Part shown: positions 1 through 64,000 of the stretch, in pieces | How positions within the stretch are numbered: the stretch's first letter is position 1 | Layout of the letters: each line of letters opens with the position of its first letter | From: Escherichia coli | GTDB taxonomy: Bacteria; Pseudomonadota; Gammaproteobacteria; Enterobacterales; Enterobacteriaceae | Direction: 5' to 3' (one strand) | Assembly (NCBI RefSeq): GCF_044324785.1 | Contig: NZ_CP172127.1 | DNA: 64,000 bases | Notes under the pieces: model-generated | What the model saw: only the letters and a program-made list of their open reading frames with translations | What the model was told of the DNA's origin: nothing | Database searches by the model: none | Position numbers and translations under genes: made by a program

Positions 1-1322
<1,322 letters not shown>

Positions 1323-1488
1323 TTAAAAGATAACATGACAATGCATGATGAATATAACAACATATGATGTTATGTAATGTGGAGGAAGATCACAAAATTT
1401 CGCACAGGATCGCGCTGTGGCTAATGGATGTAGTTATCAAATTGAATTTAAAGTGAAAATATTTTTACGGGCGGGGGCAAGAAGGACA

Positions 1489-1525
1489 TAGAAACAAATA
1501 CGCCCTCGGAAAATCCAGAGGGCGT
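1489..1525 (-). terminator. putative intrinsic terminator downstream of yhfL
   Basis: Inverted repeat acgccctc / gagggcgt (1500-1507 / 1518-1525); on the minus-strand transcript it is followed by a U-rich run. Confidence 0.4.
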
Positions 1526-1565
1526 CGGGCAATTAAACCGGTGTTAGCCGATTTCTGTCAGAGAC

Positions 1566-1733
1566 TTACTGTGCAGTAGGACCGCAACCGCCAATGATTT
1601 TAGAAATAGAAATTGCCGGGTGCAGCAGGTAGTCGTAAGAGCAGTTCTTATCACGGTTTTCAATATGACCAGTACATGCAGTTAACGTAGCCAGTACCGC
1701 ACCTACCAGTGCAACTTTAATAAATTTGTTCAT
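1566..1733 (-). CDS. yhfL: small lipoprotein, 55 aa
   Basis: Manual translation MNKFIKVALVGAVLATLTACTGH...GGCGPTAQ; signal peptide with lipobox LTAC; below the 60-aa cutoff of the ORF track. Confidence 0.7.
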   Translation of the reverse strand: MNKFIKVALVGAVLATLTACTGHIENRDKNCSYDYLLHPAISISKIIGGCGPTAQ

Positions 1734-1979
1734 TTACATTCCCTATGTATTATATATTGATTAATATTCATTGTTTATATGAATATAAGCAGACTGCTCA
1801 TTAAGAACGATACAGGAATATTTAATTGGCGTCAGTGAGTGAATGGCTTAATTTTGTAAGTCGCTGTAACGGTGAATATAACCCATTAGCAGATAATATT
1901 TATTAAGGGGTTATGTTTTATTTGCTGAATATATAAAAAGAGTCATTAAGAAGGCCAGAATTCTCTGGCCCGGGTTACA

Positions 1980-3353
1980 TTAATGGTTGGAGAACCAGTT
2001 CAGTTTATCGCGCAGGCCAACAACCCGACCAATAATAATTAGCGATGGACTGTTCATTTGCTGCGCTAGTTCGCCCAGCTGTGTGAGCGTACCGTCAATC
2101 ACGCGCTGCGTGACTGCTGTTCCGTTTTCGACAATTGCCACCGGCATTTCGCCAGGCATACCGTGTTCAATCAGCTTTTGCTGAATGGTCGCGGCCTGAT
2201 TCAGCCCCATATAGAACACCAGCGTCTGTTTTTCTGCCGCCAGGTTTTCCCAGTCCAGCTCGCCACCGGTTTTTAAGTGTCCGGTAATTAAGCGTACGCT
2301 CTGGGCATAATCGCGATGCGTGAGCGGAATACCCGAATAGGCAGAGCAACCAGAAGCTGCGGTAATACCCGGAACCACCGAGAACGGAATACCCGCGTTG
2401 CACAGTGTTTCCAGCTCTTCGCCACCACGGCCAAAAATAAACGGATCGCCACCTTTCAGCCGCACCACGCGTTTGCCTTTTTGCGCTTCCCGCAGCAGGA
2501 TCTGGTTTATCTCTTCCTGCGGTACGCAGTGGTATCCCGCGCGTTTGCCGACGAAAACGCGATCAGCATCGCGGCGTACCAGATTCATAATATCGTCAGA
2601 AACTAGACGGTCGTAGACCACCACATCTGCCTGCTGAATTTGTTGCAGACCTTTCAGTGTCAGCAGCCCGGCATCGCCCGGACCTGCGCCAACCAGCACC
2701 ACTTCACCGCGATGGTCGAGCGGTTCGTTGATTAACTGTTCGGTCGTTTCAGTAATGGCTTTCTGATCGTTGTTTGCCAGCGACTGCGCCAGACGGTCAT
2801 TAACGAACAGTTTTTCCCAGAAACGGCGACGTTCACCCATTGTTGCGAACTGTTGTTTCACTCGACCGCGTAATTGCCCGGCGTATTTCGCTACCTGGCC
2901 CAGATGCAACGGCAGCAGTGATTCAAGTTTTTCACGCAACAGGCGTGCCAGAACCGGAGAGGTGCCGCCAGAGGAGACCGCGACCATGAGCGGTGAGCGG
3001 TCAATAATCGACGGCATAATAAAGCTGGCGGCTTTCGGCGCATCGACCACGTTACAGAAGATGCGACGAGCTTCAGCGGCTTCACTGACGCGCTGGTTAA
3101 GCGCGTCATCATCCGTCGCAGCAATCGCCAGCCAGCAGGTGTCGAGAAGGCTTTCATCAAATGGCCCTTCGACGAGGGTTAACATGCCTGCATCTGCCCA
3201 TGCGGTGAACTGCGGAATAAACGCTAATGCATTCACCGTTAAGCGAGCGCCTGCGTCTAACAGTAACCTTGCTTTGCGTTCCGCGACATCACCACCGCCG
3301 ACAATCAGACAGTCGCGATCGCGTAATTGGCAAAATATAGGCAAATGATCCAC
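1980..3353 (-). CDS. cysG: siroheme synthase (uroporphyrinogen-III methyltransferase / precorrin-2 dehydrogenase / ferrochelatase)
   Basis: 457 aa ORF, N-term [31 protein letters not shown]; length and sequence match CysG. Confidence 0.95.
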
Positions 3354-3371
3354 GTAAAAACCCCTTAGTAA

Positions 3372-4178
3372 TTAACCGGCAGCTGTTTCAGTTTGATTAA
3401 ATTTGTCCGCAACCGGACGATTCGCTTTCGGCGTAGCATACCAATAACCCAATCCCATGAATACGGCACCTGATAAAGTATTACCCAGCGTCACCCACAG
3501 CAGGTTATGACCAATACCCGCCAGCGTGTAGGCTTCGCTGTGGTTGCCAAACCAGGAGAGGGCGAACAGCGTCATGTTAGCGATGGAGTGCTCGTAGCCG
3601 GACGCGATAAATGCCAGCAGACACCACCAGATAGCGATAAATTTCGCCGCCCCTTCAGTGCGCAGCGCCATCCAGATAGCCAGGCAAACCAGCCAGTTAC
3701 ACAATGCACCTTTGAAGAACAGTACCATTGCCGGTGCAGTGGTTTTAGCCAGCGCGACGGAGTGAACGATGCTGGTATCTACCGGCAGCAGGCTACCGCC
3801 ACCCCAGCTATAGAGCATGGCAACGAAGACGGAACCGACCAGGTTACCCAGCCAGGTTTGCGGCAGGATTGCCCACATTTGCCCGTGGCTGATAGTGCCT
3901 GCTTTCACCCCAAAGGTGAGGAACATGGTGTGTCCGGTGAACAGTTCAGAACCAGCAATAATGACCAGCGTTAAGGCGATACCAAAGGTCGCACCCATCA
4001 CCAGAGGACGTACGGACGGATCGAGCAAATTACCGAGCGTGAAAATCAGGATGATCCCAAGACCCACATACGCCCCCGCCATGGCGGAGCTGACCCAGAA
4101 GCCGAGCGGGTTATTTGCCGACAGGCGTGCAATGCGCGCAGCGTTAGCCGCACACTTATTAATAGTGTCTGTAAACAT
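3372..4178 (-). CDS. nirC: nitrite transporter (FNT family)
   Basis: 268 aa ORF, multi-TM; position between nirD and cysG. Confidence 0.93.
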   Translation of the reverse strand: MFTDTINKCAANAARIARLSANNPLGFWVSSAMAGAYVGLGIILIFTLGNLLDPSVRPLVMGATFGIALTLVIIAGSELFTGHTMFLTFGVKAGTISHGQMWAILPQTWLGNLVGSVFVAMLYSWGGGSLLPVDTSIVHSVALAKTTAPAMVLFFKGALCNWLVCLAIWMALRTEGAAKFIAIWWCLLAFIASGYEHSIANMTLFALSWFGNHSEAYTLAGIGHNLLWVTLGNTLSGAVFMGLGYWYATPKANRPVADKFNQTETAAG

Positions 4179-4270
4179 TTGATTATCCTTAAAAAAATAA
4201 AAACAAAAAAATAAAACAAAAAGTTTAAAAAATGTCCTGCAATATACCGAAGGTTATTACAGGACCATGC

Positions 4271-4294
4271 AAAAAGGGGAGGCATTGCGCCTCC
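4271..4294 (-). terminator. hairpin plus U-run immediately downstream of nirD (possible intra-operon attenuator)
   Basis: ggaggc-attgc-gcctcc inverted repeat at 4278-4294, followed on the transcript by UUUUU (plus 4271-4275) and a long U-rich tract before nirC. Confidence 0.35.
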
Positions 4295-4304
4295 TGTTAA
4301 AACA

Positions 4305-4631
4305 TTAACCGCGCAGCTGTACCACGCCGTCTTTCACTCGTGCTTCGTAGTGCTTGACGGAAAACTGTTCGTCTTCCATGCACAAGCCGTCGCTTAAGCG
4401 AAAACGCTGTTTTTTCAGCGGGCTGGCGACCCACAGCTCGCCCTGATGTTCCGCAATCAGCCCGCGTGACAGCACGCTGGACTCGAAGAACGGATCGATG
4501 TTGCTGATCGCAAACACCTGGTCGCTGTGATATGGGCGGAAAATCGCGACCTGCTCGTCACCTAACAGCGCGCAGACGCCGGTTTCAGGCAGGATGTCAT
4601 CGATTTTGCAGATGTCTTTCCACTGGCTCAT
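4305..4631 (-). CDS. nirD: nitrite reductase small subunit (Rieske-like)
   Basis: 108 aa ORF MSQWKDICKIDDILPETG; 4-nt overlap with nirB stop. Confidence 0.95.
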   Translation of the reverse strand: MSQWKDICKIDDILPETGVCALLGDEQVAIFRPYHSDQVFAISNIDPFFESSVLSRGLIAEHQGELWVASPLKKQRFRLSDGLCMEDEQFSVKHYEARVKDGVVQLRG

Positions 4632-7171
4632 GCGTTGTCCTCCACCAGAGTTACCGGGATACGTTCATACGGCGTTGCCGGACGGTGCTGTTCGCGCTCT
4701 GGCACCATCTGCACGTTCGGGTCACGCTTGTCGCTGTTGATGAAGTGTTTGAAGCGAGTCTGCGCAGACGGCGTATTGACCGTTTCAGTCCACTCACACA
4801 CTACCGCTTCACGCAGGCGCGCCATCTCTTCTTCCAGATGAGCGTTCAGCCCCAGTTTGTCGTCAATGATCACCGCTTTCAGGTAATCGATGCCGCCTTC
4901 GAGGTTTTCTAACCACGGTGCGGTACGCGTCAGTTTGTCGGCAGTACGGATGTAGAACATCATGAAGCGGTCGAGATATTTGATCAGCGTTTCGCGATCG
5001 ATATCCGCCGCCAGCAGATCCGCATGACGCGGTTTCATGCCGCCGTTACCGCAAACATACAGGTTCCAGCCTTTTTCAGTGGCGATAATACCCACGTCTT
5101 TACCCTGAGCTTCTGAACATTCACGGGTACAGCCGGAGACACCGAACTTCATTTTGTGCGGCGTACGGATGCCTTTGTAGCGGTTTTCCAGTTCCACGCC
5201 GAGGCCCACGCTATCGCCCACGCCGTAGCGGCACCAGGTGCTACCCACGCAGGTTTTCGCCATACGCAGTGCTTTCGCATAGGCATGACCGGTTTCGAAG
5301 CCGGCTTCAATCAGCTGACGCCAGATCTCCGGCAGATCGTCTTTCTGTGCGCCAAACATCGCCAGGCGCTGGGAGCCGGTGATTTTGGTGTAGAGATTAA
5401 ATTCACGCGCGATACGACCCACCGCCATCAGCCCTTCCGGGGTGATTTCACCGCCCGGAGAACGCGGGATCACCGAGTAGGTGCCGTCTTTCTGGATGTT
5501 AGCGAGGAAGTTATCGTTAGAATCCTGCAGCGGAGTATGTTCCGGCTTCAGAATGTATTCGTTCCAGCAGGAGGCCAGCAGCGAACCGACGGTCGGTTTA
5601 CAAACTTCACAACCGTAGCCTTTGCCGTGTTTCGCCAGCAGTTCTTCGAAGGTTTTAATGCCTTCAACGCGGATTAAATGGAACAGTTCCTGACGCGAAT
5701 AAGCAAAGTGTTCGCACAGGTTGTTGTTAACTTCGATGCCCTGTTTCGCCAGTTCCGCGTTCAGTACCTGAGTGACCAGCGGGATACAGCCACCGCAGCC
5801 AGTACCCGCTTTGGTTTCAGCTTTCAGCGCCGCAACGGTGTGGCAGCCTTTGTTGATAGCAGCAATCAGGTCGCCTTTGGTGACGTCGAAGCAGGAGCAG
5901 ATTTGCGCGCTGTCCGGCAGTTTATCAACACCGATAGACGGCTTACCGCTACCAGAGTGCGCCGGCAGAATCAGAGAATCCGGGTTTTCCGGCAGCTCGA
6001 TAGCGTTCAGCACCAGTTGCAGCAGGTTACCGTAGTCGCTGGTATCGCCCACCAGTACCGCACCGAGCAGGGTTTTGTTGTCTTCGCTGACAATCAGGCG
6101 TTTGTAGATCTCTTTGCTTTCGTCGAGGTAAACGTAGCTACGTGCGCCAGGCGTGCGACCGTGCGCATCACCAATACCGCCTACGTCTACGCCCAGCAGT
6201 TTCAGCTTGGCGCTAAGGTCAGCACCTTCAAAGGCGTTTTCGCTGCCAAGAATATGGTCAACGGCGACCTGCGCCATTTTGTAGCCTGGTGCTACCAGAC
6301 CAAATACACGGTTGTTCCAGCTTGCGCATTCACCGATGGCGTAGATATCCGGATCGGAAGTCTGGCAGGAATCATTTATGACGATACCCCCACGCGGAGC
6401 AACGTCCAGACCACACTGGGTTGCCAGCTTATCGCGCGGACGGATACCGGTAGAGAAGACGATAAAGTCGACTTCCAGTTCGCTGCCGTCGGCAAAACGC
6501 ATGGTTTTACGCGCTTCAACACCTTCCTGCACAATCTCAAGGGTGTTTTTGCTGGTGTGAACGCGCACGCCCATACTTTCGATTTTGCGACGCAGCTGCT
6601 CGCCGCCCATCTGATCAAGCTGTTCCGCCATCAGCATAGGGGCAAATTCGATAACGTGGGTTTCAATACCTAAGTTTTTCAGCGCGCCAGCGGCTTCCAG
6701 ACCTAACAGGCCGCCGCCAACAACGGCACCACGTTTGCTGCGACGGGCGCAGGATTCAATGGCGTTGAGGTCTTCAATGGTGCGGTAGACAAAGCAGTCC
6801 TGGGTATCAGAACCTTTAATTGGCGGGATCCACGGGTAGGAACCGGTCGCCATGATCAGCTTGTCATAAAAAACGGTGCGCCCGGCGCTGGAGTGAATCA
6901 CCTTCTCCTGACGGTTGATGGTGATAGCGCGTTCGCCGACCAGAACTTTGATACCGTGTTTCTCGTAGAAGCCTTCGCGCACCAGCGACAGCTCTTCGGC
7001 GGTGTGGTGAGAGAAGTAAGACGAGAGGTGTACGCGGTCATAAGCGATGCGCGGTTCTTCACAGAAAACGGTAATATCAAAGTTGGCCGCATCAGATTTA
7101 TCAAGAAGATCTTCGATAAAGCGATGGCCGACCATACCGTTACCGATAATTGCGAGTCTGACTTTGCTCAT
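4628..7171 (-). CDS. nirB: NADH-dependent nitrite reductase large subunit
   Basis: 847 aa ORF, N-term MSKVRLAIIGNGMVGHRF (FAD/NAD Rossmann); length matches NirB. Confidence 0.97.
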   Translation of the reverse strand: MSKVRLAIIGNGMVGHRFIEDLLDKSDAANFDITVFCEEPRIAYDRVHLSSYFSHHTAEELSLVREGFYEKHGIKVLVGERAITINRQEKVIHSSAGRTVFYDKLIMATGSYPWIPPIKGSDTQDCFVYRTIEDLNAIESCARRSKRGAVVGGGLLGLEAAGALKNLGIETHVIEFAPMLMAEQLDQMGGEQLRRKIESMGVRVHTSKNTLEIVQEGVEARKTMRFADGSELEVDFIVFSTGIRPRDKLATQCGLDVAPRGGIVINDSCQTSDPDIYAIGECASWNNRVFGLVAPGYKMAQVAVDHILGSENAFEGADLSAKLKLLGVDVGGIGDAHGRTPGARSYVYLDESKEIYKRLIVSEDNKTLLGAVLVGDTSDYGNLLQLVLNAIELPENPDSLILPAHSGSGKPSIGVDKLPDSAQICSCFDVTKGDLIAAINKGCHTVAALKAETKAGTGCGGCIPLVTQVLNAELAKQGIEVNNNLCEHFAYSRQELFHLIRVEGIKTFEELLAKHGKGYGCEVCKPTVGSLLASCWNEYILKPEHTPLQDSNDNFLANIQKDGTYSVIPRSPGGEITPEGLMAVGRIAREFNLYTKITGSQRLAMFGAQKDDLPEIWRQLIEAGFETGHAYAKALRMAKTCVGSTWCRYGVGDSVGLGVELENRYKGIRTPHKMKFGVSGCTRECSEAQGKDVGIIATEKGWNLYVCGNGGMKPRHADLLAADIDRETLIKYLDRFMMFYIRTADKLTRTAPWLENLEGGIDYLKAVIIDDKLGLNAHLEEEMARLREAVVCEWTETVNTPSAQTRFKHFINSDKRDPNVQMVPEREQHRPATPYERIPVTLVEDNA

Positions 7172-7229
7172 TTTTGCCTCGATTTCTTTTCTATTACCGC
7201 CTACCTTAACGATTCAGCAACCCCGCTTA

Positions 7230-7243
7230 TTGATGTAAATCAA
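7230..7243 (-). promoter_or_regulatory. FNR binding site of the nirB promoter (about -41.5)
   Basis: Perfect TTGAT-N4-ATCAA palindrome ttgatgtaaatcaa centred about 65 bp upstream of the nirB ATG. Confidence 0.8.
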
Positions 7244-7256
7244 ATTCACCTTTATA

Positions 7257-7272
7257 TACTCCTTAAGGGGTA
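7257..7272 (-). promoter_or_regulatory. NarL/NarP 7-2-7 heptamer pair of the nirB promoter (about -69.5)
   Basis: TACTCCT-ta-AGGGGTA inverted heptamers (TACYYMT consensus) centred 28 bp upstream of the FNR site centre. Confidence 0.75.
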
Positions 7273-7432
7273 TATTGCTGATTTGTATAAATTTTCTTAA
7301 GTCACGGAATTGTCTGACATTTCATGTTTGTGCAAAAAACAGACAAAATGAACGGGTTTATAGAAATAGATGTACGTAGCAGGGTAAGAGAGGAAAAGGC
7401 CGGACGACGATAGCGCCGCCCGGCATGAGCAA

Positions 7433-8614
7433 TTAATGAGAGGTCAGGGTGTTATGCTGACGGTGACGGCTGACGAAACCTAACAGGAAGCACATCACAA
7501 AGACGACAGCGTACAGACCGTTTGCTGTAAGCAGTGCCGCCTGCGGACCGCTATGTTCAACAATCGGGCCGGTAACCACAAAGGTCAACATAGTACCGAT
7601 GGTCCCGCAGGTCAGGACAAAGTTAACCAGTTTTGGCGACGGTACTTTGGTCTGCTGTGAACCCAGGGTGATGATGGTGGTATAGATCGCGCTGGAGAAG
7701 AAGCCCAGGGCGAGAATTGACCACGCCATATGTGCCGGTGTTCCGGTGTTAAAGACGTACATCAGAATCGCAGCCAGACCAGCCAGTACGGTCAGGATAC
7801 GTTGCAAATCAAAGAAGCGAAGAATAAAGCTGAACGCCCACATGCCGACCATATATGACATCCAGAAGTTACTCACCAGCGTGCCCGCGTCGTTCAGGCT
7901 CATGCCCAGGCCTTTGGCATACTCCGGCACCCAGGAGATAAAACCTAACTGACCGAGGATGTAGCACAGCGCCGCAACAGAGAGAAACAGCACGCCGATC
8001 CCCCATTTTTCTTTCACTACCGGAGCATCCGTTTTTGGCGCATGTTTGCCCAGCGCCGGGAACTCACAACCGAAGGTCAGAATAAAAATAGCGACATACA
8101 CCAGCCCGATGCAGGCATAAACCCAGTACCACTCAATGCTGCGCGCCAGTAGAAACGCGGCGATCATTGGGAAAATCATCCCAGCCATACTGAAGAAGGA
8201 GTCGGTAAATAACAGGCGGGAACCGCGCTGACGCCCTTCATACATTTGTGTTATCAGGAATGTACCAATCGACATGGTGATGCCGCTGACCACCCCGAGA
8301 ATGAACATCGCCGCCGAGAACAGCGCCAGGCTGTGGCTGAACATCAAACCGGCAACCGCCAGCACCATCAGGAGAAAGCCAAAACGTAACTGCGTTTTCA
8401 ACGGGACGATTTCCATCAGCCAGGCGTTGAGGAAGATAGAGATTAAAATGCCGGCGTTGAGGAAGGTGAAGGTATTACTCATACTGGAAACAGGCAGATT
8501 GAAATAATCGGCGATATTTCCCATCACCATCCCGGTGACAATAACCAACGCACCGGTCAGTGCGTAGGAGAGAAAGCTAATCCATGTGAGCTTGATGCGA
8601 TTGCTGTTAGTCAT
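7433..8614 (-). CDS. tsgA: MFS-family membrane protein TsgA
   Basis: 393 aa [24 protein letters not shown], 12-TM pattern. Confidence 0.9.
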
Positions 8615-8875
8615 GATTGGCCTGCGTTCAAAAATAAAATGGCATAGCGGGATATGCCGCGAGCGGGCGATTTTAGGTGATTTTGTGATCTGTTTAAATG
8701 TTTTATTGCAATCGGTTGCTAAATTGCATTTTAAGAGGTGATTTTGATCGCAGAATAAAAAGTGATCGTCAGGTTACATATATTTCAGATACGTAAAATT
8801 AGGTAAAGGGATGGCCTTGTTCTTGAAGGCTATTTAGAATCTCTTCACTTGCTTTTTTTCTGCTCTGTTTGTTAA

Positions 8876-9457
<582 letters not shown>

Positions 9458-9465
9458 TGATTTCT

Positions 9466-9494
9466 CGCGCGGGCAATCTTGCCCGCGCTTCTGC
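9466..9494 (+). terminator. putative ppiA terminator hairpin
   Basis: cgcgcgggc-aatctt-gcccgcgc stem-loop 9 bp after the ppiA stop; weak T-run. Confidence 0.45.
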
Positions 9495-9561
9495 TCTCCC
9501 GGCGTAACCCGGATTTGCCGCTTATACTTGTGGCAAATGGACACGTTCAGGGAGGCATCAA

Positions 9562-9729
9562 GTGAAGAAACTCACCGATAAGCAAAAGTCCCGTCTCTGG
9601 GAACTTCAGCGTAATCGTAATTTCCAGGCCAGTCGCCGTCTTGAAGGCGTCGAGATGCCTTTAGTCACTCTTACTGCCGCAGAGGCTTTAGCGCGCCTTG
9701 AAGAGCTGAGGAGGCACTATGAGCGATAA
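9562..9729 (+). CDS. yhfG: small protein YhfG (antitoxin-like partner of Fic), 55 aa, GTG start
   Basis: Manual translation [55 protein letters not shown]; overlaps the fic start by 11 nt. Confidence 0.7.
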
Positions 9730-10321
9730 ATTCGGCGAAGGGCGCGATCCGTATCTTTATCCTGGCCTTGATATCATGCGTAACCGGCTGAACATCCGCC
9801 AGCAGCAGCGGCTGGAACAGGCCGCTTACGAAATGACGGCGCTGCGTGCTGCGACCATTGAGCTTGGTCCGCTGGTGCGCGGTTTACCGCATTTGCGCAC
9901 TATCCATCGCCAGCTGTATCAGGATATTTTCGACTGGGCAGGGCAACTGCGTGAAGTTGATATTTATCAGGGCGATACGCCGTTCTGCCACTTTGCCTAT
10001 ATCGAAAAAGAGGGCAATGCCCTGATGCAGGATCTGGAGGAAGAAGGTTATCTGGTTGGCCTGGATAAAGCGAAGTTCGTCGAGCGGCTGGCACATTACT
10101 ATTGTGAAATCAACGTGCTGCATCCCTTCCGTGTGGGAAGCGGACTGGCACAGCGGATCTTCTTCGAGCAGCTGGCGATTCATGCGGGCTACCAACTGAG
10201 CTGGCAGGGTATCGAAAAAGAGGCCTGGAATCAGGCAAATCAGAGTGGGGCAATGGGGGATCTCACCGCGCTGCAGATGATATTTAGCAAAGTGGTAAGC
10301 GAAGCCGGGGAATCTGAGTAA
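9719..10321 (+). CDS. fic: Fic-family protein (adenylyltransferase)
   Basis: 200 aa ORF; Fic motif [12 protein letters not shown] present. Confidence 0.93.
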
Positions 10322-10352
10322 AATAGCGCGGTTCTTTCGTACCGGAGCCGCC

Positions 10353-10916
10353 ATGATCCTGCTTATAGATAACTACGATTCTTTTACCTGGAACCTCTAC
10401 CAGTACTTTTGTGAACTGGGGGCGGATGTGCTGGTTAAGCGCAACGATGCGTTGACGCTGGCGGATATCGACGCCCTTAAACCACAAAAAATTGTCATCT
10501 CACCCGGACCCTGTACGCCAGATGAAGCCGGGATCTCCCTTGACGTTATTCGCCACTATGCCGGGTGCTTGCCGATTCTTGGCGTTTGCCTCGGTCATCA
10601 GGCAATGGCGCAGGCATTTGGCGGTAAAGTTGTGCGCGCCGCAAAGGTCATGCACGGCAAAACCTCGCCGATTACACATAACGGTGAGGGCGTATTTCGG
10701 GGGCTGGCAAATCCACTTACCGTGACACGCTACCATTCGCTGGTGGTGGAACCTGACTCATTACCAGCGTGCTTTGAAGTGACGGCCTGGAGCGAAACCC
10801 GCGAGATTATGGGGATTCGCCATCGCCAGTGGGATCTGGAAGGTGTGCAGTTCCACCCGGAAAGTATTCTCAGCGAACAAGGACATCAACTGCTGGCTAA
10901 TTTCCTGCATCGCTGA
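10353..10916 (+). CDS. pabA: aminodeoxychorismate synthase glutamine amidotransferase subunit
   Basis: 187 aa [22 protein letters not shown]; class-I GATase catalytic Cys in GVCLGHQ. Confidence 0.95.
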
Positions 10917-10986
10917 TTTCTGATTGCTATTAAGTGATTTTTTATGCATATTTTGTGATTGTAATTTCATGTTGGTTTATGCGTAA

Positions 10987-12225
<1,239 letters not shown>

Positions 12226-12287
12226 GACGCATCAGGCAAAAGATGTCGGATGCGGCGTGAACGCTGTATCCGATGGTTTAGCCTGCA
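12226..12287. repeat. REP/PU (BIME-like) element between argD and yhfK
   Basis: gacgcatcaggc ... tgtcggatgcggcgtgaacgctgtatccgatgg closely resembles the GCCGGATGCGGCGTGAACGCCTTATCCGGCCTAC palindromic unit. Confidence 0.7.
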
Positions 12288-14378
12288 TTACGCCTTCGAA
12301 TCCCGCAACTTGCGACTCAGCCAAATCCCGTGATGCGGTCGCTGACGCCATGCCATCGACGAAATGGTGTGCATGGTGTTCAGATGACCAATAACCCGCT
12401 GTAAATGCTGCTCCAGCGTACCTGCCGCGCCTTCGTGCGGCTGCATCTCCGGCGCATCCATGATATTGGCATCGCCGGAACTACCCGGTTCGTCATACTC
12501 CAGTCGCTGCTGACAACGCTGAATGGCGATTTCACAAGACTGTAAATACTCTTGTGCCAGTTCAGGTGGCAATGCCCGGTGTTCCCGCGCCAGCGTGGTC
12601 ATGGCATTAATATGCTCAACAATAAACTGGCTGTGCGTTACCCACAGTTTCATATCTGCCAGATAATGGCTGTTAAACGCCGGTTCCTGCATCGCCTGAT
12701 TCAATGAGTTATACAGAGTGTTATGCGCCTGATTTACCCGCATTCGCTGCCAGGCCAGTGGCGTAGGTTGCGGGTCCTCGCTCAGAATCAAGCGAATTGC
12801 TTCCTGATAGGCTTCTAAAGCGTCATGGGCGTTCTTACGCAATAACCCGCTCTGCCACTGCGGCCACAGCCAGACGGTACCACCGAAAGCAATTAAACAA
12901 CCAATAATGGTATCAATAAGACGTGGAAGGATGTACTGCTCACCGTTCAACCACAACAGTTGCAGGGTATACACTGCGGTAATGGTAAAACCGACCGTCG
13001 CCCAGCCGTAGTTTTTGCGCAATATCAGGTAGCTGGCGAGGGTGGTAATCAGCATCAACGTCAGGGTGTAACCTTCGGGAATTTTAAAGTGCAGGGCAAC
13101 GCCCGCAATGATTAACCCGACCACGGTTCCCACGGAGCGATTCACAATCCTCAGACGGGTTGCGCCATAGCCATTTTGCGTCACCAGCAATACCGTCATC
13201 AGGATCCAGTACGACTTCGGCAGATGCAGCGCGGTGCCCATCAGGCTGGCAACGCTTAACATCACACTGAGTCGTCCGGCATTGCGTAGCGCCGGAGACT
13301 TTAGTGACAGATAACTTTTCAGTGCCGGAAGTAACGGCATTCGCCGCTGTTTATCGGCCAGTAAGTCACGGGCATAGAGCGGTTTTTGGGTGCGCAGCAC
13401 GCGGGCGATGCGGCTGAAATGCCAATAGCAGAATTGCCCAACCGGATTATCCGGATGCTGGCGGGCGATTTTTTCCAGTGCGCCAATTTGCTTTTCCATC
13501 GTAAAACGCGTCGGCAGGCGATGGTAAAGAATGTCATCAGCCAGCACGCGCAGGCGAGCGGCGACGGTTTGCGCATTCCAGCGGATAACTTCTTCTGCAT
13601 GGCTACGCTCGACCAGCTTTTGCACCTCTTCCGGCTGATGCAAACTGACCGAAATATGTTCCTGCAAATCCAGCGCCTCCTGGAAAATACGCAGCATCCG
13701 CTTGTAATCGTTATTATTTTGCGCGGAAAGCATATGCATTTGCTGATAGCACTGGGTAATTAGATCGACCGCTTTTTGCTGGCGCACCAGCAGCGGCGGC
13801 AGCGCTTTTTCAGGGTCGGTGTGCTGGGTAAGCAGGCTGTATTTGGCTTCACAATAATCTGCCAGTTCACGGTACAGCAGACTTAGTGACTCGCGCAGCG
13901 GTTGTTCGCGCCAGATCCAGAACCAAAACCAGTTAAACAATCCGTACCAGAGAGTGCCCAACGCATAGATGAGCAACGGTTCCCAGACCGGCATGTATCC
14001 CGCCAGACTGAGGGTAAAAATGGCGGCGAGCAGCGATGCGGGAAGCAATTTTGCGTGCAATGGCCCCAGCTCAGCAGTGACGCCAAGTACCAGCGTTAGT
14101 CCAGTCAGCAAAAAGGGCAAGGGAACATCTTTTGCCAGTAACAGCTGTGTCAGCAAGCTACAGGTGGCAAACAGCGACGCACCAATGATTAAGCGTTTGA
14201 AAAAACGTTTATGAGGCGTATCAAGGCCCGCAATATTGCAACAGGCAGGAACGAGGGAGAAGAGCAGACCGAATCGTAATTCGCCAAGCATTAACCCAAT
14301 GGCCACGGGCAAACATAGCACCAGCGTTTGTCGCAGTGCATAGTTAATATCGGGGTGATAAATCAGTCTGCGCCACAT
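12288..14378 (-). CDS. yhfK: inner-membrane protein YhfK (FUSC-like)
   Basis: ORF track gives 700 aa from a TTG; the first ATG (14378-14376, MWRRLIYHP) gives 696 aa. Confidence 0.85.
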   Translation of the reverse strand: MWRRLIYHPDINYALRQTLVLCLPVAIGLMLGELRFGLLFSLVPACCNIAGLDTPHKRFFKRLIIGASLFATCSLLTQLLLAKDVPLPFLLTGLTLVLGVTAELGPLHAKLLPASLLAAIFTLSLAGYMPVWEPLLIYALGTLWYGLFNWFWFWIWREQPLRESLSLLYRELADYCEAKYSLLTQHTDPEKALPPLLVRQQKAVDLITQCYQQMHMLSAQNNNDYKRMLRIFQEALDLQEHISVSLHQPEEVQKLVERSHAEEVIRWNAQTVAARLRVLADDILYHRLPTRFTMEKQIGALEKIARQHPDNPVGQFCYWHFSRIARVLRTQKPLYARDLLADKQRRMPLLPALKSYLSLKSPALRNAGRLSVMLSVASLMGTALHLPKSYWILMTVLLVTQNGYGATRLRIVNRSVGTVVGLIIAGVALHFKIPEGYTLTLMLITTLASYLILRKNYGWATVGFTITAVYTLQLLWLNGEQYILPRLIDTIIGCLIAFGGTVWLWPQWQSGLLRKNAHDALEAYQEAIRLILSEDPQPTPLAWQRMRVNQAHNTLYNSLNQAMQEPAFNSHYLADMKLWVTHSQFIVEHINAMTTLAREHRALPPELAQEYLQSCEIAIQRCQQRLEYDEPGSSGDANIMDAPEMQPHEGAAGTLEQHLQRVIGHLNTMHTISSMAWRQRPHHGIWLSRKLRDSKA

Positions 14379-14382
14379 CGGG

Positions 14383-14416
14383 GGAAACAAAATGGCGCGC
14401 TACCAGGTAACGCGCC
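14383..14416 (-). terminator. crp intrinsic terminator
   Basis: ggcgcgctacc-a-ggtaacgcgcc hairpin 13 bp after the crp stop, followed on the transcript by UUUUGUUUCCC. Confidence 0.65.
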
Positions 14417-14428
14417 ACTCCGACGGGA

Positions 14429-15061
14429 TTAACGAGTGCCGTAAACGACGATGGTTTTACCGTGTGCGGAGATCAGGTTCTGATCTTCCAGCATCTTCAG
14501 AATGCGTCCCACGGTTTCACGAGAACAGCCAACAATCTGACCGATTTCCTGACGGGTAATTTTGATTTGCATACCGTCCGGGTGAGTCATAGCATCCGGT
14601 TGTTTTGCCAGGTTCAGCAGAGTCTGTGCAATGCGGCCCGTCACGTCGAGGAACGCCAGGTTGCCCACTTTCTCTGAAGTGACTTGCAGGCGACGCGCCA
14701 TCTGTGCAGACAGACGCATCAGAATGTCCGGGTTTACCTGAATCAATTGGCGAAATTTTTTGTACGAAATTTCAGCCACTTCACAGGCGGTTTTCGCACG
14801 TACCCATGCGCTACGTTCCTGGCCCTCTTCAAACAGGCCCAGTTCGCCAATAAAATCACCCTGATTCAGATAGGAGAGGATCATTTCTTTACCCTCTTCG
14901 TCTTTGATCAGCACTGCCACAGAGCCTTTAACGATGTAGTACAGCGTTTCCGCTTTTTCACCCTGGTGAATAAGCGTGCTCTTGGATGGGTACTTATGAA
15001 TGTGGCAATGAGACAAGAACCATTCGAGAGTCGGGTCTGTTTGCGGTTTGCCAAGCACCAT
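14429..15061 (-). CDS. crp: cAMP receptor protein (global regulator)
   Basis: 210 aa [53 protein letters not shown] with C-terminal HTH. Confidence 0.98.
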
Positions 15062-15362
15062 GCGCGGTTATCCTCTGTTATAAGCTTTCTCCAGAGCCAG
15101 ATAACGCCGCTGTCTCTGGATTGCCGAAATATGCTTCCCGCTACCTGGGAAGGGGCTATCAACTGTACTGCACGGTAATGTGACGTCCTTTGCATACATG
15201 CAGTACATCAATGTATTACTGTAGCATCCTGACTGTTTTAGCATAGCTTTCGCTTTGTGTCTCCTGGTGTCTCGCTTCAGCATGACCCAGGTCGCCTTCC
15301 GTTGCGCGATTTGGTTAGTACGCGTACTCTGTCAGGAAAATTGACGCAGTGGAGTAGCAAAA
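15062..15362. promoter_or_regulatory. crp / yhfA divergent control region (long crp 5' UTR, autoregulatory CRP site)
   Basis: 301 bp gap between divergent genes; CRP-like half sites TGTGAcgtcctTTGCA near 15180-15195. Confidence 0.5.
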
Positions 15363-15767
15363 ATGCAAGCGCGAGTGAAGTGGGTCGAAGGGTTAACTTT
15401 TCTGGGCGAATCCGCCTCTGGTCACCAGATTTTAATGGACGGCAACTCAGGCGATAAAGCACCAAGTCCGATGGAAATGGTGTTGATGGCGGCGGGTGGT
15501 TGCAGTGCCATTGATGTGGTTTCTATTCTGCAAAAAGGGCGTCAGGATGTGGTCGATTGTGAAGTAAAATTGACCTCTGAACGCCGCGAAGAGGCACCAC
15601 GCCTGTTTACGCACATTAATCTGCATTTTATCGTCACCGGTCGCGACCTGAAAGACGCAGCGGTTGCGCGTGCGGTAGATCTCTCTGCCGAGAAATATTG
15701 TTCAGTGGCGTTGATGCTGGAAAAAGCGGTGAATATTACTCACTCGTATGAAGTGGTTGCCGCGTGA
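15363..15767 (+). CDS. yhfA: OsmC-family protein YhfA
   Basis: 134 aa ORF MQARVKWVEGLTFLGESASGH. Confidence 0.9.
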   Translation: MQARVKWVEGLTFLGESASGHQILMDGNSGDKAPSPMEMVLMAAGGCSAIDVVSILQKGRQDVVDCEVKLTSERREEAPRLFTHINLHFIVTGRDLKDAAVARAVDLSAEKYCSVALMLEKAVNITHSYEVVAA

Positions 15768-15787
15768 TTTAACTATCCCATTGTGAA

Positions 15788-15809
15788 GCCGGATAGTATT
15801 TTATCCGGC
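15788..15809. terminator. hairpin between convergent yhfA and prkB (possible bidirectional terminator)
   Basis: gccggata-gtattt-tatccggc inverted repeat; no strong T-run. Confidence 0.35.
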
Positions 15810-15821
15810 GTAATAGCAAAG

Positions 15822-16691
15822 TTACTCGATTTTCTTTCCTTCCATCAATCGTTGCACCAGCGGCAGCATAATTAATTCCATTGCCAGACCCATTTTGCCG
15901 CCCGGTACCACTAACGTATTGATGTGGGAAATGAATGAGCCTTGCAACATCGCCAGCAGCCAGGGAAAATCGATCCCTTCCAGATTACGAAAATGGATCA
16001 CCACAAAGCTTTCATCCAGCGACGGGATACCTTTTGCCGCGAACGGGTTTGAAGTGTCGACGGTGGGAACGCGCTGGAAGTTAAGATGGGTGCGGGAAAA
16101 CTGCGGTGTGATGTAGTTGATATAGTCTTCCATTGAACGCACTACCGAGTCCATCACTGCTTCTCGTGAGTGCCCGCGCTCGCTGGTGTCGCGGATCAGT
16201 TTTTGAATCCACTCAAGGTTAACGATAGGCACCACGCCGACCAGTAAGTCCACATGCTGCGCAACGTTATGCTGTGGCGTGACTACGCCGCCGTGTAAAC
16301 CTTCATAAAACAGTACATCAGTGGGTTCCGGTAAAGGTTGCCATGGGGTGAATGTCCCAGGTACCTGATTCCACGGTACGGCTTCGTCGTAGGTATGCAG
16401 ATATTTGCGAGATTTCCCTTTGCCGCTCTGACCATATTCAATGAAGGTTTGTTCCAGCAGGCCAAAGTCGTTCGCTTCGGGGCCGAAGTAGCTGATATGC
16501 CGCCCGGCGTCGCGTGCTTTGCGGATCGCCATGTCCATTTCCGGGCGTGTGTAACGGTGAAAACTGTCGCCTTCCACCTCGGCTGCATGCAGATTTAACT
16601 GCGCGAATATTTTACGAAACGCGAGGCTGGTGGTGGTGGTCCCCGCGCCGCTGGATCCTGTTACCGCAATGACCGGATGTTTGGCAGACAT
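15822..16691 (-). CDS. prkB: phosphoribulokinase homolog
   Basis: 289 aa ORF, P-loop VIAVTGSSGAGTTTTS. Confidence 0.93.
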   Translation of the reverse strand: MSAKHPVIAVTGSSGAGTTTTSLAFRKIFAQLNLHAAEVEGDSFHRYTRPEMDMAIRKARDAGRHISYFGPEANDFGLLEQTFIEYGQSGKGKSRKYLHTYDEAVPWNQVPGTFTPWQPLPEPTDVLFYEGLHGGVVTPQHNVAQHVDLLVGVVPIVNLEWIQKLIRDTSERGHSREAVMDSVVRSMEDYINYITPQFSRTHLNFQRVPTVDTSNPFAAKGIPSLDESFVVIHFRNLEGIDFPWLLAMLQGSFISHINTLVVPGGKMGLAMELIMLPLVQRLMEGKKIE

Positions 16692-16744
16692 AGTAACTCC
16701 ATGACTTAGCTATCATTATTATCTCGTCCGCCGACGGTTGCAGG

Positions 16745-16963
16745 TTATTCGCGAAACTGACTGCGCGGCATGATATTGACCGTTTCGTGCAGCTCCGACC
16801 ATACCAGCACCGCTTCTCCGCACTGTAGCTGGCGTTTGACGTCGGCGACTTTCTGTTCAAGTGTACGCTCATGTTCACCATAATCGGTGCCTTCACGTAA
16901 CACAAAGCTTTCAATTAAATTTTCCAGCGTTTCGGGGGAGAGGTCTTGCCACGGAATCAACAT
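16745..16963 (-). CDS. yheU: UPF0270 protein YheU
   Basis: 72 aa [32 protein letters not shown]. Confidence 0.9.
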
Positions 16964-17979
16964 GATTTCGCCTCCAGATACGTTGTTAACCAGTCAGGAA
17001 TGCGTGACTCCAGCCACATTTGCGGATGAAGTAACGTACCGCCAATAAAGCCAACATGACCGCCATGTTCAGTCAGTTGATACTCCACCTGCGGGGGGAG
17101 ACTTTCCGGTTTCGGGATCACCTGATGATCCATAAACGGATCGTCTTTGGCGTGAATAATCAGCGTCGGTTTGGCGATCCGGTTCAGCATCGGCATGGCG
17201 CTACACTGACGATAATAGTCGATAGCGTCAGCGTAGCCGTGAATTCTGGCGGTGATGAGATCGTCAAATTCACGGATGCGACGTACCGATTTTAACTGCG
17301 CGAGATTAATCGGCAGTGTTCCGGGGTAGGCTGCCAGCTTGCGCGCGGCATTGGCTTTTAACAGGTTCAGCAAGTAACGCTGATAAACGCGGGAAAAGCC
17401 CTTTTCCATATGGTAACTACAGGCCTCCAGCATAAATGGCGCGGAGACAATTACCGCTGCATCAATCGGGAGGTTATTACCTTCTTTTGCCAGCAAACAG
17501 GCCAGCATATTACCGCCGAGCGAATAGCCGACGGCAGCCGTTGGCGCATGACCAAATTCGCGTTGCAGCCAGCGTAAAAACCAGCTGGCGTCTTCGGTTT
17601 CGCCCGAATGGTAAATGCGGTGCATACGGTTTGGTTCACCGCTGCATCCGCGAAAATGCATCACCACGCCCAGCCAGCCACGCTTTTGCGCCGCCTCAAC
17701 CAGACCGTGGGCGTAAGGGCTATTGAGACTGCCTTCGAGCCCGTGAAACACGACTAAACGCGGTTTATGCCGCGCCTGTGCAGGATCTTCACTCCACGCG
17801 AGATCGACAAAATCGCCGTCGGGCAACTCCAGTCGCTGCCAGTGCGGGGTGAATTTCACCTTGCGACGAAACAGACGCGGCAGCATGGTTTGTAGATGAC
17901 AATTGCTAAAGCCGCGCATGGGGGTGAATTCAGCACTGCTGCTGAATTCATTGGCATCGGTCGTCGTTATCTGCGCCAT
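16957..17979 (-). CDS. yheT: alpha/beta hydrolase YheT
   Basis: 340 aa [21 protein letters not shown]; ATG overlaps the displaced yheS stop (TGATG). Confidence 0.93.
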
Positions 17980-18074
17980 CAGTTGCTTTGGCCTTCCAGC
18001 AGCATCTGCTCAAGCTGCTCCTGGGCTTCCAGCCATGCCATTTCGCACTCTTCCAGGCCGGATTTGGCGCTGGC
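17979..18074 (-). pseudogene. yheS: displaced 3' fragment of yheS (last 30 codons plus stop), separated from the gene body by the IS
   Basis: Minus-strand translation of 18071-17982 gives SAKSGLEECEMAWLEAQEQLEQMLLEGQSN then stop, the native YheS C-terminus; no start codon of its own. Confidence 0.85.
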
Positions 18075-18829
<755 letters not shown>

Positions 18830-18933
18830 ATCAGCATACTTGTCCTTAGCCTTCTGCAGTGACAGCTGGTAGTACAGCGTGCTTCTGGCCAGCCCTGCAG
18901 CCTTTAACAGGTCAGACTGGCAGTGTCCGCACC

Positions 18934-19464
18934 TCAGGCTCCGGATGACTTTCGTTTTTTCTCCAGCTCCTGGCGCTTTTTTTCCAGGAGATGCTCCTGC
19001 ATGGCTTTCAGATATGCATTTTCTGCGCGAAGATAACGCAGCTCATTCTTCATCTCTTCCGGCGTCATGTTTGCCTCGTTTTCATGGGTATCATCAGAAC
19101 GGGTCATGCTTTTCTCCTTCCTGCGCCTGATAAAGGCCTCATTACCAGATTTGCGGTAGCCTTTTATCCAGTTTTTAACCGTGTTGTGGCTGGGAATGTT
19201 AAACCGGGCAGCTACCCGGGGTAGAGACTCAGAATGCCCGAGAGCATAAAGAACCACGCAAAGTTTATCTTCAGGAGAATAGCTACGCTTGTGTCTGCAA
19301 TCCAGTGCCCGAGGACCGTGAAGAAGAAAAAGATTAATCCAGTGTGAGAGGCTGGTGTGAGAAAGTTGAAAGAGTTTTGCCGTAGAAATGATGCCTGCAT
19401 GACCAGCCAGGTAATGATTTACAGCGGCAAGTTTTACTTCAAATGAATGTTTCATAAACTGCAC
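18934..19464 (-). CDS. IS transposase OrfA (HTH DNA-binding, leucine-zipper-like C-terminus)
   Basis: 176 aa ORF; size and motif KHSFEVKLAAVNHY typical of IS150-group OrfA. Confidence 0.85.
   Translation of the reverse strand: MQFMKHSFEVKLAAVNHYLAGHAGIISTAKLFQLSHTSLSHWINLFLLHGPRALDCRHKRSYSPEDKLCVVLYALGHSESLPRVAARFNIPSHNTVKNWIKGYRKSGNEAFIRRRKEKSMTRSDDTHENEANMTPEEMKNELRYLRAENAYLKAMQEHLLEKKRQELEKKRKSSGA
18976..18982 (-). other. programmed -1 ribosomal frameshift site A_AAA_AAG
   Basis: Transcript reads CUG GAA AAA AAG CGC in the orfA frame; the -1 frame is open from here through orfB. Confidence 0.7.
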
Positions 19465-21328
19465 CTTCAGATGTCAGATTATGTCCAACATTTGGGGTGC
19501 AGTTCATGGCTTGCTGTTGCAGGCATGCGGTCAGTTCTGCTTTACGGCTTTGATCGTACAGTTCGCTGTCGCCGAGTTTCTCTTCCGCCTGCGCCAGCTG
19601 TGCGTTCAGCTTCTCCATCTCTTTTTCCAGACGGGCAATCTCTTTACGCAGTGGCTGGGTTTGCGCACGCAGCTCCGCTTCCCGACGCTTCTGATCTTTA
19701 CGTGCCTGGGCGCTGTTCGCGTTCTCTTTTGGCGAGTCGTCGGCCTGGTTTTCCTGCTTTTGTACGTCGCTCAACCACTGTTGATAATCTTCCAGATCGC
19801 CGTCGAACGGTTCGACTTTACGATCGTGAACCAGGTAGAGATCGTCAGTGGTGGAACGCAGCAAATGACGGTCGTGCGAGACGACAACCAGCGCGCCTTC
19901 GAACTCGATTAATGCTTCGGTGAGAGCCTGACGCATGTCGAGGTCAAGGTGGTTGGTCGGTTCGTCGAGCAGCAGCAGATTCGGACGCTGCCAGACGATT
20001 AATGCCAGCACCAGGCGGGCTTTTTCCCCACCGGAAAAGCGGCGCGTTTCTTCCGTCACTTTATCGCCCTGGAAACCAAAGCCGCCGAGGTAGTCACGCA
20101 GTTTTTGTTCCAGTTCCTGCGGCGCTAAACGTGCCAGATGTTGAATAGGCGATTCGTCGGCGCGCAGGTATTCCAGTTGATGCTGGGCGAAGTAGCCGAG
20201 CTTGATCCCTTTCGCCAGATCAATTTCACCGCTGACTGGCGCAAGTTCGCCGGCTAACAGTTTGATTAATGTCGATTTACCCGCGCCGTTGCGGCCTAAC
20301 AGACCAATGCGCGAGCCGGGGACCAGATTCAGTTTAATCGAGTCGAGAATAATGCGATCACCATAGCCTGCGCTGACTTTTTCCATCTTTAATAACGGAT
20401 TAGGCAGGCTTTCCGGCGCGCGGAAGCTAAAACGAAACGGGTTGTCAACGTGCGCGGGGGCAATCAGCTCCATACGCTCGAGCATCTTAATGCGGCTCTG
20501 GGCCTGCTTCGCTTTGGTGGCTTTGGCACGGAAACGGTCGATATAACTTTGCAGATGCGCCACGCGTTCCTGCTGGCTTTCGTACATCGCTTGTTGCTGC
20601 GCCAGACGGGTGGCGCGCTGCACTTCAAACGAACTGTAGTTGCCGGTGTACTCGAACATGCTTTGTTGTTCGATATGAATAATTTTATCAACGATCGGAT
20701 CGAGGAAGTCGCGGTCGTGAGAGATCAGGATCAGCGTGCCCTGATAGCTCTTCAGCCATTTTTCCAGCCAGATAACGGCATCGAGATCGAGGTGGTTAGT
20801 CGGTTCGTCGAGCAGCAGCAAGTCTGAACGGCAAATCAGCGCCTGGGCAAGGTTAAGACGCATACGCCAGCCCCCGGAAAAATCACTTACCGGGCGCTCC
20901 AGTTGTTCATTGCTGAAACCGAGGCCGTGCAGCAGGCTGGCGGCGCGGGAGCGAATACTCCATGCGTCGATAGCATCCAGCTTGCCATGAATGGTCGCAA
21001 TGGCGTGCCCGTCGTTACGTTCGTTGGCGTCGTGTAGCTGCGCTTCCAGTTGACGATATTCACGGTCGCCGTCAATGACATATTCCAGCGCCGCTTGCGG
21101 TAACGCCGGCGTTTCCTGATTCACCCACGCCAGTTGCCAGCTTCCCGGAAAGGTGTAGCTGCCGCCGTCGGCGCTGATTTCATTTTTCAGCAATGCCAGC
21201 AGGGTAGATTTACCACAGCCGTTTTTACCCACCAGGCCGACTTTCTGCCCGGGGTTGATGGTGGCGGTGGCATTATCCAGCAGGACGCGCACGCCGCGAC
21301 GAATTTGTAACGAGGAGAAAACAATCAT
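19439..21328 (-). pseudogene. yheS: ABC-F family ATPase YheS, interrupted after codon 607 by the IS; reading frame runs 22 codons into the IS
   Basis: 629 aa ORF with two ABC cassettes; native sequence ends ...TACLQQQA, followed by IS-encoded MNCTPNVGHNLTSEGAVYETFI and stop at 19439. Confidence 0.85.
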
Positions 21329-21455
21329 AAGGTGCCGTATGTTCAGACTATGTTAACTTATCATTATGATAATGTAATGTATGGGCGAGCTGCCGCACCG
21401 GGCGCAATGGTAGCCCAAAACAGCGACTATACACAAAAACCATACCGGGAGGGGG

Positions 21456-22010
21456 ATGATGTCTCAGCCAGCGAAAGTTTTGCTGCTGTATGCCCATCCG
21501 GAATCTCAGGACTCGGTGGCAAACCGGGTACTGCTTAAACCGGCCACGCAGCTCAGCAATGTTACCGTGCACGACCTTTACGCGCACTATCCCGACTTTT
21601 TTATTGATATCCCTCGTGAGCAGGCATTACTGCGCGAGCACGAGGTGATTGTCTTTCAGCATCCTCTTTATACCTATAGCTGCCCGGCGCTACTGAAAGA
21701 GTGGCTGGACCGGGTATTAAGCCGTGGTTTTGCCAGCGGACCGGGGGGAAACCAACTGGCGGGAAAGTACTGGCGTAGCGTGATTACCACCGGCGAGCCG
21801 GAAAGTGCTTACCGTTATGACGCCTTGAATCGCTACCCGATGAGCGATGTTCTGCGCCCCTTTGAACTGGCGGCGGGCATGTGCCGGATGCATTGGTTGA
21901 GTCCCATCATTATTTACTGGGCGAGACGGCAAAGCGCACAGGAGCTGGCGAGTCACGCCAGAGCCTACGGTGACTGGCTGGCAAATCCGCTGTCTCCAGG
22001 AGGCCGCTGA
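21456..22010 (+). CDS. kefG: KefB ancillary protein (NAD(P)H-quinone oxidoreductase-like)
   Basis: 184 aa [23 protein letters not shown]; stop overlaps the kefB start. Confidence 0.93.
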
Positions 22011-23815
22011 TGGAAGGTTCCGATTTTTTACTCGCAGGAGTGCTGTTTCTCTTCGCGGCGGTGGCTGCGGTGCCGTTGGCATCGCGGCTGGGGATTGGCG
22101 CTGTGTTGGGATATTTGCTGGCAGGGATTGCAATTGGCCCGTGGGGGCTGGGGTTTATTAGCGACGTCGATGAGATCCTCCACTTTTCGGAACTCGGCGT
22201 GGTGTTCCTGATGTTTATCATCGGCCTGGAGTTGAATCCTTCCAAACTTTGGCAATTGCGACGCTCGATTTTTGGCGTAGGCGCGGCACAGGTGCTGTTA
22301 AGCGCGGCGTTGCTGGCGGGATTATTGATGCTGACGGATTTCGCCTGGCAGGCGGCGGTGGTCGGTGGCATTGGCCTTGCGATGTCTTCAACTGCAATGG
22401 CGTTGCAATTGATGCGTGAGAAAGGGATGAATCGCAGCGAATCCGGGCAGTTAGGCTTCTCGGTACTGCTGTTTCAGGATCTGGCGGTGATCCCGGCGCT
22501 GGCGTTAGTGCCGTTGTTGGCGGGGGCGGCAGACGAACATTTCGACTGGATGAAGATCGGCATGAAGGTGCTGGCGTTTGTCGGCATGCTGATTGGCGGG
22601 CGCTATTTACTGCGTCCGGTATTCCGTTTTATTGCAGCTTCTGGCGTGCGGGAAGTGTTCACCGCCGCGACGCTACTGCTGGTGTTGGGTTCCGCATTGT
22701 TTATGGATGCGCTGGGGCTGTCGATGGCGCTTGGTACGTTTATTGCGGGCGTGTTGCTGGCAGAAAGCGAATATCGCCACGAACTGGAAACGGCTATCGA
22801 TCCCTTCAAAGGCTTGCTGCTCGGTTTGTTCTTTATCTCTGTCGGCATGTCGCTCAATCTCGGGGTGCTTTATACCCATCTGTTGTGGGTAGTGATAAGC
22901 GTGGTTGTGCTGGTGACGGTGAAAATTCTCGTGCTGTATCTGCTGGCGCGATTATATGGCGTGCGTAGCTCAGAGCGGATGCAGTTTGCTGGCGTGTTGA
23001 GTCAGGGCGGTGAGTTTGCCTTTGTGCTCTTTTCTACCGCTTCTTCACAACGCTTATTCCAGGGCGACCAGATGGCGCTATTGCTGGTGACGGTGACGCT
23101 TTCCATGATGACCACGCCGCTGCTGATGAAGCTGGTAGATAAATGGCTATCCCGCCAGTTTAACGGACCGGAAGAAGAAGTCGAAAAACCGTGGGTCAAC
23201 GATGATAAACCGCAGGTCATTGTCGTGGGCTTTGGGCGTTTTGGTCAGGTGATTGGTCGCTTGCTGATGGCAAATAAAATGCGCATTACTGTGCTGGAGC
23301 GGGATATCAGCGCCGTTAACCTGATGCGCAAATATGGCTACAAAGTTTATTACGGCGACGCCACGCAGGTCGATCTTTTACGTTCTGCGGGAGCAGAGGC
23401 CGCTGAGTCTATCGTCATTACCTGTAACGAGCCGGAAGACACCATGAAGCTGGTGGAAATATGCCAGCAGCACTTTCCGCATTTGCATATTCTTGCGCGA
23501 GCGCGCGGACGTGTGGAGGCGCATGAGTTATTACAGGCAGGGGTGACGCAGTTTTCTCGTGAGACATTCTCCAGTGCGTTAGAGCTGGGGCGCAAGACGC
23601 TGGTCACGCTTGGCATGCATCCACATCAGGCGCAGCGGGCGCAACTGCATTTTCGCCGCCTGGATATGCGGATGTTGCGGGAGCTCATCCCAATGCATGC
23701 CGACACCGTACAAATTTCTCGCGCCAGGGAAGCCCGACGCGAACTGGAAGAGATTTTCCAGCGTGAAATGCAACAAGAACGACGCCAGCTGGACGGCTGG
23801 GATGAATTTGAGTAG
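22010..23815 (+). CDS. kefB: glutathione-regulated K+ efflux antiporter
   Basis: 601 aa ORF with CPA2 membrane domain and C-terminal KTN/RCK domain. Confidence 0.95.
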
Positions 23816-23824
23816 AGGGTAAAG

Positions 23825-24025
23825 ATGGCAATCCGAAAACGTTTTATTGCGGGGGCAAAATGCCCGGCCTGTCAGGCGCAGGATTCAATGGCGATGTGGC
23901 GCGAAAATAATATTGATATTGTTGAATGTGTTAAGTGCGGACATCAGATGCGAGAAGCAGACAAAGAAGCCCGCGATCACGTTCGCAAAGATGAGCAAGT
24001 GATCGGGATTTTTCATCCGGACTAG
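23825..24025 (+). CDS. yheV: small zinc-ribbon protein YheV
   Basis: 66 aa ORF with CPAC...CVKCGH cysteine pairs; 9 bp after the kefB stop. Confidence 0.9.
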   Translation: MAIRKRFIAGAKCPACQAQDSMAMWRENNIDIVECVKCGHQMREADKEARDHVRKDEQVIGIFHPD

Positions 24026-24119
24026 CGATATGCGCCGAGTTTTTTTAAGCTAGTGAGTACACGGCTGCAGAATTCCGCTACAATCTGCGCCACTATTCTT
24101 CCCATGCTCAGGAGATATC

Positions 24120-24710
24120 ATGAAAGTAGCAAAAGACCTGGTGGTCAGCCTGGCCTATCAGGTACGTACAGAAGACGGTGTGTTGGTTGATGAGTCTCCG
24201 GTGAGTGCGCCGCTGGACTACCTGCATGGTCACGGTTCCCTGATCTCTGGCCTGGAAACGGCGCTGGAAGGTCACGAAGTTGGCGACAAATTTGATGTCG
24301 CTGTTGGCGCGAACGACGCTTACGGTCAGTACGACGAAAACCTGGTGCAACGCGTTCCTAAAGACGTATTTATGGGCGTTGATGAACTGCAGGTAGGTAT
24401 GCGTTTCCTGGCTGAAACTGACCAGGGTCCGGTACCGGTTGAAATCACTGCGGTTGAAGACGATCACGTCGTGGTTGATGGTAACCACATGCTGGCCGGT
24501 CAGAACCTGAAATTCAACGTTGAAGTTGTGGCGATTCGCGAAGCGACTGAAGAAGAGCTGGCTCATGGCCACGTTCACGGTGCGCACGATCATCACCACG
24601 ATCACGACCACGACGGTTGCTGCGGTGGTCATGGCCACGATCACGGTCATGAACACGGTAGCGAAGGCTGCTGCGGCGGTAAAGGTAACGGCGGTTGCGG
24701 TTGCCACTAA
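24120..24710 (+). CDS. slyD: FKBP-type peptidyl-prolyl isomerase / metallochaperone SlyD
   Basis: 196 aa ORF with His/Cys/Gly-rich C-terminal tail (HGHVHGAHDHHHDHDHDGCCGGHGHDHGHEHGSEGCCGG). Confidence 0.97.
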   Translation: MKVAKDLVVSLAYQVRTEDGVLVDESPVSAPLDYLHGHGSLISGLETALEGHEVGDKFDVAVGANDAYGQYDENLVQRVPKDVFMGVDELQVGMRFLAETDQGPVPVEITAVEDDHVVVDGNHMLAGQNLKFNVEVVAIREATEEELAHGHVHGAHDHHHDHDHDGCCGGHGHDHGHEHGSEGCCGGKGNGGCGCH

Positions 24711-24724
24711 TACCGAAAAAGTGA

Positions 24725-24753
24725 CAAAAAAGCGGGGAATCCCCGCTTTTTTT
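24725..24753. terminator. bidirectional intrinsic terminator between convergent slyD and slyX
   Basis: A-run, gcgggg-aat-ccccgc stem-loop, T-run (aaaaaagcggggaatccccgcttttttt). Confidence 0.8.
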
Positions 24754-24758
24754 ACGCC

Positions 24759-24977
24759 TCAATAATGTGGCGGTGGCGTTTCTTCAGCCTGCGACGCGAT
24801 GTTCGACGGCTGGCTGGCTTTTAGCTTCTCGGTCAGCAGACGCAGATGATCGCGCAGTTTCGCCATCTCCATTTCATGAGCGGTCACCGTGACGTTCAGT
24901 TCTTCAATGGTGATTTCCTGAAAAGCCAGTCGGCTCTCCAGCTCTGCCAGGCGTGCTTCCAATGATAAATCCTGCAT
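24759..24977 (-). CDS. slyX: protein SlyX
   Basis: 72 aa [31 protein letters not shown], coiled-coil-like. Confidence 0.93.
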
Positions 24978-25057
24978 GATTCACCTCTTTTGTCGAATGG
25001 TTGCCGCGGATTCTACTTAACTTTGCCGCCCGAGACAGCACTCATTTCGCGGTCATC

Positions 25058-25085
25058 GAAACTAATTTAAACAAAAAGAGTCTGA
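25058..25085 (+). promoter_or_regulatory. putative sigma-E promoter of fkpA
   Basis: -35 GAAACT (25058-25063), 17 nt spacer, -10 TCTGA (25081-25085), close to the GGAACTT-N16-TCTGA consensus; about 110 bp upstream of fkpA. Confidence 0.45.
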
Positions 25086-25197
25086 AAATAGATGATAATA
25101 GGGCGTGTCTGTATGTAGATTTGTTCGACAACGCTTTATAGTACCCTTCTGATAATAGTTAACCCTGGGGTGAGATGCCCCGATCCTGGAGATATGG

Positions 25198-26010
25198 ATG
25201 AAATCACTGTTTAAAGTAACGCTGCTGGCGACCACAATGGCCGTTGCCCTGCATGCACCGATCACTTTTGCTGCTGAAGCTGCAAAACCTGCTACAACTG
25301 CTGACAGCAAAGCAGCGTTCAAAAATGACGATCAGAAATCAGCTTATGCACTGGGTGCTTCGCTGGGTCGTTACATGGAAAACTCTCTTAAAGAACAAGA
25401 AAAACTGGGCATCAAACTGGATAAAGATCAGCTGATCGCTGGTGTTCAGGATGCATTTGCTGATAAGAGCAAACTCTCCGACCAAGAGATCGAACAGACA
25501 CTGCAAGCATTCGAAGCTCGCGTGAAGTCTTCTGCTCAGGCGAAGATGGAAAAAGACGCGGCAGATAACGAAGCGAAAGGTAAAGAGTACCGCGAGAAAT
25601 TTGCCAAAGAGAAAGGTGTGAAAACCTCTTCAACTGGTCTGGTTTATCAGGTAGTCGAAGCCGGTAAAGGCGAAGCACCGAAAGACAGCGATACTGTTGT
25701 CGTGAACTACAAAGGTACGCTGATCGACGGTAAAGAGTTCGACAACTCTTACACCCGTGGTGAACCGCTCTCTTTCCGTCTGGACGGTGTTATTCCGGGT
25801 TGGACAGAAGGTCTGAAGAACATCAAGAAAGGCGGTAAGATCAAACTGGTTATTCCACCAGAACTGGCTTACGGCAAAGCGGGTGTTCCGGGGATCCCAC
25901 CGAATTCTACCCTGGTGTTTGACGTAGAGCTGCTGGATGTGAAACCAGCACCGAAGGCTGATGCAAAGCCGGAAGCTGATGCGAAAGCCGCAGATTCTGC
26001 TAAAAAATAA
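25198..26010 (+). CDS. fkpA: periplasmic FKBP-type peptidyl-prolyl isomerase / chaperone
   Basis: 270 aa ORF with signal peptide and C-terminal FKBP domain. Confidence 0.97.
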   Translation: MKSLFKVTLLATTMAVALHAPITFAAEAAKPATTADSKAAFKNDDQKSAYALGASLGRYMENSLKEQEKLGIKLDKDQLIAGVQDAFADKSKLSDQEIEQTLQAFEARVKSSAQAKMEKDAADNEAKGKEYREKFAKEKGVKTSSTGLVYQVVEAGKGEAPKDSDTVVVNYKGTLIDGKEFDNSYTRGEPLSFRLDGVIPGWTEGLKNIKKGGKIKLVIPPELAYGKAGVPGIPPNSTLVFDVELLDVKPAPKADAKPEADAKAADSAKK

Positions 26011-26020
26011 GCATTAAGAA

Positions 26021-26049
26021 CCGCCGCCTGACCAGGCGGCGGTTTTTTT
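26021..26049 (+). terminator. fkpA intrinsic terminator
   Basis: ccgccgcc-tgacca-ggcggcgg stem-loop followed by ttttttt. Confidence 0.85.
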
Positions 26050-26176
26050 ATTACAGGCCGGATATAATTAGTGCTGGAAAGCGGAACCTCCGCTGTATTA
26101 ATTTAGTTACCCGCATCATTAATGAGCCTGCCCTGAAAAGTTAACGACAGGCTCCTGAAAAGGAGTGTTTTTTTTC

Positions 26177-27284
<1,108 letters not shown>

Positions 27285-27285
<1 letters not shown>

Positions 27286-27644
27286 TGAAACGAATTGCGT
27301 TTGTTTTTTCTACTGCGCCTCATGGTACAGCTGCTGGTCGGGAAGGTTTAGATGCTTTACTGGCAACTTCCGCATTAACTGACGATCTGGCTGTCTTCTT
27401 TATTGCTGATGGCGTTTTTCAGCTGTTGCCAGGACAAAAGCCCGATGCAGTGCTGGCGCGTGATTACATTGCCACTTTTAAATTGTTGGGTCTGTACGAC
27501 ATTGAACAGTGCTGGGTTTGTGCGGCTTCACTGCGCGAACGCGGGTTAGGTCCGCAGACATCCTTTGTTGTCGAAGCCACGCCGCTCGAAGCAGATGCCT
27601 TACGCCGCGAACTCGCCAACTACGATGTTATTTTGAGGTTTTGA
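27285..27644 (+). CDS. tusC: tRNA 2-thiouridine synthesis protein TusC
   Basis: 119 aa ORF, DsrF-like; start overlaps the tusD stop. Confidence 0.93.
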
Positions 27645-27651
27645 GGCGTTT

Positions 27652-27939
27652 ATGCTGCATACATTACATCGTTCACCCTGGCTGACGGATTTTGCTGCGC
27701 TGCTGCGTCTGCTCAGTGAAGGCGACGAACTGCTATTATTGCAAGATGGCGTAACTGCCGCAGTTGACGGTAACCGCTACCTTGAAAGTCTGCGTAATGC
27801 CCCCATTAAGGTCTATGCCCTGAACGAAGACCTTATTGCCCGCGGTTTGACTGGTCAAATTTCGAACGATATCATTCTCATTGACTATACTGATTTCGTC
27901 AGACTTACGGTTAAGCACTCCAGCCAGATGGCCTGGTGA
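27652..27939 (+). CDS. tusB: tRNA 2-thiouridine synthesis protein TusB
   Basis: 95 aa [28 protein letters not shown], DsrH-like. Confidence 0.93.
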
Positions 27940-27961
27940 TGGCGGGATCGTTGTATATTTC

Positions 27962-28439
<478 letters not shown>

Positions 28440-28520
28440 TGGTTCTCCGTTAAGTAAGGCCAAACGTTTTAACTTAAATGTCAAACTAAACTCGTAGAGT
28501 TTTGGACAATCCTGAATTAA

Positions 28521-29006
<486 letters not shown>

Positions 29007-29090
29007 TCCCTTCGGAGTTTTAGTCACCAGGCGGGCGCTTCCAGTAAGCAGCCCGCTTTGGGCTACTTAAATTGAACGCCTAAAAGATAA

Positions 29091-31217
<2,127 letters not shown>

Positions 31218-31230
31218 GCCTAAGGGTTAA

Positions 31231-32472
<1,242 letters not shown>

Positions 32473-32496
32473 TTACACGTTAATTAGTTTCGAATT

Positions 32497-32523
32497 AAAA
32501 AGGGCGCTTCGGCGCCCTTTTTG
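32497..32523 (+). terminator. str operon (tufA) intrinsic terminator
   Basis: agggcgc-ttcg-gcgccct stem-loop followed by ttttt. Confidence 0.85.
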
Positions 32524-32569
32524 CATTTGTTGACTGCATTTCTTATTCGTACTGTCAGAACGAATAAAT

Positions 32570-32617
32570 TATTCATATTTAAAATATCAATTCAATTTAA
32601 TATTTTAAATATGAATA
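32570..32617. repeat. perfect 18 bp inverted repeat with 12 bp spacer in the chiA upstream region
   Basis: tattcatatttaaaatat (32570-32587) and its exact reverse complement atattttaaatatgaata (32600-32617). Confidence 0.9.
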
Positions 32618-32763
32618 TTTCTGTTTTTAAAATGCTTCATTTGTCAGGCTTTTTTCTTATTTTTAATGCCGCACTTTAATTCATATTGAAGGGTTCTCGT
32701 AAAACGTAAATAATTCCTGCGTAGGACTTTTGTTTTGCAGTTTTTACGTCACAAGGGATTATA

Positions 32764-35466
32764 ATGAAATTAAATATATTTACTAAATCTATGATTGGTA
32801 TGGGGCTGGTGTGTTCCGCTCTGCCAGCATTGGCAATGGAAGCATGGAATAACCAACAAGGTGGTAATAAATATCAGGTTATTTTCGATGGCAAAATTTA
32901 TGAAAATGCCTGGTGGGTTTCTTCTACAAATTGCCCGGGAAAAGCAAAAGCAAATGATGCAACTAACCCATGGCGTTTAAAGCGTACCGCGACAGCTGCT
33001 GAAATTAGTCAGTTTGGCAATACACTTTCCTGCGAAAAGAGCGGCAGCTCATCTTCTTCAAATTCAAATACGCCTGCATCCAATACGCCGGCTAATGGCG
33101 GTTCGGCTACACCAGCACAGGGCACTGTTCCGTCTAATTCTTCTGTAGTTGCCTGGAATAAACAGCAGGGCGGTCAGACCTGGTATGTCGTCTTTAATGG
33201 TGCGGTATATAAAAATGCCTGGTGGGTAGCCTCTTCTAACTGCCCGGGTGATGCGAAAGGCAATGATGCCAGCAACCCATGGCGTTATGTTCGTGCCGCT
33301 ACGGCAACGGAAATCTCAGAAACCAGTAATCCACAGTCCTGTACTTCAGCACCACAGCCTGCGCCGGATGTGAAACCGGCACCGGACGTTAAACCGGCTC
33401 CTGATGTTCAGCCAGCCCCAGCTGATAAGTCAAACGACAACTATGCTGTCGTAGCCTGGAAAGGTCAGGAAGGTTCTTCTACATGGTACGTTATCTACAA
33501 CGGCAGCATTTATAAGAACGCCTGGTGGGTAGGCGCGGCAAATTGCCCAGGCGATGCGAAAGAAAACGATGCCAGCAACCCATGGCGTTATGTTCGCGCG
33601 GCAACGGCAACAGAAATCAGCCTGTATGGTAATCCGGGTTCCTGTTCCGTTAAGCCGGATAATAATAGCGGTGCTGTGACTCCGGTTGATCCAACTCCGG
33701 AAACACCGGTAACTCCAGTTACTCCAACTCCGGATAATAACGAGCCATCAACACCAGCGGATAGCAGTAACGATTACTCACTGCAGGCGTGGAGTGGCCA
33801 GGAAGGTAGCGAAATTTACCATGTTATCTTCAATGGTAATGTTTATCAGAATGCCTGGTGGGTTGGTTCTGAAGATTGCCCACGTGGCACTAGTGCAGAA
33901 AACTCCAATAACCCATGGCGTCTCGTGCGTACAGCTACCGCTGCGGAAATGAGTCAGTACGGTAACCCGACTACCTGTGAAATTGATAATGGCGGCGTCA
34001 TTGTTGCGGATGGTTTCCAGGCCAGCAAAGCGTACAGCGCGAACAGCATCGTAGATTATAACGATGCACATTATAAAACCTCTGTCGATCAAGACGCATG
34101 GGGCTTTGTCCCGGGCGGCGATAACCCGTGGAAGAAATACGAACCGGCGAAAGCATGGTCCGCTTCCACCGTGTACGTGAAAGGTGATCGCGTTGTTGTT
34201 GATGGGCAGGCTTATGAAGCGCTGTTCTGGACGCAAAGCGACAACCCTGCTCTGGTTGCGAACCAAAACGCCACCGGTAGCAATAGCCGCCCGTGGAAGC
34301 CGTTAGGTAAGGCTCAGAGCTATAGCAACGAAGAGCTGAATAATGCGCCGCAGTTTAATCCAGAAACGCTTTATGCCAGCGATACGCTGATTCGCTTTAA
34401 CGGTGCGAACTACATTTCTCAGAGTAAAGTGCAGAAAGTTTCTCCTTCTGACAGCAACCCGTGGCGTGTTTTTGTTGACTGGACCGGAACCAAAGAACGT
34501 GTAGGTACGCCGAAGAAAGCGTGGCCGAAACACGTTTATGCACCGTATGTTGACTTTACGCTGAATACGATCCCGGATCTGGCTGCGCTGGCTAAGAATC
34601 ATAACGTCAACCACTTCACGCTGGCGTTTGTGGTGAGTAAAGATGCGAACACCTGTCTGCCGACATGGGGTACCGCTTACGGTATGCAGAATTACGCTCA
34701 GTACAGCAAAATCAAAGCTCTGCGTGAGGCTGGCGGCGATGTGATGCTGTCTATCGGTGGTGCTAACAACGCTCCGCTGGCTGCTTCCTGTAAGAACGTA
34801 GACGATCTGATGCAGCATTATTATGACATCGTTGATAACCTGAACCTCAGAGTCCTGGACTTCGATATCGAAGGCACCTGGGTTGCGGATCAGGCATCTA
34901 TTGAACGCCGTAACCTTGCTGTGAAGAAAGTGCAGGATAAATGGAAGTCAGAAGGCAAAGATATTGCTATCTGGTACACCTTGCCAATTCTACCGACTGG
35001 CCTGACGCCGGAAGGGATGAATGTCCTGAGCGATGCCAAAGCGAAAGGTGTTGAGCTGGCGGGTGTGAACGTGATGACAATGGACTACGGTAATGCGATT
35101 TGTCAGTCTGCAAATACCGAAGGCCAGAACATTCACGGTAAGTGTGCAACGTCTGCGATTGCCAACCTGCATTCACAATTGAAAGGCCTCCATCCCAACA
35201 AGAGCGATGCAGAAATTGACGCTATGATGGGTACCACGCCGATGGTTGGCGTGAACGACGTTCAGGGCGAGGTGTTCTATCTCTCTGATGCTCGTCTGGT
35301 CATGCAGGATGCGCAGAAGCGTAATCTCGGTATGGTTGGTATCTGGTCAATCGCGCGCGACCTGCCGGGCGGCACTAACCTGTCTCCGGAATTCCACGGC
35401 CTGACTAAAGAACAGGCACCGAAGTACGCATTTAGCGAAATCTTCGCGCCGTTTACTAAGCAATAA
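32764..35466 (+). CDS. chiA: periplasmic/secreted endochitinase (multi-domain, GH18-type catalytic domain)
   Basis: 900 aa ORF: signal peptide, four about 70-aa repeats, two CBM5/12-like motifs, C-terminal catalytic domain (DFDIEG). Confidence 0.93.
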   Translation: MKLNIFTKSMIGMGLVCSALPALAMEAWNNQQGGNKYQVIFDGKIYENAWWVSSTNCPGKAKANDATNPWRLKRTATAAEISQFGNTLSCEKSGSSSSSNSNTPASNTPANGGSATPAQGTVPSNSSVVAWNKQQGGQTWYVVFNGAVYKNAWWVASSNCPGDAKGNDASNPWRYVRAATATEISETSNPQSCTSAPQPAPDVKPAPDVKPAPDVQPAPADKSNDNYAVVAWKGQEGSSTWYVIYNGSIYKNAWWVGAANCPGDAKENDASNPWRYVRAATATEISLYGNPGSCSVKPDNNSGAVTPVDPTPETPVTPVTPTPDNNEPSTPADSSNDYSLQAWSGQEGSEIYHVIFNGNVYQNAWWVGSEDCPRGTSAENSNNPWRLVRTATAAEMSQYGNPTTCEIDNGGVIVADGFQASKAYSANSIVDYNDAHYKTSVDQDAWGFVPGGDNPWKKYEPAKAWSASTVYVKGDRVVVDGQAYEALFWTQSDNPALVANQNATGSNSRPWKPLGKAQSYSNEELNNAPQFNPETLYASDTLIRFNGANYISQSKVQKVSPSDSNPWRVFVDWTGTKERVGTPKKAWPKHVYAPYVDFTLNTIPDLAALAKNHNVNHFTLAFVVSKDANTCLPTWGTAYGMQNYAQYSKIKALREAGGDVMLSIGGANNAPLAASCKNVDDLMQHYYDIVDNLNLRVLDFDIEGTWVADQASIERRNLAVKKVQDKWKSEGKDIAIWYTLPILPTGLTPEGMNVLSDAKAKGVELAGVNVMTMDYGNAICQSANTEGQNIHGKCATSAIANLHSQLKGLHPNKSDAEIDAMMGTTPMVGVNDVQGEVFYLSDARLVMQDAQKRNLGMVGIWSIARDLPGGTNLSPEFHGLTKEQAPKYAFSEIFAPFTKQ
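32836..33996 (+). repeat. four tandem about 70-aa domain repeats within chiA separated by Ser/Pro/Thr-rich linkers
   Basis: Repeats of the form AWN.QQGG..Y.V.FNG.VY.NAWWV....CPGDAK.NDASNPWR.VR.ATA.E.S...NP..C; linker at 33358-33420 encodes PAPDVK-PAPDVK-PAPDVQ. Confidence 0.85.
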
Positions 35467-35473
35467 ATGTGTT

Positions 35474-35506
35474 GGCGATACCTTCCGGTATCGCCGCATT
35501 TTTTGT
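35474..35506 (+). terminator. chiA intrinsic terminator
   Basis: ggcgatacc-ttcc-ggtatcgcc stem-loop followed by gcattttttg. Confidence 0.8.
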
Positions 35507-35634
35507 CAATGGGCTACTTTTGGTAGCCCATTATTTTTATTCATATTTCTATTCTTTGCTTAAAAAAGAGTCTTTCCGTAATTGAAATAAGAACTATTTT
35601 CATTTATTTTTGAAGAAAGTATACGGGAGTCTCT

Positions 35635-35829
35635 ATGTACGTTTGTCTTTGTAATGGTATCAGCGATAAAAAAATTCGTCAGGCTGTGCGCCAGTTTTCC
35701 CCCCACTCGTTCCAGCAATTAAAAAAATTTATTCCGGTCGGCAATCAGTGCGGTAAATGTGTCCGGGCCGCGCGTGAAGTGATGGAGGATGAATTAATGC
35801 AGTTGCCGGAGTTTAAGGAGTCCGCATAA
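35635..35829 (+). CDS. bfd: bacterioferritin-associated ferredoxin
   Basis: 64 aa ORF MYVCLCNGISDKKIRQAV...CGKC, [2Fe-2S] cysteine pattern. Confidence 0.95.
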   Translation: MYVCLCNGISDKKIRQAVRQFSPHSFQQLKKFIPVGNQCGKCVRAAREVMEDELMQLPEFKESA

Positions 35830-35900
35830 ACGGAGTGTGTTTTTTGACTTACTCGTAAGCCGTTCTACGCTTCAAAGAGTGGAAGCGAAGGAGTCAAAAA

Positions 35901-36377
35901 ATGAAAGGTGATACTAAAGTTATAAATTATCTCAACAAACTGTTGGGAAATGAGCTTGTCGCAATCAATCAGTACTTTCTCCATGCCCGGATGTTTAAAA
36001 ACTGGGGTCTCAAACGTCTCAATGATGTGGAGTATCATGAATCCATTGATGAGATGAAACACGCCGATCGTTATATTGAGCGCATTCTTTTTCTGGAAGG
36101 TCTTCCAAACTTACAGGACCTGGGCAAACTGAACATTGGTGAAGATGTTGAGGAAATGCTGCGTTCTGATCTGGCTCTTGAGCTGGATGGCGCGAAGAAT
36201 TTGCGTGAGGCAATTGGTTATGCCGATAGCGTTCATGATTACGTCAGCCGCGATATGATGATAGAAATTTTGCGTGATGAAGAAGGCCATATCGACTGGC
36301 TGGAAACGGAACTTGATCTGATTCAGAAGATGGGCCTGCAAAATTATCTGCAAGCACAGATCCGCGAAGAAAGTTGA
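35901..36377 (+). CDS. bfr: bacterioferritin
   Basis: 158 aa [39 protein letters not shown]. Confidence 0.97.
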
Positions 36378-36384
36378 GCCGTGT

Positions 36385-36405
36385 CGGGAGGGAGAACCCT
36401 CCCGG
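36385..36405. terminator. hairpin between convergent bfr and gspO
   Basis: cgggaggg-agaac-ccctcccg stem-loop abutting the gspO stop; no clear T-run. Confidence 0.4.
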
Positions 36406-37083
36406 TTAATACGAGATCCAGGCCAGATACCCCAGGTTTATCATGCTGCCGAGCGCAAGCCACGGGCCGAATGCGATAGTGGTTATAGTCCGGCGTTGCA
36501 GAAGTTGTGAAACGATGGCGTAACCAATGCCACCCAGTGAGGCAATCAGCAGTATCATTGGCAACGTTTGCCAGCCACACCATGCGCCTGCAGCGGCCAG
36601 TAGCTTGAAATCACCGTAGCCCAATCCCTCTTTGTGACAAACTAACCAGACGCCCCAGTAAACACACCACAGCACCCCATAGCCCGCTACCGCGCCGTAA
36701 ACCGCATCATGTAAATCAATTAATCCATACTGCGCATTAAATACCAAGCCAAGCCAGAGCAGCGGTAAGGTGAGTTTGTCGGGCAGGAGCTGAGTGCGAA
36801 AATCAATAACACTGAGCGTGAGTACGAAACAGAAATAGAGAAAGAGTGCGCCAGTCACGATGGGCGTGAAAGGTGCCAGGGCGCAGGCGATAGCAGCAGC
36901 AACACAAAGTATCAGGGGCACTGTATCATTCCAGGCATATTTTTTTTGCCGGAAATGAACCAATACCTGGCGAAACGTTAACGCCGTTTTATCCTCCAAA
37001 GGCGAGAGGTGATAGGCCATGGCATTAACAAAATAACCTGCAATAAAACCAACCAGAATGAAGAGCGGCAGTAGCATTGCCAT
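36406..37083 (-). CDS. gspO: prepilin peptidase (type II secretion)
   Basis: 225 aa polytopic membrane ORF at the distal end of the gsp operon. Confidence 0.9.
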   Translation of the reverse strand: MAMLLPLFILVGFIAGYFVNAMAYHLSPLEDKTALTFRQVLVHFRQKKYAWNDTVPLILCVAAAIACALAPFTPIVTGALFLYFCFVLTLSVIDFRTQLLPDKLTLPLLWLGLVFNAQYGLIDLHDAVYGAVAGYGVLWCVYWGVWLVCHKEGLGYGDFKLLAAAGAWCGWQTLPMILLIASLGGIGYAIVSQLLQRRTITTIAFGPWLALGSMINLGYLAWISY

Positions 37084-37544
37084 TATTGTTGCTCCCTGAA
37101 GGACAAATGCTTGAGGGTGATCTCTTCGTTTCCGGCAAGAGTAAACTGAAGATCTTCAATAACAATACCGTGTGTTATCTGTGCCGTAGTGAGCCAGCGG
37201 GAGACGTTTTCGAGGGGAGCTGTGACAGGATGAATTGTCAGAGTATTGTCCGGACCGTTTTCCAGCGTGATAGTCAAATTCTCACGTTTTGCTTCCTCGA
37301 GAAGGATATTTTTGATGGGCTGCGTAAGCGCAGGATGACCAAGTAAACCATGGGTGCTCGCTTGATCCTGCATCCATTTGATGTCCTTCTTAATTTTTTG
37401 CGCGTGGGACTGATGCTCTGCAATGTAGGTATCTATCGGTTTTATCACCCCAAGCCAACAAAAAACGCCGAGCGAGAGAACCGCCAGTGCCGCAACGAGC
37501 TGTTTTTCCGATGTGGATTTTTCTGCCCACCATGATTTAATCAT
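37083..37544 (-). CDS. gspM: type II secretion protein M
   Basis: ORF track 161 aa from 37568; an ATG at 37544 (MIKSWWAEKSTSEKQ, 153 aa) lies directly after the gspL stop and is the more likely start. Confidence 0.85.
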   Translation of the reverse strand: MIKSWWAEKSTSEKQLVAALAVLSLGVFCWLGVIKPIDTYIAEHQSHAQKIKKDIKWMQDQASTHGLLGHPALTQPIKNILLEEAKRENLTITLENGPDNTLTIHPVTAPLENVSRWLTTAQITHGIVIEDLQFTLAGNEEITLKHLSFREQQ

Positions 37545-38707
37545 TTCCCTGAGCTCCTTACTGTCCATACGCCACTGACCGGATCTTTTTCTGTTTTTTC
37601 CATCGGAAGCCAGGACTGTGTTAATTCACAGAAACGATCGATATTGGCTTCACTCTTAGCACTCATTTTTAAGGTCAGCGACTTTTGCTTCTGGCTATAG
37701 TTCGCCTCCATTAACTGCAGTTCAGGGTGTTCCAGCAGAAGTGTTTGTAAATGATAGAGCAACGGCACAGCTTCAGGATATTGCTGAGCGAGTTGCTGCT
37801 TAAAGTAAAAACGAAAGTTGTGGGTGCGTTTGATTTGCGGGAAATAACGTTGCCAGGTTTCTTGCTGTTGTTGCTGAAGTTGATCTTCAATCTTAAGCGT
37901 ATGCCAGAGCGCGATGCCCCGGCTGCCAACAAAAGAAAGAATGGCGAGAACGAGACAGCTTACTGCCAGGCGGGCGAGCCATTTTCCCGATTTTCTTACA
38001 GTTTTCTGTTTACGAAAAACACCATGCAGCATGTCATAGCGCTGGAATGCAATATCGGCAGAATACAAACTCAGTGATGGTATTTCAGGATGCTGGATAA
38101 GTGGATTGGCCACTGCAACGCCGTGAGGTGCTACACCATAACAAAGCATATTCTCAGGCGGAAACTGGGCAGCAAGATGCTGTAACCAGTGTTCATCCAG
38201 TTCGTTGAAGGCATGTGCGGCACTGCGAATGAGCCAGCTTGTTTGCTGGTTAACCAGAGTCCAGCTATCTACTTCCCAGGGAAGATAGCAGCCATCTGGC
38301 AAAACCCGCGTCACGTTGAGTCCGGCAGTATGTAAACGCTCAAGATAGCGACTGAGTTTCTCCGACTGAATGCCTATCACCTCGACACTTTCGTTTTGTT
38401 TATCGACAACCGTCCAGTGCCAGTCCTGGGTGTTGTCGGGTAACGTCTCCTCTGCCAGCCATTGCAATGTTTGTGCGGTGAGTTTGTATTTGACGTTGGG
38501 CAGCGTGAGGGAACGATATAAAAGACCCTCTGGTGGGATCAAAAGATGAACATTTCCGGCACCGGGCTGATCGGCCAGCGACTCCAGCGGAAGATCGTCT
38601 GTGAGCGTATGTACCGAAGATACGCTATCTGCGGAGAACGTCATCCATTCCCAATGCTTACGCAGCGTCGAGGAAGAACGTATAACCATCAACGATTCAG
38701 GCATCAC
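37541..38707 (-). CDS. gspL: type II secretion protein L
   Basis: 388 aa ORF (387 if the second Met is used); operon position. Confidence 0.88.
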   Translation of the reverse strand: MMPESLMVIRSSSTLRKHWEWMTFSADSVSSVHTLTDDLPLESLADQPGAGNVHLLIPPEGLLYRSLTLPNVKYKLTAQTLQWLAEETLPDNTQDWHWTVVDKQNESVEVIGIQSEKLSRYLERLHTAGLNVTRVLPDGCYLPWEVDSWTLVNQQTSWLIRSAAHAFNELDEHWLQHLAAQFPPENMLCYGVAPHGVAVANPLIQHPEIPSLSLYSADIAFQRYDMLHGVFRKQKTVRKSGKWLARLAVSCLVLAILSFVGSRGIALWHTLKIEDQLQQQQQETWQRYFPQIKRTHNFRFYFKQQLAQQYPEAVPLLYHLQTLLLEHPELQLMEANYSQKQKSLTLKMSAKSEANIDRFCELTQSWLPMEKTEKDPVSGVWTVRSSGK

Positions 38708-38718
38708 GATCCTTATGA

Positions 38719-39702
38719 TTAGTAGAGTTGCAGCGTACGCCGATAGATTTGGGCGCTCTGCTGTTTACGGTTGAAAAAAATATGGCTTTGCCATCCCTGG
38801 GATTGTTCGTCGCTGATACTTTCCGTACTCAGCGTAAAATAGCGGCTATAGGGAAAGAGATGCCCTTTCACCTGAGCTACCAGAGGCTTCACGCCGGAGA
38901 AATCCTGCTGCGCCCAGTAAAGAAATGCATCCGTGGTTAGCCAGCCTTCCCTGGGCCTTTTTTGTAATAAGACCCGAGCGTCAGCATCCGTGATGTTATT
39001 GAGGAATAACGCTCTGAAGAGCGGAATATCGTTCTCAGTAAGCATATTAAGATTGATGCTAAGTTCCGTGGTTGGGAGAACGCAGACATACGGGATAAGT
39101 CGCTGATAGATGTTTTCGGTTATGCCTTTTATCTGACGCAATTCGCCGGTCAGAAAAAGCATCTGATTGGCGCTATGGCGAGGCGGCGTTTGGCTTTGGT
39201 AAAAGTTATCTTCTGCGCCGTGAAAGCGTGGCGAATCATCGGCATCAATATAGTCAGCGATTGATTGCACGATCTCATCGGTGTTTCCGCGATCGATACC
39301 GGCGTTAATCAGCAGCGCACTGAATACCTGGGTGGGAAAATCAGGGGAAGCCAGCGGGTCGTCAGAGATTTTTGCTAACGCATTGAGATTAAAACAGTGC
39401 TGGGCATCGCGTAACTGCCACTTCACTGTATTGCCATCTTCCAGCTGCAACTGTTGCGGCTGTGCCCAGTACTGCTGCAACGTGGTCTGTCTGTCGTTAT
39501 CTTTAACGTCCTGGGTGAGGCTGGCAAGCGCAAGTTTCTCCGCCAGTTCAATATCATATTGCCGTTGCAGATGATGGTTTACCTGGCGGGTTCGCTGAAG
39601 CTGGCTGTGAAAACTGAGCGTCATGTCTGCTGCCAGAGCAGCCATGAGCGCCAGTAGCATCAGCACAATGAGCAGCGCGACGCCGCGTTGTTCATTATTC
39701 AT
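38719..39702 (-). CDS. gspK: type II secretion minor pseudopilin K
   Basis: 327 aa [28 protein letters not shown]. Confidence 0.9.
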   Translation of the reverse strand: MNNEQRGVALLIVLMLLALMAALAADMTLSFHSQLQRTRQVNHHLQRQYDIELAEKLALASLTQDVKDNDRQTTLQQYWAQPQQLQLEDGNTVKWQLRDAQHCFNLNALAKISDDPLASPDFPTQVFSALLINAGIDRGNTDEIVQSIADYIDADDSPRFHGAEDNFYQSQTPPRHSANQMLFLTGELRQIKGITENIYQRLIPYVCVLPTTELSINLNMLTENDIPLFRALFLNNITDADARVLLQKRPREGWLTTDAFLYWAQQDFSGVKPLVAQVKGHLFPYSRYFTLSTESISDEQSQGWQSHIFFNRKQQSAQIYRRTLQLY

Positions 39703-40282
39703 GGTTATTATTCCCGGCCTGAGTCTGAGCTGGCGACTCTTCTCTTGCTAATTGCTCAGGTAATGCAAAACGACACTGTAGTGCCCCATATTGCTGAGTC
39801 TTCAGATGTAGCGTGACTGAGAGAGGATGTTCTTTGCTTTCCCCGCTGTTACTTTCCAGAAGAAAGCTCTCGACATGTTCCAGCATCGCCTGGGCAGGTT
39901 GATCCTTCCTGCCATCCACAGAAGTACGAACAGCACGGTAAAGCGTATGATTTCGTAGATACCAGTGAACTGTGAGTAAGGTTTGTGCTTCACTGAGAGG
40001 AGCCAGCGGATCACGACTTTGCGTGGTAAAAATAGCTTCTTCACCCAACACCATGATCTTGTCCGTACTCCGATTCCTCCGGGCGACCAATTGCAGGAGA
40101 TCGTTATCAAGAATGGTGATGGTGCGCTGTAGCTGATTGAACTGCTGGATTTCTTTCTGTGAACGTTGATGCAACTCGGAAGCTTGCGAAAAAATCATAA
40201 ACGCCAGCACGCTAAGCATTGAGAAAATCGCCAGCGCCGCCATGACCTCCAGCAATGTGAAACCCTGCTGGCGATTAATCAT
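39695..40282 (-). CDS. gspJ: type II secretion minor pseudopilin J
   Basis: 195 aa [23 protein letters not shown], prepilin N-terminus. Confidence 0.9.
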
Positions 40283-40652
40283 CTTGTGCCTGCCCGGATT
40301 TATTATCGATGCTTTGATAACGCGTAAGCGAGGTTGTCTGACCGCTGGGTAATGTCACCGTTATGGTGCGTTCCAGAAGCGTGCCGTCTTTGCTTGAGTG
40401 GATATCGCTGCGCCAGTTCCACTCTTCGCCATTTATTAACTCTTTGCCAGAACTGGACGTGTTTTCCTCGCCGAATGAATCTTGTGACTGAAGCTGGTTA
40501 TCCGCTATCCACAATGCCAGCGTCTCGTTGCGCATTCGCTCGATGGCATTTCGTTGCCCTTGCATACTGCTCATTAAAGTCAGAGCAACAGCGGTGAAAA
40601 TACTCATCGCCAGTAAGACTTCAAGCAGTGTCATCCCTGATTGTTTGTTCAT
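40275..40652 (-). CDS. gspI: type II secretion minor pseudopilin I
   Basis: 125 aa from the ATG at 40652 ([19 protein letters not shown]), overlapping the gspH stop as ATGA; the ORF-track start at 40691 is an extension. Confidence 0.88.
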
Positions 40653-41158
40653 GGGCGGGTATCTCTGACGAGCGTTTGATCCAGGGGCCATGATCCTGAA
40701 CAGACTAACGTTAGGAGCGGCTCACCGGTCCCGGCGTTAGCCATCAACAAAGAGAAGGGCGTGATTTGTCCGTCGGCCAGAACCACCACCTGCGGTTGGT
40801 TGCTGTCATCAGGTTTAAATGGCTGAAGTTGAATTGAGAGTTCTTCACCCCAGTCATTTTTGCTCTCGTCTGCGGCATCTTCTTGTAATGGAACCCAGCG
40901 CCAGGCTGATGGTGTTTTGCCCGGTACCATAATGCGCCATGCTGAATCAGAGAAATGGATACCGACAGGCTGACCACTCAGCGTGGCGCGGTCGATGGCT
41001 AATTCAAGTGCAGCGGTAAACCGCGCCGCTGTTTCGCGCGCACGAGTGTTGGCGGTATCTTCCCGACCATATGTGAAGAGCACCACACTTGCCGTGATAG
41101 CGACCAGCGCCAGCACCAGCATCATCTCCAGCAGGGTAAACCCGCGTTGCTGATTCAT
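40649..41158 (-). CDS. gspH: type II secretion minor pseudopilin H
   Basis: 169 aa [22 protein letters not shown]. Confidence 0.9.
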
Positions 41159-41165
41159 CGCTGAC

Positions 41166-41603
41166 TTACTTTTTCTTCTTGCTCAAACCCCAGTTGGTGA
41201 TGTCATCCTCGGTTCCCATTTCACCATCGGGTCCTGCTGAAAGCAGATCGTATGCACCATGTTCACCAGGATTAACGAGGACATAATCATTGCCCCAGGG
41301 ATCGGCAGGCAGACGCTTGATATAACCTTCTTTGTTATAGTTTGCGGCCAGCGGTGGTAGTGTCGGTGCTTCGACTAAGGATTCAAGTCCCTGATTTGTG
41401 GTTGGATAGCGATGATTGTCGAGCTTGTACATATCCAGGGCGTTTTCCAGCGCCACAATATCGCTGACGGCTTTTTGATTATCCGCCTTTTCTTTATTGC
41501 CCATCAGGTTGGGAACCACCAGGCTGGCAAGTACGCCGATAATGACGATCACCACCATAATTTCCAGTAATGTAAAACCGCGTTGCTTATCCGTTGCGCG
41601 CAT
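41166..41603 (-). CDS. gspG: type II secretion major pseudopilin G
   Basis: 145 aa [29 protein letters not shown]. Confidence 0.93.
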   Translation of the reverse strand: MRATDKQRGFTLLEIMVVIVIIGVLASLVVPNLMGNKEKADNQKAVSDIVALENALDMYKLDNHRYPTTNQGLESLVEAPTLPPLAANYNKEGYIKRLPADPWGNDYVLVNPGEHGAYDLLSAGPDGEMGTEDDITNWGLSKKKK

Positions 41604-41612
41604 TGTTTTTCC

Positions 41613-42809
41613 TTAGTTAATCATTGAGTTAAGTTGAAGAAGAGGTTGGAGTACCGACACGACAATAAACAGGACGATCAGTGCCATCGTAATAATGAGC
41701 GCTGGCTCGAAGATGGAGAGCGTTAAGGCGATCCGATTTTGTTGGAGTGTCTCCTGGTTATCTGCGGCTCTGACCATTAACGTGCCGAGCTGCCCGCTTT
41801 TTTCGCCAGAGGCCACCATGTAGAGCATCATCGGCGGGAAAATTGCGGTTTGTTCCAGCGAAAGATGAATGCTGTTACCCTGGCGGACGTTCTCTGCCGC
41901 ATTTGCCAGACGCTTGCGGATTTCGAGGTTGCTGAGACTTTCGGTGGACAAATTCATCCCATCCAGCAGAGGGACGCCGCTGGATTGCAAAATACTTAAA
42001 GTGCGGAGATAGCGTGCGCTGTTAATGGTGCAAATCAGCGGGCCGATGAGTGCAACGCGTAGCAATATGGCATGAAAACGGTGGCGGTTATTGCCGCGTT
42101 TTAACCAGAGCCAGAAACCTACAGCGACAATAAACACTGTCGCTAGTAATGTCGGGCCGGTATGTTGCAACGTGTCGCTCAGACCTAAAAGAATGCGTGT
42201 ACTCAGCGGCAGTTGCTGCTTCATATGCACGAACTGTTCGGTAATTTTGGGCACGACAGCAGTGAGGAGAATAATCACGACCACAATCGCCACCGCAGTC
42301 AGCATGCAGGGGTAGATCAGCGACTGAATGAGTTTGCTGCGGATTTTCTGCCGATTTTCATTGTAATCAGCCAGTTTTTCCAACACCGGGGCCAGCAGCC
42401 CGCTCTTTTCGCCCGCTTTAACCAGGGTACGGTAGAGCGAATCGAAAAGCGTGGGAAAATGTTGTAACGCATCGGAAAGGGGATGCCCTTCAAGGATGGC
42501 GCTGCGTACCTGATTTAACACATCAGCCAGTCGTTTATTACTGCTTTGTTGACCGATTACGGCAAGGCTCTCTTCCAGAGGTAATGCCGCTGCGCTTAAG
42601 GTTGCCAACTGCCGGGTGAAAAGCGTCAGTTCACTATGGCTGATCCTCGGGCGACGTGTTTTTACTCCCGAACTTTTTTGGGGGCGAATATCCAGCAGGA
42701 AAAGCCCTTCTTCACGCAGCCGCAGTCGTGCCTGACGTTCATCGTTAGCATCAATGATCCCTTGCAATTTTTGACCATCCTGGGTCATGGCGCGATAGCG
42801 ATAATTCAT
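41613..42809 (-). CDS. gspF: type II secretion inner-membrane platform protein F
   Basis: 398 aa ORF; start overlaps the gspE stop. Confidence 0.93.
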
Positions 42810-44287
42810 GCTTCGCTCTCCAGCGTGGCACTGGCGACGCGCATAACCTCATCCCAGGAGGTGTCACCGCTTATCACTTTTTGCAGGCCATTTTTGATTA
42901 AGGCATTGTGTTGTTGCCGGACCAGTCGCTCCAGTGCTTGTTCATCCACATTTTCATGAATAGCGGCCCGCAATTCCGGCGTCACCACCATCATTTCGTG
43001 GATCGCCATGCGCCCCTGATAGCCGGATTGATGGCAATGAGGGCAGCCTACGGGAGTGCCAATTGTCGTCACCGCGAGCTGATGATGTTTAAACATCTGC
43101 GCTTGTTGCGGCGATACAGGCGTGAATTGTCGGCATTGCGGACACAGACGACGAACCAGACGTTGCGCGATAATCCCTGCCAGTGAAGACGAAAGCAGGA
43201 ATGATTCGACGCCCATGTCGCGTAGCCGGGTGACTGCGCCTGATGCACTGTTAGTGTGGAGTGTTGAGAGTACCAGATGGCCTGTGAGCGAGGCCTGAAC
43301 CGCAATTTGCGCGGTTTCTGTATCACGAATCTCCCCCACCATGACGACATCCGGGTCCTGGCGAAGTATGGCGCGCAGGCCGCGAGCGAAAGACATATCC
43401 ACGCGGGTATTCACCTGCGTTTGTCCTATGCCTTCCAGTTCATATTCCACGGGATCTTCTACCGTCAGAATATTACGGCCAGGGGTATTAAGCGCCGAAA
43501 GAATGGCGTAGAGCGTGGTGCTTTTACCGGAGCCTGTCGGCCCTGTTACCAGGATAATACCGTGCGGAAGCTGAATGAGATTTTCTAAATCCTGTTTATC
43601 CGCTGCCGTCATCCCCAGGTTGTTCAATGAAAGCTGGAGGCTGTTTTTATCCAGTAGGCGGAGCACAGCGCGTTCACCATAGATGGATGGCAGTGTGGAT
43701 ACGCGGACATCTATGTTACGTCGCCCGATACGCAAACTGATTCTTCCATCCTGTGGAATACGTTTTTCGGCGATATCAAGACGAGCCATGACCTTAATTC
43801 GGGAGATAAGCAGTGCCGCCAGTTTTTTGTTGGGCTGTAAAATTGTCCGCAAAACGCCGTCGATGCGAAAACGGATCGACATTGTTTTTTCATAGGTTTC
43901 AATGTGGATATCGGAGGCGGTTTCTTTGATGGCCTCACTCAAAATAGCATTGATCAAGCGGATAACGGGTGCCGCTGAATCTTCATTCAGCAGATCTTCA
44001 TTTGCGGGCATCTCTTCCGAAAGCGAGAGAAGATCGACGGATTGATCGATATCCTGCGCAATCTGTTGCGACTCACCGGTATTCTGATGGAATACCGCTT
44101 CCAGCCGGGCTTCGAAATCAGCCTGTGACAAACTGGTCATGGTCTGGCACTGACCAACCTGACGCTGAATATCGAGTAACCGCTCGAATGGCGTATCGGC
44201 GAGATAAATAATCTCGCCCTCTGAATAGAGATAACCAATTCGTTGTGCCAGCGCCCAACTGGCGGGGTACGGTGAGTGAATTTTCAT
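42806..44287 (-). CDS. gspE: type II secretion ATPase E
   Basis: 493 aa ORF, Walker [13 protein letters not shown]-terminal CxxC pairs. Confidence 0.95.
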
Positions 44288-44296
44288 AAGAATGCC

Positions 44297-46249
44297 TCAC
44301 CGTGACGATGGCGCAGGGGCGTGACTGTTGAACGTGTTCTCATTCAGCACCGGCAAATCTTCCGAGCCAACCAGCGCTTTTGATTTCCCGTCGATTCGCA
44401 GCTGTTGCTCCTGACGGTAGCGGGTGTATTTCTCTTTTGACAGTGAGCGATAAACATCATCGTCACGGATAATCGTCGGGCGGATAAATACCATCAGGTT
44501 GCGTTTAGCGCGCTCGGTCGAGGTATAGCGGAAGAGTTGTCCCACTAAAGGAATATCGCCAAGCAGAGGAACCTTTGACACTTGCTCTTTAGAAAAATCA
44601 TCCAGCAATCCGCCCAGGACCACCGTTTCACCGGTTTTGACCAGCACGGCATTTTGAATAGTTCGGGTGTTAAATGTCGGGCCGAGCGTCGAATTAGACG
44701 AAGAGTCAACGCTGGAGACTTCCTGCTCTATTTCGAGCAACACCGCGTCGCCTTCATTGACCTGCGGAGTGACTTTGAGTTTTGTCCCCACCGTTTTGCG
44801 TTCGACTGTATTAAAGACGTTATCCCCAGAAGTGGTCTGGGAGCCGGATAGCACCGGCACATCCTGCCCAACGTTGAAGGACGCGAGTTTATTATCCAGC
44901 GTTACGATGCTCGGGGTGGCGAGGATGTCATTTTTATTATTACTGGCCAGCGCAGTCAACAATACGCCCCAGTCGCCATTGAAGAAGCCTGCGGCCATGC
45001 CATTGTAGGCGCTAAACATATCCCAGGCAGGATTCGCGCTGGTGATCCCACCATTCTTTTTATAATCAGCCACACCTTGCGCAGCGTTAAAAATCGGTAA
45101 TCCCGTATTGGTAAATTGCTGTGTGCCAACGTTTTTATTCGCCCATTGCACGCCGAGGTTGAGTCCATTTCCATCCTGAACTTCAACGATGATTGCCTCA
45201 ACCAGCACCTGTGCACGGCGAATATCCAGACGTGCAATTACCGTGGCGAGTTTCTCCTGGACGGGCTGGTCAGCGGTAATGACCAAAGAGTTGGTCTGTT
45301 CATCAGCGGTAATGGCGACATTATCCATCGCAGAAGTAGAAGAAGGCTTACGCGAATTCCCTTTTTCATCTTTCAGCTTTTCGGAAACACCGGTTAACAC
45401 TTCCACCAGATTCGTGGCCTTGGCATATTTCAGGTAATAGACCCGGGTATTTCCTTCCTCGCTCTCTTCAACATCAAGTGTTTTCAGTAACGAGGTGATG
45501 CGCTGACGTGCCTTTTCCGGCCCGCTGATAATAAGTGAGTTCGTTCGCTTATCTGCCACAATCTTCGCGGAAAGGAGGGCTGGCATCTGGCTTTTACCGT
45601 GGCTTTCGCTGATTAATTGATTCAAAATTTCGGCGAGATCTTCCGCTGACGCATATTCCAGATGAATAATTTGCTGCTTCTCTGTGCCGATGACATCAAC
45701 GCGCTTTATGACTTCAATCAGTTTATTAATGGTGGAGGCACGACCGGTCAGAATAAGAACGTTGGAGGGTTCATAATGCACGACATTGCCGACGCTGCCG
45801 CCATCCATCATTTGGCGAAGCAGAGGGGCAAGATCACGAGCAGGAACGTTCTCAAGCGGTACGATACGAGTGACCAACTCATCACCAGCGCCAGGACGAG
45901 AACTGTCAGCAATCATCCCTGGTGATGTTTTTACATTAGCTGAGCGCACCACTTTCAGAAAACCATTGTCCAGCGTGATCACGGAATAACCGTAAAGATC
46001 AAGAATACTTAAAAAGAACTGGTAGTACTCCTGTTGGCTAAACGTATCATTACTGCGTACGGAAATGGTTCCCTGTACCGAAGGGTCGATCAGGATCGTT
46101 TTGCCAAGATGCTGACCCACTATTTCCACGAACTGGCGGATATCGGCGTTATTGAAGTTAGCGCCGTATTGTTCGTTCTCAGCGTGCCCTGCACAAGGCA
46201 TGAGTAGTGCTGCCAGCAAGCAGCAGGTGATTTTATTGAGTCCTTTCAT
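44297..46249 (-). CDS. gspD: type II secretion secretin D
   Basis: ORF track 654 aa from 46261; the ATG at 46249 ([23 protein letters not shown], 650 aa) is the more likely start. Confidence 0.9.
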
Positions 46250-47048
46250 GACGCTGTCCATTCATTCCTGTAAGTTCCGCGACGGAAACATTTATCAAGC
46301 GGGGTACGCCGTTGCGACGAATTGTAAACTGAGCACTTTGTTGAGTTAGCAGTAAACTTAATGCCTGTGAAACCTCATCAGGGTGGGTCAGCGAAAGATT
46401 ATTGATCCTGAGGGCGATATCCCCTGGTTGTAGCAAGCTGGTGGTAAATGCGTTTAGGCCCTGACGAGGGTTCAATCGAAGCCCGTATATCTGTTCTCCA
46501 TCACGTATAGGCGTGGCGATAATATAATCAGCGAGTACATTTTGACTTTCCGAATCAGGCTGCTTGATGATGTCAGGTAGCCCTGGATGGAGTGTTACTT
46601 TTTCGTAATGCCCGTGAGTTTCAAACACAACGCTGGTTTTATTTATTTTTCTAATAAACGTTCCCGGCGCTGACTCAAGGGCTTCGTTGAGGGAGTATCG
46701 CTTTTGTTCGCTCCCCTCATTAATTAAGACAAAAGAAGTCTCATCATTCGATGTGAGTACAATACCATTAAGCGCTATAGAGAGCTTCGGTGTTTCCTGA
46801 TTAACTGCCACGGGATTTGCATCTTTTACCCCAGCATGATTATCGTTGCGCCATAAAGCGGCAAGGCTGAACTCAGACTGAAATGCATTTGTTGGTTGAT
46901 TAATGATCTGTCCATTTTTAACTATAGTTGTATGGAAATAATTCACATTAAAAATAATCAGCCCTATACTTATAAATATAATCAATATATTGATGGCAGC
47001 ATCTTTATTATGATTCGCCAGATGGAAGGGGAAGCGTAGTGTGGGCAC
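46233..47048 (-). CDS. gspC: type II secretion protein C
   Basis: 271 aa ORF with N-terminal TM segment; first gene of the gspC-O operon. Confidence 0.9.
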
Positions 47049-47227
47049 GATGTATGTTCTAATAAAATAGATTGGGTGGGTTGTATATTGACGTTAGTAT
47101 AAATAGTATTAATGCCGCTTGCATGAATCAAGCAAAATTTATTTATATTAGTAATATGTATTTAATTAATAAATGCATACATTATTTTTATGATTAAGGA
47201 TAATCAATAATTAAAACAGGAAGTTCT
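47049..47227. promoter_or_regulatory. AT-rich divergent gspC / gspA control region
   Basis: 179 bp AT-rich gap between divergent operons. Confidence 0.5.
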
Positions 47228-48697
47228 ATGTCTACGAGAAGAGAAGTTATTCTTTCCTGGTTACGTGAGAAACGTCAGACCTGGCGTCTGTGCTATTTGT
47301 TGGGTGAGGCTGGAAGTGGAAAAACCTGGCTGGCGCAGCAACTACAAAAAGATAAACATCGCCGTGTGATTACTTTAAGCCTCGTTGTTTCCTGGCAAGG
47401 TAAGGCCGCATGGATCGTTACCGACGATAATGCGGCTGAACAGGGCTGCCGTGACAGCGCCTGGACGCGAGATGAGATGGCGGGTCAATTACTGTATGCG
47501 CTTCATCGAACTGATAGTCGCTGCCCTCTTATTATTATTGAAAATGCTCACCTGAATCACCGCCGCATACTGGATGATCTCCAACGCGCGATATCTCTTA
47601 TTCCTGACGGTCAATTTTTGCTGATCGGCAGACCCGATCGAAAAGTCGAACGTGATTTTAAAAAACAGGGCATTGAACTTGTCTCGACAGGACGTCTGAC
47701 GGAGCACGAGCTTAAGGCAAGCATCCTTGAAGGTCAGAATATTGACCAGCCCGATCTCCTTTTAACTGCCAGAGTTCTGAAACGGATAGCTTTATTATGT
47801 CGGGGAGATCGCAGAAAGCTGGCGCTTGCCGGCGAAACAATTAGCTTATTACAGCAAGCCGAGCAGACCAGCGTTTTCACTGCAAAACATTGGCGAATGA
47901 TTTACCGCGTATTAGGTGATAACCGCCCCCGGAAAATGCAGCTTGCCGTGGTGATGAGTGGAACCATTATCGCACTTACCTGTGGTTGGCTACTGCTGTC
48001 CTCTTTCACAGATCCGTTCCCCGTTCCTGCGTGGCTGGTACCCGTAACGCCAGTAGTTAAACAAGATATGACTAAGGATATTGCTCATGTAGTGATGCGC
48101 GATAGTGAGGCGCTAAGCGTGTTATACGGCGTATGGGGGTACGAGGTCCCAGCTGATTCGGCCTGGTGCGATCAGGCAGTAAGAGCGGGGCTGGCATGTA
48201 AAAGTGGGAATGCTTCTTTACAAACATTGGTAGATCAGAATTTGCCCTGGATCGCATCGCTTAAAGTCGGGGACAAAAAATTGCCTGTTGTGGTCGTTCG
48301 CGTCGGTGATGCTACCGTTGATGTCCTCGTAGGGCAGCAAACCTGGACGCTGACACATCAATGGTTTGAGTCGGTATGGACGGGTGATTATCTTCTGTTA
48401 TGGAAAATGTCGCCGGAAGGGGAGAGTACCATTACGCGTGATAGCAGCGAGGAAGAGATTCTCTGGCTGGAAACGATGTTAAACCGCGCATTGCATATTT
48501 CGACAGAACCTTCGGCAGAGTGGCGTCCCTTGTTGGTAGAAAAAATAAAGCAATTTCAAAAAAGCCACCACTTGAAAACTGACGGTGTTGTTGGCTTTTC
48601 AACGTTAGTACATCTCTGGCAGGTGGCAGGGGAGAGTGCCTACTTATATCGGGATGAAGCAAATATTTCCCCGGAAACAACAGTGAAGGGGAAATGA
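47228..48697 (+). CDS. gspA: type II secretion accessory protein A (AAA+ ATPase, peptidoglycan-binding C-terminus)
   Basis: 489 aa ORF, Walker A LGEAGSGKT. Confidence 0.92.
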   Translation: MSTRREVILSWLREKRQTWRLCYLLGEAGSGKTWLAQQLQKDKHRRVITLSLVVSWQGKAAWIVTDDNAAEQGCRDSAWTRDEMAGQLLYALHRTDSRCPLIIIENAHLNHRRILDDLQRAISLIPDGQFLLIGRPDRKVERDFKKQGIELVSTGRLTEHELKASILEGQNIDQPDLLLTARVLKRIALLCRGDRRKLALAGETISLLQQAEQTSVFTAKHWRMIYRVLGDNRPRKMQLAVVMSGTIIALTCGWLLLSSFTDPFPVPAWLVPVTPVVKQDMTKDIAHVVMRDSEALSVLYGVWGYEVPADSAWCDQAVRAGLACKSGNASLQTLVDQNLPWIASLKVGDKKLPVVVVRVGDATVDVLVGQQTWTLTHQWFESVWTGDYLLLWKMSPEGESTITRDSSEEEILWLETMLNRALHISTEPSAEWRPLLVEKIKQFQKSHHLKTDGVVGFSTLVHLWQVAGESAYLYRDEANISPETTVKGK

Positions 48698-48698
48698 C

Positions 48699-49118
48699 AT
48701 GTTTGAATTCTATATCGCCGCGCGTGAGCAGAAAGAAACAGGTCACCCTGGTATCTTCTCCCGACAAAAACACAGCACCATAATATATGTCATTTGTTTA
48801 TTGCTGATTTGCCTGTGGTTTGCAGGAATGGTGTTGGTTGGTGGGTATGCCAGGCAGCTATGGGCGCTTTGGATAGTAAAAGCAGAAGTCACAGTAGATG
48901 CTGAAACGCCCGCTTTTAAACAATCAACACAACACTATTTCTTCAAAAAACAGCCACTCCCCGTCGTCGAATCCGTCGAGGAGGAAGATGACCCCGGCGT
49001 CGCGGTTGAGAATGCCACCTCTTCTTCTGAAGACGAAGAAAATACTGTAGAAGAAAGCGACGAGAAAGCCGGTTTAAGAGAGCGTGTCAAAAATGCGCTG
49101 AACGAACTTGAGAGATAA
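48699..49118 (+). CDS. gspB: type II secretion accessory protein B
   Basis: 139 aa ORF with TM segment and acidic C-terminus. Confidence 0.88.
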   Translation: MFEFYIAAREQKETGHPGIFSRQKHSTIIYVICLLLICLWFAGMVLVGGYARQLWALWIVKAEVTVDAETPAFKQSTQHYFFKKQPLPVVESVEEEDDPGVAVENATSSSEDEENTVEESDEKAGLRERVKNALNELER

Positions 49119-49150
49119 CCCGAAAGCTGTTTACTTTACTAGCAATACGC

Positions 49151-49178
49151 TTGCGTTCGGTGGTTAAGTATGTATAAT
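49151..49178 (+). promoter_or_regulatory. S10 operon promoter
   Basis: TTGCGT (49151-49156), 16 bp spacer, TATAAT (49173-49178); predicts a leader of about 171 nt. Confidence 0.7.
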
Positions 49179-49184
49179 GCGCGG

Positions 49185-49667
<483 letters not shown>

Positions 49668-49687
49668 TCAGGTCATTGAGCGATTGA

Positions 49688-52083
<2,396 letters not shown>

Positions 52084-52096
52084 TTTTAGAGGATAA

Positions 52097-52378
<282 letters not shown>

Positions 52379-52383
52379 GGTAG

Positions 52384-54312
<1,929 letters not shown>

Positions 54313-54337
54313 TACAGTACACTCTCTCGATACGAAT

Positions 54338-54368
54338 AAACGGCTCAGAAATGAGCCGTTTATTTTTT
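54338..54368 (+). terminator. S10 operon terminator
   Basis: acggctc-agaaatg-gagccgt stem-loop followed by ttatttttt. Confidence 0.8.
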
Positions 54369-54400
54369 CTACCCATATCCTTGAAGCGGTGTTATAATGC
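54365..54400 (+). promoter_or_regulatory. spc operon promoter
   Basis: TATAAT at 54393-54398; -35 region not cleanly resolved by eye. Confidence 0.55.
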
Positions 54401-54464
54401 CGCGCCCTCGATATGGGGATTTTTAACGACCTGATTTTCGGGTCTCAGTAGTAGTTGACATTAG

Positions 54465-55727
<1,263 letters not shown>

Positions 55728-55738
55728 GGTAGGGTTAC

Positions 55739-56047
<309 letters not shown>

Positions 56048-56074
56048 TTGTCACCAATTGAATCACGGGAGTAA

Positions 56075-57382
<1,308 letters not shown>

Positions 57383-57387
57383 GGTAG

Positions 57388-58521
<1,134 letters not shown>

Positions 58522-58528
58522 GTAGCAG

Positions 58529-60008
<1,480 letters not shown>

Positions 60009-60026
60009 TTTTTTCGCATATTTTTC

Positions 60027-60055
60027 TTGCAAAGTTGGGTTGAGCTGGCTAGATT
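60027..60055 (+). promoter_or_regulatory. putative alpha operon promoter
   Basis: TTGCAA (60027-60032), 17 bp spacer, TAGATT (60050-60055); overlaps a perfect 8-bp-stem palindrome at 60044-60062. Confidence 0.4.
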
Positions 60056-60145
60056 AGCCAGCCAATCTTTTGTATGTCTGTGCGTTTCCATTTGAGTATC
60101 CTGAAAACGGGCTTTTCAGCATGGAACGTACATATTAAATAGTAG

Positions 60146-60511
<366 letters not shown>

Positions 60512-60524
60512 TCGGGGTGATTGA

Positions 60525-61571
<1,047 letters not shown>

Positions 61572-61596
61572 AGCTTAGTACCAAAGAGAGGACACA

Positions 61597-62586
61597 ATGC
61601 AGGGTTCTGTGACAGAGTTTCTAAAACCGCGCCTGGTTGATATCGAGCAAGTGAGTTCGACGCACGCCAAGGTGACCCTTGAGCCTTTAGAGCGTGGCTT
61701 TGGCCATACTCTGGGTAACGCACTGCGCCGTATTCTGCTCTCATCGATGCCGGGTTGCGCGGTGACCGAGGTTGAGATTGATGGTGTACTACATGAGTAC
61801 AGCACCAAAGAAGGCGTTCAGGAAGATATCCTGGAAATCCTGCTCAACCTGAAAGGGCTGGCGGTGAGAGTTCAGGGCAAAGATGAAGTTATTCTTACCT
61901 TGAATAAATCTGGCATTGGCCCTGTGACTGCAGCCGATATCACCCACGACGGTGATGTCGAAATCGTCAAGCCGCAGCACGTGATCTGCCACCTGACCGA
62001 TGAGAACGCGTCTATTAGCATGCGTATCAAAGTTCAGCGCGGTCGTGGTTATGTGCCGGCTTCTACCCGAATTCATTCGGAAGAAGATGAGCGCCCAATC
62101 GGCCGTCTGCTGGTCGACGCATGCTACAGCCCTGTGGAGCGTATTGCCTACAATGTTGAAGCAGCGCGTGTAGAACAGCGTACCGACCTGGACAAGCTGG
62201 TCATCGAAATGGAAACCAACGGCACAATCGATCCTGAAGAGGCGATTCGTCGTGCGGCAACCATTCTGGCTGAACAACTGGAAGCTTTCGTTGACTTACG
62301 TGATGTACGTCAGCCTGAAGTGAAAGAAGAGAAACCAGAGTTCGATCCGATCCTGCTGCGCCCTGTTGACGATCTGGAATTGACTGTCCGCTCTGCTAAC
62401 TGCCTTAAAGCAGAAGCTATCCACTATATCGGTGATCTGGTACAGCGTACCGAGGTTGAGCTCCTTAAAACGCCTAACCTTGGTAAAAAATCTCTTACTG
62501 AGATTAAAGACGTGCTGGCTTCCCGTGGACTGTCTCTGGGCATGCGCCTGGAAAACTGGCCACCGGCAAGCATCGCTGACGAGTAA
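61597..62586 (+). CDS. rpoA: DNA-directed RNA polymerase alpha subunit
   Basis: 329 aa [56 protein letters not shown]. Confidence 0.98.
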
Positions 62587-62602
62587 CCGGATCACAGGTT
62601 AA

Positions 62603-63010
<408 letters not shown>

Positions 63011-63023
63011 TCTGAAGCAACGT

Positions 63024-63051
63024 AAAAAAACCCGCCCCGGCGGGTTTTTTT
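63024..63051 (+). terminator. alpha operon intrinsic terminator
   Basis: aaaaaaa-cccgcc-cc-ggcggg-ttttttt immediately after the rplQ stop. Confidence 0.88.
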
Positions 63052-63116
63052 ATACCCGTAGTATCCCCACTTATCTACAATAGCTGTACTCTTTTTGTTC
63101 ATCCCCTGGAGTATAT

Positions 63117-63485
63117 ATGTGGTTACTTGACCAGTGGGCAGAGCGTCATATAGCAGAAGCGCAAGCGAAAGGTGAGTTTGATAACCTGGCAGGTAGCGGC
63201 GAACCATTGATACTGGATGATGATTCTCATGTGCCACCGGAATTACGTGCGGGGTATCGCTTGCTGAAGAATGCCGGTTGCTTACCGCCAGAACTTGAGC
63301 AGCGGAGGGAAGCAATTCAGCTTCTGGATATCCTGAGAGGTATCCGTCACGATGATCCGCAATATCAAGAGGTTAGCCGTCGATTGTCATTACTGGAATT
63401 GAAGCTACGACAAGCTGGACTGAGTACCGATTTTTTACGCGGCGATTATGCTGACAAGTTGTTGAATAAAATCAACGATAACTAG
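63117..63485 (+). CDS. yhdN: DUF1992-family protein YhdN
   Basis: 122 aa ORF MWLLDQWAERHIAEAQAKGEFDNLAGSGEPL. Confidence 0.88.
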   Translation: MWLLDQWAERHIAEAQAKGEFDNLAGSGEPLILDDDSHVPPELRAGYRLLKNAGCLPPELEQRREAIQLLDILRGIRHDDPQYQEVSRRLSLLELKLRQAGLSTDFLRGDYADKLLNKINDN

Positions 63486-63495
63486 TGGAGTATGT

Positions 63496-63921
63496 ATGTA
63501 TCGCATTGGTGAGCTGGCAAAAATGGCGGAAGTAACACCCGACACGATTCGTTATTACGAAAAGCAGCAGATGATGGAGCATGAAGTACGCACCGAAGGT
63601 GGGTTTCGCCTGTATACCGAAAGCGATCTCCAGCGATTGAAATTTATCCGCCATGCCAGACAACTTGGTTTTAGTCTGGAGTCGATCCGCGAGTTGCTGT
63701 CGATCCGTATCGATCCTGAACACCATACTTGTCAGGAGTCAAAAGGCATTGTGCAGGAAAGATTGCAGGAAGTCGAAGCACGGATAGCCGAGTTGCAGAG
63801 TATGCAGCGTTCCTTGCAACGCCTTAACGATGCCTGTTGTGGGACCGCCCATAGCAGTGTTTATTGCTCGATTCTTGAAGCTCTTGAACAAGGGGCGAGT
63901 GGCGTTAAGAGTGGCTGTTGA
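63496..63921 (+). CDS. zntR: Zn(II)-responsive MerR-family transcriptional regulator
   Basis: 141 aa ORF MYRIGELAKMAEVTPDTIRYYEKQ (MerR HTH), C-terminal Cys metal site. Confidence 0.95.
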   Translation: MYRIGELAKMAEVTPDTIRYYEKQQMMEHEVRTEGGFRLYTESDLQRLKFIRHARQLGFSLESIRELLSIRIDPEHHTCQESKGIVQERLQEVEARIAELQSMQRSLQRLNDACCGTAHSSVYCSILEALEQGASGVKSGC

Positions 63922-63976
63922 TTTTTTGCACTGACAGGATTACACTCGCGCCGTTAAATAACCAACTGGAGTTTTT

Positions 63977-64000
63977 ATGAGCCGATATCAGCATACTAAA
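63977..64000 (+). CDS. arfA: alternative ribosome-rescue factor A, first 8 codons only (runs off window end)
   Basis: ATG at 63977 followed by SRYQHTK; too short for certainty. Confidence 0.5.

Follow-up and report, generated by a model that had tools for sequence, protein, structure and literature searches.

The window (i.e. the whole 64-kb stretch of Escherichia coli DNA that was analysed) carries nirB, nirD, nirC and cysG on its minus strand (Table 1), and positions 4179-4304 correspond exactly to the 126-nt spacer between nirD and nirC. In the RNA, the nirD stop codon UAA is followed after 10 nt by a first hairpin (hairpin 1), CC, UUUUU, GCAUG, a second hairpin (hairpin 2), the uridine-rich tract AUUUUUUAAACUUUUUGUUUUAUUUUUUUGUUUUUAUUUUUUU and AAGGAUAAUCAA, after which the AUG of nirC is reached. 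Folding of the full spacer gives a z-score of -3.6 relative to shuffled sequences (0 of 200 shuffles being as good), with both hairpins predicted to be essentially always paired and the U5 run predicted to be open.

Table 1 Features of the nirD-nirC junction in the window, and loci with insertions in the corresponding spacer
Feature	Position	Strand	Description
nirB	7171..4628	(-)	
nirD	4631..4305	(-)	
nirC	4178..3372	(-)	
cysG	3353..1980	(-)	
nirD stop codon UAA	4305..4307	(-)	first spacer base is 4304
nirC start codon AUG	4176..4178	(-)	
Hairpin 1	4278..4294	(-)	GGAGGC(4294-4289)-GCAAU-GCCUCC(4283-4278); dG -10.3 kcal/mol; from terminator scan, folding and orthology
U5 run, proximal terminator tail	4271..4275	(-)	after two C (4277-4276); predicted probability unpaired 0.88
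Hairpin 2	4234..4265	(-)	GUCCUGUAAUAACC-UUC-GGUAUAUUGCAGGAC; 14 bp with one bulge, UUC loop; dG -17.5 kcal/mol
U-rich tract	4191..4233	(-)	AUUUUUUAAACUUUUUGUUUUAUUUUUUUGUUUUUAUUUUUUU; 43 nt, about 80% U; runs into the nirC ribosome-binding site
nirC Shine-Dalgarno to first two AUG bases	4177..4190	(-)	AAGGAUAAUCAAAU
ORF from AUG in hairpin 1 loop	4046..4285	(-)	79 codons here, 33 in K-12; judged no gene
Loci with spacer repeat insertions			L007-L020; L008/L014/L015/L019/L042/L063/L067; L022-L066; L085

Elements of the nirD-nirC spacer

The original prediction for this locus, a GC-rich hairpin with UUUUU directly after the nirD stop and then a long stretch of almost only U and A, holds in its main lines. 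The hairpin matches the terminator scan (5 GC pairs, tail CCUUUUUG), has the predicted stability listed in Table 1, and is fully paired in both arms by prediction. The UUUUU is there as well, but is separated from the stem by two C. As for the stretch of U and A, 48 of the 54 positions in 4233..4180 are indeed one or the other (36 U, 12 A, 4 G and 2 C), but the prediction skipped positions 4270-4234, which hold hairpin 2. Terminator-like motifs are not rare in this region (12 found versus 7.6 ± 2.7 expected), so that the motif by itself proves nothing; it is because of its position, conservation and covariation (see below) that hairpin 1 goes beyond chance. Compared with canonical Rho-independent attenuators inside operons, with which the spacer shares a GC-rich stem-loop and U-run between cistrons that are needed unequally, both hairpins are sub-optimal as intrinsic terminators (hairpin 1 having 6 bp and a CC spacer, and hairpin 2 an AU-rich 14-bp stem), and terminator activity in Escherichia is probably partial. 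The GC-rich stem-loop with a U-rich tail that characterises such terminators is present.

Hairpin 1 lacks one stem pair that other Escherichia have, an A at 4295 standing in place of a G and leaving an A4295/C4277 mismatch where the others have a G-C pair. This leaves 6 bp and -10.3 kcal/mol, compared to -13.6 kcal/mol (i.e. a cost of about 2-3 kcal/mol), and at the same time converts GGGAGG to a perfect AGGAGG. The position is G in every other Escherichia sequence examined, and a 49-mer that includes A4295 has no exact match among 5426 complete E. coli genomes, the best match having one mismatch. An A at the equivalent position has arisen independently in S. enterica subsp. enterica (locus L085 of the sample described below). 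The K-12 spacer (125 nt) differs from that of the window in four places: hairpin 1 has a G for the A at its base, hairpin 2 a single change that is compatible with wobble pairing, and two U-runs have other lengths. The region is present in 5425 of the 5426 complete genomes and identical in none, the best match being 98.7% over 301 nt, which places the window within the E. coli/Shigella lineage and outside this set of genomes.

Hairpin 2 is AU-rich, more stable than hairpin 1, and directly abuts the AUUUUUU of the long U tract (tail AUUUUUUAAACUUUUU). Relative to the bare 81-nt spacer of S. diarizonae it is an Escherichia-specific insertion of about 43 nt inside the U-rich spacer. A 54-nt query for it finds a median of one place per genome, in at least 5001 of 5426 E. 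coli genomes; hairpin 2 is thus single-copy and therefore no dispersed repeat of the REP or ERIC type, so that the classes considered for it (REP, BIME and ERIC) are ruled out. Hairpin 2 occurs as two alleles: allele A is carried by the window, K-12, E. whittamii and others, and allele B by E. albertii, one E. coli representative and a cryptic clade. Pairing is kept in spite of differences between the two in the loop and the upper part of the stem (92% of cells paired in 9 Escherichia sequences), a basal G-C is exchanged for A-U, and within allele A all changes give wobble pairs. Given nine sequences from two clades, these patterns are suggestive rather than strong evidence of selection on the pairing of hairpin 2. 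A megablast search with allele B (taken from locus L001) against the complete E. coli genomes gave no match. It is plausible that hairpin 2 serves as a second terminator, as a 3' barrier or as a 5' cap for nirC-cysG.

The U-rich tract stands out at the scale of the whole window, in which the 54-mer 4244..4191 has, with 69% U, the highest U content on either strand (mean 0.245, standard deviation 0.069). It is a degenerate short-period repeat, in which a tandem-repeat finder recognises only a weak period-13 array. Over 4177-4232 (-) the tract is predicted to pair weakly (through A-U and G-U) with the A-rich Shine-Dalgarno/NarS site (mean probability unpaired 0.16), which may be a trivial effect of base composition or may represent a weak structure occluding the ribosome-binding site.

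The segment AAGGAUAAUCAAAU (4190..4177) is a perfect 14-nt complement of the seed AUUUGAUUAUCCUU of NarS, which is contained in the K-12 NarS annotated at 1279337-1279520. The NarS target at the nirC Shine-Dalgarno is intact in the window. A 12-mer of this site (AAGGATAATCAA) recurs at 47196-47207 (+), in an AT-rich intergenic region about 22 nt before the ATG at 47229; this copy is probably due to chance, although a second NarS-complementary site is conceivable.

Conservation across enterobacteria

The comparison covered 80 enterobacterial nirC loci, in 77 of which the nirD-nirC spacer could be delimited (30-432 nt). A homolog of hairpin 1 lies 3-10 nt past the nirD stop in about 47 of the 77 spacers, with the consensus GGGAGGCGCAAYGCCUCCC plus a U-run; 40 of the 47 aligned homologs pass the strict scan for a hairpin with a U-tail. 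The homolog occurs in Escherichia, Salmonella (loci L029 and L085), Citrobacter, Klebsiella, Leclercia and Enterobacter, as well as in Silvania, Kosakonia, Huaxiibacter, Phytobacter, Siccibacter and Chimaeribacter. Of 48 sequences aligned over a 10-pair helix, 45 are distinct; in these, 87% of the cells are paired, compared to 46-66% when the partners are slid, and two-sided changes occur in 5 of the 10 pairs. Pair 17-29, for example, is A-U in 28 sequences, G-C in 15 and unpaired in none, and pair 14-32 is G-C in 27 and C-G in 11, its sole unpaired cell being A4295-C4277 of the window. The covariation score is equalled by 0 of 500 shuffles, and the structure of hairpin 1 is therefore under selection.

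The U-rich tract is kept more widely than hairpin 1. At least 60% U is reached in some 30-nt window in 62 of the 77 spacers, and in 76 of 77 the richest window for U surpasses the richest for A, a sense-strand asymmetry which argues for a role in RNA or transcription rather than for AT-rich DNA as such. Under a relaxed criterion, a hairpin of -9 kcal/mol or lower abutting a U-rich 8-mer is found in 71 of 77 spacers (a count made without a null model); the combination is kept even where other palindromes replace hairpin 1, and its main exception is Serratia, whose spacer measures 30 nt. The distance between tract and AUG is 11-23 nt in most loci. Where CCCTCTCCC-type palindromes take the place of hairpin 1 (Cedecea, Buttiauxella and others) the tract remains beside the Shine-Dalgarno, whereas in spacers with ERIC-like insertions (nine of the 77, and S. 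enterica L085) it stays by the hairpin, at 116-217 nt from the AUG, which explains the distance of "about 200 nt" given by Wang et al. In Klebsiella the U tract is present and the NarS site GGAUAAUCAA is absent from the Shine-Dalgarno region, so that the tract is not simply an accessory of NarS and Hfq.

The spacer is also a hotspot for the insertion of repeats, with REP/BIME-like units in Citrobacter, ERIC-like elements in several genera and S. enterica, and CCCTCTCCC...GGGAGAGGG palindromes, sometimes in tandem (in spacers of up to 432 nt), in Cedecea, Buttiauxella, Superficieibacter and others, all of these classes being assigned by simple motif matching only. The length of the tract itself is unstable. 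Between close relatives the U-runs differ by one base (e.g. T6 versus T7), and in E. coli VG38-53E1 (L083 270-335) a (TTTTTA)n expansion brings the spacer to 149 nt. For this region, about 50 of 5427 E. coli records show 90-95% identity, and similar indels are presumed in these.

The Salmonella module and expression across the K-12 junction

This junction has been studied in the nirBDC-cysG operon of Salmonella by Wang, Chao, Matera, Gao and Vogel (NAR 2020; PMC7038943), who observed a weak full-length RNA of 5.4 kb next to separate species of 2.8 kb (nirBD), 2.5 kb (nirC-cysG) and 1.4 kb (cysG). The 5' ends of nirC are multiple and monophosphorylated, and map to a uridine-rich region beginning at the nirD stop; upon inactivation of RNase E the nirC-cysG species is lost and the full-length RNA accumulates (PMC7038943). 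Deletion of the stem-loop together with the U-track lowers nirBD and raises nirC-cysG, and reduces repression by NarS, an Hfq-dependent sRNA, from about 30-fold to about 5-fold, for which the uridines were suggested as an Hfq site (PMC7038943). Probing showed that NarS pairs with positions -12 to +1 of nirC, and E. coli RIL-seq supports this pairing (PMC7038943).

Judged by its sequence, position and covariation, hairpin 1 is the same element as the stem-loop of the Salmonella nirD intra-operonic terminator, i.e. an ortholog in the same operon and at the same place, a few nt past the nirD stop. Shared between the two are the core GGAGGCGCAAYGCCUCC, the U-run, the U-rich tract and the NarS target at the nirC Shine-Dalgarno, and the stability computed for the Salmonella/Citrobacter allele (-14.8 kcal/mol) is close to the published value of -14.9 kcal/mol (PMC7038943). 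The version in S. enterica subsp. enterica (L085) is AGGAGGCGCAACGCCUCC, with -12.5 kcal/mol. The differences concern the loop of hairpin 1 (GCAAU in the window versus CAA or GCAAC in Salmonella) and the layout of the remainder: Escherichia, unlike Salmonella, has the genus-specific second hairpin and a long U tract abutting the nirC Shine-Dalgarno in a spacer of 125-128 nt, whereas in S. enterica subsp. enterica an ERIC-like element separates U-track and Shine-Dalgarno within a spacer of 265 nt, and S. diarizonae has only the bare spacer mentioned above. The nirD-nirC module of Escherichia, being orthologous to one already published for Salmonella, is therefore not new.

A further likeness exists to the discoordinate decay that is driven by an sRNA and stabilised by REP elements, as in iscRSUA with RyhB (PMC7038943), where the upstream part is likewise protected at its 3' end and the downstream cistron targeted by an sRNA. 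In Escherichia, however, the protecting structure is a hairpin of the terminator type and not a REP, while REP/BIME units do occur in the same spacer in Citrobacter.

For E. coli K-12, the Rho-termination regions listed by Adams et al. (2021) include one at 3497031, which is 28 nt into nirC and has a score of 3.95 and p = 6e-12 (PMC7815308, supplementary file 2). The DirectRNA-seq reads in the 800 nt upstream and downstream of this position number 586 and 24 without treatment, and 920 and 149 with bicyclomycin (PMC7815308); recomputing the Rho score from these counts confirmed the order of the columns. The comparison of nirBD with nirC coverage that had been proposed along with the original prediction thus reveals a 24-fold fall in RNA across the junction, of which a 6-fold fall remains with Rho inhibited, although termination and differential decay look alike in steady-state counts. 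These numbers fit a Rho-independent component (be it termination or decay) in addition to a Rho-dependent one. The curated K-12 Term-seq list holds no 3' end in 3496500-3497099 under three aerobic conditions, in which the operon is poorly expressed (PMC7815308). On the opposite strand, at about 4327 (+), which corresponds to K-12 3496855 (-), there is a published Rho-dependent region antisense to the end of nirD (262 and 12 reads untreated, 405 and 66 with bicyclomycin), which implies that an antisense transcript starts within nirC and crosses the spacer.

Proposed mechanism and its alternatives

Following these comparisons, it seems likely that the spacer is the Escherichia version of the module of operon-internal terminator and uridine track, and acts in the way proposed here, which agrees with the original prediction of an attenuator or processing site by which nirC-cysG could be uncoupled from nirBD, an uncoupling that was demonstrated for the Salmonella ortholog (PMC7038943). 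Polymerase coming from the nirB promoter would meet hairpin 1 and its U-run right past the nirD stop, and in Escherichia would next encounter the second hairpin abutting the long U tract. The hairpins (hairpin 2 probably included) would act as leaky intrinsic terminators, so that only part of the transcription reaches nirC. In the RNA that is read through, RNase E would cut the single-stranded U-rich tract, after which the hairpin or hairpins at the new 3' end would shield the nirBD mRNA from 3' exonucleases, and the nirC-cysG fragment would persist as a separate species whose ribosome-binding site, at the end of the tract, can pair with the Hfq-dependent NarS. The net effect would be a level of the nitrite transporter that is lower than that of nitrite reductase and is separately regulated. 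The anatomy, orthology, covariation, intact NarS site and conservation of the U-rich tract on the sense strand come from the present analysis, whereas the RNA species, the dependence on RNase E and the deletion phenotype come from the Salmonella work of others; that the same steps operate in this genome, with a contribution of hairpin 2, is what we infer from the two combined.

Several other explanations deserve weighing against this mechanism. The element could mainly serve RNA processing and stability, with near-total read-through, a cut by RNase E, and hairpins that act as exonuclease barriers or as 5' protection of nirC-cysG. The monophosphorylated nirC 5' ends in the Salmonella U-track, the replacement of nirC-cysG by full-length mRNA once RNase E is inactivated, the K-12 Term-seq list without a 3' end at the junction (in aerobic cells) and the weakness of hairpin 1 in the window, with its U-run offset from the stem, all fit such a role. 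On the other hand, deletion of the Salmonella hairpin and U-track raised nirC-cysG, which its authors read as lost termination, and the 6-fold drop in K-12 persists under Rho inhibition. As a predominant function we regard this as a real possibility that nevertheless falls short of probable, and processing and termination are in any case not mutually exclusive roles. A more tentative possibility is that the U tract chiefly is a landing platform for a protein in the translation of nirC, either Hfq (for the annealing of NarS) or ribosomal protein S1 (as an enhancer). The loss of most NarS repression in the Salmonella deletion strain, from which its authors proposed Hfq, points in this direction, as do the short distance of the tract from the AUG in most loci and the weak pairing predicted between tract and Shine-Dalgarno; but no Hfq-CLIP peak is reported at the tract, the spacers with ERIC-like elements, including that of S. 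enterica, place it far from the AUG, and Klebsiella has the tract without the NarS site, so that it is not tied to NarS.

The Rho-termination region called just inside nirC would also fit a spacer that mainly brings about Rho-dependent polarity, through an untranslated, unstructured and G-poor pyrimidine tract combined with a poorly translated nirC start, the hairpins being incidental; NarS, by blocking the translation of nirC, would moreover expose the RNA to Rho. However, the tract is U-rich instead of C-rich (2 C in 54 nt), part of the drop is left with bicyclomycin, the covariation in both hairpins indicates selection on structure, and the 800-nt windows do not place the 3' end precisely, which makes this account unlikely as the main one. 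Far less likely still is a feature at the level of the DNA, i.e. AT-rich DNA that is curved or binds nucleoid proteins, or a promoter element for nirC inside the operon. Intrinsic curvature had been offered as an alternative in the original prediction, and the plus strand does contain six A-runs of 4-7 bp within 4191-4232, but their centres are 7, 7, 6.5, 5.5 and 9.5 bp apart and thus out of phase with the helix (10-11 bp), and the richness in U is specific to one strand over the 77 loci. A scan for sigma-70-like promoters over 1800-7600 on both strands gave no match, so that an internal nirC promoter is not supported, and the nirC 5' ends in Salmonella are processed and not primary. Least credible of all is that hairpin 1 hides the start of a small gene, 'nirE'. 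The sequence AGGAGG (in the 5' arm)-CGCA-AUG (in the loop) at 4295-4283 does open a 79-codon ORF, but only 28 of 81 spacers have the AUG (Salmonella and Citrobacter having GCAACG as the loop), the ORF varies from 6 to 79 codons across spacers (6-58 besides the window) with a frame that shifts with the lengths of the U-runs, and both the Shine-Dalgarno and the AUG are sequestered (probability unpaired 0.0). As a conserved gene it was rejected, given that neither start codon, nor frame, nor peptide is conserved. The U-run lengths, by shifting the frame, also account for the difference between the 79 codons here and the 33 in K-12, and in the window the ORF overlaps nirC in another frame. In the older literature the K-12 ORF is called 'nirE', a name given in a 1992 paper.

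NirC imports nitrite into the cytoplasm and NirBD detoxifies it, and their ratio sets the cytoplasmic nitrite level and the NO stress when cells grow anaerobically in the gut. The terminator and uridine-track module in the spacer would be the physical point at which the operon is split into separately controlled halves, a principle that has already been published for Salmonella. The comparison adds that hairpin 1 is under structural selection in many genera, that the spacer is a hotspot for repeat insertion, that Escherichia has a hairpin 2 of its own, and that the sense-strand U-rich tract is kept independently of NarS; these additions refine a known system and leave its understanding unchanged. 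Specific to the window or the genus are the G-to-A change that weakens hairpin 1, the Escherichia-only hairpin 2 and the strain-variable lengths of the U-runs. Taken together, the hairpins might form a tandem attenuator with a slippage-prone U tract, in which variation between strains tunes read-through, the access of RNase E and Hfq, and the dosage of the nitrite transporter. This is a speculative extension with a small chance of being correct; if it were true, the U tract would work as a rheostat that can evolve rather than as a fixed signal, with alleles of hairpin 1 of the A4295 type varying as well.

Beyond the junction, the best complete E. coli genome covers 93% of the first 20 kb (window 1-20000), in two pieces at 98.5% identity, and in some records up to 40 matching places are found, which suggests that a repeated (IS-like) element is inserted within this part of the window, and that the DNA stems from a Shigella-like or divergent E. 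coli. Searched by E-value against Rfam 15, the interval 3300-5000 gave sub-threshold matches only (sroE with 15.1 bits versus 51 and IsrM with 19.7 versus 376). At gathering scores the spacer was without any match in a search of the whole window, the sole family found being the ordinary leader of the alpha ribosomal-protein operon (Alpha_RBS) at 60076-60187 (+), with 102.7 bits.

Follow-up and report, generated by a model that had tools for sequence, protein, structure and literature searches.

The nirBDC-cysG promoter in an Escherichia coli genome segment: FNR and NarL/NarP sites, their conserved spacing and a variant base at -72

Does the tsgA-nirB intergenic region of this Escherichia coli sequence hold the nitrite reductase promoter that is known from strain K-12, and if so, is it the same promoter in every base? 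The region occupies positions 7172-7432 of the window, by which we mean the whole 64-kb stretch of DNA that was analysed. The nirB gene lies on the minus strand, so its promoter is read as the reverse complement. In K-12 this promoter, pnir or nirBp, is said to have been studied by Jayaraman in 1987-89, Tyson in 1993-94 and Browning in 2000-2008. We put the probability at roughly 95% that the region is the native E. coli nirBDC-cysG promoter, a class II FNR-dependent promoter of the operon that encodes the cytoplasmic NADH-dependent nitrite reductase. As a promoter it is already known. How clearly do its recognition sites stand out from the surrounding sequence? Is their arrangement kept in other species? 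By what mode would NarL and NarP act from their site? Here we take these questions in turn and then compare the region with K-12.

The operon and its core promoter

In E. coli pnir drives nirBDC-cysG. The four genes follow the region on the minus strand, all of them full length and uninterrupted and with the lengths given in the annotation of strain 042:

4628-7171, minus strand: nirB, nitrite reductase large subunit, 847 aa, no internal stop; protein identical to that of strain 042
4305-4631, minus strand: nirD, 108 aa; identical to that of strain 042
3372-4178, minus strand: nirC, nitrite transporter, 268 aa; one residue different from strain 042
1980-3353, minus strand: cysG, siroheme synthase and last gene of the operon, 457 aa; two residues different from strain 042

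A search with 351 bp around the nirB start, at the tsgA-nirB junction, found this junction in 5,425 of 5,426 complete E. coli genomes; strain 042 and several others are 100% identical to the window over this stretch. The nirB promoter region is absent from one complete E. coli genome. It was also seen on plasmid-labelled records, in three places in the junction search and in one in the searches with a 96-bp core. One further structure follows directly on the stop codon of tsgA, at a distance of about 200 bp upstream from the nirB start site:

7399-7424, minus strand: hairpin and T-run resembling an intrinsic terminator, with an 11-pair stem containing 9 G-C pairs, followed by CTTTTCC

Such a hairpin would protect pnir against read-through from tsgA.

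Similarity to strain 042 is mosaic over positions 1-14951. The nirB gene and its promoter are nearly identical between the two, and 4-7% of bases differ from tsgA to pabA (7500-11000) and in part of cysG (1500-3000). Because the tsgA-pabA segment has about 98.5% identity with most E. coli (99.1% at best), strain 042 is the outlier there. We regard this pattern as ordinary recombinational mosaicism.

Upstream of nirB the following elements make up the core of the promoter:

7257-7272, minus strand: NarL/NarP 7-2-7 site, TACCCCT-TA-AGGAGTA in the nirB direction, centred at -69.5
7230-7243, minus strand: FNR site, TTGATTTACATCAA in the nirB direction, a perfect consensus in the class II position, centred at -41.5
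7203-7208, minus strand: -10 hexamer TAAGGT, at -13 to -8, identical to K-12
7195, minus strand: putative transcription start (+1), 24 nt upstream of the nirB ATG (7171-7169); the base is A
7177-7180, minus strand: Shine-Dalgarno sequence GAGG, 5 nt before the ATG, conserved across species

The FNR recognition sequence that a class II FNR-dependent promoter has to contain is present at 7230-7243, where the plus strand reads TTGATGTAAATCAA. The perfect form, TTGAT-N4-ATCAA, occurs once in the 64 kb against an expectation of 0.07, and was present in 7 of 100 shuffled sequences. With one mismatch allowed the count rises to four sites, against 2.3 expected. The plus strand at 7257-7272 reads TACTCCTTAAGGGGTA, and here two TACYYMT heptamers form an inverted repeat 2 bp apart. 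This is an exact match, running from 7272 to 7257, to the pattern TACYYMT-NN-AKRRGTA, which has no other match in the 64 kb (0.00 expected) and was found in none of the 100 shuffles. The centres of the two sites, 7236.5 for FNR and 7264.5 for NarL/NarP, are 28 bp apart. All three of these features had been picked out in the initial annotation, the perfect FNR site, the heptamer pair and the 28-bp spacing, and each is confirmed; the two sites are moreover unique in the window in their consensus form. That annotation was silent on nirB being on the minus strand. Because both sites are inverted repeats, the omission leaves its conclusion unchanged.

A transcription start at 7195 is suggested by three things taken together: the identity with K-12, a published start 23-24 nt from the ATG, and the convention that places a class II FNR site at -41.5. 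The K-12 nirB transcript is given as beginning 23-24 nt upstream of the ATG, with the -10 hexamer TAAGGT, in a secondary source that refers back to the original mapping (PMC4216584). The initial annotation used 7195 as its start coordinate, and this is the +1 position. The centres of the FNR and NarL/NarP sites fall at -41.5 and -69.5 because +1 is taken as 7195. On this numbering the NarL/NarP centre is 28 bp upstream of the FNR centre, and the FNR site has a properly spaced -10 element, as a class II promoter does, with the start transferred by identity with K-12.

A generic σ70 scan of positions 7100-7500 returned no consensus promoter. Could this count against a promoter here? We rejected that argument. 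A good -35 element is missing from class II activator-dependent promoters, and TAAGGT agrees with the consensus -10 at 3 of 6 positions. A blank σ70 scan is therefore what is expected of a promoter that depends on an activator and has such -35 and -10 elements.

The window and K-12 MG1655 have the same sequence from -71 to the ATG, a stretch that takes in the FNR 14-mer, the proximal heptamer, TAAGGT, the leader and the Shine-Dalgarno sequence. Data obtained with K-12 bear on these same letters. The nirBDC-cysG operon is listed with FNR at -41.5 in Myers 2013 (PMC3688515). According to the supplements of that study, the identical 14-mer of K-12 nirB, in the -41.5 position, lies under an FNR ChIP-seq peak, an anaerobic-specific σ70 peak adjoins nirB, and nirBDC-cysG belongs to the FNR-activated class; the nirB 14-mer has the highest motif score of the table (PMC3688515). 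A column without a heading in supplementary file 12 of the same paper gives 0.03 for nirB, 0.10 for nirD and 0.17 for nirC in K-12 (PMC3688515), and these values are probably the ratios of expression in the fnr mutant to that in the wild type. NarL is placed at -69.5 in the K-12 nir promoter by Kompaniiets et al. 2024 (PMC10853779). The arrangement claimed for nirB at the outset, FNR at -41.5 with NarL/NarP at -69.5, is supported by these published positions together with the identity to K-12 from -71 to the ATG.

Conservation in the Enterobacterales

The arrangement was sought in a collection holding one genome per species, using the relaxed pattern TACNNNTNNANNNGTA-N13-TTGATNNNNATCAA. At least 120 loci fitted. 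A scan of this kind reports only sequences that fit the pattern and is silent on species that do not have the arrangement. In 92 of the matches listed, the FNR site is followed at 57-59 bp by a NirB-like start codon, the distance in the window being 58 bp. The layout of 7-2-7 site, 13 bp, FNR site, 57-59 bp and nirB ATG is consequently present in at least 92 species genomes from at least 25 named genera of the Enterobacterales. Genera among the matches listed include Citrobacter, Enterobacter, Klebsiella, Raoultella, Kluyvera, Kosakonia, Cedecea, Buttiauxella, Pantoea, Erwinia, Pectobacterium and Serratia; Salmonella is not among them. The other 28 of the matches listed are mostly in unrelated phyla and by a rough estimate are near chance level. 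About seven of these 28 are from Enterobacterales, and probably missed the nirB test through a locus that was cut short or a start that is more divergent.

From the matches listed, 88 distinct sequences were aligned in promoter register, the informative positions being those that the pattern left free. The heptamers are a small TACYYMT-like set, and 73 of the 88 sequences have TA between them. The -10 hexamer is TAAGGT in 75; the other 13, which have TATTGT or TATCGT, probably represent the Pantoea/Erwinia group. Conservation is strong in the block from about -25 to +1. Furthest upstream, the hexamer AAATCA at -89 to -84 (window 7279-7284, minus strand) is invariant in the 88 sequences and was not constrained by the pattern. 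Loci of the TATTGT/TATCGT minority keep the FNR/NarL spacing. In Pantoea/Erwinia loci NirB starts MSKH(N/S)VV, and the distance from the FNR site to the ATG is 57 bp in some.

Might the two motifs simply co-occur by chance and have no regulatory role? In favour of this is no more than the general caution that a match to a consensus does not by itself demonstrate a function. Against it stand the expected counts of 0.07 and 0.00 per 64 kb, together with a spacing and a distance to nirB that at least 92 species genomes share. For the identical sequence in K-12, the supplements of Myers 2013 (PMC3688515) document binding of FNR by ChIP-seq and dependence on fnr. On the expected counts, the spacing across species and the K-12 ChIP-seq data we rejected chance co-occurrence, to which we give a vanishingly small probability. 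The reading of the region as pnir is the one carried forward below.

IHF, Fis and the mode of NarL action

How would the two sites work together? At the K-12 promoter, NarL bound at -69.5 clashes with IHF at -88 and displaces it, and this relieves repression by Fis so that FNR can activate, as described in Kompaniiets et al. 2024 and Myers 2013 (PMC10853779, PMC3688515). Sequences in the window resembling the binding sites of two further regulators were looked at in this light:

7271-7283, minus strand: IHF-like core AATCAGCAATATA, at -88 to -76, with one mismatch to WATCARNNNNTTR; the counterpart of IHF I, published at -88
7205-7218, minus strand: Cra (FruR)-like sequence GCTGAATCGTTAAG, overlapping the -10 element, with one mismatch to RSTGAAWCSNTHHW

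AATCAGCAATATA and the NarL site overlap by two bases, at the end of the one and the beginning of the other. Matches of this quality are frequent: WATCARNNNNTTR with one mismatch is found 101 times in the window against 89 expected, which is chance frequency, and RSTGAAWCSNTHHW with one mismatch 14 times against 14.9 expected, also chance level. The block around the Cra-like GCTGAATCGTTAAG is strongly conserved across species, and Cra repression of nir was reportedly described by Tyson, Busby and Cole in 1997. Both matches are consistent with the literature and with conservation and are not independent evidence. The invariant AAATCA element falls on IHF I, the site published at -88, and its conservation fits the anti-repression model.

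Under anaerobiosis, an FNR dimer would bind the perfect site at -41.5, overlapping the -35 region. The bound FNR would recruit RNA polymerase to the weak TAAGGT -10 element, and transcription would start about 24 nt before the nirB ATG. When nitrate or nitrite is present, phosphorylated NarL or NarP would bind the 7-2-7 site at -69.5. The main effect, going by published work on K-12, would be that NarL or NarP displaces IHF, whose site at -88 overlaps theirs, and so relieves the repression that IHF and Fis exert on FNR-dependent activation. For this strain we infer the start site, the protein binding and the anti-repression mechanism from the K-12 literature.

A different mode of action would make NarL and NarP at -69.5 conventional upstream co-activators that contact the C-terminal domain of the RNA polymerase alpha subunit directly. 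Such a contribution from -69.5 is physically plausible, since NarL contacts the alpha C-terminal domain at yeaR; at engineered ogt promoters NarL activates alone from -67.5, -44.5 and -77.5. In K-12, however, full FNR-dependent activity has reportedly been seen without NarL or NarP in ihf and fis mutants or when the upstream part of the promoter is deleted. The overlap of 2 bp between the IHF-like core and the NarL site, and the invariance of AAATCA in the 88 species sequences, likewise fit competition between the proteins. We therefore think direct co-activation improbable as the account of NarL/NarP action at this promoter, and favour anti-repression. The initial annotation called the promoter co-activated by nitrate and nitrite. 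The word is right for the outcome; the published mechanism is displacement of IHF and derepression from Fis.

Related promoters of E. coli show the same components in other arrangements. The NarL/NarP site of the nrfA promoter (pnrf) has its centre at -74.5, so that the spacing is 33 bp instead of 28, and transcription is repressed by high nitrate. Unlike pnir, pnrf belongs to a separate operon, which encodes the periplasmic nitrite reductase. It resembles pnir in being activated by FNR, with further induction by NarL/NarP, and in the suppression of its FNR-dependent transcription by two nucleoid-associated proteins, as described in PMC5434802; its FNR site is listed at -41.5, as in pnir, in Myers 2013 (PMC3688515). 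The yeaR and ogt promoters have the same 7-2-7 NarL recognition element as pnir. Unlike pnir they do not need FNR, and NarL at -43.5/-44.5 and -77.5 recruits RNA polymerase directly, whereas at pnir NarL at -69.5 is described as acting mainly by anti-repression (PMC10853779).

Comparison with K-12 and the base at -72

Is the promoter then the same as that of K-12? The locus is, both lying between tsgA and nirB, and so are the FNR position at -41.5, the NarL/NarP position at -69.5 and the sequence from -71 to the ATG. A comparison with the published pnirB sequence had been proposed as a check. It succeeds over that stretch, and the match to the textbook promoter stops short of being letter for letter, with a C at -72 in place of the A of K-12. 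This is the sole difference in the core promoter. It lies at window position 7267 on the minus strand, in the promoter-distal heptamer, which is TACCCCT in the window and TACCCAT in K-12, both within TACYYMT. Eight more substitutions are found further upstream, at -123, -145, -157, -178, -186, -190, -219 and -224.

Of 5,425 complete E. coli genomes, 3,761 match the core of the window from -95 to +1 (96 bp) exactly and 1,195 that of K-12; about 470 have neither. The C at -72 is the majority allele in E. coli, and the NarL site of the K-12 textbook promoter is a minority allele. Experiments on pnir have been done with the K-12 sequence, that is, with the minority allele -72A. A third form of the distal heptamer, TACCACT, is present in other Escherichia lineages. 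It was also seen in the species collection, in one genome under the label E. coli, and we rejected it as an E. coli allele, the TACCACT core having no exact match among the complete E. coli genomes.

Would the A/C difference at -72 change the affinity for NarL or NarP measurably, so that induction by nitrate and nitrite differs quantitatively from K-12? This would be a refinement of the main explanation and not a replacement for it. The base is the lone core difference from K-12 and lies inside the binding site. By sequence, the C makes the site more symmetric, its heptamers TACCCCT and TACTCCT differing at one position against two in K-12. Both alleles are common (3,761 against 1,195 of the 5,425 genomes), and the third form occurs in other Escherichia species. 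On the other hand, the consensus TACYYMT permits A and C alike at this position. Among the matches listed, TACCCAT is found in 22 species and TACCCCT in 7, which suggests that the position is tolerant. A measurable effect on affinity is on balance doubtful. We offer as a tentative idea that the -72 polymorphism, perhaps with the differences at -123 and -145, tunes the nitrate and nitrite induction of nitrite reductase among E. coli lineages. In K-12 we take IHF II to be at -115 and Fis I at -142, and window positions 7318 (-123) and 7340 (-145) differ from K-12 in that region. The differences at -123, -145, -157 and beyond may fall in or near the reported upstream sites for IHF and Fis.

In the neighbouring ppiA-tsgA intergenic region, two bases in the adjacent area are all that differs from K-12. 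Both are at the left half of a motif at window positions 8738-8751 on the minus strand, which is listed under the ppiA/tsgA FNR ChIP peak in Myers 2013 (PMC3688515). The motif is cGTGATCAAAATCAC in K-12, tGCGATCAAAATCAC in the window and TGTGATCAAAATCAC in the closest E. coli genome. To us it looks like a CRP site too. None of the 5,426 complete E. coli genomes gave an exact 96-bp match with the T-to-C change at 8750, which could be a private mutation that weakens the site or a sequencing error.

The region had been declared regulatorily intact when it was first annotated. For the DNA sites and the four reading frames this stands. For the regulation as a whole it says too much, since fnr, narXL and narQP lie outside the window; the regulators concerned, FNR, NarXL, NarQP, IHF and Fis, are all encoded elsewhere. 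What the window does carry is a normal nirBDC-cysG operon with a normal control region, which is of value for its annotation, and the promoter can serve as a positive control for the reading of motifs from raw sequence. To what is known of pnir we make three modest additions. The NarL site of K-12 is a minority allele, the spacing of the two sites and their distance to nirB are conserved in at least 25 genera of the Enterobacterales, and the IHF-like element is among the best conserved of the positions left unconstrained. If the tuning by -72 were true, the textbook account would be that of a minority allele, and most E. coli would respond to nitrate and nitrite somewhat differently from it.

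Follow-up and report, generated by a model that had tools for sequence, protein, structure and literature searches.

The yhfG-fic locus of Escherichia coli: a core chromosomal class I Fic module with a degenerate active site

In the 64,000-nucleotide stretch of the Escherichia coli contig NZ_CP172127.1 (assembly GCF_044324785.1) analyzed here, hereafter the window, two overlapping genes lie on the plus strand between ppiA and pabA. The first, yhfG (synonyms: ficA; product EcFicA), extends from a GTG start codon to a TAA stop codon at 9562..9729 and encodes 55 amino acids, the class I Fic partner or "antitoxin". The second, fic (synonyms: ficT; product EcFicT), occupies 9719..10321 and encodes, from an ATG start codon, a FIC-domain protein of 200 amino acids. 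E. coli Fic is the founding member of the Fic family and was discovered some forty years ago. The two frames share the 11 nt ATGAGCGATAA (9719..9729, plus strand), which begin with the start codon of fic, end with the stop codon of yhfG and place fic in the +1 frame; a previous sequence-only reading of this DNA, which had described a GTG-initiated frame of 55 codons overlapping the fic start by 11 nt, was exact on this point. The gene order of the region, tsgA (minus), ppiA (plus), yhfG-fic, pabA, argD and yhfK (minus), agrees with that of annotated E. coli genomes, and pabA itself (10353..10916, plus) starts 31 nt 3' of fic. An antisense ORF of 156 codons (9884-10354, minus), wholly contained within fic and the start of pabA, was treated as spurious. 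Elsewhere in the window, a copy of IS1397 (IS3 family) at 18076-19506 has inserted within the 3' end of yheS, taking the place of the last 31 codons and parting yheS from yheT.

Both genes have a recognizable Shine-Dalgarno sequence. That of yhfG, GGGAGG (9550..9555, plus), is separated from the GTG by a 6-nt spacer, and AGGGAGG is kept before yhfG at the Salmonella, Klebsiella and Leclercia loci; that of fic, GAGGAGG (9708..9714, plus), lies within the yhfG coding sequence, 4 nt 5' of the ATG. Further upstream there are a GC-rich hairpin with a 9-bp stem and a 4-nt loop directly 3' of the ppiA stop codon (9467..9488, plus) and, 33 nt 5' of the yhfG GTG, a TATACT hexamer (9523..9528, plus) that is a candidate -10 element of the fic promoter.

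The smaller gene is easily overlooked. With 55 codons it stays below the 60 residues that the ORF lister requires by default, in keeping with its absence from the program-made ORF track, as had been remarked. Its product nonetheless matches the Pfam family PF10832 (YhfG) over its full length with E=1.6e-24 (85.9 bits, cut-off 22.6) and the NCBIfam equivalog PRK10204 with E=7.7e-38 (128.4 bits, cut-off 77); this profile search, which the sequence-only reading had proposed as a check, thus gives a full-length match above the curated cut-offs of the YhfG family. The protein is identical in 54 of 55 positions (98%) to the crystallized chains 5JFF_B and 5JFZ_B, and RefSeq labels the small gene either "yhfG: YhfG family protein" or "ficA: FicA/YhfG family antitoxin"; the pair was, as the same reading had supposed, already known in E. 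coli. The Salmonella, Klebsiella and Leclercia orthologs agree with yhfG in length and in start position, the start codon being ATG in some of them. Comparison with these orthologs gave dN/dS values of 0.05-0.09 for yhfG, 0.04-0.12 for fic and 0.05-0.09 for pabA, all of them rough because dS is saturated (>1). The constraint that these values indicate is clearly strong for both yhfG and fic, on par with that on pabA, and, judged by its sequence, the 55-codon frame is a real gene and not a chance ORF. The locus can hence serve as a calibration case of a real gene that falls under common ORF cut-offs.

In several public assemblies, the two frames appear as a single-chain YhfG-Fic ORF of 252 amino acids, which in the one assembly examined results from the loss of 1 nt within the GAGGAGG. 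In Buttiauxella izardii, an in-frame deletion has fused YhfG and Fic into a chain of 200 amino acids, likewise encoded between ppiA and pabA.

The larger protein is a member of the Fic family. It matches the Pfam Fic domain PF02661 (E=6.5e-14), the NCBIfam equivalog PRK10347 (E=1.6e-129) and the PDB chain 5JFZ_A (E=8.5e-134), to which it is identical in 197 of 200 positions, one of the differences being the G2 of the crystallized construct. The Fic motif that the sequence-only reading had located is present, in the translation, at residues 135-146 (H135-R146; 10121..10156, plus), and its degeneracy had gone unremarked. His135, the Phe, both Gly residues and the last arginine, R146, are kept; V139 stands in place of the D/E residue, S141 in place of Asn and L143 in place of the first arginine (R1). 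The three replaced residues are those that a Fic motif needs for the binding of ATP/Mg2+: the acidic one coordinates Mg2+ and the first Arg binds the beta-phosphate. A regular expression for the canonical FIC AMP-transferase signature finds nothing in the E. coli protein, and the pair is for this reason not a canonical FIC AMPylase. The substitutions are a property of the whole group: among the 120 closest Fic homologs (79-100% identity), all 120 have a hydrophobic residue at both 139 and 143; none has lost the H, the F, either G or the last R, and the central position is mostly occupied by N or S.

The [S/T]xxxE[G/N] inhibition motif, which had not been found by eye in the sequence-only reading, is in fact present in YhfG. 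A regular expression locates it as S24-R-R-L-E28-G29, at the end of helix 1 (codons 9631..9648, plus), and the same scan shows it to be absent from Fic itself. The pattern arises in 3.2% of composition-preserving shuffles of the 55-residue protein; its conservation is considerable, with SRRLEG present in 104 of the 120 closest YhfG homologs (about 113 when near variants are counted) and E28 invariant in an alignment of 26 sequences. The presence of SRRLEG in YhfG therefore strengthens the class I reading of the locus.

This reading is further sustained by the published structures of the E. coli complex (Stanger, Harms, Dehio and Schirmer, PLoS One 2016, PMC5033356), of which PDB 5JFF contains Fic G55R with YhfG and 5JFZ contains Fic with YhfG E28G. 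The EcFicT/EcFicA complex is a stable 1:1 assembly with a Tm of 63 °C and a mostly hydrophobic interface of 1641 Å2, in which the two helices of YhfG embrace Fic and the SRRLEG segment enters the Fic active site; there, S24 and E28 bind R146, the latter through a salt bridge, and R25 binds T40 (PMC5033356). The replacement E28G in YhfG lowers the Tm of the complex by 10 °C (PMC5033356). In the scheme of Engel et al. (2012), as summarized in PMC5033356, a class I system has a FIC fold in a larger protein, which is found here (PF02661, 5JFZ_A and, with E=1.6e-33, VbhT), an inhibitory motif on a separate small upstream protein, which is the SRRLEG at residues 24-29 of YhfG, and a complex in which the Glu pairs with the second arginine (R2), which is provided by the published structures of a pair 98-99% identical to ours. 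The yhfG-fic pair is accordingly a class I Fic module, a FicT with a separate FicA.

Whether such a module also behaves as a toxin-antitoxin (TA) system is a distinct question. The sequence-only reading had described a TA-like class I Fic protein held inactive by a small upstream partner; the architecture and the crystallized complex bear out the first part of this description, while "toxin" and "held inactive" describe architecture only, because the Fic motif is degenerate and no AMPylation was seen even with E28G. In the account of PMC5033356, for which the primary source is Harms et al. (2015, Cell Rep), neither auto- nor target-adenylylation by EcFicT could be shown, even when the inhibition motif was mutated (YhfG E28G). 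According to PMC5033356, fic knock-outs are viable, and it is the gain-of-function allele fic-1 (G55R) alone that filaments, a phenotype that the structure left unexplained. In our sequence, the codon of Gly55 (GGT, 9881..9883, plus), the classical fic-1 site, is wild type; the crystallized chain 5JFF_A has R55.

In a bona fide type II TA system, free Fic would AMPylate DNA gyrase or topoisomerase IV, as VbhT and Fic-1 do, and growth would be arrested once the labile YhfG was degraded. The layout of the locus resembles that of VbhTA and of Fic-1-AntF, the small gene overlaps its partner (by 11 nt) and its product binds it directly (as in the published complex structures), YhfG is called an "antitoxin for Fic" in some annotations and TA surveys, and the fic-1 allele leads to filamentation. 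There is also a match of Fic to the NCBIfam VbhT family (E=1e-40), yet it is far under the cut-off (140 vs 800 bits). Against this stand the Fic motif without D/E, N and R1, the adenylylation that was not seen with E28G, and the viable knock-outs (PMC5033356), together with YhfG itself, in which no DNA-binding domain was found, PF10832 being its sole Pfam match. We thus judge a genuine TA toxin to be very improbable, and the functional type II TA membership of the pair is unproven. The label "toxin-antitoxin" speaks here of architecture rather than of demonstrated function.

The distribution of the pair leads in the same direction. A 1-kb yhfG-fic region was recovered from 5425 of 5426 complete E. 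coli genomes. Its places number 5428 in all, the median genome having one, and 5427 of them lie on the chromosome. This near-universal, single-place and chromosomal distribution makes yhfG-fic a core gene pair and not a mobile addiction module, and PMC5033356 likewise concludes that the module is core and non-mobile. Type II TA modules are expected, typically though not as a strict matter of definition, to be mobile, patchy and horizontally distributed; yhfG-fic is core, single-copy, syntenic and vertical, which is a further argument against the TA toxin. The same evidence bears on the idea of an anti-phage abortive-infection module that would be triggered when phage infection removes YhfG. 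Fic does match the PADLOC family PDC-S04 strongly (E=2.7e-75), yet PDC families have the status of candidates, and PADLOC returns nothing for YhfG. The neighboring ppiA, pabA and argD are housekeeping genes and not a defence island, the locus belongs to the core and keeps its synteny across genera, and its Fic motif is degenerate. We consider such a defensive role very improbable.

Synteny of the locus is kept in Salmonella, Klebsiella, Leclercia, Shimwellia, Winslowiella and Rouxiella. In all eight orthologous loci examined, pabA lies directly 3' of fic, and in the four close loci the intervening gap is 31-32 nt. The 11-nt overlap recurs letter for letter in Salmonella, Klebsiella and Leclercia, and three of four more distant orthologs keep an overlap of 11 nt. 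These four divergent loci (L001, L003, L005 and L007) were picked from the matches of a YhfG profile search across 1.84 billion representatives, which gave 54 matches at E<=1e-3, and their contigs were looked up; those inspected among the 54 are either small proteins of the YhfG type or fusions of YhfG with Fic, and the search did not widen the family. The Fic motif reads HPFRDGNGRAQR in Winslowiella (L001), HPFREGNGRAQR in L003, HPFRYGSGRAQR in Rouxiella badensis (L005) and HPFRTGNGRAQR in Shimwellia pseudoproteus (L007), this last being the ortholog from which the overlap is absent. Each of the four loci is followed by pabA-argD and has ppiA close by, with a HerA-like gene intervening between ppiA and yhfG in Rouxiella.

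Two conclusions on ancestry follow from this comparison. A motif that is canonical or nearly so survives in the syntenic orthologs, so that the lineage of E. coli goes back to a canonical FicTA module; and because all four divergent loci share the site, the module is old at its position between ppiA and pabA, and it is the lineage of E. coli, Salmonella, Klebsiella and Leclercia that has lost R1 and the acidic residue. The loss was not solitary. In an alignment of eight sequences, the change of R143 to L, M or I goes perfectly with the changes of E36 to A and F67 to Y, and the tracking of R143 by positions 36 and 67 agrees with the specificity-determining positions of PMC5033356. In this subgroup, a specific pocket made of A36, T40, Y67, F71 and V139 is conserved beside His135, the anion-binding Gly residues and R146. 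Both E28 of YhfG and H135 of Fic are invariant in the alignments that we made.

This pattern of conservation is also what must be set against the view of Fic as a dead pseudoenzyme, or regulatory scaffold, tied to pabA and folate metabolism, with YhfG as its partner in folding or stability. The constant position of fic immediately 5' of pabA, with its short gap in the close loci, would suit such a role, and the older genetics linked fic to PABA/folate and to cell division (Komano 1991, cited second-hand; PMC5650638 lists "Fic (PABA or folate)"); the published work found no activity (PMC5033356). However, a strictly conserved His135, conserved anion-binding Gly residues, R146 and a subgroup-specific pocket form the pattern of an enzyme, not that of a relic, and we consider this alternative quite improbable.

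The signals that surround the two genes suggest how the module may be expressed. The region 9455-9565 folds with -50.4 kcal/mol (z=-4.4 vs shuffles), and the hairpin at 9467-9488 is probably the ppiA terminator and, as such, the upstream boundary of the yhfG-fic unit; a simple terminator scan missed it because its T-run is weak. A review lists TATACT as the -10 element of the fic promoter, which has no -35 and is controlled by RpoS (Utsumi 1993 and Tanaka 1995, as cited in PMC5650638), and we would place this promoter at the hexamer at 9523-9528. With TATACT at this position, yhfG would be the first cistron of the "fic" transcript. A sigma-70 promoter scan of the ppiA-yhfG spacer found none, which fits an RpoS promoter devoid of a -35 element and proves nothing. 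The literature and our own inference suggest that the fic transcript probably continues into pabA. A search of 8600-11100 against Rfam gave as its sole match a chance U1, well below threshold.

At the level of translation, the Shine-Dalgarno sequence 4-5 nt 5' of fic and the overlap are conserved among the orthologs, and the 11-nt overlap, from which the sequence-only reading had deduced a coupled synthesis, plausibly helps the equimolar synthesis of YhfG and Fic. Several observations speak against translational coupling proper: fic has a strong Shine-Dalgarno sequence of its own, no structure sequesters its ribosome-binding site (the fold that might hide it, at -26.7 kcal/mol with z=+0.6, was not significant), and the Shimwellia ortholog dispenses with the overlap altogether.

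Taken as a whole, these data are with considerable confidence best explained by a chromosomal class I Fic module that is the domesticated descendant of a FicTA system, with an E28-R146 lock, a reshaped Fic and RpoS-dependent transcription. On this explanation, the pair would be the vertically inherited and domesticated descendant of a canonical AMP-transferase/antitoxin module, whose Fic would no longer AMPylate or arrest growth and would have been reshaped for a different, non-ATP substrate and target. YhfG would be both a lock on the active site and the obligate stabilizing partner of Fic, which it would gate or stabilize; the overlapping, tightly spaced frames would favor production of the two proteins in equal amounts; and transcription would start from the RpoS-dependent TATACT promoter 5' of yhfG and probably proceed into pabA.

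What is described here is correct and not new: the pair, its motif, the structure of the complex and the degenerate site were published in 2016. Compared with the crystallized EcFicT/EcFicA, ours is the same locus with the same proteins, and the motifs, the overlap and the neighbors all match. The allelic differences from the crystallized construct are R51 in YhfG (S in the construct) and R27 (H), D116 (E) and S2 (G) in Fic; none of them falls in the motifs.

The prototype of the class I FicTA modules is VbhT/VbhA of Bartonella schoenbuchensis (PDB 3SHG, 3ZC7). Its FIC fold matches that of the E. coli protein, and VbhA is, like YhfG, a small upstream partner with an SxxxEG motif whose Glu pairs with R2, the operon order being alike. 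VbhT, in contrast to E. coli Fic, has the canonical HxFx(D/E)GNGRxxR, AMPylates gyrase and topoisomerase IV and is toxic (PMC5033356); VbhA has three helices whereas YhfG has two (PMC5033356), and modules of the VbhTA type are mobile whereas E. coli yhfG-fic is core.

The closest solved non-enterobacterial relative of E. coli Fic is Fic-1 of Pseudomonas bijieensis 2P24, known in complex with AntF (PDB 8WT0; PMC13327609); E. coli Fic matches Fic-1 with E=5.5e-49 over 196 residues. As PMC13327609 describes it, AntF uses S24 and E28 against R146, as YhfG does, and Fic-1, whose motif is HPFREGNGRAQR, AMPylates GyrB at Y111, the Fic-1-AntF complex being a deAMPylase. Neither phmmer nor the profile of 26 sequences, searched against PDB, relates YhfG to VbhA or AntF, only YhfG itself being returned at E<=10; since there is no similarity that HMMER can detect, the relationship rests on the motif and on the published structural superposition.

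The relationship with Fic-1-AntF invites the suggestion that the YhfG-Fic complex is itself an active two-subunit hydrolase, akin to a deAMPylase, in which Glu28 of YhfG would be catalytic and not merely a plug. The 2026 report on Fic-1-AntF assigns an essential, catalytic role to Glu28 of AntF in the deAMPylation of GyrB (PMC13327609), and the likeness of the two Fic proteins, the very stable EcFicTA complex, the invariance of E28 and H135 and the equally strong constraint on both genes speak for such a hydrolase. However, with V139 the metal-binding acidic residue is gone and with L143 so is R1, which argues against the same chemistry, and PMC13327609 indicates that the Fic-1-AntF activities depend on specific metal ions; moreover, E. 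coli is not known to possess an AMPylase from which the substrate could come. We regard such a deAMPylase-like activity as improbable. A broader conjecture, which we hold to be unlikely though worth stating, is that YhfG-Fic may be a domesticated, non-TA two-subunit enzyme of new chemistry, carrying out either a His135-dependent transfer from a non-ATP diphosphate or a Glu28-dependent de-modification, on a target possibly tied to the axis of pabA/folate and cell division. Were it true, it would account for the persistence of the module between ppiA and pabA throughout the Enterobacterales, and it would bear on the cAMP-dependent filamentation by fic-1, the phenotype that gave Fic its name.

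The domesticated class I module that we favor may also be compared with its own syntenic orthologs of canonical motif ("subgroup 1" of PMC5033356). They share the ppiA-yhfG-fic-pabA-argD position and have genes of similar length, with a Fic identity of 59-65%; unlike E. coli Fic, they retain R1, mostly also the N and the D/E, together with E36 and F67. The motifs of their partner proteins vary (SSRLEG, SQHLEG, SMALDG and SAALDD), and in some of them Asp replaces the inhibitory Glu.

The window segment carrying the yhfG–fic pair (9400–10400) has a closest match of 99.2% identity among 5426 complete Escherichia coli genomes, and one YhfG entry of 63 aa, annotated in Shigella flexneri, covers 91% of the query at 100% identity. 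The Fic protein encoded here (9719–10321) matches PDC-S04, a PADLOC family of candidate anti-phage proteins (E=2.7e-75), and no PADLOC family was matched by YhfG; the neighbors of this fic copy are housekeeping genes. On the minus strand, a 156-aa ORF (9884–10354) runs opposite fic and the first part of pabA and was taken as spurious, a mechanical ORF within two constrained genes.

Elsewhere in the window, the first ~1.5 kb (1–1489) gave no alignment to the part of E. coli N3 that precedes yhfL, which means that the two differ in gene content over this stretch. In addition, the 3' end of yheS, which encodes an ABC-F ATPase, is interrupted by an IS3-family element (18076–19506) annotated elsewhere as IS1397, whose genes (18107–18829 and 18934–19464) are on the minus strand. 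As a consequence of this insertion, IS-derived sequence stands in place of the final 31 codons, giving a YheS of 629 aa versus 637 aa, and the element separates yheS from yheT, two genes that overlap by 1 nt in E. coli N3. The flanks of the IS1397 copy have 5 bp in common, which may be a target duplication.

Among homologues of the pair, the "invariant" glutamate of the inhibitory motif is replaced by aspartate in two syntenic YhfG orthologs whose Fic partners retain the first arginine (R1) of the Fic motif. One of these (L003:3001–3171) reads SMALDG and is paired with the Fic motif HPFREGNGRAQR; the other, from Rouxiella badensis (L005:3001–3171), reads SAALDD and is paired with HPFRYGSGRAQR.

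In some other assemblies the two genes appear joined. The 200-aa protein P0310, annotated in Buttiauxella izardii (L013:2501–3103) in the same ppiA/pabA context as in the window, consists of YhfG residues 1 to ~30 (ending ...SSRLD) followed by Fic from about residue 45, with the Fic motif HPFFVGSGRAQR. Here a natural deletion has fused the two genes at the same locus. Several independent public assemblies contain ORFs of 252–253 aa (P0121, P0300, P0305 and P0306) in which YhfG and Fic form one chain. In the E. coli-like assembly GCA_027494295.1 (L012:1501–2259), the fusion is caused by a 1-nt deletion that shortens the GAGGAGG run (window 9708–9714), moving yhfG into the fic frame and eliminating the Shine–Dalgarno sequence of fic. 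Such a single-chain ORF may represent either a true allele or a sequencing error. If the allele is real, the fused ORF would make a class II-like Fic, with an N-terminal inhibitory helix, from a class I system.

Follow-up and report, generated by a model that had tools for sequence, protein, structure and literature searches.

The sequence analysed here is almost certainly the 3' end of E. coli slyD, which encodes the nickel-binding tail of the protein in short repeats that are probably prone to slippage, and the ORF found on the other strand is a frame −1 shadow of the codon bias of the gene. All positions refer to the window, i.e. the whole stretch of 64,000 nucleotides that was analysed. 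SlyD, its nickel-binding tail and frame −1 shadow ORFs are already known at textbook level; nothing described here is new in kind, and it matters little for biology. The main features are the following.

24120..24710, plus strand: slyD coding sequence, 196 codons and a TAA stop (ORF list, PDB 2KFW, Pfam, RefSeq)
24120..24563, plus strand: folded part of SlyD, the FKBP prolyl isomerase domain with the inserted IF chaperone domain, codons 1-148 (8G01/2K8I alignments)
24564..24707, plus strand: His/Gly/Cys/Asp-rich C-terminal metal-binding tail, residues 149-196 (composition and codon counts; metal binding from the literature)
24108..24707, minus strand: shadow ORF antisense to slyD and in its exact codon register, 199 codons from a GTG start (ORF list)

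Identification of the slyD gene

The gene had been named slyD in the earlier note, and this identification was confirmed by the K-12 protein, Pfam, the RefSeq annotation and synteny. The encoded protein was identical to E. coli K-12 SlyD (PDB 2KFW) in 195 of 196 residues over the full length (E=1.8e-130), with zero amino-acid differences in codons 1-148. Pfam FKBP_C (PF00254) matched with E=1.2e-8 and 35.6 bits (cut-off 21.1), which identifies an FKBP-type PPIase. Residues 1-196 were aligned to 2KFW, 1-166 to 2K8I and 1-154 to 8G01, so the similarity runs from end to end and includes the IF domain.

The order kefB-yheV-slyD, convergent slyX and then fkpA was that of K-12 and of strain 118UI in the RefSeq annotation. 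It is kept in Salmonella, Citrobacter, Klebsiella, Serratia and Yersinia, which puts the gene at the orthologous position, and in the window the neighbours were matched by Pfam as DUF2387/YheV and SlyX. The 731-nt locus was found in 5,425 of 5,426 complete E. coli genomes, with 97.7-99.7% identity among the full-length matches listed and at least 95% in all records, and the only RefSeq features beneath this match were slyD and slyX. The identity to 5,425 genomes together with the synteny shows that the window is an E. coli-type chromosome segment. Judged by every property of SlyD that a sequence can reveal, the gene at 24120-24710 is slyD.

Directly upstream of slyD lies yheV (23825-24025), which encodes a 66-residue DUF2387 zinc-ribbon protein (CxxC...CxxC), a probable metal-binding protein according to the Pfam description. 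It adjoined slyD in seven of the seven genera examined.

Codon bias and the open antisense frame

The antisense ORF was present at 24108-24707 on the minus strand exactly as the earlier note had placed it, and it covers the entire slyD gene. The origin that had been proposed for it, the repetitive sequence of the tail, was not upheld: the tail accounts for only 48 of the 199 codons, and the other ~150 lie outside it. An antisense stop in the frame −1 register would arise only from a sense TTA, CTA or TCA codon, and none of these occurs among the 196 codons of slyD, as expected for a shadow ORF in exact register. The antisense stops within slyD numbered 0 in frame −0, 18 in −1 and 5 in −2. Leucine was encoded by CTG in 13 of 14 cases and by TTG in one, and serine never by TCA. 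The folded part is kept free of the three codons by codon choice, with CTG for 13 of 14 leucines, and the tail by its amino-acid composition, having zero Leu and a single Ser (AGC).

The same openness was observed in neighbours that are free of repeats. In strain 118UI, a fully open antisense frame was present in 16 of the 55 genes annotated within the 40 kb around slyD; these included tuf (394 codons), rplB (273), rpsC (233) and rplE (179); tuf, rplB, rpsC and 12 other open neighbours are repeat-free. In these 40 kb, TTA, CTA and TCA together made up 0.30% of the codons in the ribosomal and elongation factor genes vs 2.25% in the other genes, and the probability of finding none in 196 codons is 0.55 at the former rate and 0.012 at the latter. 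With a CAI of 0.72, calculated against the local ribosomal/EF gene set, slyD was in the range of the ribosomal proteins, ninth of the 55 genes and first among those without a function in translation. The antisense ORF is open because the strongly codon-biased slyD contains no TTA, CTA or TCA. Frame −1 shadow ORFs of codon-biased genes are classic (Mir et al. 2012, PMC3454372); the older reports, Merino 1994 and Silke 1997, are given here as Mir et al. 2012 (PMC3454372) cites them.

Evolution of the antisense frame

The nucleotide differences from slyD in codons 1-148 were then sorted by their effect on SlyD and on the antisense product.

Salmonella: 34 nt differences, 2 SlyD replacements, 32 antisense replacements
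Citrobacter: 33 nt differences, 2 SlyD replacements, 31 antisense replacements
Klebsiella: 49 nt differences, 5 SlyD replacements, 43 antisense replacements
Serratia: 68 nt differences, 13 SlyD replacements, 55 antisense replacements
Yersinia: 79 nt differences, 18 SlyD replacements, 57 antisense replacements and a stop at codon 22

None of the five genus comparisons over codons 1-148 showed purifying selection on the antisense product, as is expected of a shadow ORF. This bears on the alternative of a genuine overlapping gene at 24108-24707 whose product would be a hydrophobic protein rich in Val, Thr and Ala, a reading that we consider extremely improbable. The ORF has 199 codons and slightly exceeds slyD in length, and in E. 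coli O157:H7 antisense overlapping genes with a function have been reported (PMC9927249). The frame is also open in E. coli, Salmonella, Citrobacter, Klebsiella and Serratia, which taken alone could be read as conservation, but the codon bias explains it equally well and fully predicts the openness. The product evolves at a near-maximal rate, since 32 of the 34 Salmonella substitutions alter an antisense residue and 2 alter SlyD. Its identity to the Salmonella arizonae version was 75%, vs 98% for SlyD, and in Yersinia the frame is interrupted.

Signals for expression were looked for upstream of the antisense GTG. No Shine-Dalgarno-like or purine-rich motif was visible in the preceding TTTCGGTATTA, and a simple consensus scan of the minus strand upstream of the GTG found no sigma-70-like promoter site. 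A terminator was found instead.

24726..24752, strand not assigned: GC-rich hairpin between A and T runs, slyD/slyX terminator, sequence aaaaaagcggggaatccccgcttttttt (terminator scan, 12-pair stem on the minus strand)

On the minus strand this strong terminator ends 19 nt upstream of the GTG; in these simple consensus scans the start signal and promoter expected of an overlapping gene were missing. The hairpin has 12 perfect pairs and stands between the convergent slyD and slyX; the scan reported it for the minus strand alone, and from its sequence it looks like a bidirectional intrinsic terminator.

The searches with the antisense product pointed in the same direction. A Pfam search gave zero matches, neither the antisense protein of the window nor that of K-12 was present as an exact match in a collection of 15 billion proteins, and RefSeq PGAP annotates only slyD at this place. 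A search for slyD together with antisense and overlapping genes found no paper that links them in the literature library covered, and slyD is unmentioned in the E. coli O157:H7 paper (PMC9927249). Read from its sequence, the antisense ORF encodes nothing and behaves in every respect as a non-coding frame −1 shadow ORF. The view of the earlier note that it is not a gene is thus supported by the 32 vs 2 changes in Salmonella, the Yersinia stop and the missing Pfam match.

Annotation of the shadow ORF in public genomes

The ORF has nevertheless been called as a protein, which could be taken in favour of an overlapping gene. The homology search returned 83 clusters of the slyD shadow ORF in the protein collection, and two deposited genomes carry it as a 'hypothetical protein' wholly over slyD, ESA_04392 in Cronobacter (CP000783.1) and SARI_04171 in Salmonella arizonae (CP000880.1).

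L021 701-1255 (CP000783.1): deposited shadow ORF, complete slyD overlap
L022 701-1354 (CP000880.1): deposited shadow ORF, complete slyD overlap

Relatives of the shadow ORF are labelled 'conserved exported hypothetical protein', 'FliL' or 'DUF2156 family' by other sources. The earlier warning that the ORF should not be annotated was apt, as public genomes contain such mis-calls, while RefSeq PGAP makes none. A gene caller that takes the longest ORF would choose the wrong strand here (199 vs 196 codons), and the slyD shadow ORF is useful as a negative control, both in testing annotation pipelines and where antisense overlapping genes are claimed.

Composition and repeats of the tail

Residues 149-196 of SlyD read HGHVHGAHDHHHDHDHDGCCGGHGHDHGHEHGSEGCCGGKGNGGCGCH. 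The tail sequence quoted in the earlier note was correct letter for letter, but its start at 24570 was two codons late, the tail proper beginning at 24564. These residues include 15 His and 6 Cys, begin with HGHVHG and end with GGCGCH, which is the His/Cys-rich tail with the HGHxH motif known from SlyD. Counted from residue 146 to 196, 41 of 51 residues were H (15), G (15), C (6) or D (5). Codons 147-196 with the stop contained CAC 11 times, GGT 10, TGC 6, GGC 5, CAT 4, GAT 3 and GAC 2 times. SlyD often turns up as a contaminant in His-tag (IMAC) purifications.

The repetition at the DNA level was modest, and the array below, with 88% match, was the only one returned by Tandem Repeats Finder.

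24585..24613, plus strand: weak tandem repeat with a 12-nt unit CACGATCACCAC, 2.4 copies, encoding HDHH/HDHD (Tandem Repeats Finder)
24596..24606, plus strand: 11-nt direct repeat CCACGATCACG, first copy (repeat listing and direct reading)
24635..24645, plus strand: 11-nt direct repeat CCACGATCACG, second copy, 39 nt downstream of the first (repeat listing and direct reading)

Within 24564-24707, four of the six frames were free of stops (+0, +1, −0 and −2). This is a contribution specific to the tail that the earlier note had left unsaid. The +1 frame of slyD is open in the tail past the stop codon to 24765 (region 24520-24765). At least 10 database clusters are SlyD proteins of 214 residues shifted into this +1 frame, including P0012 from a 5-Mb E. 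coli contig, P0047, P0072 and P0106; these may be sequencing errors or real frameshifts.

The SlyD tail is unstructured, rich in His, Cys, Asp and Glu, binds up to 7 Ni(II) and varies among SlyDs (PMC7055735). It reversibly inhibits the isomerase and is required for the maturation of [NiFe]-hydrogenase through HypB (PMC7055735). A His/Cys tail is typical of the gamma- and epsilon-proteobacteria and is absent from many other phyla (PMC11198818). The role in phiX174 E-mediated lysis and the Ni(II)/hydrogenase role both come from the literature on the K-12 protein (PMC7055735; PMC11198818). The tail studied here belongs to a protein that differs by G178S and is presumed to function as in K-12; being disordered and rich in His, Cys, Asp and Gly, it would provide the nickel-binding metallochaperone role of SlyD in [NiFe]-hydrogenase maturation described there.

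Variation of the tail between species

The metal-binding tail had been noted as variable between species, and this was borne out both by the homologues collected here and by the literature (PMC7055735). Among the best 120 database clusters, all from Enterobacterales, intact tails were 36-71 residues long. In about 100 Enterobacterales orthologues the tail started with a conserved L-A/E-HGHVHG-x-HDHHH and ended with GGCGCH; the middle was variable and consisted of HD, HG and HE runs with one to three GCCGG motifs. More distant homologues were represented by 114 near-full-length SlyD proteins from a library clustered at 50% identity. Their His/Cys-rich tails had 6-88 residues with a median of 16, of the short HGHVHGPGGHHH type, and the E. 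coli tail thus belongs to the long class.

In three sequences, P0039, P0059 and P0242, the N-terminal SlyD domains were followed by a run of His and then by a C-terminus resembling CobW_C (PF07683, matched on P0059). The three sequences are metagenomic, with P0039 and P0059 lying on short contigs, and probably represent chimeras that arose during assembly at His-codon repeats which slyD has in common with the genes of COG0523 metallochaperones.

Nucleotide polymorphism in the tail

The only amino-acid difference from K-12 SlyD was located in the tail.

24660..24662, plus strand: codon AGC, Ser178, sole amino-acid difference from K-12 SlyD, which has GGC, Gly (K-12 comparison)

The exact G178S protein (P0206) was present on 293 public contigs named E. 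coli, which makes it a genuine allele rather than a mistake in the sequence. The closest complete genome, 118UI, encodes the K-12 SlyD protein with Gly178. Over 24530-24730, no complete RefSeq E. coli genome was 100% identical, the best reaching 99.5%.

Eight of the 11 nucleotide differences from K-12 were at or beyond gene nucleotide 438, i.e. in the last 154 nt. In a non-random sample of 15 E. coli slyD alleles, 14 of 107 nt segregated in the tail vs 12 of 444 nt in the folded part, about 4 times as many (Fisher p=6e-5), one of the 14 tail sites probably being an artefact of indel alignment. At third positions, 10 of 35 sites segregated in the tail vs 12 of 148 in the folded part (p=0.002). 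A relaxed codon bias as the source of the tail SNP density was rejected, as the CAI was 0.81 in the tail and 0.69 in the folded part.

Length alleles of the tail in E. coli

The alignment of slyD alleles across strains, proposed in the earlier note as a check on tail length, showed that length variants do exist but are rare. A SlyD of 196 residues was encoded in at least 97.5% of 5,425 complete E. coli genomes. When the 201-nt tail query was run against the complete genomes and 60 records were sampled evenly down the ranking, 59 had the same 201-nt span; the exception was TX 265-1, of which only the 3' half matched, and which carries a 183-aa allele. The following alleles were found by targeted queries and each was verified by translation.

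183 aa: 39-bp deletion exactly between the two 11-nt repeats CCACGATCACG (O157:H7 TX 265-1; HCP4S3_I4)
192 aa: two different 12-bp deletions (NCTC9038; H1827/12 and 2013C-4830)
194 aa: 6-bp deletion (E2348/69; PEC422)
201 aa: 15-bp tandem duplication (MB10)
209 aa: reciprocal 39-bp duplication, bounded by the 11-nt repeat CCACGATCACG (ERP001)

In the allele alignments, the 6-, 12- and 15-bp in-frame indels of these other strains mapped to 24585..24613. Altered spacing was observed in 25 complete-genome records (15 of 192 aa, 8 of 194, 1 of 201 and 1 of 209), and the 183-aa allele in 2 additional records. A junction query ranked the 183-aa deletion and the normal alleles alike, so the coverage and identity bands were used instead. 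With the 201-nt tail query all possible indel alleles were bounded at about 135 records, and from the bands the non-196 alleles make up between 0.5 and 2.5% of the 5,425 complete genomes.

In the wider collection, the variant proteins were found on 3 contigs (209 aa), 103 (201), 174 (183), 330 (194), and 454 and 693 (192), some of them from Shigella boydii and S. dysenteriae. Further variants of 192 and 194 aa had indels elsewhere in the tail. In all these alleles the indels were multiples of three. Almost all lay within the central HD/GCCGG/HG zone; in P0208 it was instead the C-terminal GGCGCH end that was shorter by one Gly-Cys pair.

The junctions bounded by repeats suggest that replication slippage or short-homology recombination is behind the indels. 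The few codons that build the tail (CAC/CAT, GAT/GAC, GGT/GGC and TGC) would create short direct repeats in the DNA, and misalignment between these, by either route, would occasionally add or remove whole codons. Such misalignment would explain why the length and the middle of the tail differ between species and, rarely, between E. coli strains, with the HGHVHG start and the GGCGCH end conserved. Several length changes were shared by strains with different synonymous-SNP backgrounds, i.e. 183 aa in TX 265-1 and HCP4S3_I4, 194 aa in E2348/69 and PEC422, and 192 aa in H1827/12 and 2013C-4830, which points to independent origins or recombination.

We also considered whether the tail is a hypermutable contingency locus, in which slippage occurs at high frequency and selection tunes nickel storage, hydrogenase maturation or the sensitivity to the phiX174 lysis protein E. 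At least 10 distinct in-frame indel alleles in E. coli and Shigella, the recurrence of identical length changes (183, 194 and 192 aa) on different SNP backgrounds, the raised SNP density of the tail and the presence of lineage-wide alleles (192 aa in Shigella dysenteriae and S. boydii, 194 aa in EPEC E2348/69) would fit such a locus. It is unlikely, however, as the length variants amount to just 0.5-2.5% of the 5,425 complete genomes and the repeats are short and imperfect (2.4 x 12 nt and an 11-nt pair), far below known phase-variable tracts. In addition, five of the five length-variant alleles examined in complete RefSeq genomes were in frame and thus do not switch the gene on and off. In the wider protein collection frameshifted tail products are present, vs the in-frame alleles only of the complete RefSeq genomes. 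A phase-variable repeat was rejected on the 2.4 copies at 88% match, the variant frequency of 0.5-2.5% and the five examined alleles, all changed by multiples of 3 nt.

Occasional misalignment between short repeats remains our reading of the indels. It is unlikely that the 183-, 192-, 194-, 201- and 209-aa alleles are selected rather than products of neutral slippage and alter the Ni(II) stored or handed to HypB or the phiX174-type lysis. If this were true, the lineage-fixed alleles of 192 aa (Shigella dysenteriae and S. boydii) and 194 aa (EPEC E2348/69) would reflect adaptation. A phenotypic effect of the rare tail-length alleles is likewise improbable and of modest interest. The natural E. 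coli alleles with 13 fewer and 13 more tail residues are a ready-made series for relating tail length to Ni(II) stoichiometry.

Comparison with known systems

The closest system is K-12 SlyD itself (UniProt SLYD_ECOLI), with the same length of 196 residues, the same FKBP, IF and His/Cys tail parts and the same genomic context. Its structures are PDB 2KFW (full length), 2K8I (residues 1-165) and 8G01 (in the MraY-E-SlyD complex). The gene analysed here differs from K-12 slyD by the one substitution G178S (GGC to AGC) and 10 synonymous differences, 7 of these within the last 154 nt.

SlyD orthologues with a short tail or none, such as Thermus thermophilus SlyD (PDB 3CGM, 158 aa), share the FKBP/IF core, which aligns over residues 1-162, and the HGHxH motif that opens the tail is also conserved in the short-tail orthologues (PMC7055735). 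The His/Cys/Gly extension of roughly 40 residues is missing from them; the 114 distant representatives had a median tail of 16 aa, vs 50 here.

Hpn and Hpn-like of Helicobacter pylori and the tails of HypB and UreE are likewise of low complexity and rich in His; such sequences take up several Ni(II), and their length differs from strain to strain or from species to species (PMC7055735, PMC8704837). Their folds are unrelated to SlyD, where the His/Cys stretch is an appendix of a prolyl isomerase and chaperone, and the likeness drawn here is one of composition.

With the shadow ORFs of highly expressed bacterial genes, the slyD antisense ORF shares the codon register, the avoidance of TTA, CTA and TCA, the ribosomal-like codon bias and the unconstrained antisense product. 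It shows no essential difference from them; in about a quarter of its length, the amino acids that make up the tail add to the openness.

Follow-up and report, generated by a model that had tools for sequence, protein, structure and literature searches.

The fkpA gene of Escherichia coli was reportedly first linked to the envelope-stress sigma factor sigma-E (RpoE, sigma-24) by Danese and Silhavy in 1997, a study that is cited in Rhodius et al. 2006. According to the latter paper, FkpA, like Skp and DegP, is one of the chaperones in the core sigma-E regulon; to count towards this core, a transcription unit had to be a predicted sigma-E target in six or more of nine related genomes (Rhodius et al., 2006). 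The promoter rules given in the same paper are a -35 element GGAACTT and a -10 element TCAAA, separated by a spacer of 15-19 nt with a strong preference for 16 nt, and a transcription start 5-6 nt past the -10 and 25-28 nt past the -35, usually at a purine (Rhodius et al., 2006). UP-like sequence is described for such promoters as an accessory feature that is common but not obligatory.

The E. coli fkpA promoter itself has been approached from several sides. In a tagRNA-seq study of a sigma-E induction time course, PfkpA was reported to respond like mapped sigma-E start sites; the earlier-mapped fkpA 5' end, part of an unbroken series of 12 tagged nucleotides, was classed there as a processing site, and the true start was predicted at MG1655 position 3477528. 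The RegulonDB sigma-24 promoter list, copied into Cho et al. (2014), contains the entry SigE_16 (3475447-3476047, older coordinates), which spans the motif described below. We rejected the use of the "SigE" entries of Cho et al. (2014) as E. coli sigma-E ChIP data, because the text says that they were copied from RegulonDB, and they count here as curation only. The RNA polymerase and sigma-70 ChIP regions RNAP_1610 and SigD_1373 of that study span the fkpA 5' end (Cho et al., 2014). In Salmonella Typhimurium, a sigma-E ChIP-seq peak was assigned to fkpA/slyX, and fkpA was named among the genes with previously identified sigma-E promoters. Our paper search with the promoter string found no match, and the coordinate numbers returned irrelevant papers alone.

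We have very little doubt that the motif at 25058-25086, described below, is the sigma-E-dependent promoter of E. coli fkpA. This promoter is already known and well documented, and nothing reported here is new on sigma-E or on fkpA. The present analysis supplies the motif with its spacing and position and shows that it is selectively conserved; sigma-E dependence and the transcription start are taken from the literature.

The motif and its genomic setting

The sequence analysed is a stretch of 64,000 nucleotides of E. coli DNA (the window), in which the gene order around the motif, read from the list of open reading frames, is kefB, yheV, slyD, slyX, fkpA, yheO, and tusD/C/B. The fkpA coding sequence (25198..26010, plus strand) specifies a periplasmic FKBP-type prolyl isomerase/chaperone of 270 aa according to its open reading frame and RefSeq annotation, and its divergent neighbour slyX lies at 24759-24977 on the minus strand. 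We identified fkpA through the RefSeq annotation of E. coli DNA that is identical or nearly so: of 5,426 complete genomes of this species, 5,425 contain a match to the 601 bases of window 24700-25300, with slyD, slyX, and fkpA annotated in the matched region, and the top identity among these genomes was 99.8%, not 100%. When 25000-25220 was compared with K-12 MG1655, two substitutions were found, at 25003 and 25028, both towards the slyX end of the intergenic region and far upstream of the motif. The window is from a non-K-12 E. coli; the promoter and the whole leader are 100% identical to those of MG1655, so that K-12 data are directly transferable. Coordinates were converted as MG1655 = 3502617 minus window position, by which the fkpA ATG at 25198 becomes 3477419 on the complement strand.

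A GAAACT-N17-TCTGA motif about 110 bp upstream of fkpA, resembling the sigma-E consensus, had been proposed in the preliminary description, and on all of these points it was right. GAAACT (25058-25063) is followed by 17 nt and then by TCTGA (25081-25085) on the plus strand of the slyX-fkpA intergenic region, with the end of TCTGA 112 nt 5' of the fkpA ATG. The N17 counted from the 6-mer becomes N16 when the count starts from the 7-mer, as it does in Rhodius et al., and this geometry is optimal. In that convention the -35 element is GAAACTA (25058..25064, plus strand), which agrees with GGAACTT at 5 of 7 positions and keeps the AAC core intact. It is followed by an A-rich spacer (25065..25079, plus strand; 16 nt when counted as 25065-25080, up to the TCTGA pentamer), a length within the 15-19 nt range and equal to the preferred one. 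The -10 element GTCTGAA (25080..25086, plus strand; GTCTGA at 25080-25085) is of the GTCAAA type and has the T, the C, and the trailing A of the (G)TCAAA/TCTGA class. GAAACTA-N16-TCTGA as a whole obeys the published -35, -10, and spacing rules. No A/T-rich UP-like sequence was seen upstream of the -35, where 25030-25057 contains about 43% A+T as counted by hand and is poorly conserved; judging from the sequence, any UP element of this promoter would be weak.

How much the match is worth on its own was judged from chance expectation. The exact motif string was seen once against 0.01 expected, a figure that belongs to a pattern picked post hoc, after the sighting. A looser sigma-E class, comprising sites that agree with GGAACTT at 5 or more of its 7 positions, retain AAC, and have TCnnA after 15-17 nt, gave 15 matches when both strands of the window were counted; Markov-1 simulations predicted 23.6 +/- 4.8, and such sites are not enriched. 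With 15 seen and about 24 expected, the sequence match by itself is weak evidence and not beyond chance, and the lesson is that a 5/7 match to the -35 carries no information alone. On the plus strand of the 220-bp intergenic region, about 0.04 looser-class matches are expected. The fkpA motif has the best sigma-E-like score in this region (10/12); the matches at 9/12 are shifted readings of this motif, and separate sites between slyX and fkpA score 8/12 at most. We also considered a second sigma-E site with TCTGA at 25148-25152 and rejected it; it is without an acceptable -35 and is not among the region's best scores.

Some features of the neighbouring genes were noted in passing. A 12-bp GC-rich hairpin at 24726-24752, between the convergent slyD and slyX, resembles a bidirectional terminator. 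Over the slyD 3' end there is a weak Rfam match to the Salmonella sRNA STnc40, with 26.8 bits, which is below the gathering score of 45 (E = 0.021). The slyD gene (24120-24710, plus strand) is nearly fully overlapped by an antisense open reading frame of 199 aa (24108-24707). This frame is most likely spurious, a product of the codon bias of slyD and of its repetitive, His/Gly/Asp-rich tail. For slyX, two promoter candidates were seen: a conserved GGATTCTAC at 25008-25016, which reads TAGAAT on the minus strand about 30 nt 5' of the slyX ATG, and TCTACA-16-TATCAT at 25092-25119 on the minus strand, which is poorly conserved and overlaps the start zone of the fkpA sigma-E promoter.

Transcription start and leader

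A start zone at 25089..25094 on the plus strand is delimited by tagRNA-seq, the discriminator rule, and the RegulonDB-derived SigE_16. The bases that follow TCTGA are A25086, A25087, A25088, T25089, A25090, G25091, A25092, T25093, and G25094. The tagRNA-seq position 3477528 converts to window 25089, a T located 4 nt past the end of TCTGA and leaving a 3-nt discriminator; a T start 3 nt past the -10 is unusual for sigma-E and counts against the assignment. A discriminator of 5-6 nt leads instead to G25091 or A25092. The 600-bp RegulonDB window SigE_16 was calibrated on the neighbouring SigE_18 (CGAACTT-N16-ACAAA inside rpsG, upstream of fusA), from which we infer a start at about 25092-25094, good to about 2 nt. 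The positions 25089 and ~25092-25094 bracket the G25091/A25092 predicted by rule, and the exact +1 base varies by source. Two further statements of the preliminary description can be compared with these data: the start expected about 7 nt past 25085 agrees with both positions within a few nucleotides, and the assignment of fkpA to the envelope-stress regulon is matched by the listing of FkpA in the core sigma-E regulon by Rhodius et al. (2006).

The site on which SigE_16 was calibrated is itself a sigma-E-like match in the window. It lies at 28901-28928 on the plus strand, in the 3' part of rpsG and about 170 nt before fusA, and coincides with SigE_18, a sigma-24 region that Cho et al. (2014) took over from RegulonDB. 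The site probably corresponds to the known fusA-tufA sigma-E promoter.

The leader of the sigma-E transcript (25089..25197, plus strand), which begins in the start zone and ends at the fkpA ATG, is about 105-110 nt long. Between the sigma-E promoter and fkpA it contains a conserved block, TGTAGATTT...TATAGT, at 25114-25142 (plus strand). The TATAGT at 25137-25142, which has a column identity of 0.91, is kept even in Erwiniaceae and lies under the sigma-70 ChIP region (Cho et al., 2014); it probably serves as the -10 of a sigma-70 promoter located within this leader. Its -35 candidates are weak (TAGATT or TTGATT at 15-nt spacing, TGTAGA at 17). Because the sigma-E -35 is imperfect, because no A/T-rich element precedes it, and because a conserved TATAGT is found under a sigma-70 ChIP region, the data suggest that a constitutive sigma-70 promoter in the leader serves fkpA as well, with the sigma-E promoter as the inducible part.

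Further downstream, a conserved hairpin (CUGGGG-UGAGAUG-CCCCGA, 25165-25183, plus strand) ends 4 nt 5' of the Shine-Dalgarno sequence GGAG (25188-25191). RNAalifold gave 7 pairs, one of which shows a compensatory change from G-C to A-U; the four sequences with this change all belong to Erwiniaceae, so that it may be a single evolutionary event. The fold of the whole leader is not stabler than that of shuffled sequence (z = 0.27), and a search of 24700-25400 returned no Rfam match in the fkpA leader. It seems doubtful to us that the stress transcript, through its hairpin or the length of its leader, is under a post-transcriptional control of its own (stability, translation, or small-RNA access), unlike the short housekeeping transcript.

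The order of events at this promoter would be the one expected from the sigma-domain contacts and RseA signalling, both of which are established sigma-E knowledge. Misfolded outer-membrane proteins would cause the anti-sigma factor RseA to be degraded, and the free sigma-E would join core RNA polymerase. Its domain 4 would then sit on the -35 element GAAACTA (25058-25064), and its domain 2 would bind and melt the -10 element GTCTGA (25080-25085) located 16 nt downstream. Transcription would proceed from 25089-25094, which is 4-9 nt past the -10, and the resulting fkpA mRNA, with its leader of about 105-110 nt, would allow more of the periplasmic chaperone FkpA to be made.

Conservation among species and alternative readings

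The case for a sigma-E promoter rests on conservation and the literature, not on the sequence match alone. We collected 80 loci by an FkpA protein scan, taking one genome per species and only species other than that of the window. The Enterobacteriaceae sampled were Escherichia, Citrobacter, Salmonella, Klebsiella, Raoultella, Enterobacter, Kluyvera, Kosakonia, Buttiauxella, Atlantibacter, Franconibacter, and others; outside this family, the sample included Erwinia, Pantoea, Mixta, and Winslowiella (Erwiniaceae) and one member of the Yersiniaceae, Chimaeribacter. When the 260 nt upstream of fkpA were scanned, the top sigma-E-like site lay about 140 nt 5' of the ATG in nearly all loci. With the census pattern G[GA]AA[CA][TG]N-N15-17-TCnnA, the motif was found in 80/80 species at 136-146 nt before the fkpA ATG, and its spacer was 16 nt long in 78 of them. 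The promoter is in this way kept upstream of the orthologue in all the related genomes sampled, as is characteristic of the core regulon. Conservation at the same position in every one of the 80 species is far beyond chance.

The variation that does occur is confined to particular positions. Among the 80 species, the -35 reads GAAACTT in 40 and GAAACTA in 37, with GGAACTT, GGAAATT, and GAAACGT in one species each, while the -10 reads TCTGA in 46, TCGGA in 19, TCTCA in 8, TCCTA in 3, TCTTA in 2, and TCACA and TCGTA in one each; the TC and the final A of the -10 are invariant. In a 25-genus alignment, the column identity of GAAACT was 0.98, and the identities along the -10 were 0.96 (G), 0.96 (T), 0.96 (C), 0.64 (T), 0.72 (G), 0.96 (A), and 0.92 (A), against backgrounds of 0.52 for the intergenic DNA upstream of the motif and 0.69 directly downstream. 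The spacer sequence is conserved at 0.82 overall and is divergent in Erwiniaceae. In Erwiniaceae and Chimaeribacter, the spacer and the flanks are essentially unalignable, but both boxes and the distance between them are kept. The footprint agrees with the sigma-E logo position by position, which would be expected if the bases recognised by a two-domain sigma factor were under selection.

Two other readings of the same block have to be weighed against a sigma-E promoter. It is barely conceivable that the resemblance is due to chance and has no promoter function, fkpA being transcribed only from elsewhere, for example from the TATAGT at 25137-25142. Loose sigma-E-like matches are common by chance and are not enriched in the window (15 vs 23.6 expected), the -35 agrees at only 5 of 7 positions, and the 5' end of fkpA falls in a sigma-70 ChIP region, with the conserved TATAGT downstream of the motif. 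A motif without function would not account for a position and spacing kept in 80/80 species while the flanks diverge, nor for the sigma-E response and the start just 3' of the motif that have been reported, the literature placing a sigma-E-dependent 5' end within 25089-25094. In addition, a downstream sigma-70 promoter would add to the sigma-E promoter, not replace it.

We also hold it to be very unlikely that the conserved block is mainly the binding site of another protein or part of a minus-strand slyX promoter, to which the sigma-E likeness would be secondary. A consensus scan did return the sigma-70-like TCTACA-16-TATCAT on the minus strand, running from 25119 to 25092 with a start near 25085, and the conservation of the spacer within Enterobacteriaceae (0.82) exceeds the background, as such a reading would have it. 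Its -10 is poorly conserved, though, with the key last T lost in Citrobacter and Salmonella, and the minus-strand scan gave one site against 0.5 expected. What is kept out to Erwiniaceae is exactly GAAACT and GTC..AA, not the spacer, which agrees with a two-box sigma site on the plus strand.

Inspection of the block by eye recognised no other transcription-factor motif. The CpxR consensus is GTAAA-N5-GTAAA. The GAAAC-N5-TAAAC repeat in the block was considered as a CpxR or OmpR box and rejected by eye, since it fits neither this consensus nor that of OmpR.

A sigma-E promoter of fkpA is accordingly the reading that we retain. What it adds is a small gain, namely a footprint over 80 species in which precisely the bases contacted by sigma-E are kept by selection, as far as Erwiniaceae and one member of the Yersiniaceae. 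It also means that a textbook envelope-stress promoter is recoverable from raw sequence by a scan.

Comparison with known sigma-E promoters

The closest described system is the sigma-E promoter of fkpA in E. coli K-12, with which the present locus shares the promoter and leader sequence, the gene, and the divergent slyX. There is no difference inside the promoter, and the two substitutions lie further upstream in the intergenic region. In Salmonella enterica subsp. arizonae, fkpA is preceded by GAAACTA-N16-TCTGA at -139, so that the motif is unchanged, but the flanking intergenic sequence is different.

Other sigma-E promoters with a -10 of the TCTGA type include degP and rpoH P3. They have in common with fkpA an AAC-containing -35, a 16-nt spacer, a GTCTGA-type -10, and membership of the envelope protein-folding regulon. 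In the fkpA -35, by comparison, position 2 is A in place of G and position 7, in E. coli, is A in place of T, whereas the better -35 GAAACTT is found in half of the fkpA promoters of the other species. Unlike degP and rpoH P3, fkpA is without a clear A/T-rich UP element.

Follow-up and report, generated by a model that had tools for sequence, protein, structure and literature searches.

What occupies the interval between the str and S10 ribosomal operons of Escherichia coli, and what does its absence from other genomes represent? In the 64,000-nucleotide stretch of DNA analyzed here (the window), the whole interval between the end of tufA (32472) and the start of rpsJ (49356) is taken up by a block (32473-49118) consisting of chiA, bfd, and bfr, then gspO to gspC on the minus strand and gspAB on the plus strand. 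An initial annotation, made from the sequence alone, had read this block as an intact and complete type II secretion system (T2SS) with its cargo chitinase: not novel, but accessory-like and by implication acquired. Gene content, order, strand, and coordinates all agree with our reanalysis, with families backed by NCBIfam and Pfam, and 17 of 17 frames, all without stops or frameshifts, are full length relative to the PGAP annotation of strain MEI003. We consider it very likely that the block is a chromosomal T2SS-alpha with its linked cargo gene chiA, intact and one of two diverged cassettes, whose mechanism can be taken from orthology to K-12. The T2SS-alpha/ChiA system is already known, as the initial annotation had recognized; what is added here is an ancient alternative cassette at the same site.

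The secretion genes hold the core set C to M plus gspO in one cluster, in which L, K, I, H, G, F, E, D, and C match NCBIfam equivalogs above cut-off and M, J, and O are recognized by Pfam. Reading along the minus strand, gspC (46233-47048; GTG start; TIGR01713; GC 0.428) is followed by the outer-membrane secretin gspD (44297-46249; TIGR02517, 648 bits, full length), the secretion ATPase gspE (42806-44287; TIGR02533, 657 bits), the inner-membrane platform gspF (41613-42809; TIGR02120, 547 bits), the major pseudopilin gspG (41166-41603; TIGR01710), and the minor pseudopilins gspH (40649-41158; TIGR01708), gspI (40275-40652; TIGR01707), gspJ (39695-40282; Pfam T2SSJ and N_methyl, with TIGR01711 below cut-off), and gspK (38719-39702; NF037980), and then by gspL (37541-38704; TIGR01709), an intact gspM (37083-37544; Pfam T2SSM), and gspO, encoding a prepilin peptidase of 225 aa (36406-37083; Pfam Peptidase_A24 alone). 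Divergent from these, on the plus strand, are gspA (47228-48697), whose product combines an AAA+ ATPase with C39-like and peptidoglycan-binding domains (Pfam AAA_22, GspA_C39-like, PG_binding_1), and gspB (48699-49118; NF007250, 286 bits). Diagnostic motifs are preserved: GspE has Walker A (GPTGSGKS at 249), Walker B (VVMVGEIRD at 314), and the tetracysteine arrangement of two CxxC pairs (CPQC at 382 and CPHC at 415). The N-termini of GspG, H, I, and J carry the prepilin motif G-F/M-TLLE (G-FTLLE on inspection of GspG), GspK has the G-VALL that is usual for this protein, and N_methyl/IV_pilin domain matches accompany the motif.

Completeness, as initially claimed, holds for the core components C to M and O but not for the accessory ones. 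Neither by gene content nor by NCBIfam or Pfam did we find a gene for a pilotin (GspS/PulS or AspS) or for GspN in 32473-49118; both are accessory components that do not occur in every T2SS. In GspO, the catalytic aspartate motifs DFRTQLLPD and GYGD are both present, but Pfam and a motif check found neither A24_N_bact nor CxxC. GspO has the same 225 aa in a K-12 derivative, and in a cluster of 60% relatedness it is 254 aa long with the N-terminal domain. Without an in-block pilotin, gspN, and this domain, full function may rely on genes elsewhere or depart from that of model T2SSs. The Pul and Out clusters carry pulS or outS and N. The window cluster shares with them (Klebsiella oxytoca Pul and Dickeya Out, with Klebsiella-type secretins; PMC3542185) the core C to M plus O, pseudopilins with prepilin motifs, the tetracysteine GspE, and the GspD secretin, but differs in having no gspN, no PulS/OutS-type pilotin, and no N-terminal domain in GspO, and in having a divergent gspAB. 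The second T2SS of E. coli, T2SS-beta (yghJ/sslE-pppA-yghG-gspC-M), is variably present like the one in the window, but it lies outside the window at pheV, has SslE/LT as cargo and PppA as a dedicated peptidase, and relies on a Vibrio-type secretin whose pilotin is AspS/YghG (PMC3707838; PMC3542185).

The presumptive cargo gene, chiA (32764-35466, plus strand), encodes a 900-aa endochitinase/lysozyme with a Sec signal peptide, four N-terminal repeats of about 60 aa (DNA 32827-33951), a CBM5/12 chitin-binding module (Pfam CBM_5_12), and a GH18 domain (Glyco_hydro_18) in which the DxDxE motif of GH18 chitinases reads LDFDIE at 698. In other strains, published work describes ChiA as both an extracellular chitinase and a host-glycan adhesin. 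A terminator scan placed two terminator-like hairpins 3' of the gene (35473-35532, plus strand), beyond which lie, on the same strand, bfd (35635-35829; bacterioferritin-associated ferredoxin; Pfam Fer2_BFD) and bfr (35901-36377; bacterioferritin; TIGR00754, 280 bits), each in the allele of the long haplotype defined below. In an Rfam scan at the gathering threshold, the alpha-operon RBS element was the sole match, and no match fell inside the block.

The initial identification of the block with the cryptic T2SS/ChiA locus of E. coli was borne out by alignment to the K-12 derivative CJ236 (3453508-3470144), at 97.5% identity over 100% of the length. Orthology and synteny extend over K-12 gspAB-gspC-O-bfr-bfd-chiA from rpsJ to tufA, with the gene set, its order, strands, and lengths and its place on the chromosome all the same. 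Earlier work placed gspA-O between rpsJ and bfr (PMC3032704) and called T2SS-alpha chitinase-secreting (PMC3707838); according to PMC5797941, PMC3707838, and PMC11390585, Francetic et al. (2000) demonstrated that K-12 secretes ChiA. ChiA itself is 98% identical in amino acids to the K-12 protein, which has 897 aa rather than 900 (a 3-aa linker indel), and the window version has Q362, E370, A378, V388, and A548. The window block is an allelic variant of the K-12 one, and because per-gene dS between the two is uneven, from 0.012 to 0.176, the window allele is a mosaic.

The initial annotation had pointed to AT-rich regions at chiA and between gspA and gspC, and the most AT-rich 150-nt windows of the 64 kb are indeed 32565-32714 and 47085-47234. 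Upstream of chiA, the tufA-chiA spacer has a GC content of 0.296, falling to 0.271 in 32524-32763; the AT-rich upstream region proper (32525-32763, plus strand, about 73% AT) is 97.3% identical to K-12, and an inverted-repeat search found a 24-nt AT palindrome in it at 32567-32620. The divergent gspC/gspA control region (47049-47227; 179 bp, 76.5% AT) has the lowest GC content of the 25 intergenic regions in the window (0.235) and a single mismatch to K-12, and the AT-rich sequence continues into the 5' part of gspC (73% AT in 46868-47017). In K-12, gspC-O is described as cryptic, repressed by H-NS, and thought to export ChiA, with chiA itself H-NS-silenced and SlyA binding the gspCDEF promoter (PMC5797941). 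The primer sites of the published EMSA (PMC5797941) match both ends of the 179-bp region exactly, and the proposed SlyA site, TTATATTAGTAA, lies within this spacer at 47143-47154. A scan allowing up to 2 mismatches to the high-affinity H-NS motif TCGATAAATT was uninformative: the gspC/gspA spacer gave one weak match, and the chiA upstream region gave none. Given their near-identity to K-12, chiA and gspC-O in the window would likewise be silenced by H-NS, with ChiA as the predicted secreted cargo.

On this model, H-NS would coat the AT-rich chiA promoter region and the 179-bp gspC/gspA region and keep both units silent in laboratory culture, and SlyA-type anti-silencers, or loss of H-NS, would open both. 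GspO would then cleave the prepilin leaders of GspG to GspK, and GspE, F, L, M, and C would build a pseudopilus to drive ChiA, already folded in the periplasm, out via the GspD secretin. For GspAB, the analogue is ExeAB of Aeromonas, by comparison with which GspAB may help the secretin across the peptidoglycan.

If the system is silent in culture, it could be a decaying relic, disused and intact here by chance. The literature's word "cryptic" (PMC5797941) fits such a reading, as do low codon adaptation (CAI of 0.32 for block genes, compared to 0.46 for non-ribosomal flank genes), the absence of the block from 42% of complete E. coli genomes, and the disrupted copies found in some strains (an IS21/ars insertion in gspA and a split gspD in L092 and L088, and an IS3 insertion in H75). 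However, all 17 frames are intact here with every motif kept. Of 5426 complete E. coli genomes, 3161 (58%) have gspO-C DNA, in line with the accessory character first proposed, and 3120 of these 3161 carriers cover at least 80% of it. Selection has also left its mark, with gsp dN/dS values of 0.02-0.48 relative to K-12 and, well below 1 across a deeper divergence, 0.03-0.24 relative to Escherichia ruysiae at dS 0.23-0.92. Such purifying selection on gsp makes it probable that the "cryptic" system is used and functional in natural settings. Phenotypes of chiA mutants argue against a relic as well: chiA and gsp have been associated with isolates from mastitis and with fitness in the mouse mammary gland, with deletion of chiA lowering adherence to mammary epithelial cells (PMC11390585), and ChiA has been linked to colonization by AIEC (PMC11486038). 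We regard decay as quite unlikely. ChiA and T2SS-alpha are under current study as colonization factors in Crohn's-associated AIEC and bovine mastitis strains, and, for a locus that is otherwise textbook, the practical value here lies in annotating with confidence an intact T2SS-alpha/ChiA module from a divergent lineage of E. coli (the best match among complete genomes reaches only 98.4% identity).

Could such a module be a recent genomic island, put between two core operons by a mobile element? Presence/absence polymorphism in E. coli and control regions of the AT-rich, H-NS type that is typical of foreign DNA are what an island would show. Composition was the comparison by which the initial annotation would have judged an acquired module, and the block is only mildly atypical: GC is 0.486 compared to 0.508 for the window, and GC3 is 0.51 compared to 0.58 for non-ribosomal flank genes (p = 0.005). 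But the marks of a mobile island were not found: there is no tRNA, no flanking direct repeat, and no integrase or transposase among the 17 ORFs. Furthermore, the block is found at the corresponding site of E. ruysiae (92-96% identity for chiA, bfd, bfr, and gspD-G), alleles differ by about 3% within E. coli, and the "empty" site is not empty, holding a diverged bfd-bfr and another peptidase. Recent insertion is not supported, and we consider it highly improbable. The module is accessory, but the implied acquisition has to be refined: where the block is absent, the site holds an alternative ancient cassette rather than lacking an insertion.

That alternative is 1.5 kb long, in contrast to 16.6 kb for the block, and consists of bfd-bfr and an orphan A24 prepilin peptidase of 155 aa. 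It is the arrangement of the block-less 42%, about 2250 genomes carry it with an identity of at least 95%, and diversity is about 3% within each cassette type. Between the types, bfd-bfr is 77.5% identical in nucleotides, with a dS of about 1.5 for bfr and saturated for bfd, while the proteins are 88% (Bfd) and 90% (Bfr) identical. The limits of the swap coincide exactly with the tufA terminator and the S10 promoter spacer. On the left, identity to the O157 short haplotype ends at 32524, placing the boundary at 32524/32525, immediately after the intrinsic tufA terminator hairpin (32496-32523, plus strand; a 12-bp stem and T-run in the terminator scan). On the right, alignment and blastn against the short haplotype place the boundary within 49151-49178 (plus strand), which we take to be the S10 operon promoter region from its position about 171-184 nt upstream of rpsJ and from established knowledge of the S10 leader; a -35-like TTGCGT and a -10 TATAAT are common to both haplotypes, the spacer between them differs, and identity is again 100% from 49172.

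A simpler account would be that block-less genomes are deletions. The short form does have an A24 peptidase beside bfr that could be mistaken for a gspO stump, and both orphan-peptidase and full-cluster states are found in Citrobacter, such that deletions of this kind may occur in other lineages. However, chiA, which in the long form lies across bfd-bfr from gspO, is also absent; the dS between the two bfr alleles far exceeds the 0.23-0.32 separating E. coli from E. ruysiae; the residual peptidase is 41% identical to GspO and 66-68% to Salmonella HopD, in a family of widespread orphans of 150-190 aa; and the divergence reaches the tufA terminator and the S10 promoter spacer. We consider simple deletion highly improbable. 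As judged from these sequence comparisons, two deeply diverged cassettes alternate at the site, the block being one of them, and block-less genomes are not deletion derivatives.

Salmonella and Citrobacter also have the short cassette. Their arrangement, tufA-bfd-bfr-hopD-rpsJ, has the same backbone and flanks as the window but no chiA or gsp, a bfd-bfr that is about 20% diverged in nucleotides, and an orphan peptidase of 155-197 aa in place of GspO. For Bfd and Bfr, dN to Salmonella is 0.013 and 0.024 for the short type, compared to 0.086 and 0.095 for the long type. Among the matches listed, gsp clusters convergent on bfr occur at the same site in Yokenella, Trabulsiella, Citrobacter braakii, Enterobacter sichuanensis, Chimaeribacter, and Rahnella, and most T2SS-linked alleles cluster in a neighbor-joining tree of Bfd and Bfr, a grouping that is only suggestive in so short and unbootstrapped a tree. 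We infer that homologous recombination within the tufA and rpsJ flanks, which are ultra-conserved, swaps the long and short cassettes. We also lean, if only slightly, toward a broader reading, in which the str-S10 spacer is an ancient two-state cassette of E. coli (chiA-bfd-bfr-gsp or a Salmonella-like bfd-bfr-hopD, at roughly 58:42) whose conserved flanks act as universal recombination arms, leaving a cassette with its own bfd-bfr mobile between lineages and even genera.

If true, this would supersede the published reading of a "gspO-rpsJ deletion" and would account for bfr and bfd being scored as accessory and linked to gsp and chiA in pangenome GWAS. It would also raise the possibility of a polymorphism held by selection, for example, because the benefit of secreting ChiA depends on host or niche. 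What separates carriers from non-carriers is an entire ancient cassette with different bacterioferritin and ferredoxin alleles, rather than a deletion, which is relevant to pangenome and GWAS studies and to the choice of isogenic controls; because the cassettes carry different alleles, bfr and bfd matches in GWAS are either linkage artifacts or candidate co-factors. More generally, very conserved operons can border a swappable accessory slot.

Exact-protein lookup of RpsJ for the contexts of other species returned almost exclusively E. coli contigs. Two homologs of the orphan peptidase at 79-87% identity, considered as candidate sister-species copies and both in assemblies with many fragmented genes, were left out of inference. 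One (L100) has flanks 98-99% identical to the window and looks like E. coli, its low identity probably reflecting sequencing error; the other (L099), with flanks about 92% identical, may be another Escherichia lineage with the short cassette.

The block between the str and S10 operons (32473-49118) has, base for base, the gene content, order, and coordinates given in the initial annotation, as established by ORF listing, homology mapping, and family searches. Next to tufA (31288-32472) lie chiA (32764-35466, +; Pfam CBM5/12 and GH18), bfd (35635-35829, +), bfr (35901-36377, +), the twelve genes gspO-M-L-K-J-I-H-G-F-E-D-C (36406-47048, −), the divergent gspA (47228-48697, +; Pfam AAA_22, C39-like, and PG_binding_1), and gspB (48699-49118, +), with rpsJ starting at 49356. 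Bfr and GspL, K, I, H, G, F, E, D, C, and B score above cut-off with NCBIfam equivalog models; ChiA, Bfd, GspO (Peptidase_A24), GspM, GspJ, and GspA were assigned by Pfam. The system had also been described as intact, and this is borne out: all 17 frames have the PGAP-annotated lengths of the closest complete genome (MEI003), with no internal stops or frameshifts relative to that annotation, and motif checks recovered Walker A/B and two CxxC pairs in GspE, the G|FTLLE prepilin motifs of the pseudopilins, both aspartate motifs of GspO, and the LDFDIE motif and signal peptide of ChiA. Its description as a complete type II secretion system (T2SS) holds for gspC-M and gspO, but the block has no gspN or pilotin gene, and Pfam and motif checks found no A24_N_bact/CxxC domain in the 225-aa GspO (36406-37083). 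GspO is 225 aa in a K-12 derivative too, and likewise in Escherichia ruysiae, where it also lacks this N-terminal domain of typical prepilin peptidase/methyltransferases, while a more distant, 60%-related cluster (L097, 11627-12391) encodes a 254-aa GspO that has it. A T2SS-alpha GspO without the CxxC domain raises the question of whether the pseudopilins are N-methylated.

The block itself is already known, as had been stated: it is the published K-12 T2SS-alpha/ChiA locus, matching the K-12 derivative CJ236 (3453508-3470144) from end to end at 97.5% identity. The 179-bp gspC/gspA spacer, which contains the proposed SlyA site TTATATTAGTAA at 47143-47154 (PMC5797941), has a single mismatch to K-12. 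Published accounts describe gspC-O as a cryptic, H-NS-repressed unit and presumed ChiA exporter, chiA as another H-NS-silenced gene (PMC5797941), and T2SS-alpha as chitinase-secreting and the sole T2SS of K-12 (PMC3707838). These accounts and the near-identical spacer support the original reading of an E. coli T2SS with ChiA as its cargo; for this strain we infer the regulatory and secretion steps from near-identity to K-12. The window is E. coli chromosome: 5422 of 5426 complete E. coli genomes match the flank at 20000-32472, at 98.4-99.2%. The best-matching genome for the block, MEI003, is only 98.4% identical, so the locus is common but this allele of it is not.

The block was rightly called accessory. 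Of 5426 complete E. coli genomes, 3161 contain gspO-C DNA, with coverage of 80% or more in 3120 of them, and the full 16.6 kb reaches the same coverage in 2981. Gene-level prevalences of 47% and 45% and a protein-level prevalence of ~70% have been published (PMC11486038), of the same order as these counts; the cluster was missing from every B1 strain examined in another study (PMC3032704). Damaged copies occur in E. coli genomes: gspD is split in one (L088, 938-2894), an IS21-family element and ars genes replace everything up to the gspA 3' end in a second (L092, 2826-5342), and the cluster carries an IS3 insertion in a third (H75).

A short form, found at 95% identity or more in ~2250 complete E. 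coli genomes, occupies the same site; in O157:H7 the interval reads tufA-bfd-bfr-(155-aa A24 peptidase)-rpsJ. O157:H7 is 99.4% identical to the window across tufA and its terminator hairpin (32496-32523), this similarity ends at 32524, and 100% identity returns at 49172, the −10 TATAAT of the S10 promoter. Between these boundaries the sole alignable part is bfd-bfr, at 77.5% nucleotide identity (protein identity 90% for Bfr and 88% for Bfd), with dS ~1.5 for bfr and saturated for bfd, compared with 0.23-0.32 for these genes between E. coli and E. ruysiae. The short-form peptidase is 41% identical to GspO; it is one of a widespread family of orphans 150-190 aa long, among them Salmonella 'HopD' (66-68% identical). 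Salmonella Heidelberg shares the O157:H7 architecture. Bfd/Bfr dN is 0.013/0.024 between the short type and Salmonella, and for the long type 0.086/0.095 versus Salmonella and 0.085/0.098 versus the short type. The bfd-bfr divergence, the bfr dS, the distance of the peptidase from GspO, and the Salmonella-like Bfd/Bfr weigh against non-carriers being deletion derivatives; absence of the block elsewhere in E. coli reflects an alternative cassette. The right boundary falls inside the S10 promoter (49151-49178), where the −35-like TTGCGT is conserved between haplotypes and the spacer between it and TATAAT is completely different, so the two cassettes could differ slightly in S10 promoter strength. 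In a mastitis pangenome GWAS, bfr and bfd were scored 'accessory' in exactly the strain proportions of gsp and chiA (PMC11390585), which is explained by two bfd-bfr alleles, each locked to one cassette. We found no paper describing this dimorphism in the literature searched, though one may exist.

The long form is also old and is not confined to E. coli. A GspL search returned an 86%-identical group, named E. ruysiae, whose contigs have the identical architecture tuf-chiA-bfd-bfr-gspO..C-gspAB; identity to the window is 96% for bfr, 95% for bfd, 92% for chiA, 92-95% for gspD-G, mostly 83-88% for gspH-O (gspI 93%), and 77-78% for gspC/gspA. On one of these contigs (JAINAZ010000019.1, 16223-21164), coaA-birA-murB, which neighbour tufB in E. 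coli, follow the tuf copy adjoining chiA. This reflects a tufA/tufB-mediated inversion or else sequences joined at the tuf repeat during assembly. The chiA-bfd-bfr-gsp layout also occurs in MAG UBA5654 and in L097, a relative more remote again, with GspL at 60%. Among the matches listed, all 80 Enterobacterales loci have the backbone tufA-bfd-bfr-...-rpsJ in one of three states: nothing extra (Morganellaceae, Erwiniaceae, Serratia), an orphan peptidase (many Enterobacteriaceae), or a full gsp cluster convergent on bfr (Yokenella, Trabulsiella, C. braakii, C. amalonaticus S646, Enterobacter sichuanensis, Chimaeribacter, Rahnella). In a short, unbootstrapped NJ tree of Bfd+Bfr, alleles linked to a T2SS tend to fall together irrespective of genus, which is only suggestive. 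The gsp cluster has probably been deleted in place in other genera. Five Citrobacter loci (L009, L014, L019, L020, L023) include both full-gsp and orphan-peptidase states with similar bfr sequences, and a Kosakonia oryziphila contig runs chiA-bfd-bfr-gspO and then directly into a gspD fragment.

The idea of a recently acquired island is not sustained, given this shared E. ruysiae architecture, the mild composition, and the absence of any tRNA or mobility gene in the block and of direct repeats flanking it. Composition is not uniform with the flanks, but it is only mildly atypical and not island-like: GC is 0.486 versus 0.508 for the window, GC3 is 0.51 in the 17 block genes versus 0.58 in 32 non-ribosomal flank genes (Mann-Whitney p = 0.005), and CAI, referenced to the window's own ribosomal and EF genes, is 0.32 for gsp, 0.46 for non-ribosomal flank, and 0.72 for ribosomal genes. 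The AT-richness noted for the chiA and gspA/gspC control regions holds: the gspC/gspA (0.235) and tufA/chiA (0.296) spacers have the lowest GC of 25 intergenic regions, and among all 150-nt windows in the 64 kb, 32565-32714 and 47085-47234 are the richest in AT. Most likely, this position between the two operons has housed a T2SS for a long time in Enterobacterales, and Escherichia would hold two ancient alternative cassettes there, swapped by homologous recombination in the near-invariant flanks.

Nei-Gojobori dN/dS of the block genes is 0.02-0.48 versus K-12 and 0.03-0.24 versus E. ruysiae (at dS 0.23-0.92), values that indicate purifying selection going back at least as far as the split between E. 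coli and E. ruysiae. Such selection speaks against the gsp cluster being a decaying relic and fits the chiA phenotypes published for mastitis strains (PMC11390585) and AIEC (PMC11486038). Along the cluster (36406-49118), dS versus K-12 varies more than tenfold (gspI 0.012; bfr and gspO 0.02; gspG, E, J, and D 0.12-0.18), which suggests that the long cassette is a mosaic of recombined alleles. Five ChiA residues (362, 370, 378, 388, and 548) serve in AIEC work to separate 'pathogenic' from 'non-pathogenic' ChiA. They are Q,E,A,V,A in the window, K,K,A,E,V in K-12, and Q,E,V,V,E in the LF82-like strain NRG 857C, which makes the window's allele a mixed or 'other' polymorphism whose A at 548 occurs in neither reference.

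Elsewhere in the window, an IS1397 (IS3-family) copy at 18040-19507 (orfB 18107-18829, −; orfA 18934-19464, −) lies between yheT and yheS, where it takes the place of the final ~92 nt of yheS and so alters the YheS C-terminus; MEI003 lacks this insertion. Relative to MEI003, argD (11002-12225) has a one-base indel near its 3' end, so that its frame is 407 aa long and the C-terminal tail differs. Left of yhfL, 1-1565 has no match to yhfS, the neighbour of yhfL in MEI003; gene content here is strain-variable, and this is possibly the frl region. An Alpha_RBS element (Rfam, alpha operon ribosome-binding site; 60076-60187, 102.7 bits) upstream of rpsM is expected and ordinary. Finally, yhdN (63117-63485) is only 93.8% identical to MEI003, compared with 99-100% for adjacent ribosomal genes and 98.1% for zntR, and is a locally divergent allele.

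Follow-up and report, generated by a model that had tools for sequence, protein, structure and literature searches.

The spacer between tufA and chiA in E. coli carries a 48-bp unit in which two 18-nt arms, each the exact reverse complement of the other, flank a 12-bp spacer. It lies at positions 32570-32617 of the 64,000-nt stretch of E. coli DNA that was analysed, referred to below as the window. With somewhat more confidence than doubt, we regard this unit as a lineage-specific, AT-rich quasipalindrome of E. coli and Shigella that may have been made and kept symmetric by template switching, within the H-NS/StpA-silenced control region of chiA. Pairing of the arms during replication, either on one strand or across the fork, would let the polymerase change template. 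One arm would then be copied from its partner (arm homogenisation), and now and then the spacer or the entire unit would be flipped. The strain from which the window comes would represent the 18/18 state after full correction. As the cause, template switching is the best reading of the alleles found in the population. As to function, the unit would merely form part of an AT-rich, TpA-rich tract coated by H-NS/StpA, with no dedicated operator role, and such coating is most likely its sole function.

Locus and geometry of the repeat

The window runs from the end of the str operon (fusA, tufA) through chiA, bfd and bfr to the gsp cluster. The features in and around the tufA-chiA spacer are the following:

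31288-32472, + strand: tufA (EF-Tu) CDS, which matching E. coli genomes annotate as tuf, with the ORF end at 32472
32496-32523, + strand: tufA intrinsic terminator hairpin from a terminator scan, with a 12-pair stem (6 G-C pairs) and then a T-run
32543-32567, no strand: smaller palindrome TTATTCGTACTG-T-CAGAACGAATAA, 11/12 pairs around one central base
32570-32587, no strand: left arm, TATTCATATTTAAAATAT, invariant in 22 type I alleles
32588-32599, no strand: spacer between the arms, 12 nt, CAATTCAATTTA, found in reverse-complement orientation in the type II haplotype
32600-32617, no strand: right arm, ATATTTTAAATATGAATA, exact reverse complement of the left arm
32686-32714, + strand: chiA sigma-70 promoter TTGAAG-17-AATAAT, from a promoter scan
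32764-35466, + strand: chiA (bifunctional chitinase/lysozyme), 900 aa, with its ATG at 32764

An earlier, sequence-only reading of this DNA had described an 18-bp inverted repeat with a 12-bp gap, just after the tufA terminator and about 150 bp upstream of the chiA start, and this description holds: the sequence is exactly as given there, direct reading pairs the arms at 18 of 18 positions, the terminator hairpin precedes the repeat, and 147 bp separate the end of the repeat from the ATG. When two mismatches are allowed, the symmetry reaches 24-nt arms (32567-32590 and 32597-32620). One of the 18 arm pairs is G-C and the rest are A-T, and the arms are 30 bp apart from centre to centre, or about three helical turns. 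Overlooked at the time was a 6-1-6 palindrome of 13 bp, ATATTTWAAATAT, within each arm (32575-32587 and 32600-32612), and the window contains no third copy. A 12-mer from the outer left arm (TTATTCATATTT, 32569-32580) recurs at 35537-35548, in the AT-rich chiA-bfd spacer just past the chiA terminator, and this recurrence could be due to chance in AT-rich DNA. A 52-aa ORF with a TTG start that spans the repeat (32521-32679) was dismissed, being AT-rich and subject in strain wlxctx60 to a 1-bp deletion that would shift its frame.

The second, smaller palindrome reported just upstream (TTATTCGT-N9-ACGAATAA, 32543-32567) is also present. Perfect 8-nt arms by themselves are frequent in local shuffles, and the type II alleles described below have uncompensated changes in this palindrome at 32552, 32554, 32562 and 32565. 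It shows no sign of maintenance in the type II haplotype.

Departure from chance

No perfect inverted repeat in the window with a spacer of up to 40 nt is longer than the 18-nt repeat, and the runners-up are terminator stems of 14 and 13 nt. When the 239-bp AT-rich spacer was shuffled 5000 times with dinucleotides preserved, perfect repeats were at most 13 nt long, and shuffles of its 81-bp extreme-AT core gave at most 16, with 18 never reached (0/5000). A chance origin was rejected on both grounds, which bears out the earlier statement that such a palindrome is unlikely by chance even in AT-rich DNA; since neither local nor core shuffles reach 18, the repeat is not a by-product of AT richness. 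As single-strand DNA it folds into a hairpin of -12.5 kcal/mol (z = -4.8). This fold, together with the inversion of the whole unit and the co-variation of the arms seen in the population, supports the earlier suggestion that the element is prone to form a cruciform.

The 48-mer occurs at one locus per E. coli genome, and the second-place signal comes from its self-complementarity, one strand of the palindrome matching the other. Within the window, including the gsp cluster, the 18-mer has no second copy at up to three mismatches and the 13-mer none at up to one. Searches of phage and true plasmid records for the 48-mer returned no match, the lone "plasmid" match being a mislabelled 4.9-Mb chromosome. 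A dispersed or mobile repeat (REP, ERIC, MITE, IS) was rejected on account of the single locus and the lack of phage or true plasmid copies.

Alleles within E. coli and Shigella

About 3140-3160 of 5426 complete E. coli genomes (~58%) carry chiA and the spacer. An exact match over 32566-32660 was found in 27 of 3160 spacer-bearing genomes, and the perfect 18/18 form is therefore limited to these 27. The query used for this count was 95 bp long and included non-repetitive flank, as the bare 72-bp repeat went unmatched by megablast, presumably through low-complexity masking. Over a spread of 60 rows of matches to the 95-bp query, roughly 15% had one mismatch, 52% two and 27% three. In most strains 16-17 of the 18 positions pair, as the right arm has uncompensated changes. 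Direct inspection of about 25 alleles showed, among others, the following forms:

Window and strain 1190: 18/18 pairs
Nissle, B, FEX669, Shigella dysenteriae, the loci with the 799-aa ChiA variant and six metagenome contigs: G at 32617, 17/18 pairs
K-12 and relatives: C at 32601 and G at 32617, 16/18 pairs
OkiPb01703: K-12-like, with A at 32617
13P477T and MDR_56: two spacer changes, C at 32604 and G at 32617

All arm polymorphisms of the type I haplotype sit in the right arm (32601 T/C, 32604 T/C and 32617 A/G), and a 15-bp core of each arm is retained in every E. coli allele seen. The metagenome scan gave seven E. coli contigs, all with an imperfect type I repeat, and two unrelated matches. 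In 13P477T and MDR_56, the tandem CAATT-CAATT within 32588-32597 reads AAATT-AAATT, the same C>A being present in both copies, apparently as another concerted change. Segregating sites were counted among 22 type I alleles (12 distinct), as follows:

Left arm: 0/18
Right arm: 3/18
Spacer between the arms: 3/12
Flanking spacer DNA: 17/113
Core promoter plus 5' UTR: 1/78

The two arms together are thus polymorphic at 3/36 positions, as against 17/113 for the flanks and 1/78 for the core promoter, and on these counts it is the core promoter, and not the repeat, that is under strong constraint.

The chiA gene itself varies. Many E. coli encode a ChiA of 799 aa and others the 894-900-aa form; the alignment of the former covers 86% of the query, and it looks like a shortened domain-repeat version. 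Truncated forms of 701 aa occur in Shigella, and chiA is frameshifted in wlxctx60. A contig from a metagenome-assembled genome labelled Citrobacter sp. (locus L004, DXKH01000010.1) has a ChiA 99% identical to that of E. coli and a type I repeat, and is probably a mis-binned E. coli fragment. The UniProt entry for Endochitinase 11 of Metarhizium anisopliae, 87% identical to E. coli ChiA, looks like bacterial contamination.

In strains without chiA, such as O157 Sakai, the tufA terminator directly adjoins a divergent bfd, followed by bfr, a short prepilin-peptidase gene and rpsJ, and homology with O157 Sakai ends just past the terminator (~32525), after ...CCCTTTTTGC. Compared with O157 Sakai and locus L003, chiA together with K-12-type bfd/bfr alleles and the gsp cluster forms a presence/absence polymorphism (32524-36400). 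One proposal is that the repeat is left over from a mobile element, or from an integration site, at the left border of this variable chiA-bfd-bfr-gsp segment, and we attach very little probability to it. The repeat does lie 46 bp inward of the divergence point between E. coli with and without chiA, and two independent IS1 insertions have occurred in or beside it. However, it is single-copy in every genome with no phage or true plasmid match, the other end of the segment has no matching repeat apart from the 12-mer shared downstream of chiA, and relatives with the same tufA-chiA synteny are without the repeat, so it is not an insertion scar of chiA. The IS1 junctions are at window position 32564 in KFu022 (L007) and at 32601 in NCTC11023 (L040), in opposite orientations. 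Next to each IS1 is a deletion that took away the chiA promoter along with the initial 250-640 bp of the gene, with sequence resuming at ~33010 and ~33390, which suggests that IS1 targets this AT-rich spot and that these two strains can do without chiA.

An inverted haplotype

About a dozen genomes (GF4-3, LHM10-1, wlxctx60 and relatives) carry a second haplotype, type II, in which the repeat reads CATTCATAATTAAAATAT-CATATTGAATTG-ATATTTTAATTATGAATA and the flanks differ from those of type I at 16 of 191 positions (8.4%). Aligned directly with the common type I 48-mer, the type II unit shows 10/48 differences, six of them in the 12-bp spacer and two more at the outermost bases, while alignment with the reverse complement of type I leaves 4/48 (8.3%), the same level as in the flanks. 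The type I outer pair T...G appears in type II as C...A, and the central TTCAAT as ATTGAA. Because the unit fits better inverted (4/48) than direct (10/48), and the outer pair is the C...A that inversion predicts, the whole unit has been flipped in type II.

The sole arm substitutions between the two types, 32578 T>A and 32609 A>T, fall on pairing partners. They keep the long complementarity between the arms and break the 13-bp palindrome within each arm, and a paired change that spoils the sub-palindromes argues against two independent dimer sites. Both haplotypes hold at least 17 of 18 pairs despite the ~8% divergence of their flanks.

Several traits of template-switch quasipalindromes are therefore found in this one unit: hairpin-capable arms above ~7-10 bp with a short spacer, a whole-unit inversion between related alleles, a change made in both arms (32578/32609), and an A at 32617 that pairs with T 32570, which G does not. 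Judging from the type II outer pair C...A, G at 32617 would be the ancestral state. The perfecting A is present on two flank backgrounds among the ~25 alleles, that of the window and strain 1190 and that of OkiPb01703, which is otherwise identical to K-12; recombination between lineages could mimic such a recurrence. The tally of events is small, with one inversion, one compensated pair and one possibly recurrent correction. Selection for symmetry or pairing would yield the same compensated pair, and the invariant left arm and the 17 or more pairs of both haplotypes could reflect constraint. Counting against the template-switching model is the decay at 32601 (C) in the K-12 group, which remains uncorrected.

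The tufA-chiA spacer in related species

Orthologous loci were collected by a ChiA protein search and contig look-ups, and a ChiA scan of a genome collection gave three loci. Five syntenic tufA-chiA lineages, with ChiA 70-76% identical, were compared: L005/L029/L030 (Superficieibacter), L020/L021, L022 (Citrobacter rodentium), L026 and L027/L028. Most of these loci run on into bfd-bfr and the prepilin-peptidase gene, while C. rodentium has a second GH18 gene after chiA in place of bfd. The syntenic spacers are AT-rich (25-35% GC) and all have the tufA terminator; in a search for inverted repeats of 10 or more matching pairs whose spacer was no longer than 30 nt, none was found in the five besides the terminator and one 11/13 pair elsewhere in L020. 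In L020, the one lineage aligned, the promoter hexamers are kept and the orthologous place has at most a weak proto-palindrome, in an alignment that is ambiguous in that two aligners gap it differently. The use of L020 as an outgroup to polarise substitutions was dropped for that ambiguity.

Chimaeribacter arupi (L006, 2333-2380) encodes a ChiA homologue with 65% identity in a different genomic context. Centred ~145 bp upstream of its start codon is a 17-nt inverted repeat with 14/17 pairs, a 14-nt spacer and 82% AT, similar in geometry to the E. coli repeat and only loosely similar in sequence.

The chiA promoter and the question of an operator

The ATG of chiA in NC_000913 was assumed to be at 3467875, a value that gives the right gene length of 2694 bp and fits the 291-bp spacer. 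The transcription start of chiA, first mapped by Francetic et al. 2000 (as cited in PMC3950696), was confirmed by 5'-RACE at NC_000913 position 3467918 (PMC3950696). Conversion of this K-12 coordinate, the K-12 spacer being collinear with the window, places the start at ~32721, seven bases past the -10 hexamer. A SELEX peak of RNA polymerase-RpoS holoenzyme at 3467930 (PMC5493296) corresponds to window position ~32709 and agrees with the mapped start. The repeat accordingly spans -151 to -104 of the chiA start, with its centre at ~-127.

The chiA gene is repressed by H-NS/StpA and activated by BglJ-RcsB (PMC3950696). With 26-27% GC (0.265 in 32600-32799; 64 G+C in 239 bp), the tufA-chiA spacer that holds the repeat is AT-rich DNA upstream of an H-NS-repressed gene. 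A BglJ-RcsB box at chiA was looked for and none was found; a motif predicted ~150 bp upstream of the start was mutated, and activation was unaffected (PMC3950696). By approximate placement, this motif falls at the position of the left arm.

The sequence-only reading had proposed that the repeat is the operator of a dimeric regulator. In its fullest form, the proposal is that a dimeric or tetrameric transcription factor of chiA binds as a dimer to an arm or to the 13-bp sub-palindrome, and acts from a position at -127, through looping or by either nucleating H-NS or opposing it. The perfect symmetry, with two identical inverted half-sites about three helical turns apart, is what such a factor would need, the left arm is invariant in the type I alleles and the 15-bp arm cores are kept throughout E. 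coli, and chiA answers to H-NS-opposing factors such as BglJ-RcsB, whose site at chiA was never found (PMC3950696). Set against this, the repeat is not conserved in the five syntenic orthologous spacers, and conservation across strains, which had been put forward as a check, is poor for the perfect form (27/3160, or <1% of genomes), the common alleles having uncompensated right-arm changes. No regulon copies occur in the window, the co-regulated gsp cluster included, and the centre at ~-127.5 is outside the usual positions of repressors and activators, distant looping being possible. The paired change of type II breaks the sub-palindromes, and mutation of the predicted motif at ~-150 left activation by BglJ-RcsB as it was. 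Given the rarity of the perfect allele, the uncompensated right-arm changes of most strains, the absence of the repeat from relatives, the lack of a gsp copy and the far position, the operator proposal gains no support, and we consider an operator unlikely; the cruciform-prone alternative offered by the same reading is closer to the evidence. To our knowledge, the repeat bears no convincing resemblance to the ArgR, RcsB, NagC, Fur, FNR, EvgA, IHF or LysR-type consensus sites.

A broader proposal is that of a cis-regulatory device specific to E. coli, which might be the missing chiA target for BglJ-RcsB or a different H-NS antagonist, or else a cruciform that senses supercoiling and adjusts H-NS silencing just past the heavily transcribed tufA. 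Flip and perfection would both be tolerated by such a device, since only symmetry or structure would matter to it, and we hold it to be rather unlikely.

Structural DNA and RNA alternatives

A structural role at the DNA level would make the repeat a supercoil-dependent cruciform, or a high-affinity site for H-NS nucleation or bridging, that sets the strength of chiA silencing. An AT-rich repeat that is perfect or nearly so is able to extrude, this one is within the 26% GC tract of an H-NS/StpA-repressed promoter (PMC3950696), and it lies directly downstream of a very highly transcribed gene, where supercoiling would be expected to fluctuate. H-NS, however, needs no symmetry, and relatives silence or regulate chiA without such a repeat. 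The published high-affinity H-NS motif TCGATAAATT has no match in the repeat at up to two mismatches, and across the window it gives 66 matches against 57.5 expected, with no enrichment. A structural element of this kind is, in our judgement, distinctly unlikely.

The repeat might also act in RNA, as a back-up terminator or insulator that shields silent chiA from the str operon, with tufA read-through transcripts folding the repeat hairpin followed by UUUCUGUUUUU. RNA folding places three successive hairpins after tufA (the terminator, 32543-32567 and 32570-32617), with a total of -50.3 kcal/mol (z = -8.4); the repeat hairpin alone gives -11 to -20 kcal/mol in all alleles, and the T-rich tract 3' of the right arm (TTTCTGTTTTT) is conserved in both haplotypes. 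Stems closed by A-U pairs terminate poorly, and the present stem, with a single G-C pair among its 18, went uncalled in the terminator scan. The tufA terminator is itself strong, the hairpin is absent in syntenic relatives that share the tufA-chiA arrangement, and the outermost pair, a U·G wobble in type I, is a C·A mismatch on the type II + strand. An Rfam scan of 32300-32900 gave sub-threshold matches on the tufA terminator alone (best 23.5 bits, gathering score 57). A back-up terminator is accordingly regarded as highly doubtful.

Implications

If template switching does account for the unit, it would provide a clean natural case of short-repeat template switching in E. coli, polymorphic across thousands of sequenced genomes, with three outcomes (inversion, paired arm substitutions and palindrome-perfecting changes) in one 48-bp unit. 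For readers of genomes there is also a caution: symmetry can be generated and refined by a mutational process, so that even a statistically impossible palindrome in front of a gene is not necessarily an operator. The search for regulatory sites of chiA is narrowed to the conserved region from -35 to +43. The biological interest is modest, since sequences are already known to behave in this way and the genome is well studied.

Comparison with known systems

Symmetric operators of dimeric regulators share with the repeat two identical inverted half-sites. Unlike them, the chiA repeat is unconserved in orthologous promoters, imperfect in most strains, single-copy and promoter-distant, and its 18-bp arms and 12-bp gap are longer than typical half-sites. 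Intrinsic terminators resemble it in that a hairpin precedes a T-rich tract and both come after a highly expressed gene, whereas the chiA stem is A-T except for one G-C pair and a canonical strong terminator is already present 46 bp upstream. The upstream regions silenced by H-NS/StpA (bgl, leuO, yidL and chiA; PMC3950696, citing Francetic et al. 2000) are matched by the 26% GC spacer and by an H-NS/StpA-repressed promoter that is relieved by BglJ-RcsB, although the silenced AT-rich regions of horizontally acquired genes are not normally palindromic, as the chiA repeat is.

Quasipalindrome hotspots are known in the thyA and lacZ genes of E. coli. Template switching at E. coli quasipalindromes has been studied experimentally (PMC7202029), and in yeast it results in arm homogenisation and spacer inversion (PMC8604942). 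Hairpins can arise and persist through it, with changes that look compensatory and with inverted loops (PMC8794818), and it has been proposed to keep perfect inverted repeats perfect in Proteobacteria (PMC5941160). Compared with the known examples, the chiA arms consist almost wholly of A/T and, at 18 bp, are unusually long, decay is left uncorrected in some lineages, and the mechanism is here read from alleles. What the chiA repeat has in common with them is the short spacer, the inversion of the unit, the paired arm changes and the single changes that perfect the palindrome.

What the first reader, a model, noticed from the sequence alone, without database searches (positions are those of the whole stretch)
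32836..33996. chiA N-terminus is built from four tandem repeats with a PAPDVK nucleotide tandem repeat in one linker
Four about 70-aa modules sharing AWN.QQGG..Y.V.FNG.VY.NAWWV....CPGDAK.NDASNPWR.VR.ATA.E.S...NP..C precede the catalytic region, joined by Ser/Pro/Thr-rich linkers. The linker at 33358-33420 is an 18-nt unit repeated three times (PAPDVK x3). Such architecture is prone to slippage and recombination; the 900 aa length here versus 897 aa in my recollection of the K-12 protein is consistent with length variation, though I cannot say where the difference lies.
Basis: partly seen in the sequence, partly recalled or inferred. Interest (0 to 1): 0.35.

Follow-up and report, generated by a model that had tools for sequence, protein, structure and literature searches.

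The report
Repeat-built, length-variable front of E. coli chitinase ChiA
The front half of the known E. coli secreted chitinase ChiA really is four copies of one small domain joined by floppy linkers, and both the linkers and the domains gain or lose units between strains, which is ordinary biology for a known gene.

Summary
Window 32764-35466 (+) is E. coli chiA (900 aa), lying between tufA and bfd-bfr-gspO. Residues 27-405 hold four gap-free 64-aa, two-cysteine modules that are 50-73% identical. They are joined by three Ser/Pro/Thr-rich linkers.

The 900 versus 897 aa (K-12) difference is not in the PAPDVK repeat. It is a 9-nt tandem unit (CCGGAAACN, x2 versus x1) in linker 3.

The PAPDVK 18-nt repeat also varies among 5,426 complete E. 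coli genomes:
- x2 in 29 genomes
- x4 in 17 genomes, from at least two independent duplications
- x3 in the rest of the ~3,100 genomes carrying the gene
- x1 and x5 in none

Other length variants:
- Linker 1 has a 15-nt unit, x3 in 25 genomes.
- One E. coli genome, and the protein named for Shigella dysenteriae/boydii, carry a module 2/3 hybrid. It was made by crossover in a 29-nt identity block and removes 303 nt.
- Laboratory B strains (BL21) lack modules 2 and 3 through a microhomology deletion.

The modules miss Pfam CBM_5_12. They match the Yersinia entomophaga Chi2 N-terminal domain (E = 2.5e-17), and a predicted model resembles CBM5/12 folds weakly. The gene and its domains are already known, so interest is low.

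The parts
32764..35466 (+). chiA coding sequence (900 aa), the periplasmic/secreted GH18 endochitinase of E. coli
   Evidence: ORF. 97.7% DNA identity to K-12 chiA with the same neighbours. Pfam GH18 and CBM_5_12 hits.
32764..32835 (+). Probable signal peptide (aa 1-24, ...ALPALA|MEAW)
   Evidence: Inference from the sequence (hydrophobic core, Ala-x-Ala). In single-module orthologues the module follows the same ...A(L/F)ALEAW junction. No signal-peptide predictor was available.
32842..33033 (+). Module 1 (aa 27-90), 64 aa with Cys57 and Cys90
   Evidence: 80% identical to the first module of the syntenic three-module orthologue P0035.
33034..33150 (+). Linker 1 (aa 91-129, 31% Ser). Holds a 15-nt tandem unit x2 at 33064-33093 (SNTPA SNTPA), which is x3 in 25 genomes.
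   Evidence: (family D8).
33151..33342 (+). Module 2 (aa 130-193)
   Evidence: It is closest to module 3 (73% aa).
33265..33293 (+). 29-nt block identical to 33568-33596 in module 3. This is the crossover site of the natural 303-nt deletion.
   Evidence: Identity shown. The ETEC1746 hybrid switches from module-2 to module-3 states inside this block.
33343..33453 (+). Linker 2 (aa 194-230, 24% Pro). Holds 18-nt units at 33358-33375, 33376-33393 and 33394-33411 (PAPDVK, PAPDVK, PAPDVQ), plus a degenerate unit at 33412-33429 (PAPADK).
   Evidence: Copy number is x2 in 29 genomes and x4 in 17 genomes; x1 and x5 were not found.
33454..33645 (+). Module 3 (aa 231-294)
33646..33786 (+). Linker 3 (aa 295-341, Pro/Thr-rich). 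Holds a 9-nt tandem at 33697-33705 (CCGGAAACA) and 33706-33714 (CCGGTAACT). K-12 has one unit, which accounts for 897 versus 900 aa.
   Evidence: This linker is the second most polymorphic segment of the gene.
33787..33978 (+). Module 4 (aa 342-405). It is the copy most like the single module of other genera and the most polymorphic segment. It carries the published sites 362, 370, 378 and 388.
   Evidence: Sites are named in PMC11486038 and PMC6393329.
33979..34500 (+). Three canonical CBM5/12 chitin-binding domains (aa about 415-570)
   Evidence: Pfam CBM_5_12 E = 8e-15 with 3 stretches. Best stretch is aa 464-497.
34597..35187 (+). Core of the GH18 catalytic domain (aa 612-808, best Pfam stretch)
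   Evidence: Pfam PF00704, E = 2.4e-10.

Best explanation
This is the non-catalytic N-terminal half of the known E. coli chitinase ChiA (YheB).

Shown. One ancestral 64-aa, two-cysteine N-terminal module has been duplicated in tandem to four copies, separated by low-complexity Ser/Pro/Thr-rich linkers. Each linker holds a short, in-frame, imperfect DNA tandem repeat of 15, 18 or 9 nt.

Inferred mechanism of variation. Replication slippage or unequal exchange occasionally adds or removes one linker unit. Homologous crossover in a 29-nt identity block shared by modules 2 and 3 removes exactly one 303-nt period. A microhomology deletion between linkers 1 and 3 removed modules 2 and 3 in E. coli B. 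All these changes keep the reading frame, so strains make ChiA proteins of 686 to 903 aa.

Inferred function. The modules are distant CBM5/12-like binding domains with an added helix and probably a disulfide. In four copies they would give multivalent binding to chitin or GlcNAc-bearing host glycans. The linkers would act as flexible spacers that tolerate length change.
For: Repeat structure.

Gene identity and synteny.

Linker length variants, each verified by alignment of fetched alleles:
- 9-nt indel in linker 3
- 18-nt unit x2 in 29 genomes and x4 in 17 genomes, with two distinct duplicated registers
- 15-nt unit x3 in 25 genomes

Module-level variants:
- Module 2/3 hybrid with the crossover inside the identity block
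- The same kind of hybrid in a protein named for Shigella dysenteriae and S. boydii, carried on 142 contigs, the longest 5.0 Mb, and in other sequence backgrounds
- B-strain deletion with a CCGG[C/A]TAA junction in 34 laboratory B genomes

Ancestry:
- Orthologues in Citrobacter, Chimaeribacter and others have one module.
- A syntenic orthologue has three.
- Only 45 representative proteins in 1.84 billion match the module.

Fold and homology:
- The AlphaFold model has pLDDT 79.6.
- The top Foldseek hits are also CBM5 domains.
- The module profile matches Y. entomophaga Chi2 residues 26-89 at E = 2.5e-17.

Published work attributes CHI3L1 and mucin binding to ChiA and its 'chitin-binding domains 1-7' (PMC11486038).
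Against: - Pfam CBM_5_12 does not hit any of the four modules even at E <= 10.
- Profile-profile comparison with ChiA's own CBM5/12 domain is weak (E = 0.013, probability 3%).
- The structural matches are below the usual significance levels.
- The only solved homologue, Chi2-NTD, works as a protein-protein anchor, not as a demonstrated glycan binder (PMC12705794).
- No binding data exist here for individual modules.
- The linker repeats are imperfect (11-14 of 18 identical) and their variants are rare (about 1.5% of alleles). The 'slippage-prone' label is therefore relative.
- Slippage and unequal recombination cannot be told apart from sequence alone.
Confidence: 0.85

Rival explanations
1. 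The modules are not carbohydrate-binding domains. Like the homologous N-terminal domain of Yersinia entomophaga Chi2, they are protein-protein docking units that donate a beta-strand to a partner protein. The four copies would then tether ChiA to a bacterial surface or secretion-system component, or to a host protein.
For: - The only solved homologue is Chi2-NTD (E = 2.5e-17 over all 64 positions). It anchors Chi2 to YenA1 by beta-strand donation (PMC12705794).
- Pfam CBM_5_12 does not recognise the modules.
- ChiA already has three canonical CBM5/12 domains.
Against: - No Tc-toxin partner was looked for in this work; that E. coli lacks one is background knowledge.
- The modules keep the exposed aromatic motif (Y..NAWWV, NPWR) typical of CBM5/12.
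- The model's best structural matches are all chitin-binding domains.
- The two cysteines conserved in the chitinase modules are absent from Chi2 (alignment), so Chi2-NTD may be the derived, co-opted form.
Confidence: 0.12
2. The region is a contingency (phase- or antigen-variation) locus. The tandem repeats change copy number at high frequency and reversibly within a clone, to tune adhesion or evade immunity.
For: Three independent in-frame microrepeats vary between strains. The x4 state arose at least twice. ChiA is a host-interaction factor (PMC11486038).
Against: - Units are imperfect and low in number (2-4 copies, 61-78% identity).
- All indels are multiples of three, so there is no on/off switching.
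- Variants are rare (46 of about 3,100 alleles for the 18-nt unit).
- Variants follow lineages. The 25 genomes with linker 1 x3 are all among the 29 with PAPDVK x2. All 34 two-module alleles are laboratory B derivatives.
- Seven diverse alleles share the same x3 state.
Confidence: 0.04
3. The length variants are sequencing or assembly artefacts of a repetitive gene, and all real alleles have one length.
For: Repeats can collapse in short-read assemblies. The module 2/3 hybrid was found in only one complete E. coli genome. Several hybrid proteins come from single short contigs.
Against: - Each variant class recurs in many independently sequenced complete genomes: 29, 17, 25 and 34.
- The modules are only 61-74% identical in DNA, with at most 29 nt of perfect identity, too little to collapse an assembly.
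- The variants are in frame and annotated as intact genes.
- The Shigella hybrid protein is seen on 142 contigs, the longest 5.0 Mb.
Confidence: 0.02

Closest known systems
E. coli K-12 ChiA / YheB (WP_000773156.1, 897 aa), the 'bifunctional chitinase/lysozyme'
   Same: Same gene and locus (tuf-chiA-bfd-bfr-gspO). 97.7% DNA identity. Same four modules, three linkers, three CBM5/12 domains and GH18 domain.
   Different: The window allele has one extra 9-nt unit in linker 3 (900 aa) and 54 substitutions, 39 of them in the first 1,233 nt. At the five published polymorphic sites it reads Q362/E370/A378/V388/A548. That lies between K-12 (KKAEV) and LF82 (QEVVE) (PMC6393329).
Yersinia entomophaga Chi2 N-terminal domain (PDB 6ogd chain C, 9c4k, 9cbc)
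   Same: Clear sequence homology to the module over all 64 positions (E = 2.5e-17). It holds the same place at the mature N-terminus of a GH18 chitinase. The published description is a compact mixed alpha/beta fold, and the AlphaFold model has three strands and one helix (PMC12705794).
   Different: Chi2 has a single copy and lacks the two conserved cysteines. Its known role is docking to the toxin subunit YenA1. No such partner is known in E. coli (background knowledge, not tested here).
CBM5/12 chitin-binding domains (Pfam PF02839; e.g. Streptomyces griseus ChiC 2d49, Serratia ChiB, Pyrococcus ChBD1 2rts)
   Different: The Pfam model does not detect them. They carry an extra C-terminal helix and a Cys pair. 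The profile-profile score is weak.
Pro/Thr/Ser-rich interdomain linkers of secreted glycoside hydrolases (background knowledge, e.g. cellulase PT linkers)
   Same: Low-complexity composition: 70-85% P/S/T/A/G/N/D. They sit between folded binding domains, contain internal short repeats and tolerate length change.
   Different: Here the copy-number states of three separate linker repeats were counted within one species' complete genomes.

Membership tests
E. coli chiA (yheB) orthologue | High identity to the K-12 gene over its full length | tested here: met
   97.7% identity over 100% of the 2,703 nt, with a single 9-nt gap.
E. coli chiA (yheB) orthologue | Conserved locus: tufA upstream; bfd, bfr and gspO downstream | tested here: met
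   The window ORFs around chiA match the K-12 annotation.
E. coli chiA (yheB) orthologue | GH18 catalytic domain plus CBM5/12 domains | tested here: met
   PF00704 41 bits (cut-off 29.6) and PF02839 50 bits (cut-off 26.2). Three CBM_5_12 stretches.
CBM5/12 (Pfam PF02839), for the four N-terminal modules | Match to the family HMM above the gathering score | tested here: not met
   No CBM_5_12 hit for any of the four modules scanned singly at E <= 10.
CBM5/12 (Pfam PF02839), for the four N-terminal modules | Profile-profile similarity to bona fide CBM5/12 domains | tested here: inconclusive
   hhalign against ChiA's own central CBM5/12 gives E = 0.013, probability 3%, with 36 columns in the expected register. 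Both alignments are shallow.
CBM5/12 (Pfam PF02839), for the four N-terminal modules | CBM5/12 fold | tested here: inconclusive
CBM5/12 (Pfam PF02839), for the four N-terminal modules | Binding to chitin or GlcNAc glycans through surface aromatic residues | not testable with these tools
   The aromatic residues W2, Y20, W24, W25 and W44 are invariant in the module alignment. Binding needs an experiment.
Chi2-NTD-type N-terminal domain of GH18 chitinases | Sequence homology to Y. entomophaga Chi2 residues 26-89 | tested here: met
   hmmsearch E = 2.5e-17, profile positions 1-63 against chain residues 26-89.
Chi2-NTD-type N-terminal domain of GH18 chitinases | Position directly after the signal peptide of a GH18 enzyme | tested here: met
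   Most of the 45 representative proteins carry the module at residues about 27-90. Window module 1 is at aa 27-90.
Chi2-NTD-type N-terminal domain of GH18 chitinases | Docks to a Tc-toxin A subunit by beta-strand donation | not tested
   Known for Chi2 only (PMC12705794). No Tc-toxin partner was looked for in the window.
Contingency (phase-variable simple-sequence-repeat) locus | Long, near-perfect repeat tract whose changes switch expression or reading frame | tested here: not met
   2-4 imperfect units (11-14 of 18 identical). All unit lengths (9, 15, 18 nt) are multiples of three, and variant alleles stay in frame.
Contingency (phase-variable simple-sequence-repeat) locus | High-frequency variation within clones | tested here: inconclusive
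   The variants are rare and the genome lists overlap in a lineage-like way. Within-clone rates cannot be measured from assemblies.

The most novel reading that the evidence does not exclude
The four modules may be adhesin-like docking units of the Chi2-NTD type, not classical chitin-binding domains. On this reading, their number and spacing are adjusted over evolutionary time by the linker microrepeats and inter-module crossover. ChiA length alleles (686-903 aa) would then differ in how they engage host CHI3L1 or mucin. That would add an unexamined length axis to the published 'pathogenic versus non-pathogenic' substitution polymorphism.
Probability: 0.1. Interest if true: 0.45.

Novelty: already known. 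Interest (0 to 1): 0.2.

Why it matters
ChiA is studied as a colonisation factor of Crohn's-disease-associated E. coli. Allele typing has so far looked only at five amino-acid substitutions in a 550-bp fragment (PMC6393329, PMC11486038).

Three points are of practical use:
- The gene also varies in length at three linker repeats and in module number.
- The standard expression host BL21 carries its own two-module chiA.
- The 'chitin-binding domains 1-4' are homologous to a domain whose solved role is protein docking.

These points help with primer design, with interpreting recombinant-protein work and with choosing constructs for binding studies. They do not change the understanding of the gene.

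Tried and rejected
1. Intragenic gene conversion as the cause of the high diversity of module 4. At the 14 sites where the window and K-12 differ in module 4, I compared each state with the paralogous bases in modules 1-3. Six were window-like, two K-12-like and six ambiguous, with no contiguous tract. No signal, so this was dropped.

2. A sequence link from the module profile to CBM5/12 through weak hits in the 1.84-billion-protein library. The multi-stretch hit P0073 is an HYR-repeat protein, and the other hits were uninformative.

4. NCBIfam has no model for this protein.

5. The search for homologous proteins with aa 1-420 returned truncated and hybrid clusters but not the standard 897/900-aa cluster. 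It could not be used for allele frequencies, so I used junction-specific DNA queries with strict E-value limits instead.

6. Low et al. 2013 (PMC3755095) is not held in the library. Its content is cited only through PMC11486038 and PMC6393329.

7. PAPDVK x1 and x5 alleles were searched for and not found.
Full report
WHAT IS THERE

The finding lies in the ORF 32764..35466 (+), which encodes 900 aa. The gene is E. coli chiA:
- It is 97.7% identical in DNA over its full length to the K-12 BW25113 gene annotated 'chiA, bifunctional chitinase/lysozyme'.
- It has the same neighbours: tuf upstream; bfd, bfr and gspO downstream.
- Pfam finds one strong CBM_5_12 stretch and the GH18 domain in the C-terminal 500 residues.
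- NCBIfam has no model for the protein.

CHECK OF THE OBSERVATION

A self-comparison of 32700-35500 finds four copies of a 180-nt unit at 32827, 33136, 33439 and 33772. Spacings are 309, 303 and 333 nt, and identity to the reference copy is 61-74%.

In protein the conserved core is exactly 64 residues, from the AW motif to the second cysteine, at aa 27-90, 130-193, 231-294 and 342-405. There is not a single indel among the four copies. Identity is 50-73% in protein and 61-71% in DNA. The most divergent pair (modules 2 and 4) gives BLASTP E = 5e-26, so the repeat is real.

The three linkers are 39, 37 and 47 aa long and are 70-85% P/S/T/A/G/N/D.

The 'PAPDVK x3' repeat reads PAPDVK, PAPDVK, PAPDVQ, followed by a degenerate PAPADK (33358-33429). 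The DNA units share only 11-14 of 18 bases, and Tandem Repeats Finder reports 1.9 copies at 88% matches.

Three canonical CBM5/12 domains (about aa 415-570) lie between module 4 and the catalytic domain.

WHERE THE 900/897 DIFFERENCE LIES

Alignment with K-12 (897 aa) shows one 9-nt gap in linker 3, not in the PAPDVK linker. In the 900-aa alleles the sequence is a tandem pair: CCGGAAACA CCGGAAACT in strains Ecol_276 and E700025. The window carries a point change in the second copy (CCGGTAACT, Glu to Val). K-12-type alleles have a single unit.

In a sample of 58 full-length alleles taken at even steps through 3,162 matching complete genomes, 22 were 2,703 nt and 36 were 2,694 nt.

DOES THE PAPDVK REPEAT VARY?

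Seven diverse alleles all had three units. Rare variants would be missed by such a sample. I therefore built synthetic alleles with 1, 2, 4 and 5 units and searched the 5,426 complete genomes with E-value limits that only an ungapped full-length match can pass.

| Units | Genomes |
|---|---|
| 1 | 0 |
| 2 | 29 |
| 4 | 17 |
| 5 | 0 |

Fetched examples confirm the variants:
- Strain 95-3322 has a 2,685-nt gene lacking one unit.
- Strains cq9 and CV839-06 have 2,712-nt genes (903 aa) with an exact duplication of CCGGATGTGAAACCGGCA.
- Strain MB51 has a duplication of a different unit, CCGGACGTTAAACCGGCA.
The x4 state therefore arose at least twice.

A THIRD MICROREPEAT

The allele of strain GW-AmxH19 revealed a 15-nt insertion in linker 1 (SNTPA-SNAPA-SNTPA instead of SNTPA-SNTPA). 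This state occurs in 25 genomes, all of which are among the 29 with PAPDVK x2. It gives an 899-aa protein, for example in UPEC132, which also has the LF82-type substitutions. All three linkers therefore hold an in-frame tandem repeat that is polymorphic in copy number.

WHOLE-MODULE CHANGES

Crossover between modules 2 and 3.
- The two modules share a 29-nt block of perfect identity (33265-33293 and 33568-33596).
- A junction query found one complete genome, ETEC1746, whose 2,391-nt gene lacks exactly one 303-nt period.
- Its sequence switches from module-2 to module-3 states inside that block.
- The same kind of hybrid occurs in a 701-aa protein named for Shigella dysenteriae and S. boydii. 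That protein is carried on 142 contigs, the longest 5.0 Mb.
- Hybrids also occur in LF82-like and K-12-like backgrounds. One (P0013) has its crossover further upstream, which suggests several independent events.

Deletion in E. coli B.
- E. coli B derivatives (BL21, C41, C43, T7 Express and others; 34 genomes) carry a 686-aa, two-module protein.
- It lacks window 33093-33734, which is 642 nt of the window allele and 633 nt of K-12.
- The junction lies at an imperfect 8-nt microhomology, CCGG[C/A]TAA, between linkers 1 and 3.

Intact-frame allele lengths seen in complete genomes are 2,061, 2,391, 2,685, 2,694, 2,700, 2,703 and 2,712 nt.

WHAT THE MODULES ARE

Pfam's CBM_5_12 model does not hit any of the four modules even at E <= 10. 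It does hit the three downstream domains.

A profile of ten modules matches one solved protein: Yersinia entomophaga chitinase Chi2, residues 26-89, at E = 2.5e-17. That domain (Chi2-NTD) was unmodelled in 2019 (PMC6486591). It was resolved in 2025 as a compact mixed alpha/beta fold that anchors Chi2 to the toxin subunit YenA1 by beta-strand pairing (PMC12705794).

An AlphaFold model of the module (pLDDT 79.6) has three strands and a helix.
- Foldseek's best three matches are also such domains, at E = 0.2-2.
- Profile-profile comparison with ChiA's own CBM5/12 is weak but in register (E = 0.013).

I read the module as a distant CBM5/12-like domain with an added helix and a conserved Cys pair. 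Published work calls the modules chitin-binding domains 1-4 (PMC11486038). Membership of the Pfam family is not established.

ORIGIN

In 1.84 billion representative proteins only 45 match the module at E <= 0.001. It is nearly always a single copy directly after the signal peptide of a GH18 chitinase. Orthologues in Citrobacter, Chimaeribacter and others have one module.

A syntenic orthologue (fusA-tufA-chiA-bfd-bfr-gspO) in assembly GCA_032071645.1 has three modules.
- Its first module pairs with E. coli module 1 (80% identity).
- Its last pairs with module 4 (73%).
- E. coli modules 2 and 3 are each other's closest relatives (73%).

The array thus grew from one copy. Module 4 stays closest to the single-copy form, and the 2/3 duplication is the youngest. 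That matches the fact that this pair still recombines.

HOW IT MOST LIKELY WORKS

Shown: the repeat anatomy, the positions and frequencies of the indels, and the crossover site.

Inferred:
- The indels arise by replication slippage or unequal exchange; sequence cannot separate the two.
- The linkers are flexible spacers that tolerate these changes.
- Four modules plus three CBM5/12 domains give multivalent binding to chitin or GlcNAc-bearing glycans.

The last point fits published binding of ChiA to CHI3L1 and mucin (PMC11486038). It was not tested per module.

RIVAL READINGS
- A rapid phase-variation reading is unlikely. The units are few and imperfect, all changes are in frame, the variants make up about 1.5% of alleles, and the variant genome sets overlap in a lineage-like way.
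- An artefact reading is unlikely, because each class recurs in many complete genomes.
- A docking-domain reading, by analogy with Chi2-NTD, cannot be excluded.

COMPARISON WITH WHAT IS KNOWN, AND VERDICT

The gene, its domain count and its substitution polymorphism are all published. The two allele studies I could read examine only substitutions. One of them does not contain the words deletion, insertion or indel, so the length alleles may be undescribed. They are still a minor addition.

Noticed in passing
window 32764-35466; locus L003: Only 3,162 of 5,426 complete E. coli genomes have any chiA match, and 3,107 have it near full length. In strain 3PT an IS1B element follows chiA nt 61, and the rest of chiA through gspE is gone. 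chiA is thus a presence/absence gene as well as a length-variable one.
   Followed up: partly
window 33847, 33871, 33896, 33926, 34406 (codons 362, 370, 378, 388, 548): At the five published 'pathogenic polymorphism' sites the window allele reads Q, E, A, V, A. This lies between LF82 (Q, E, V, V, E) and K-12 (K, K, A, E, V). The closest complete-genome allele (chicken strain 104, 99.6% identity) reads the same.
   Followed up: yes
window 33646-33978 (linker 3 and module 4): This is the most polymorphic stretch of chiA among ten full-length alleles: pi is 0.038 and 0.050, against 0.009-0.024 elsewhere, with both synonymous and non-synonymous changes. The E700025 allele is a mosaic of window-like and K-12-like segments inside module 4. 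No intragenic gene-conversion tract was detected.
   Followed up: partly
protein P0026 (UniProt CHI11_METAN) against window aa 354-868: The UniProt entry 'Endochitinase 11' of the fungus Metarhizium anisopliae is 87% identical to E. coli ChiA residues 354-868. It has K-12-type residues and short frameshift-like garbled patches. It looks like an E. coli clone with sequencing errors, not a fungal gene.
   Followed up: partly
protein P0036 (243 aa): This protein consists of three tandem copies of the same module with short linkers. It has no GH18 domain and no Pfam hit. Its source organism is unknown.
   Followed up: no
locus L015 4001-6361 (GCA_032071645.1): This is a syntenic chiA orthologue with three modules and Pro/Val/Asp-rich linkers in another enterobacterium. 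It shows that the multi-module state predates E. coli's four-copy form.
   Followed up: partly
loci L011, L012; protein P0003: chiA is a pseudogene in several strains. GW-AmxH19 has a 91-nt deletion (window 34301-34391). MB51 has a 1-nt deletion (window 34932). The Shigella dysenteriae/boydii protein (P0003) has a garbled, shortened C-terminus that looks like a frameshift.
   Followed up: partly
window 34449-34467: A fifth copy of the 19-nt 'SNPWR' motif of the modules lies in the third canonical CBM5/12 domain (89% identical to the reference copy). This fits a distant common origin of the modules and the CBM5/12 domains.
   Followed up: no
annotation of loci L002, L009, L011: RefSeq names the shortened alleles (the BL21 two-module and ETEC1746 three-module forms, and some frameshifted genes) 'carbohydrate-binding protein' and not chiA. 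Gene-name searches would therefore miss them.
   Followed up: no
summary (places per genome, median 2): A megablast of chiA against each genome returns two places per genome. This is probably because the 29-nt identity between modules 2 and 3 seeds a second, out-of-register match. Two places were on plasmids and were not examined.
   Followed up: no
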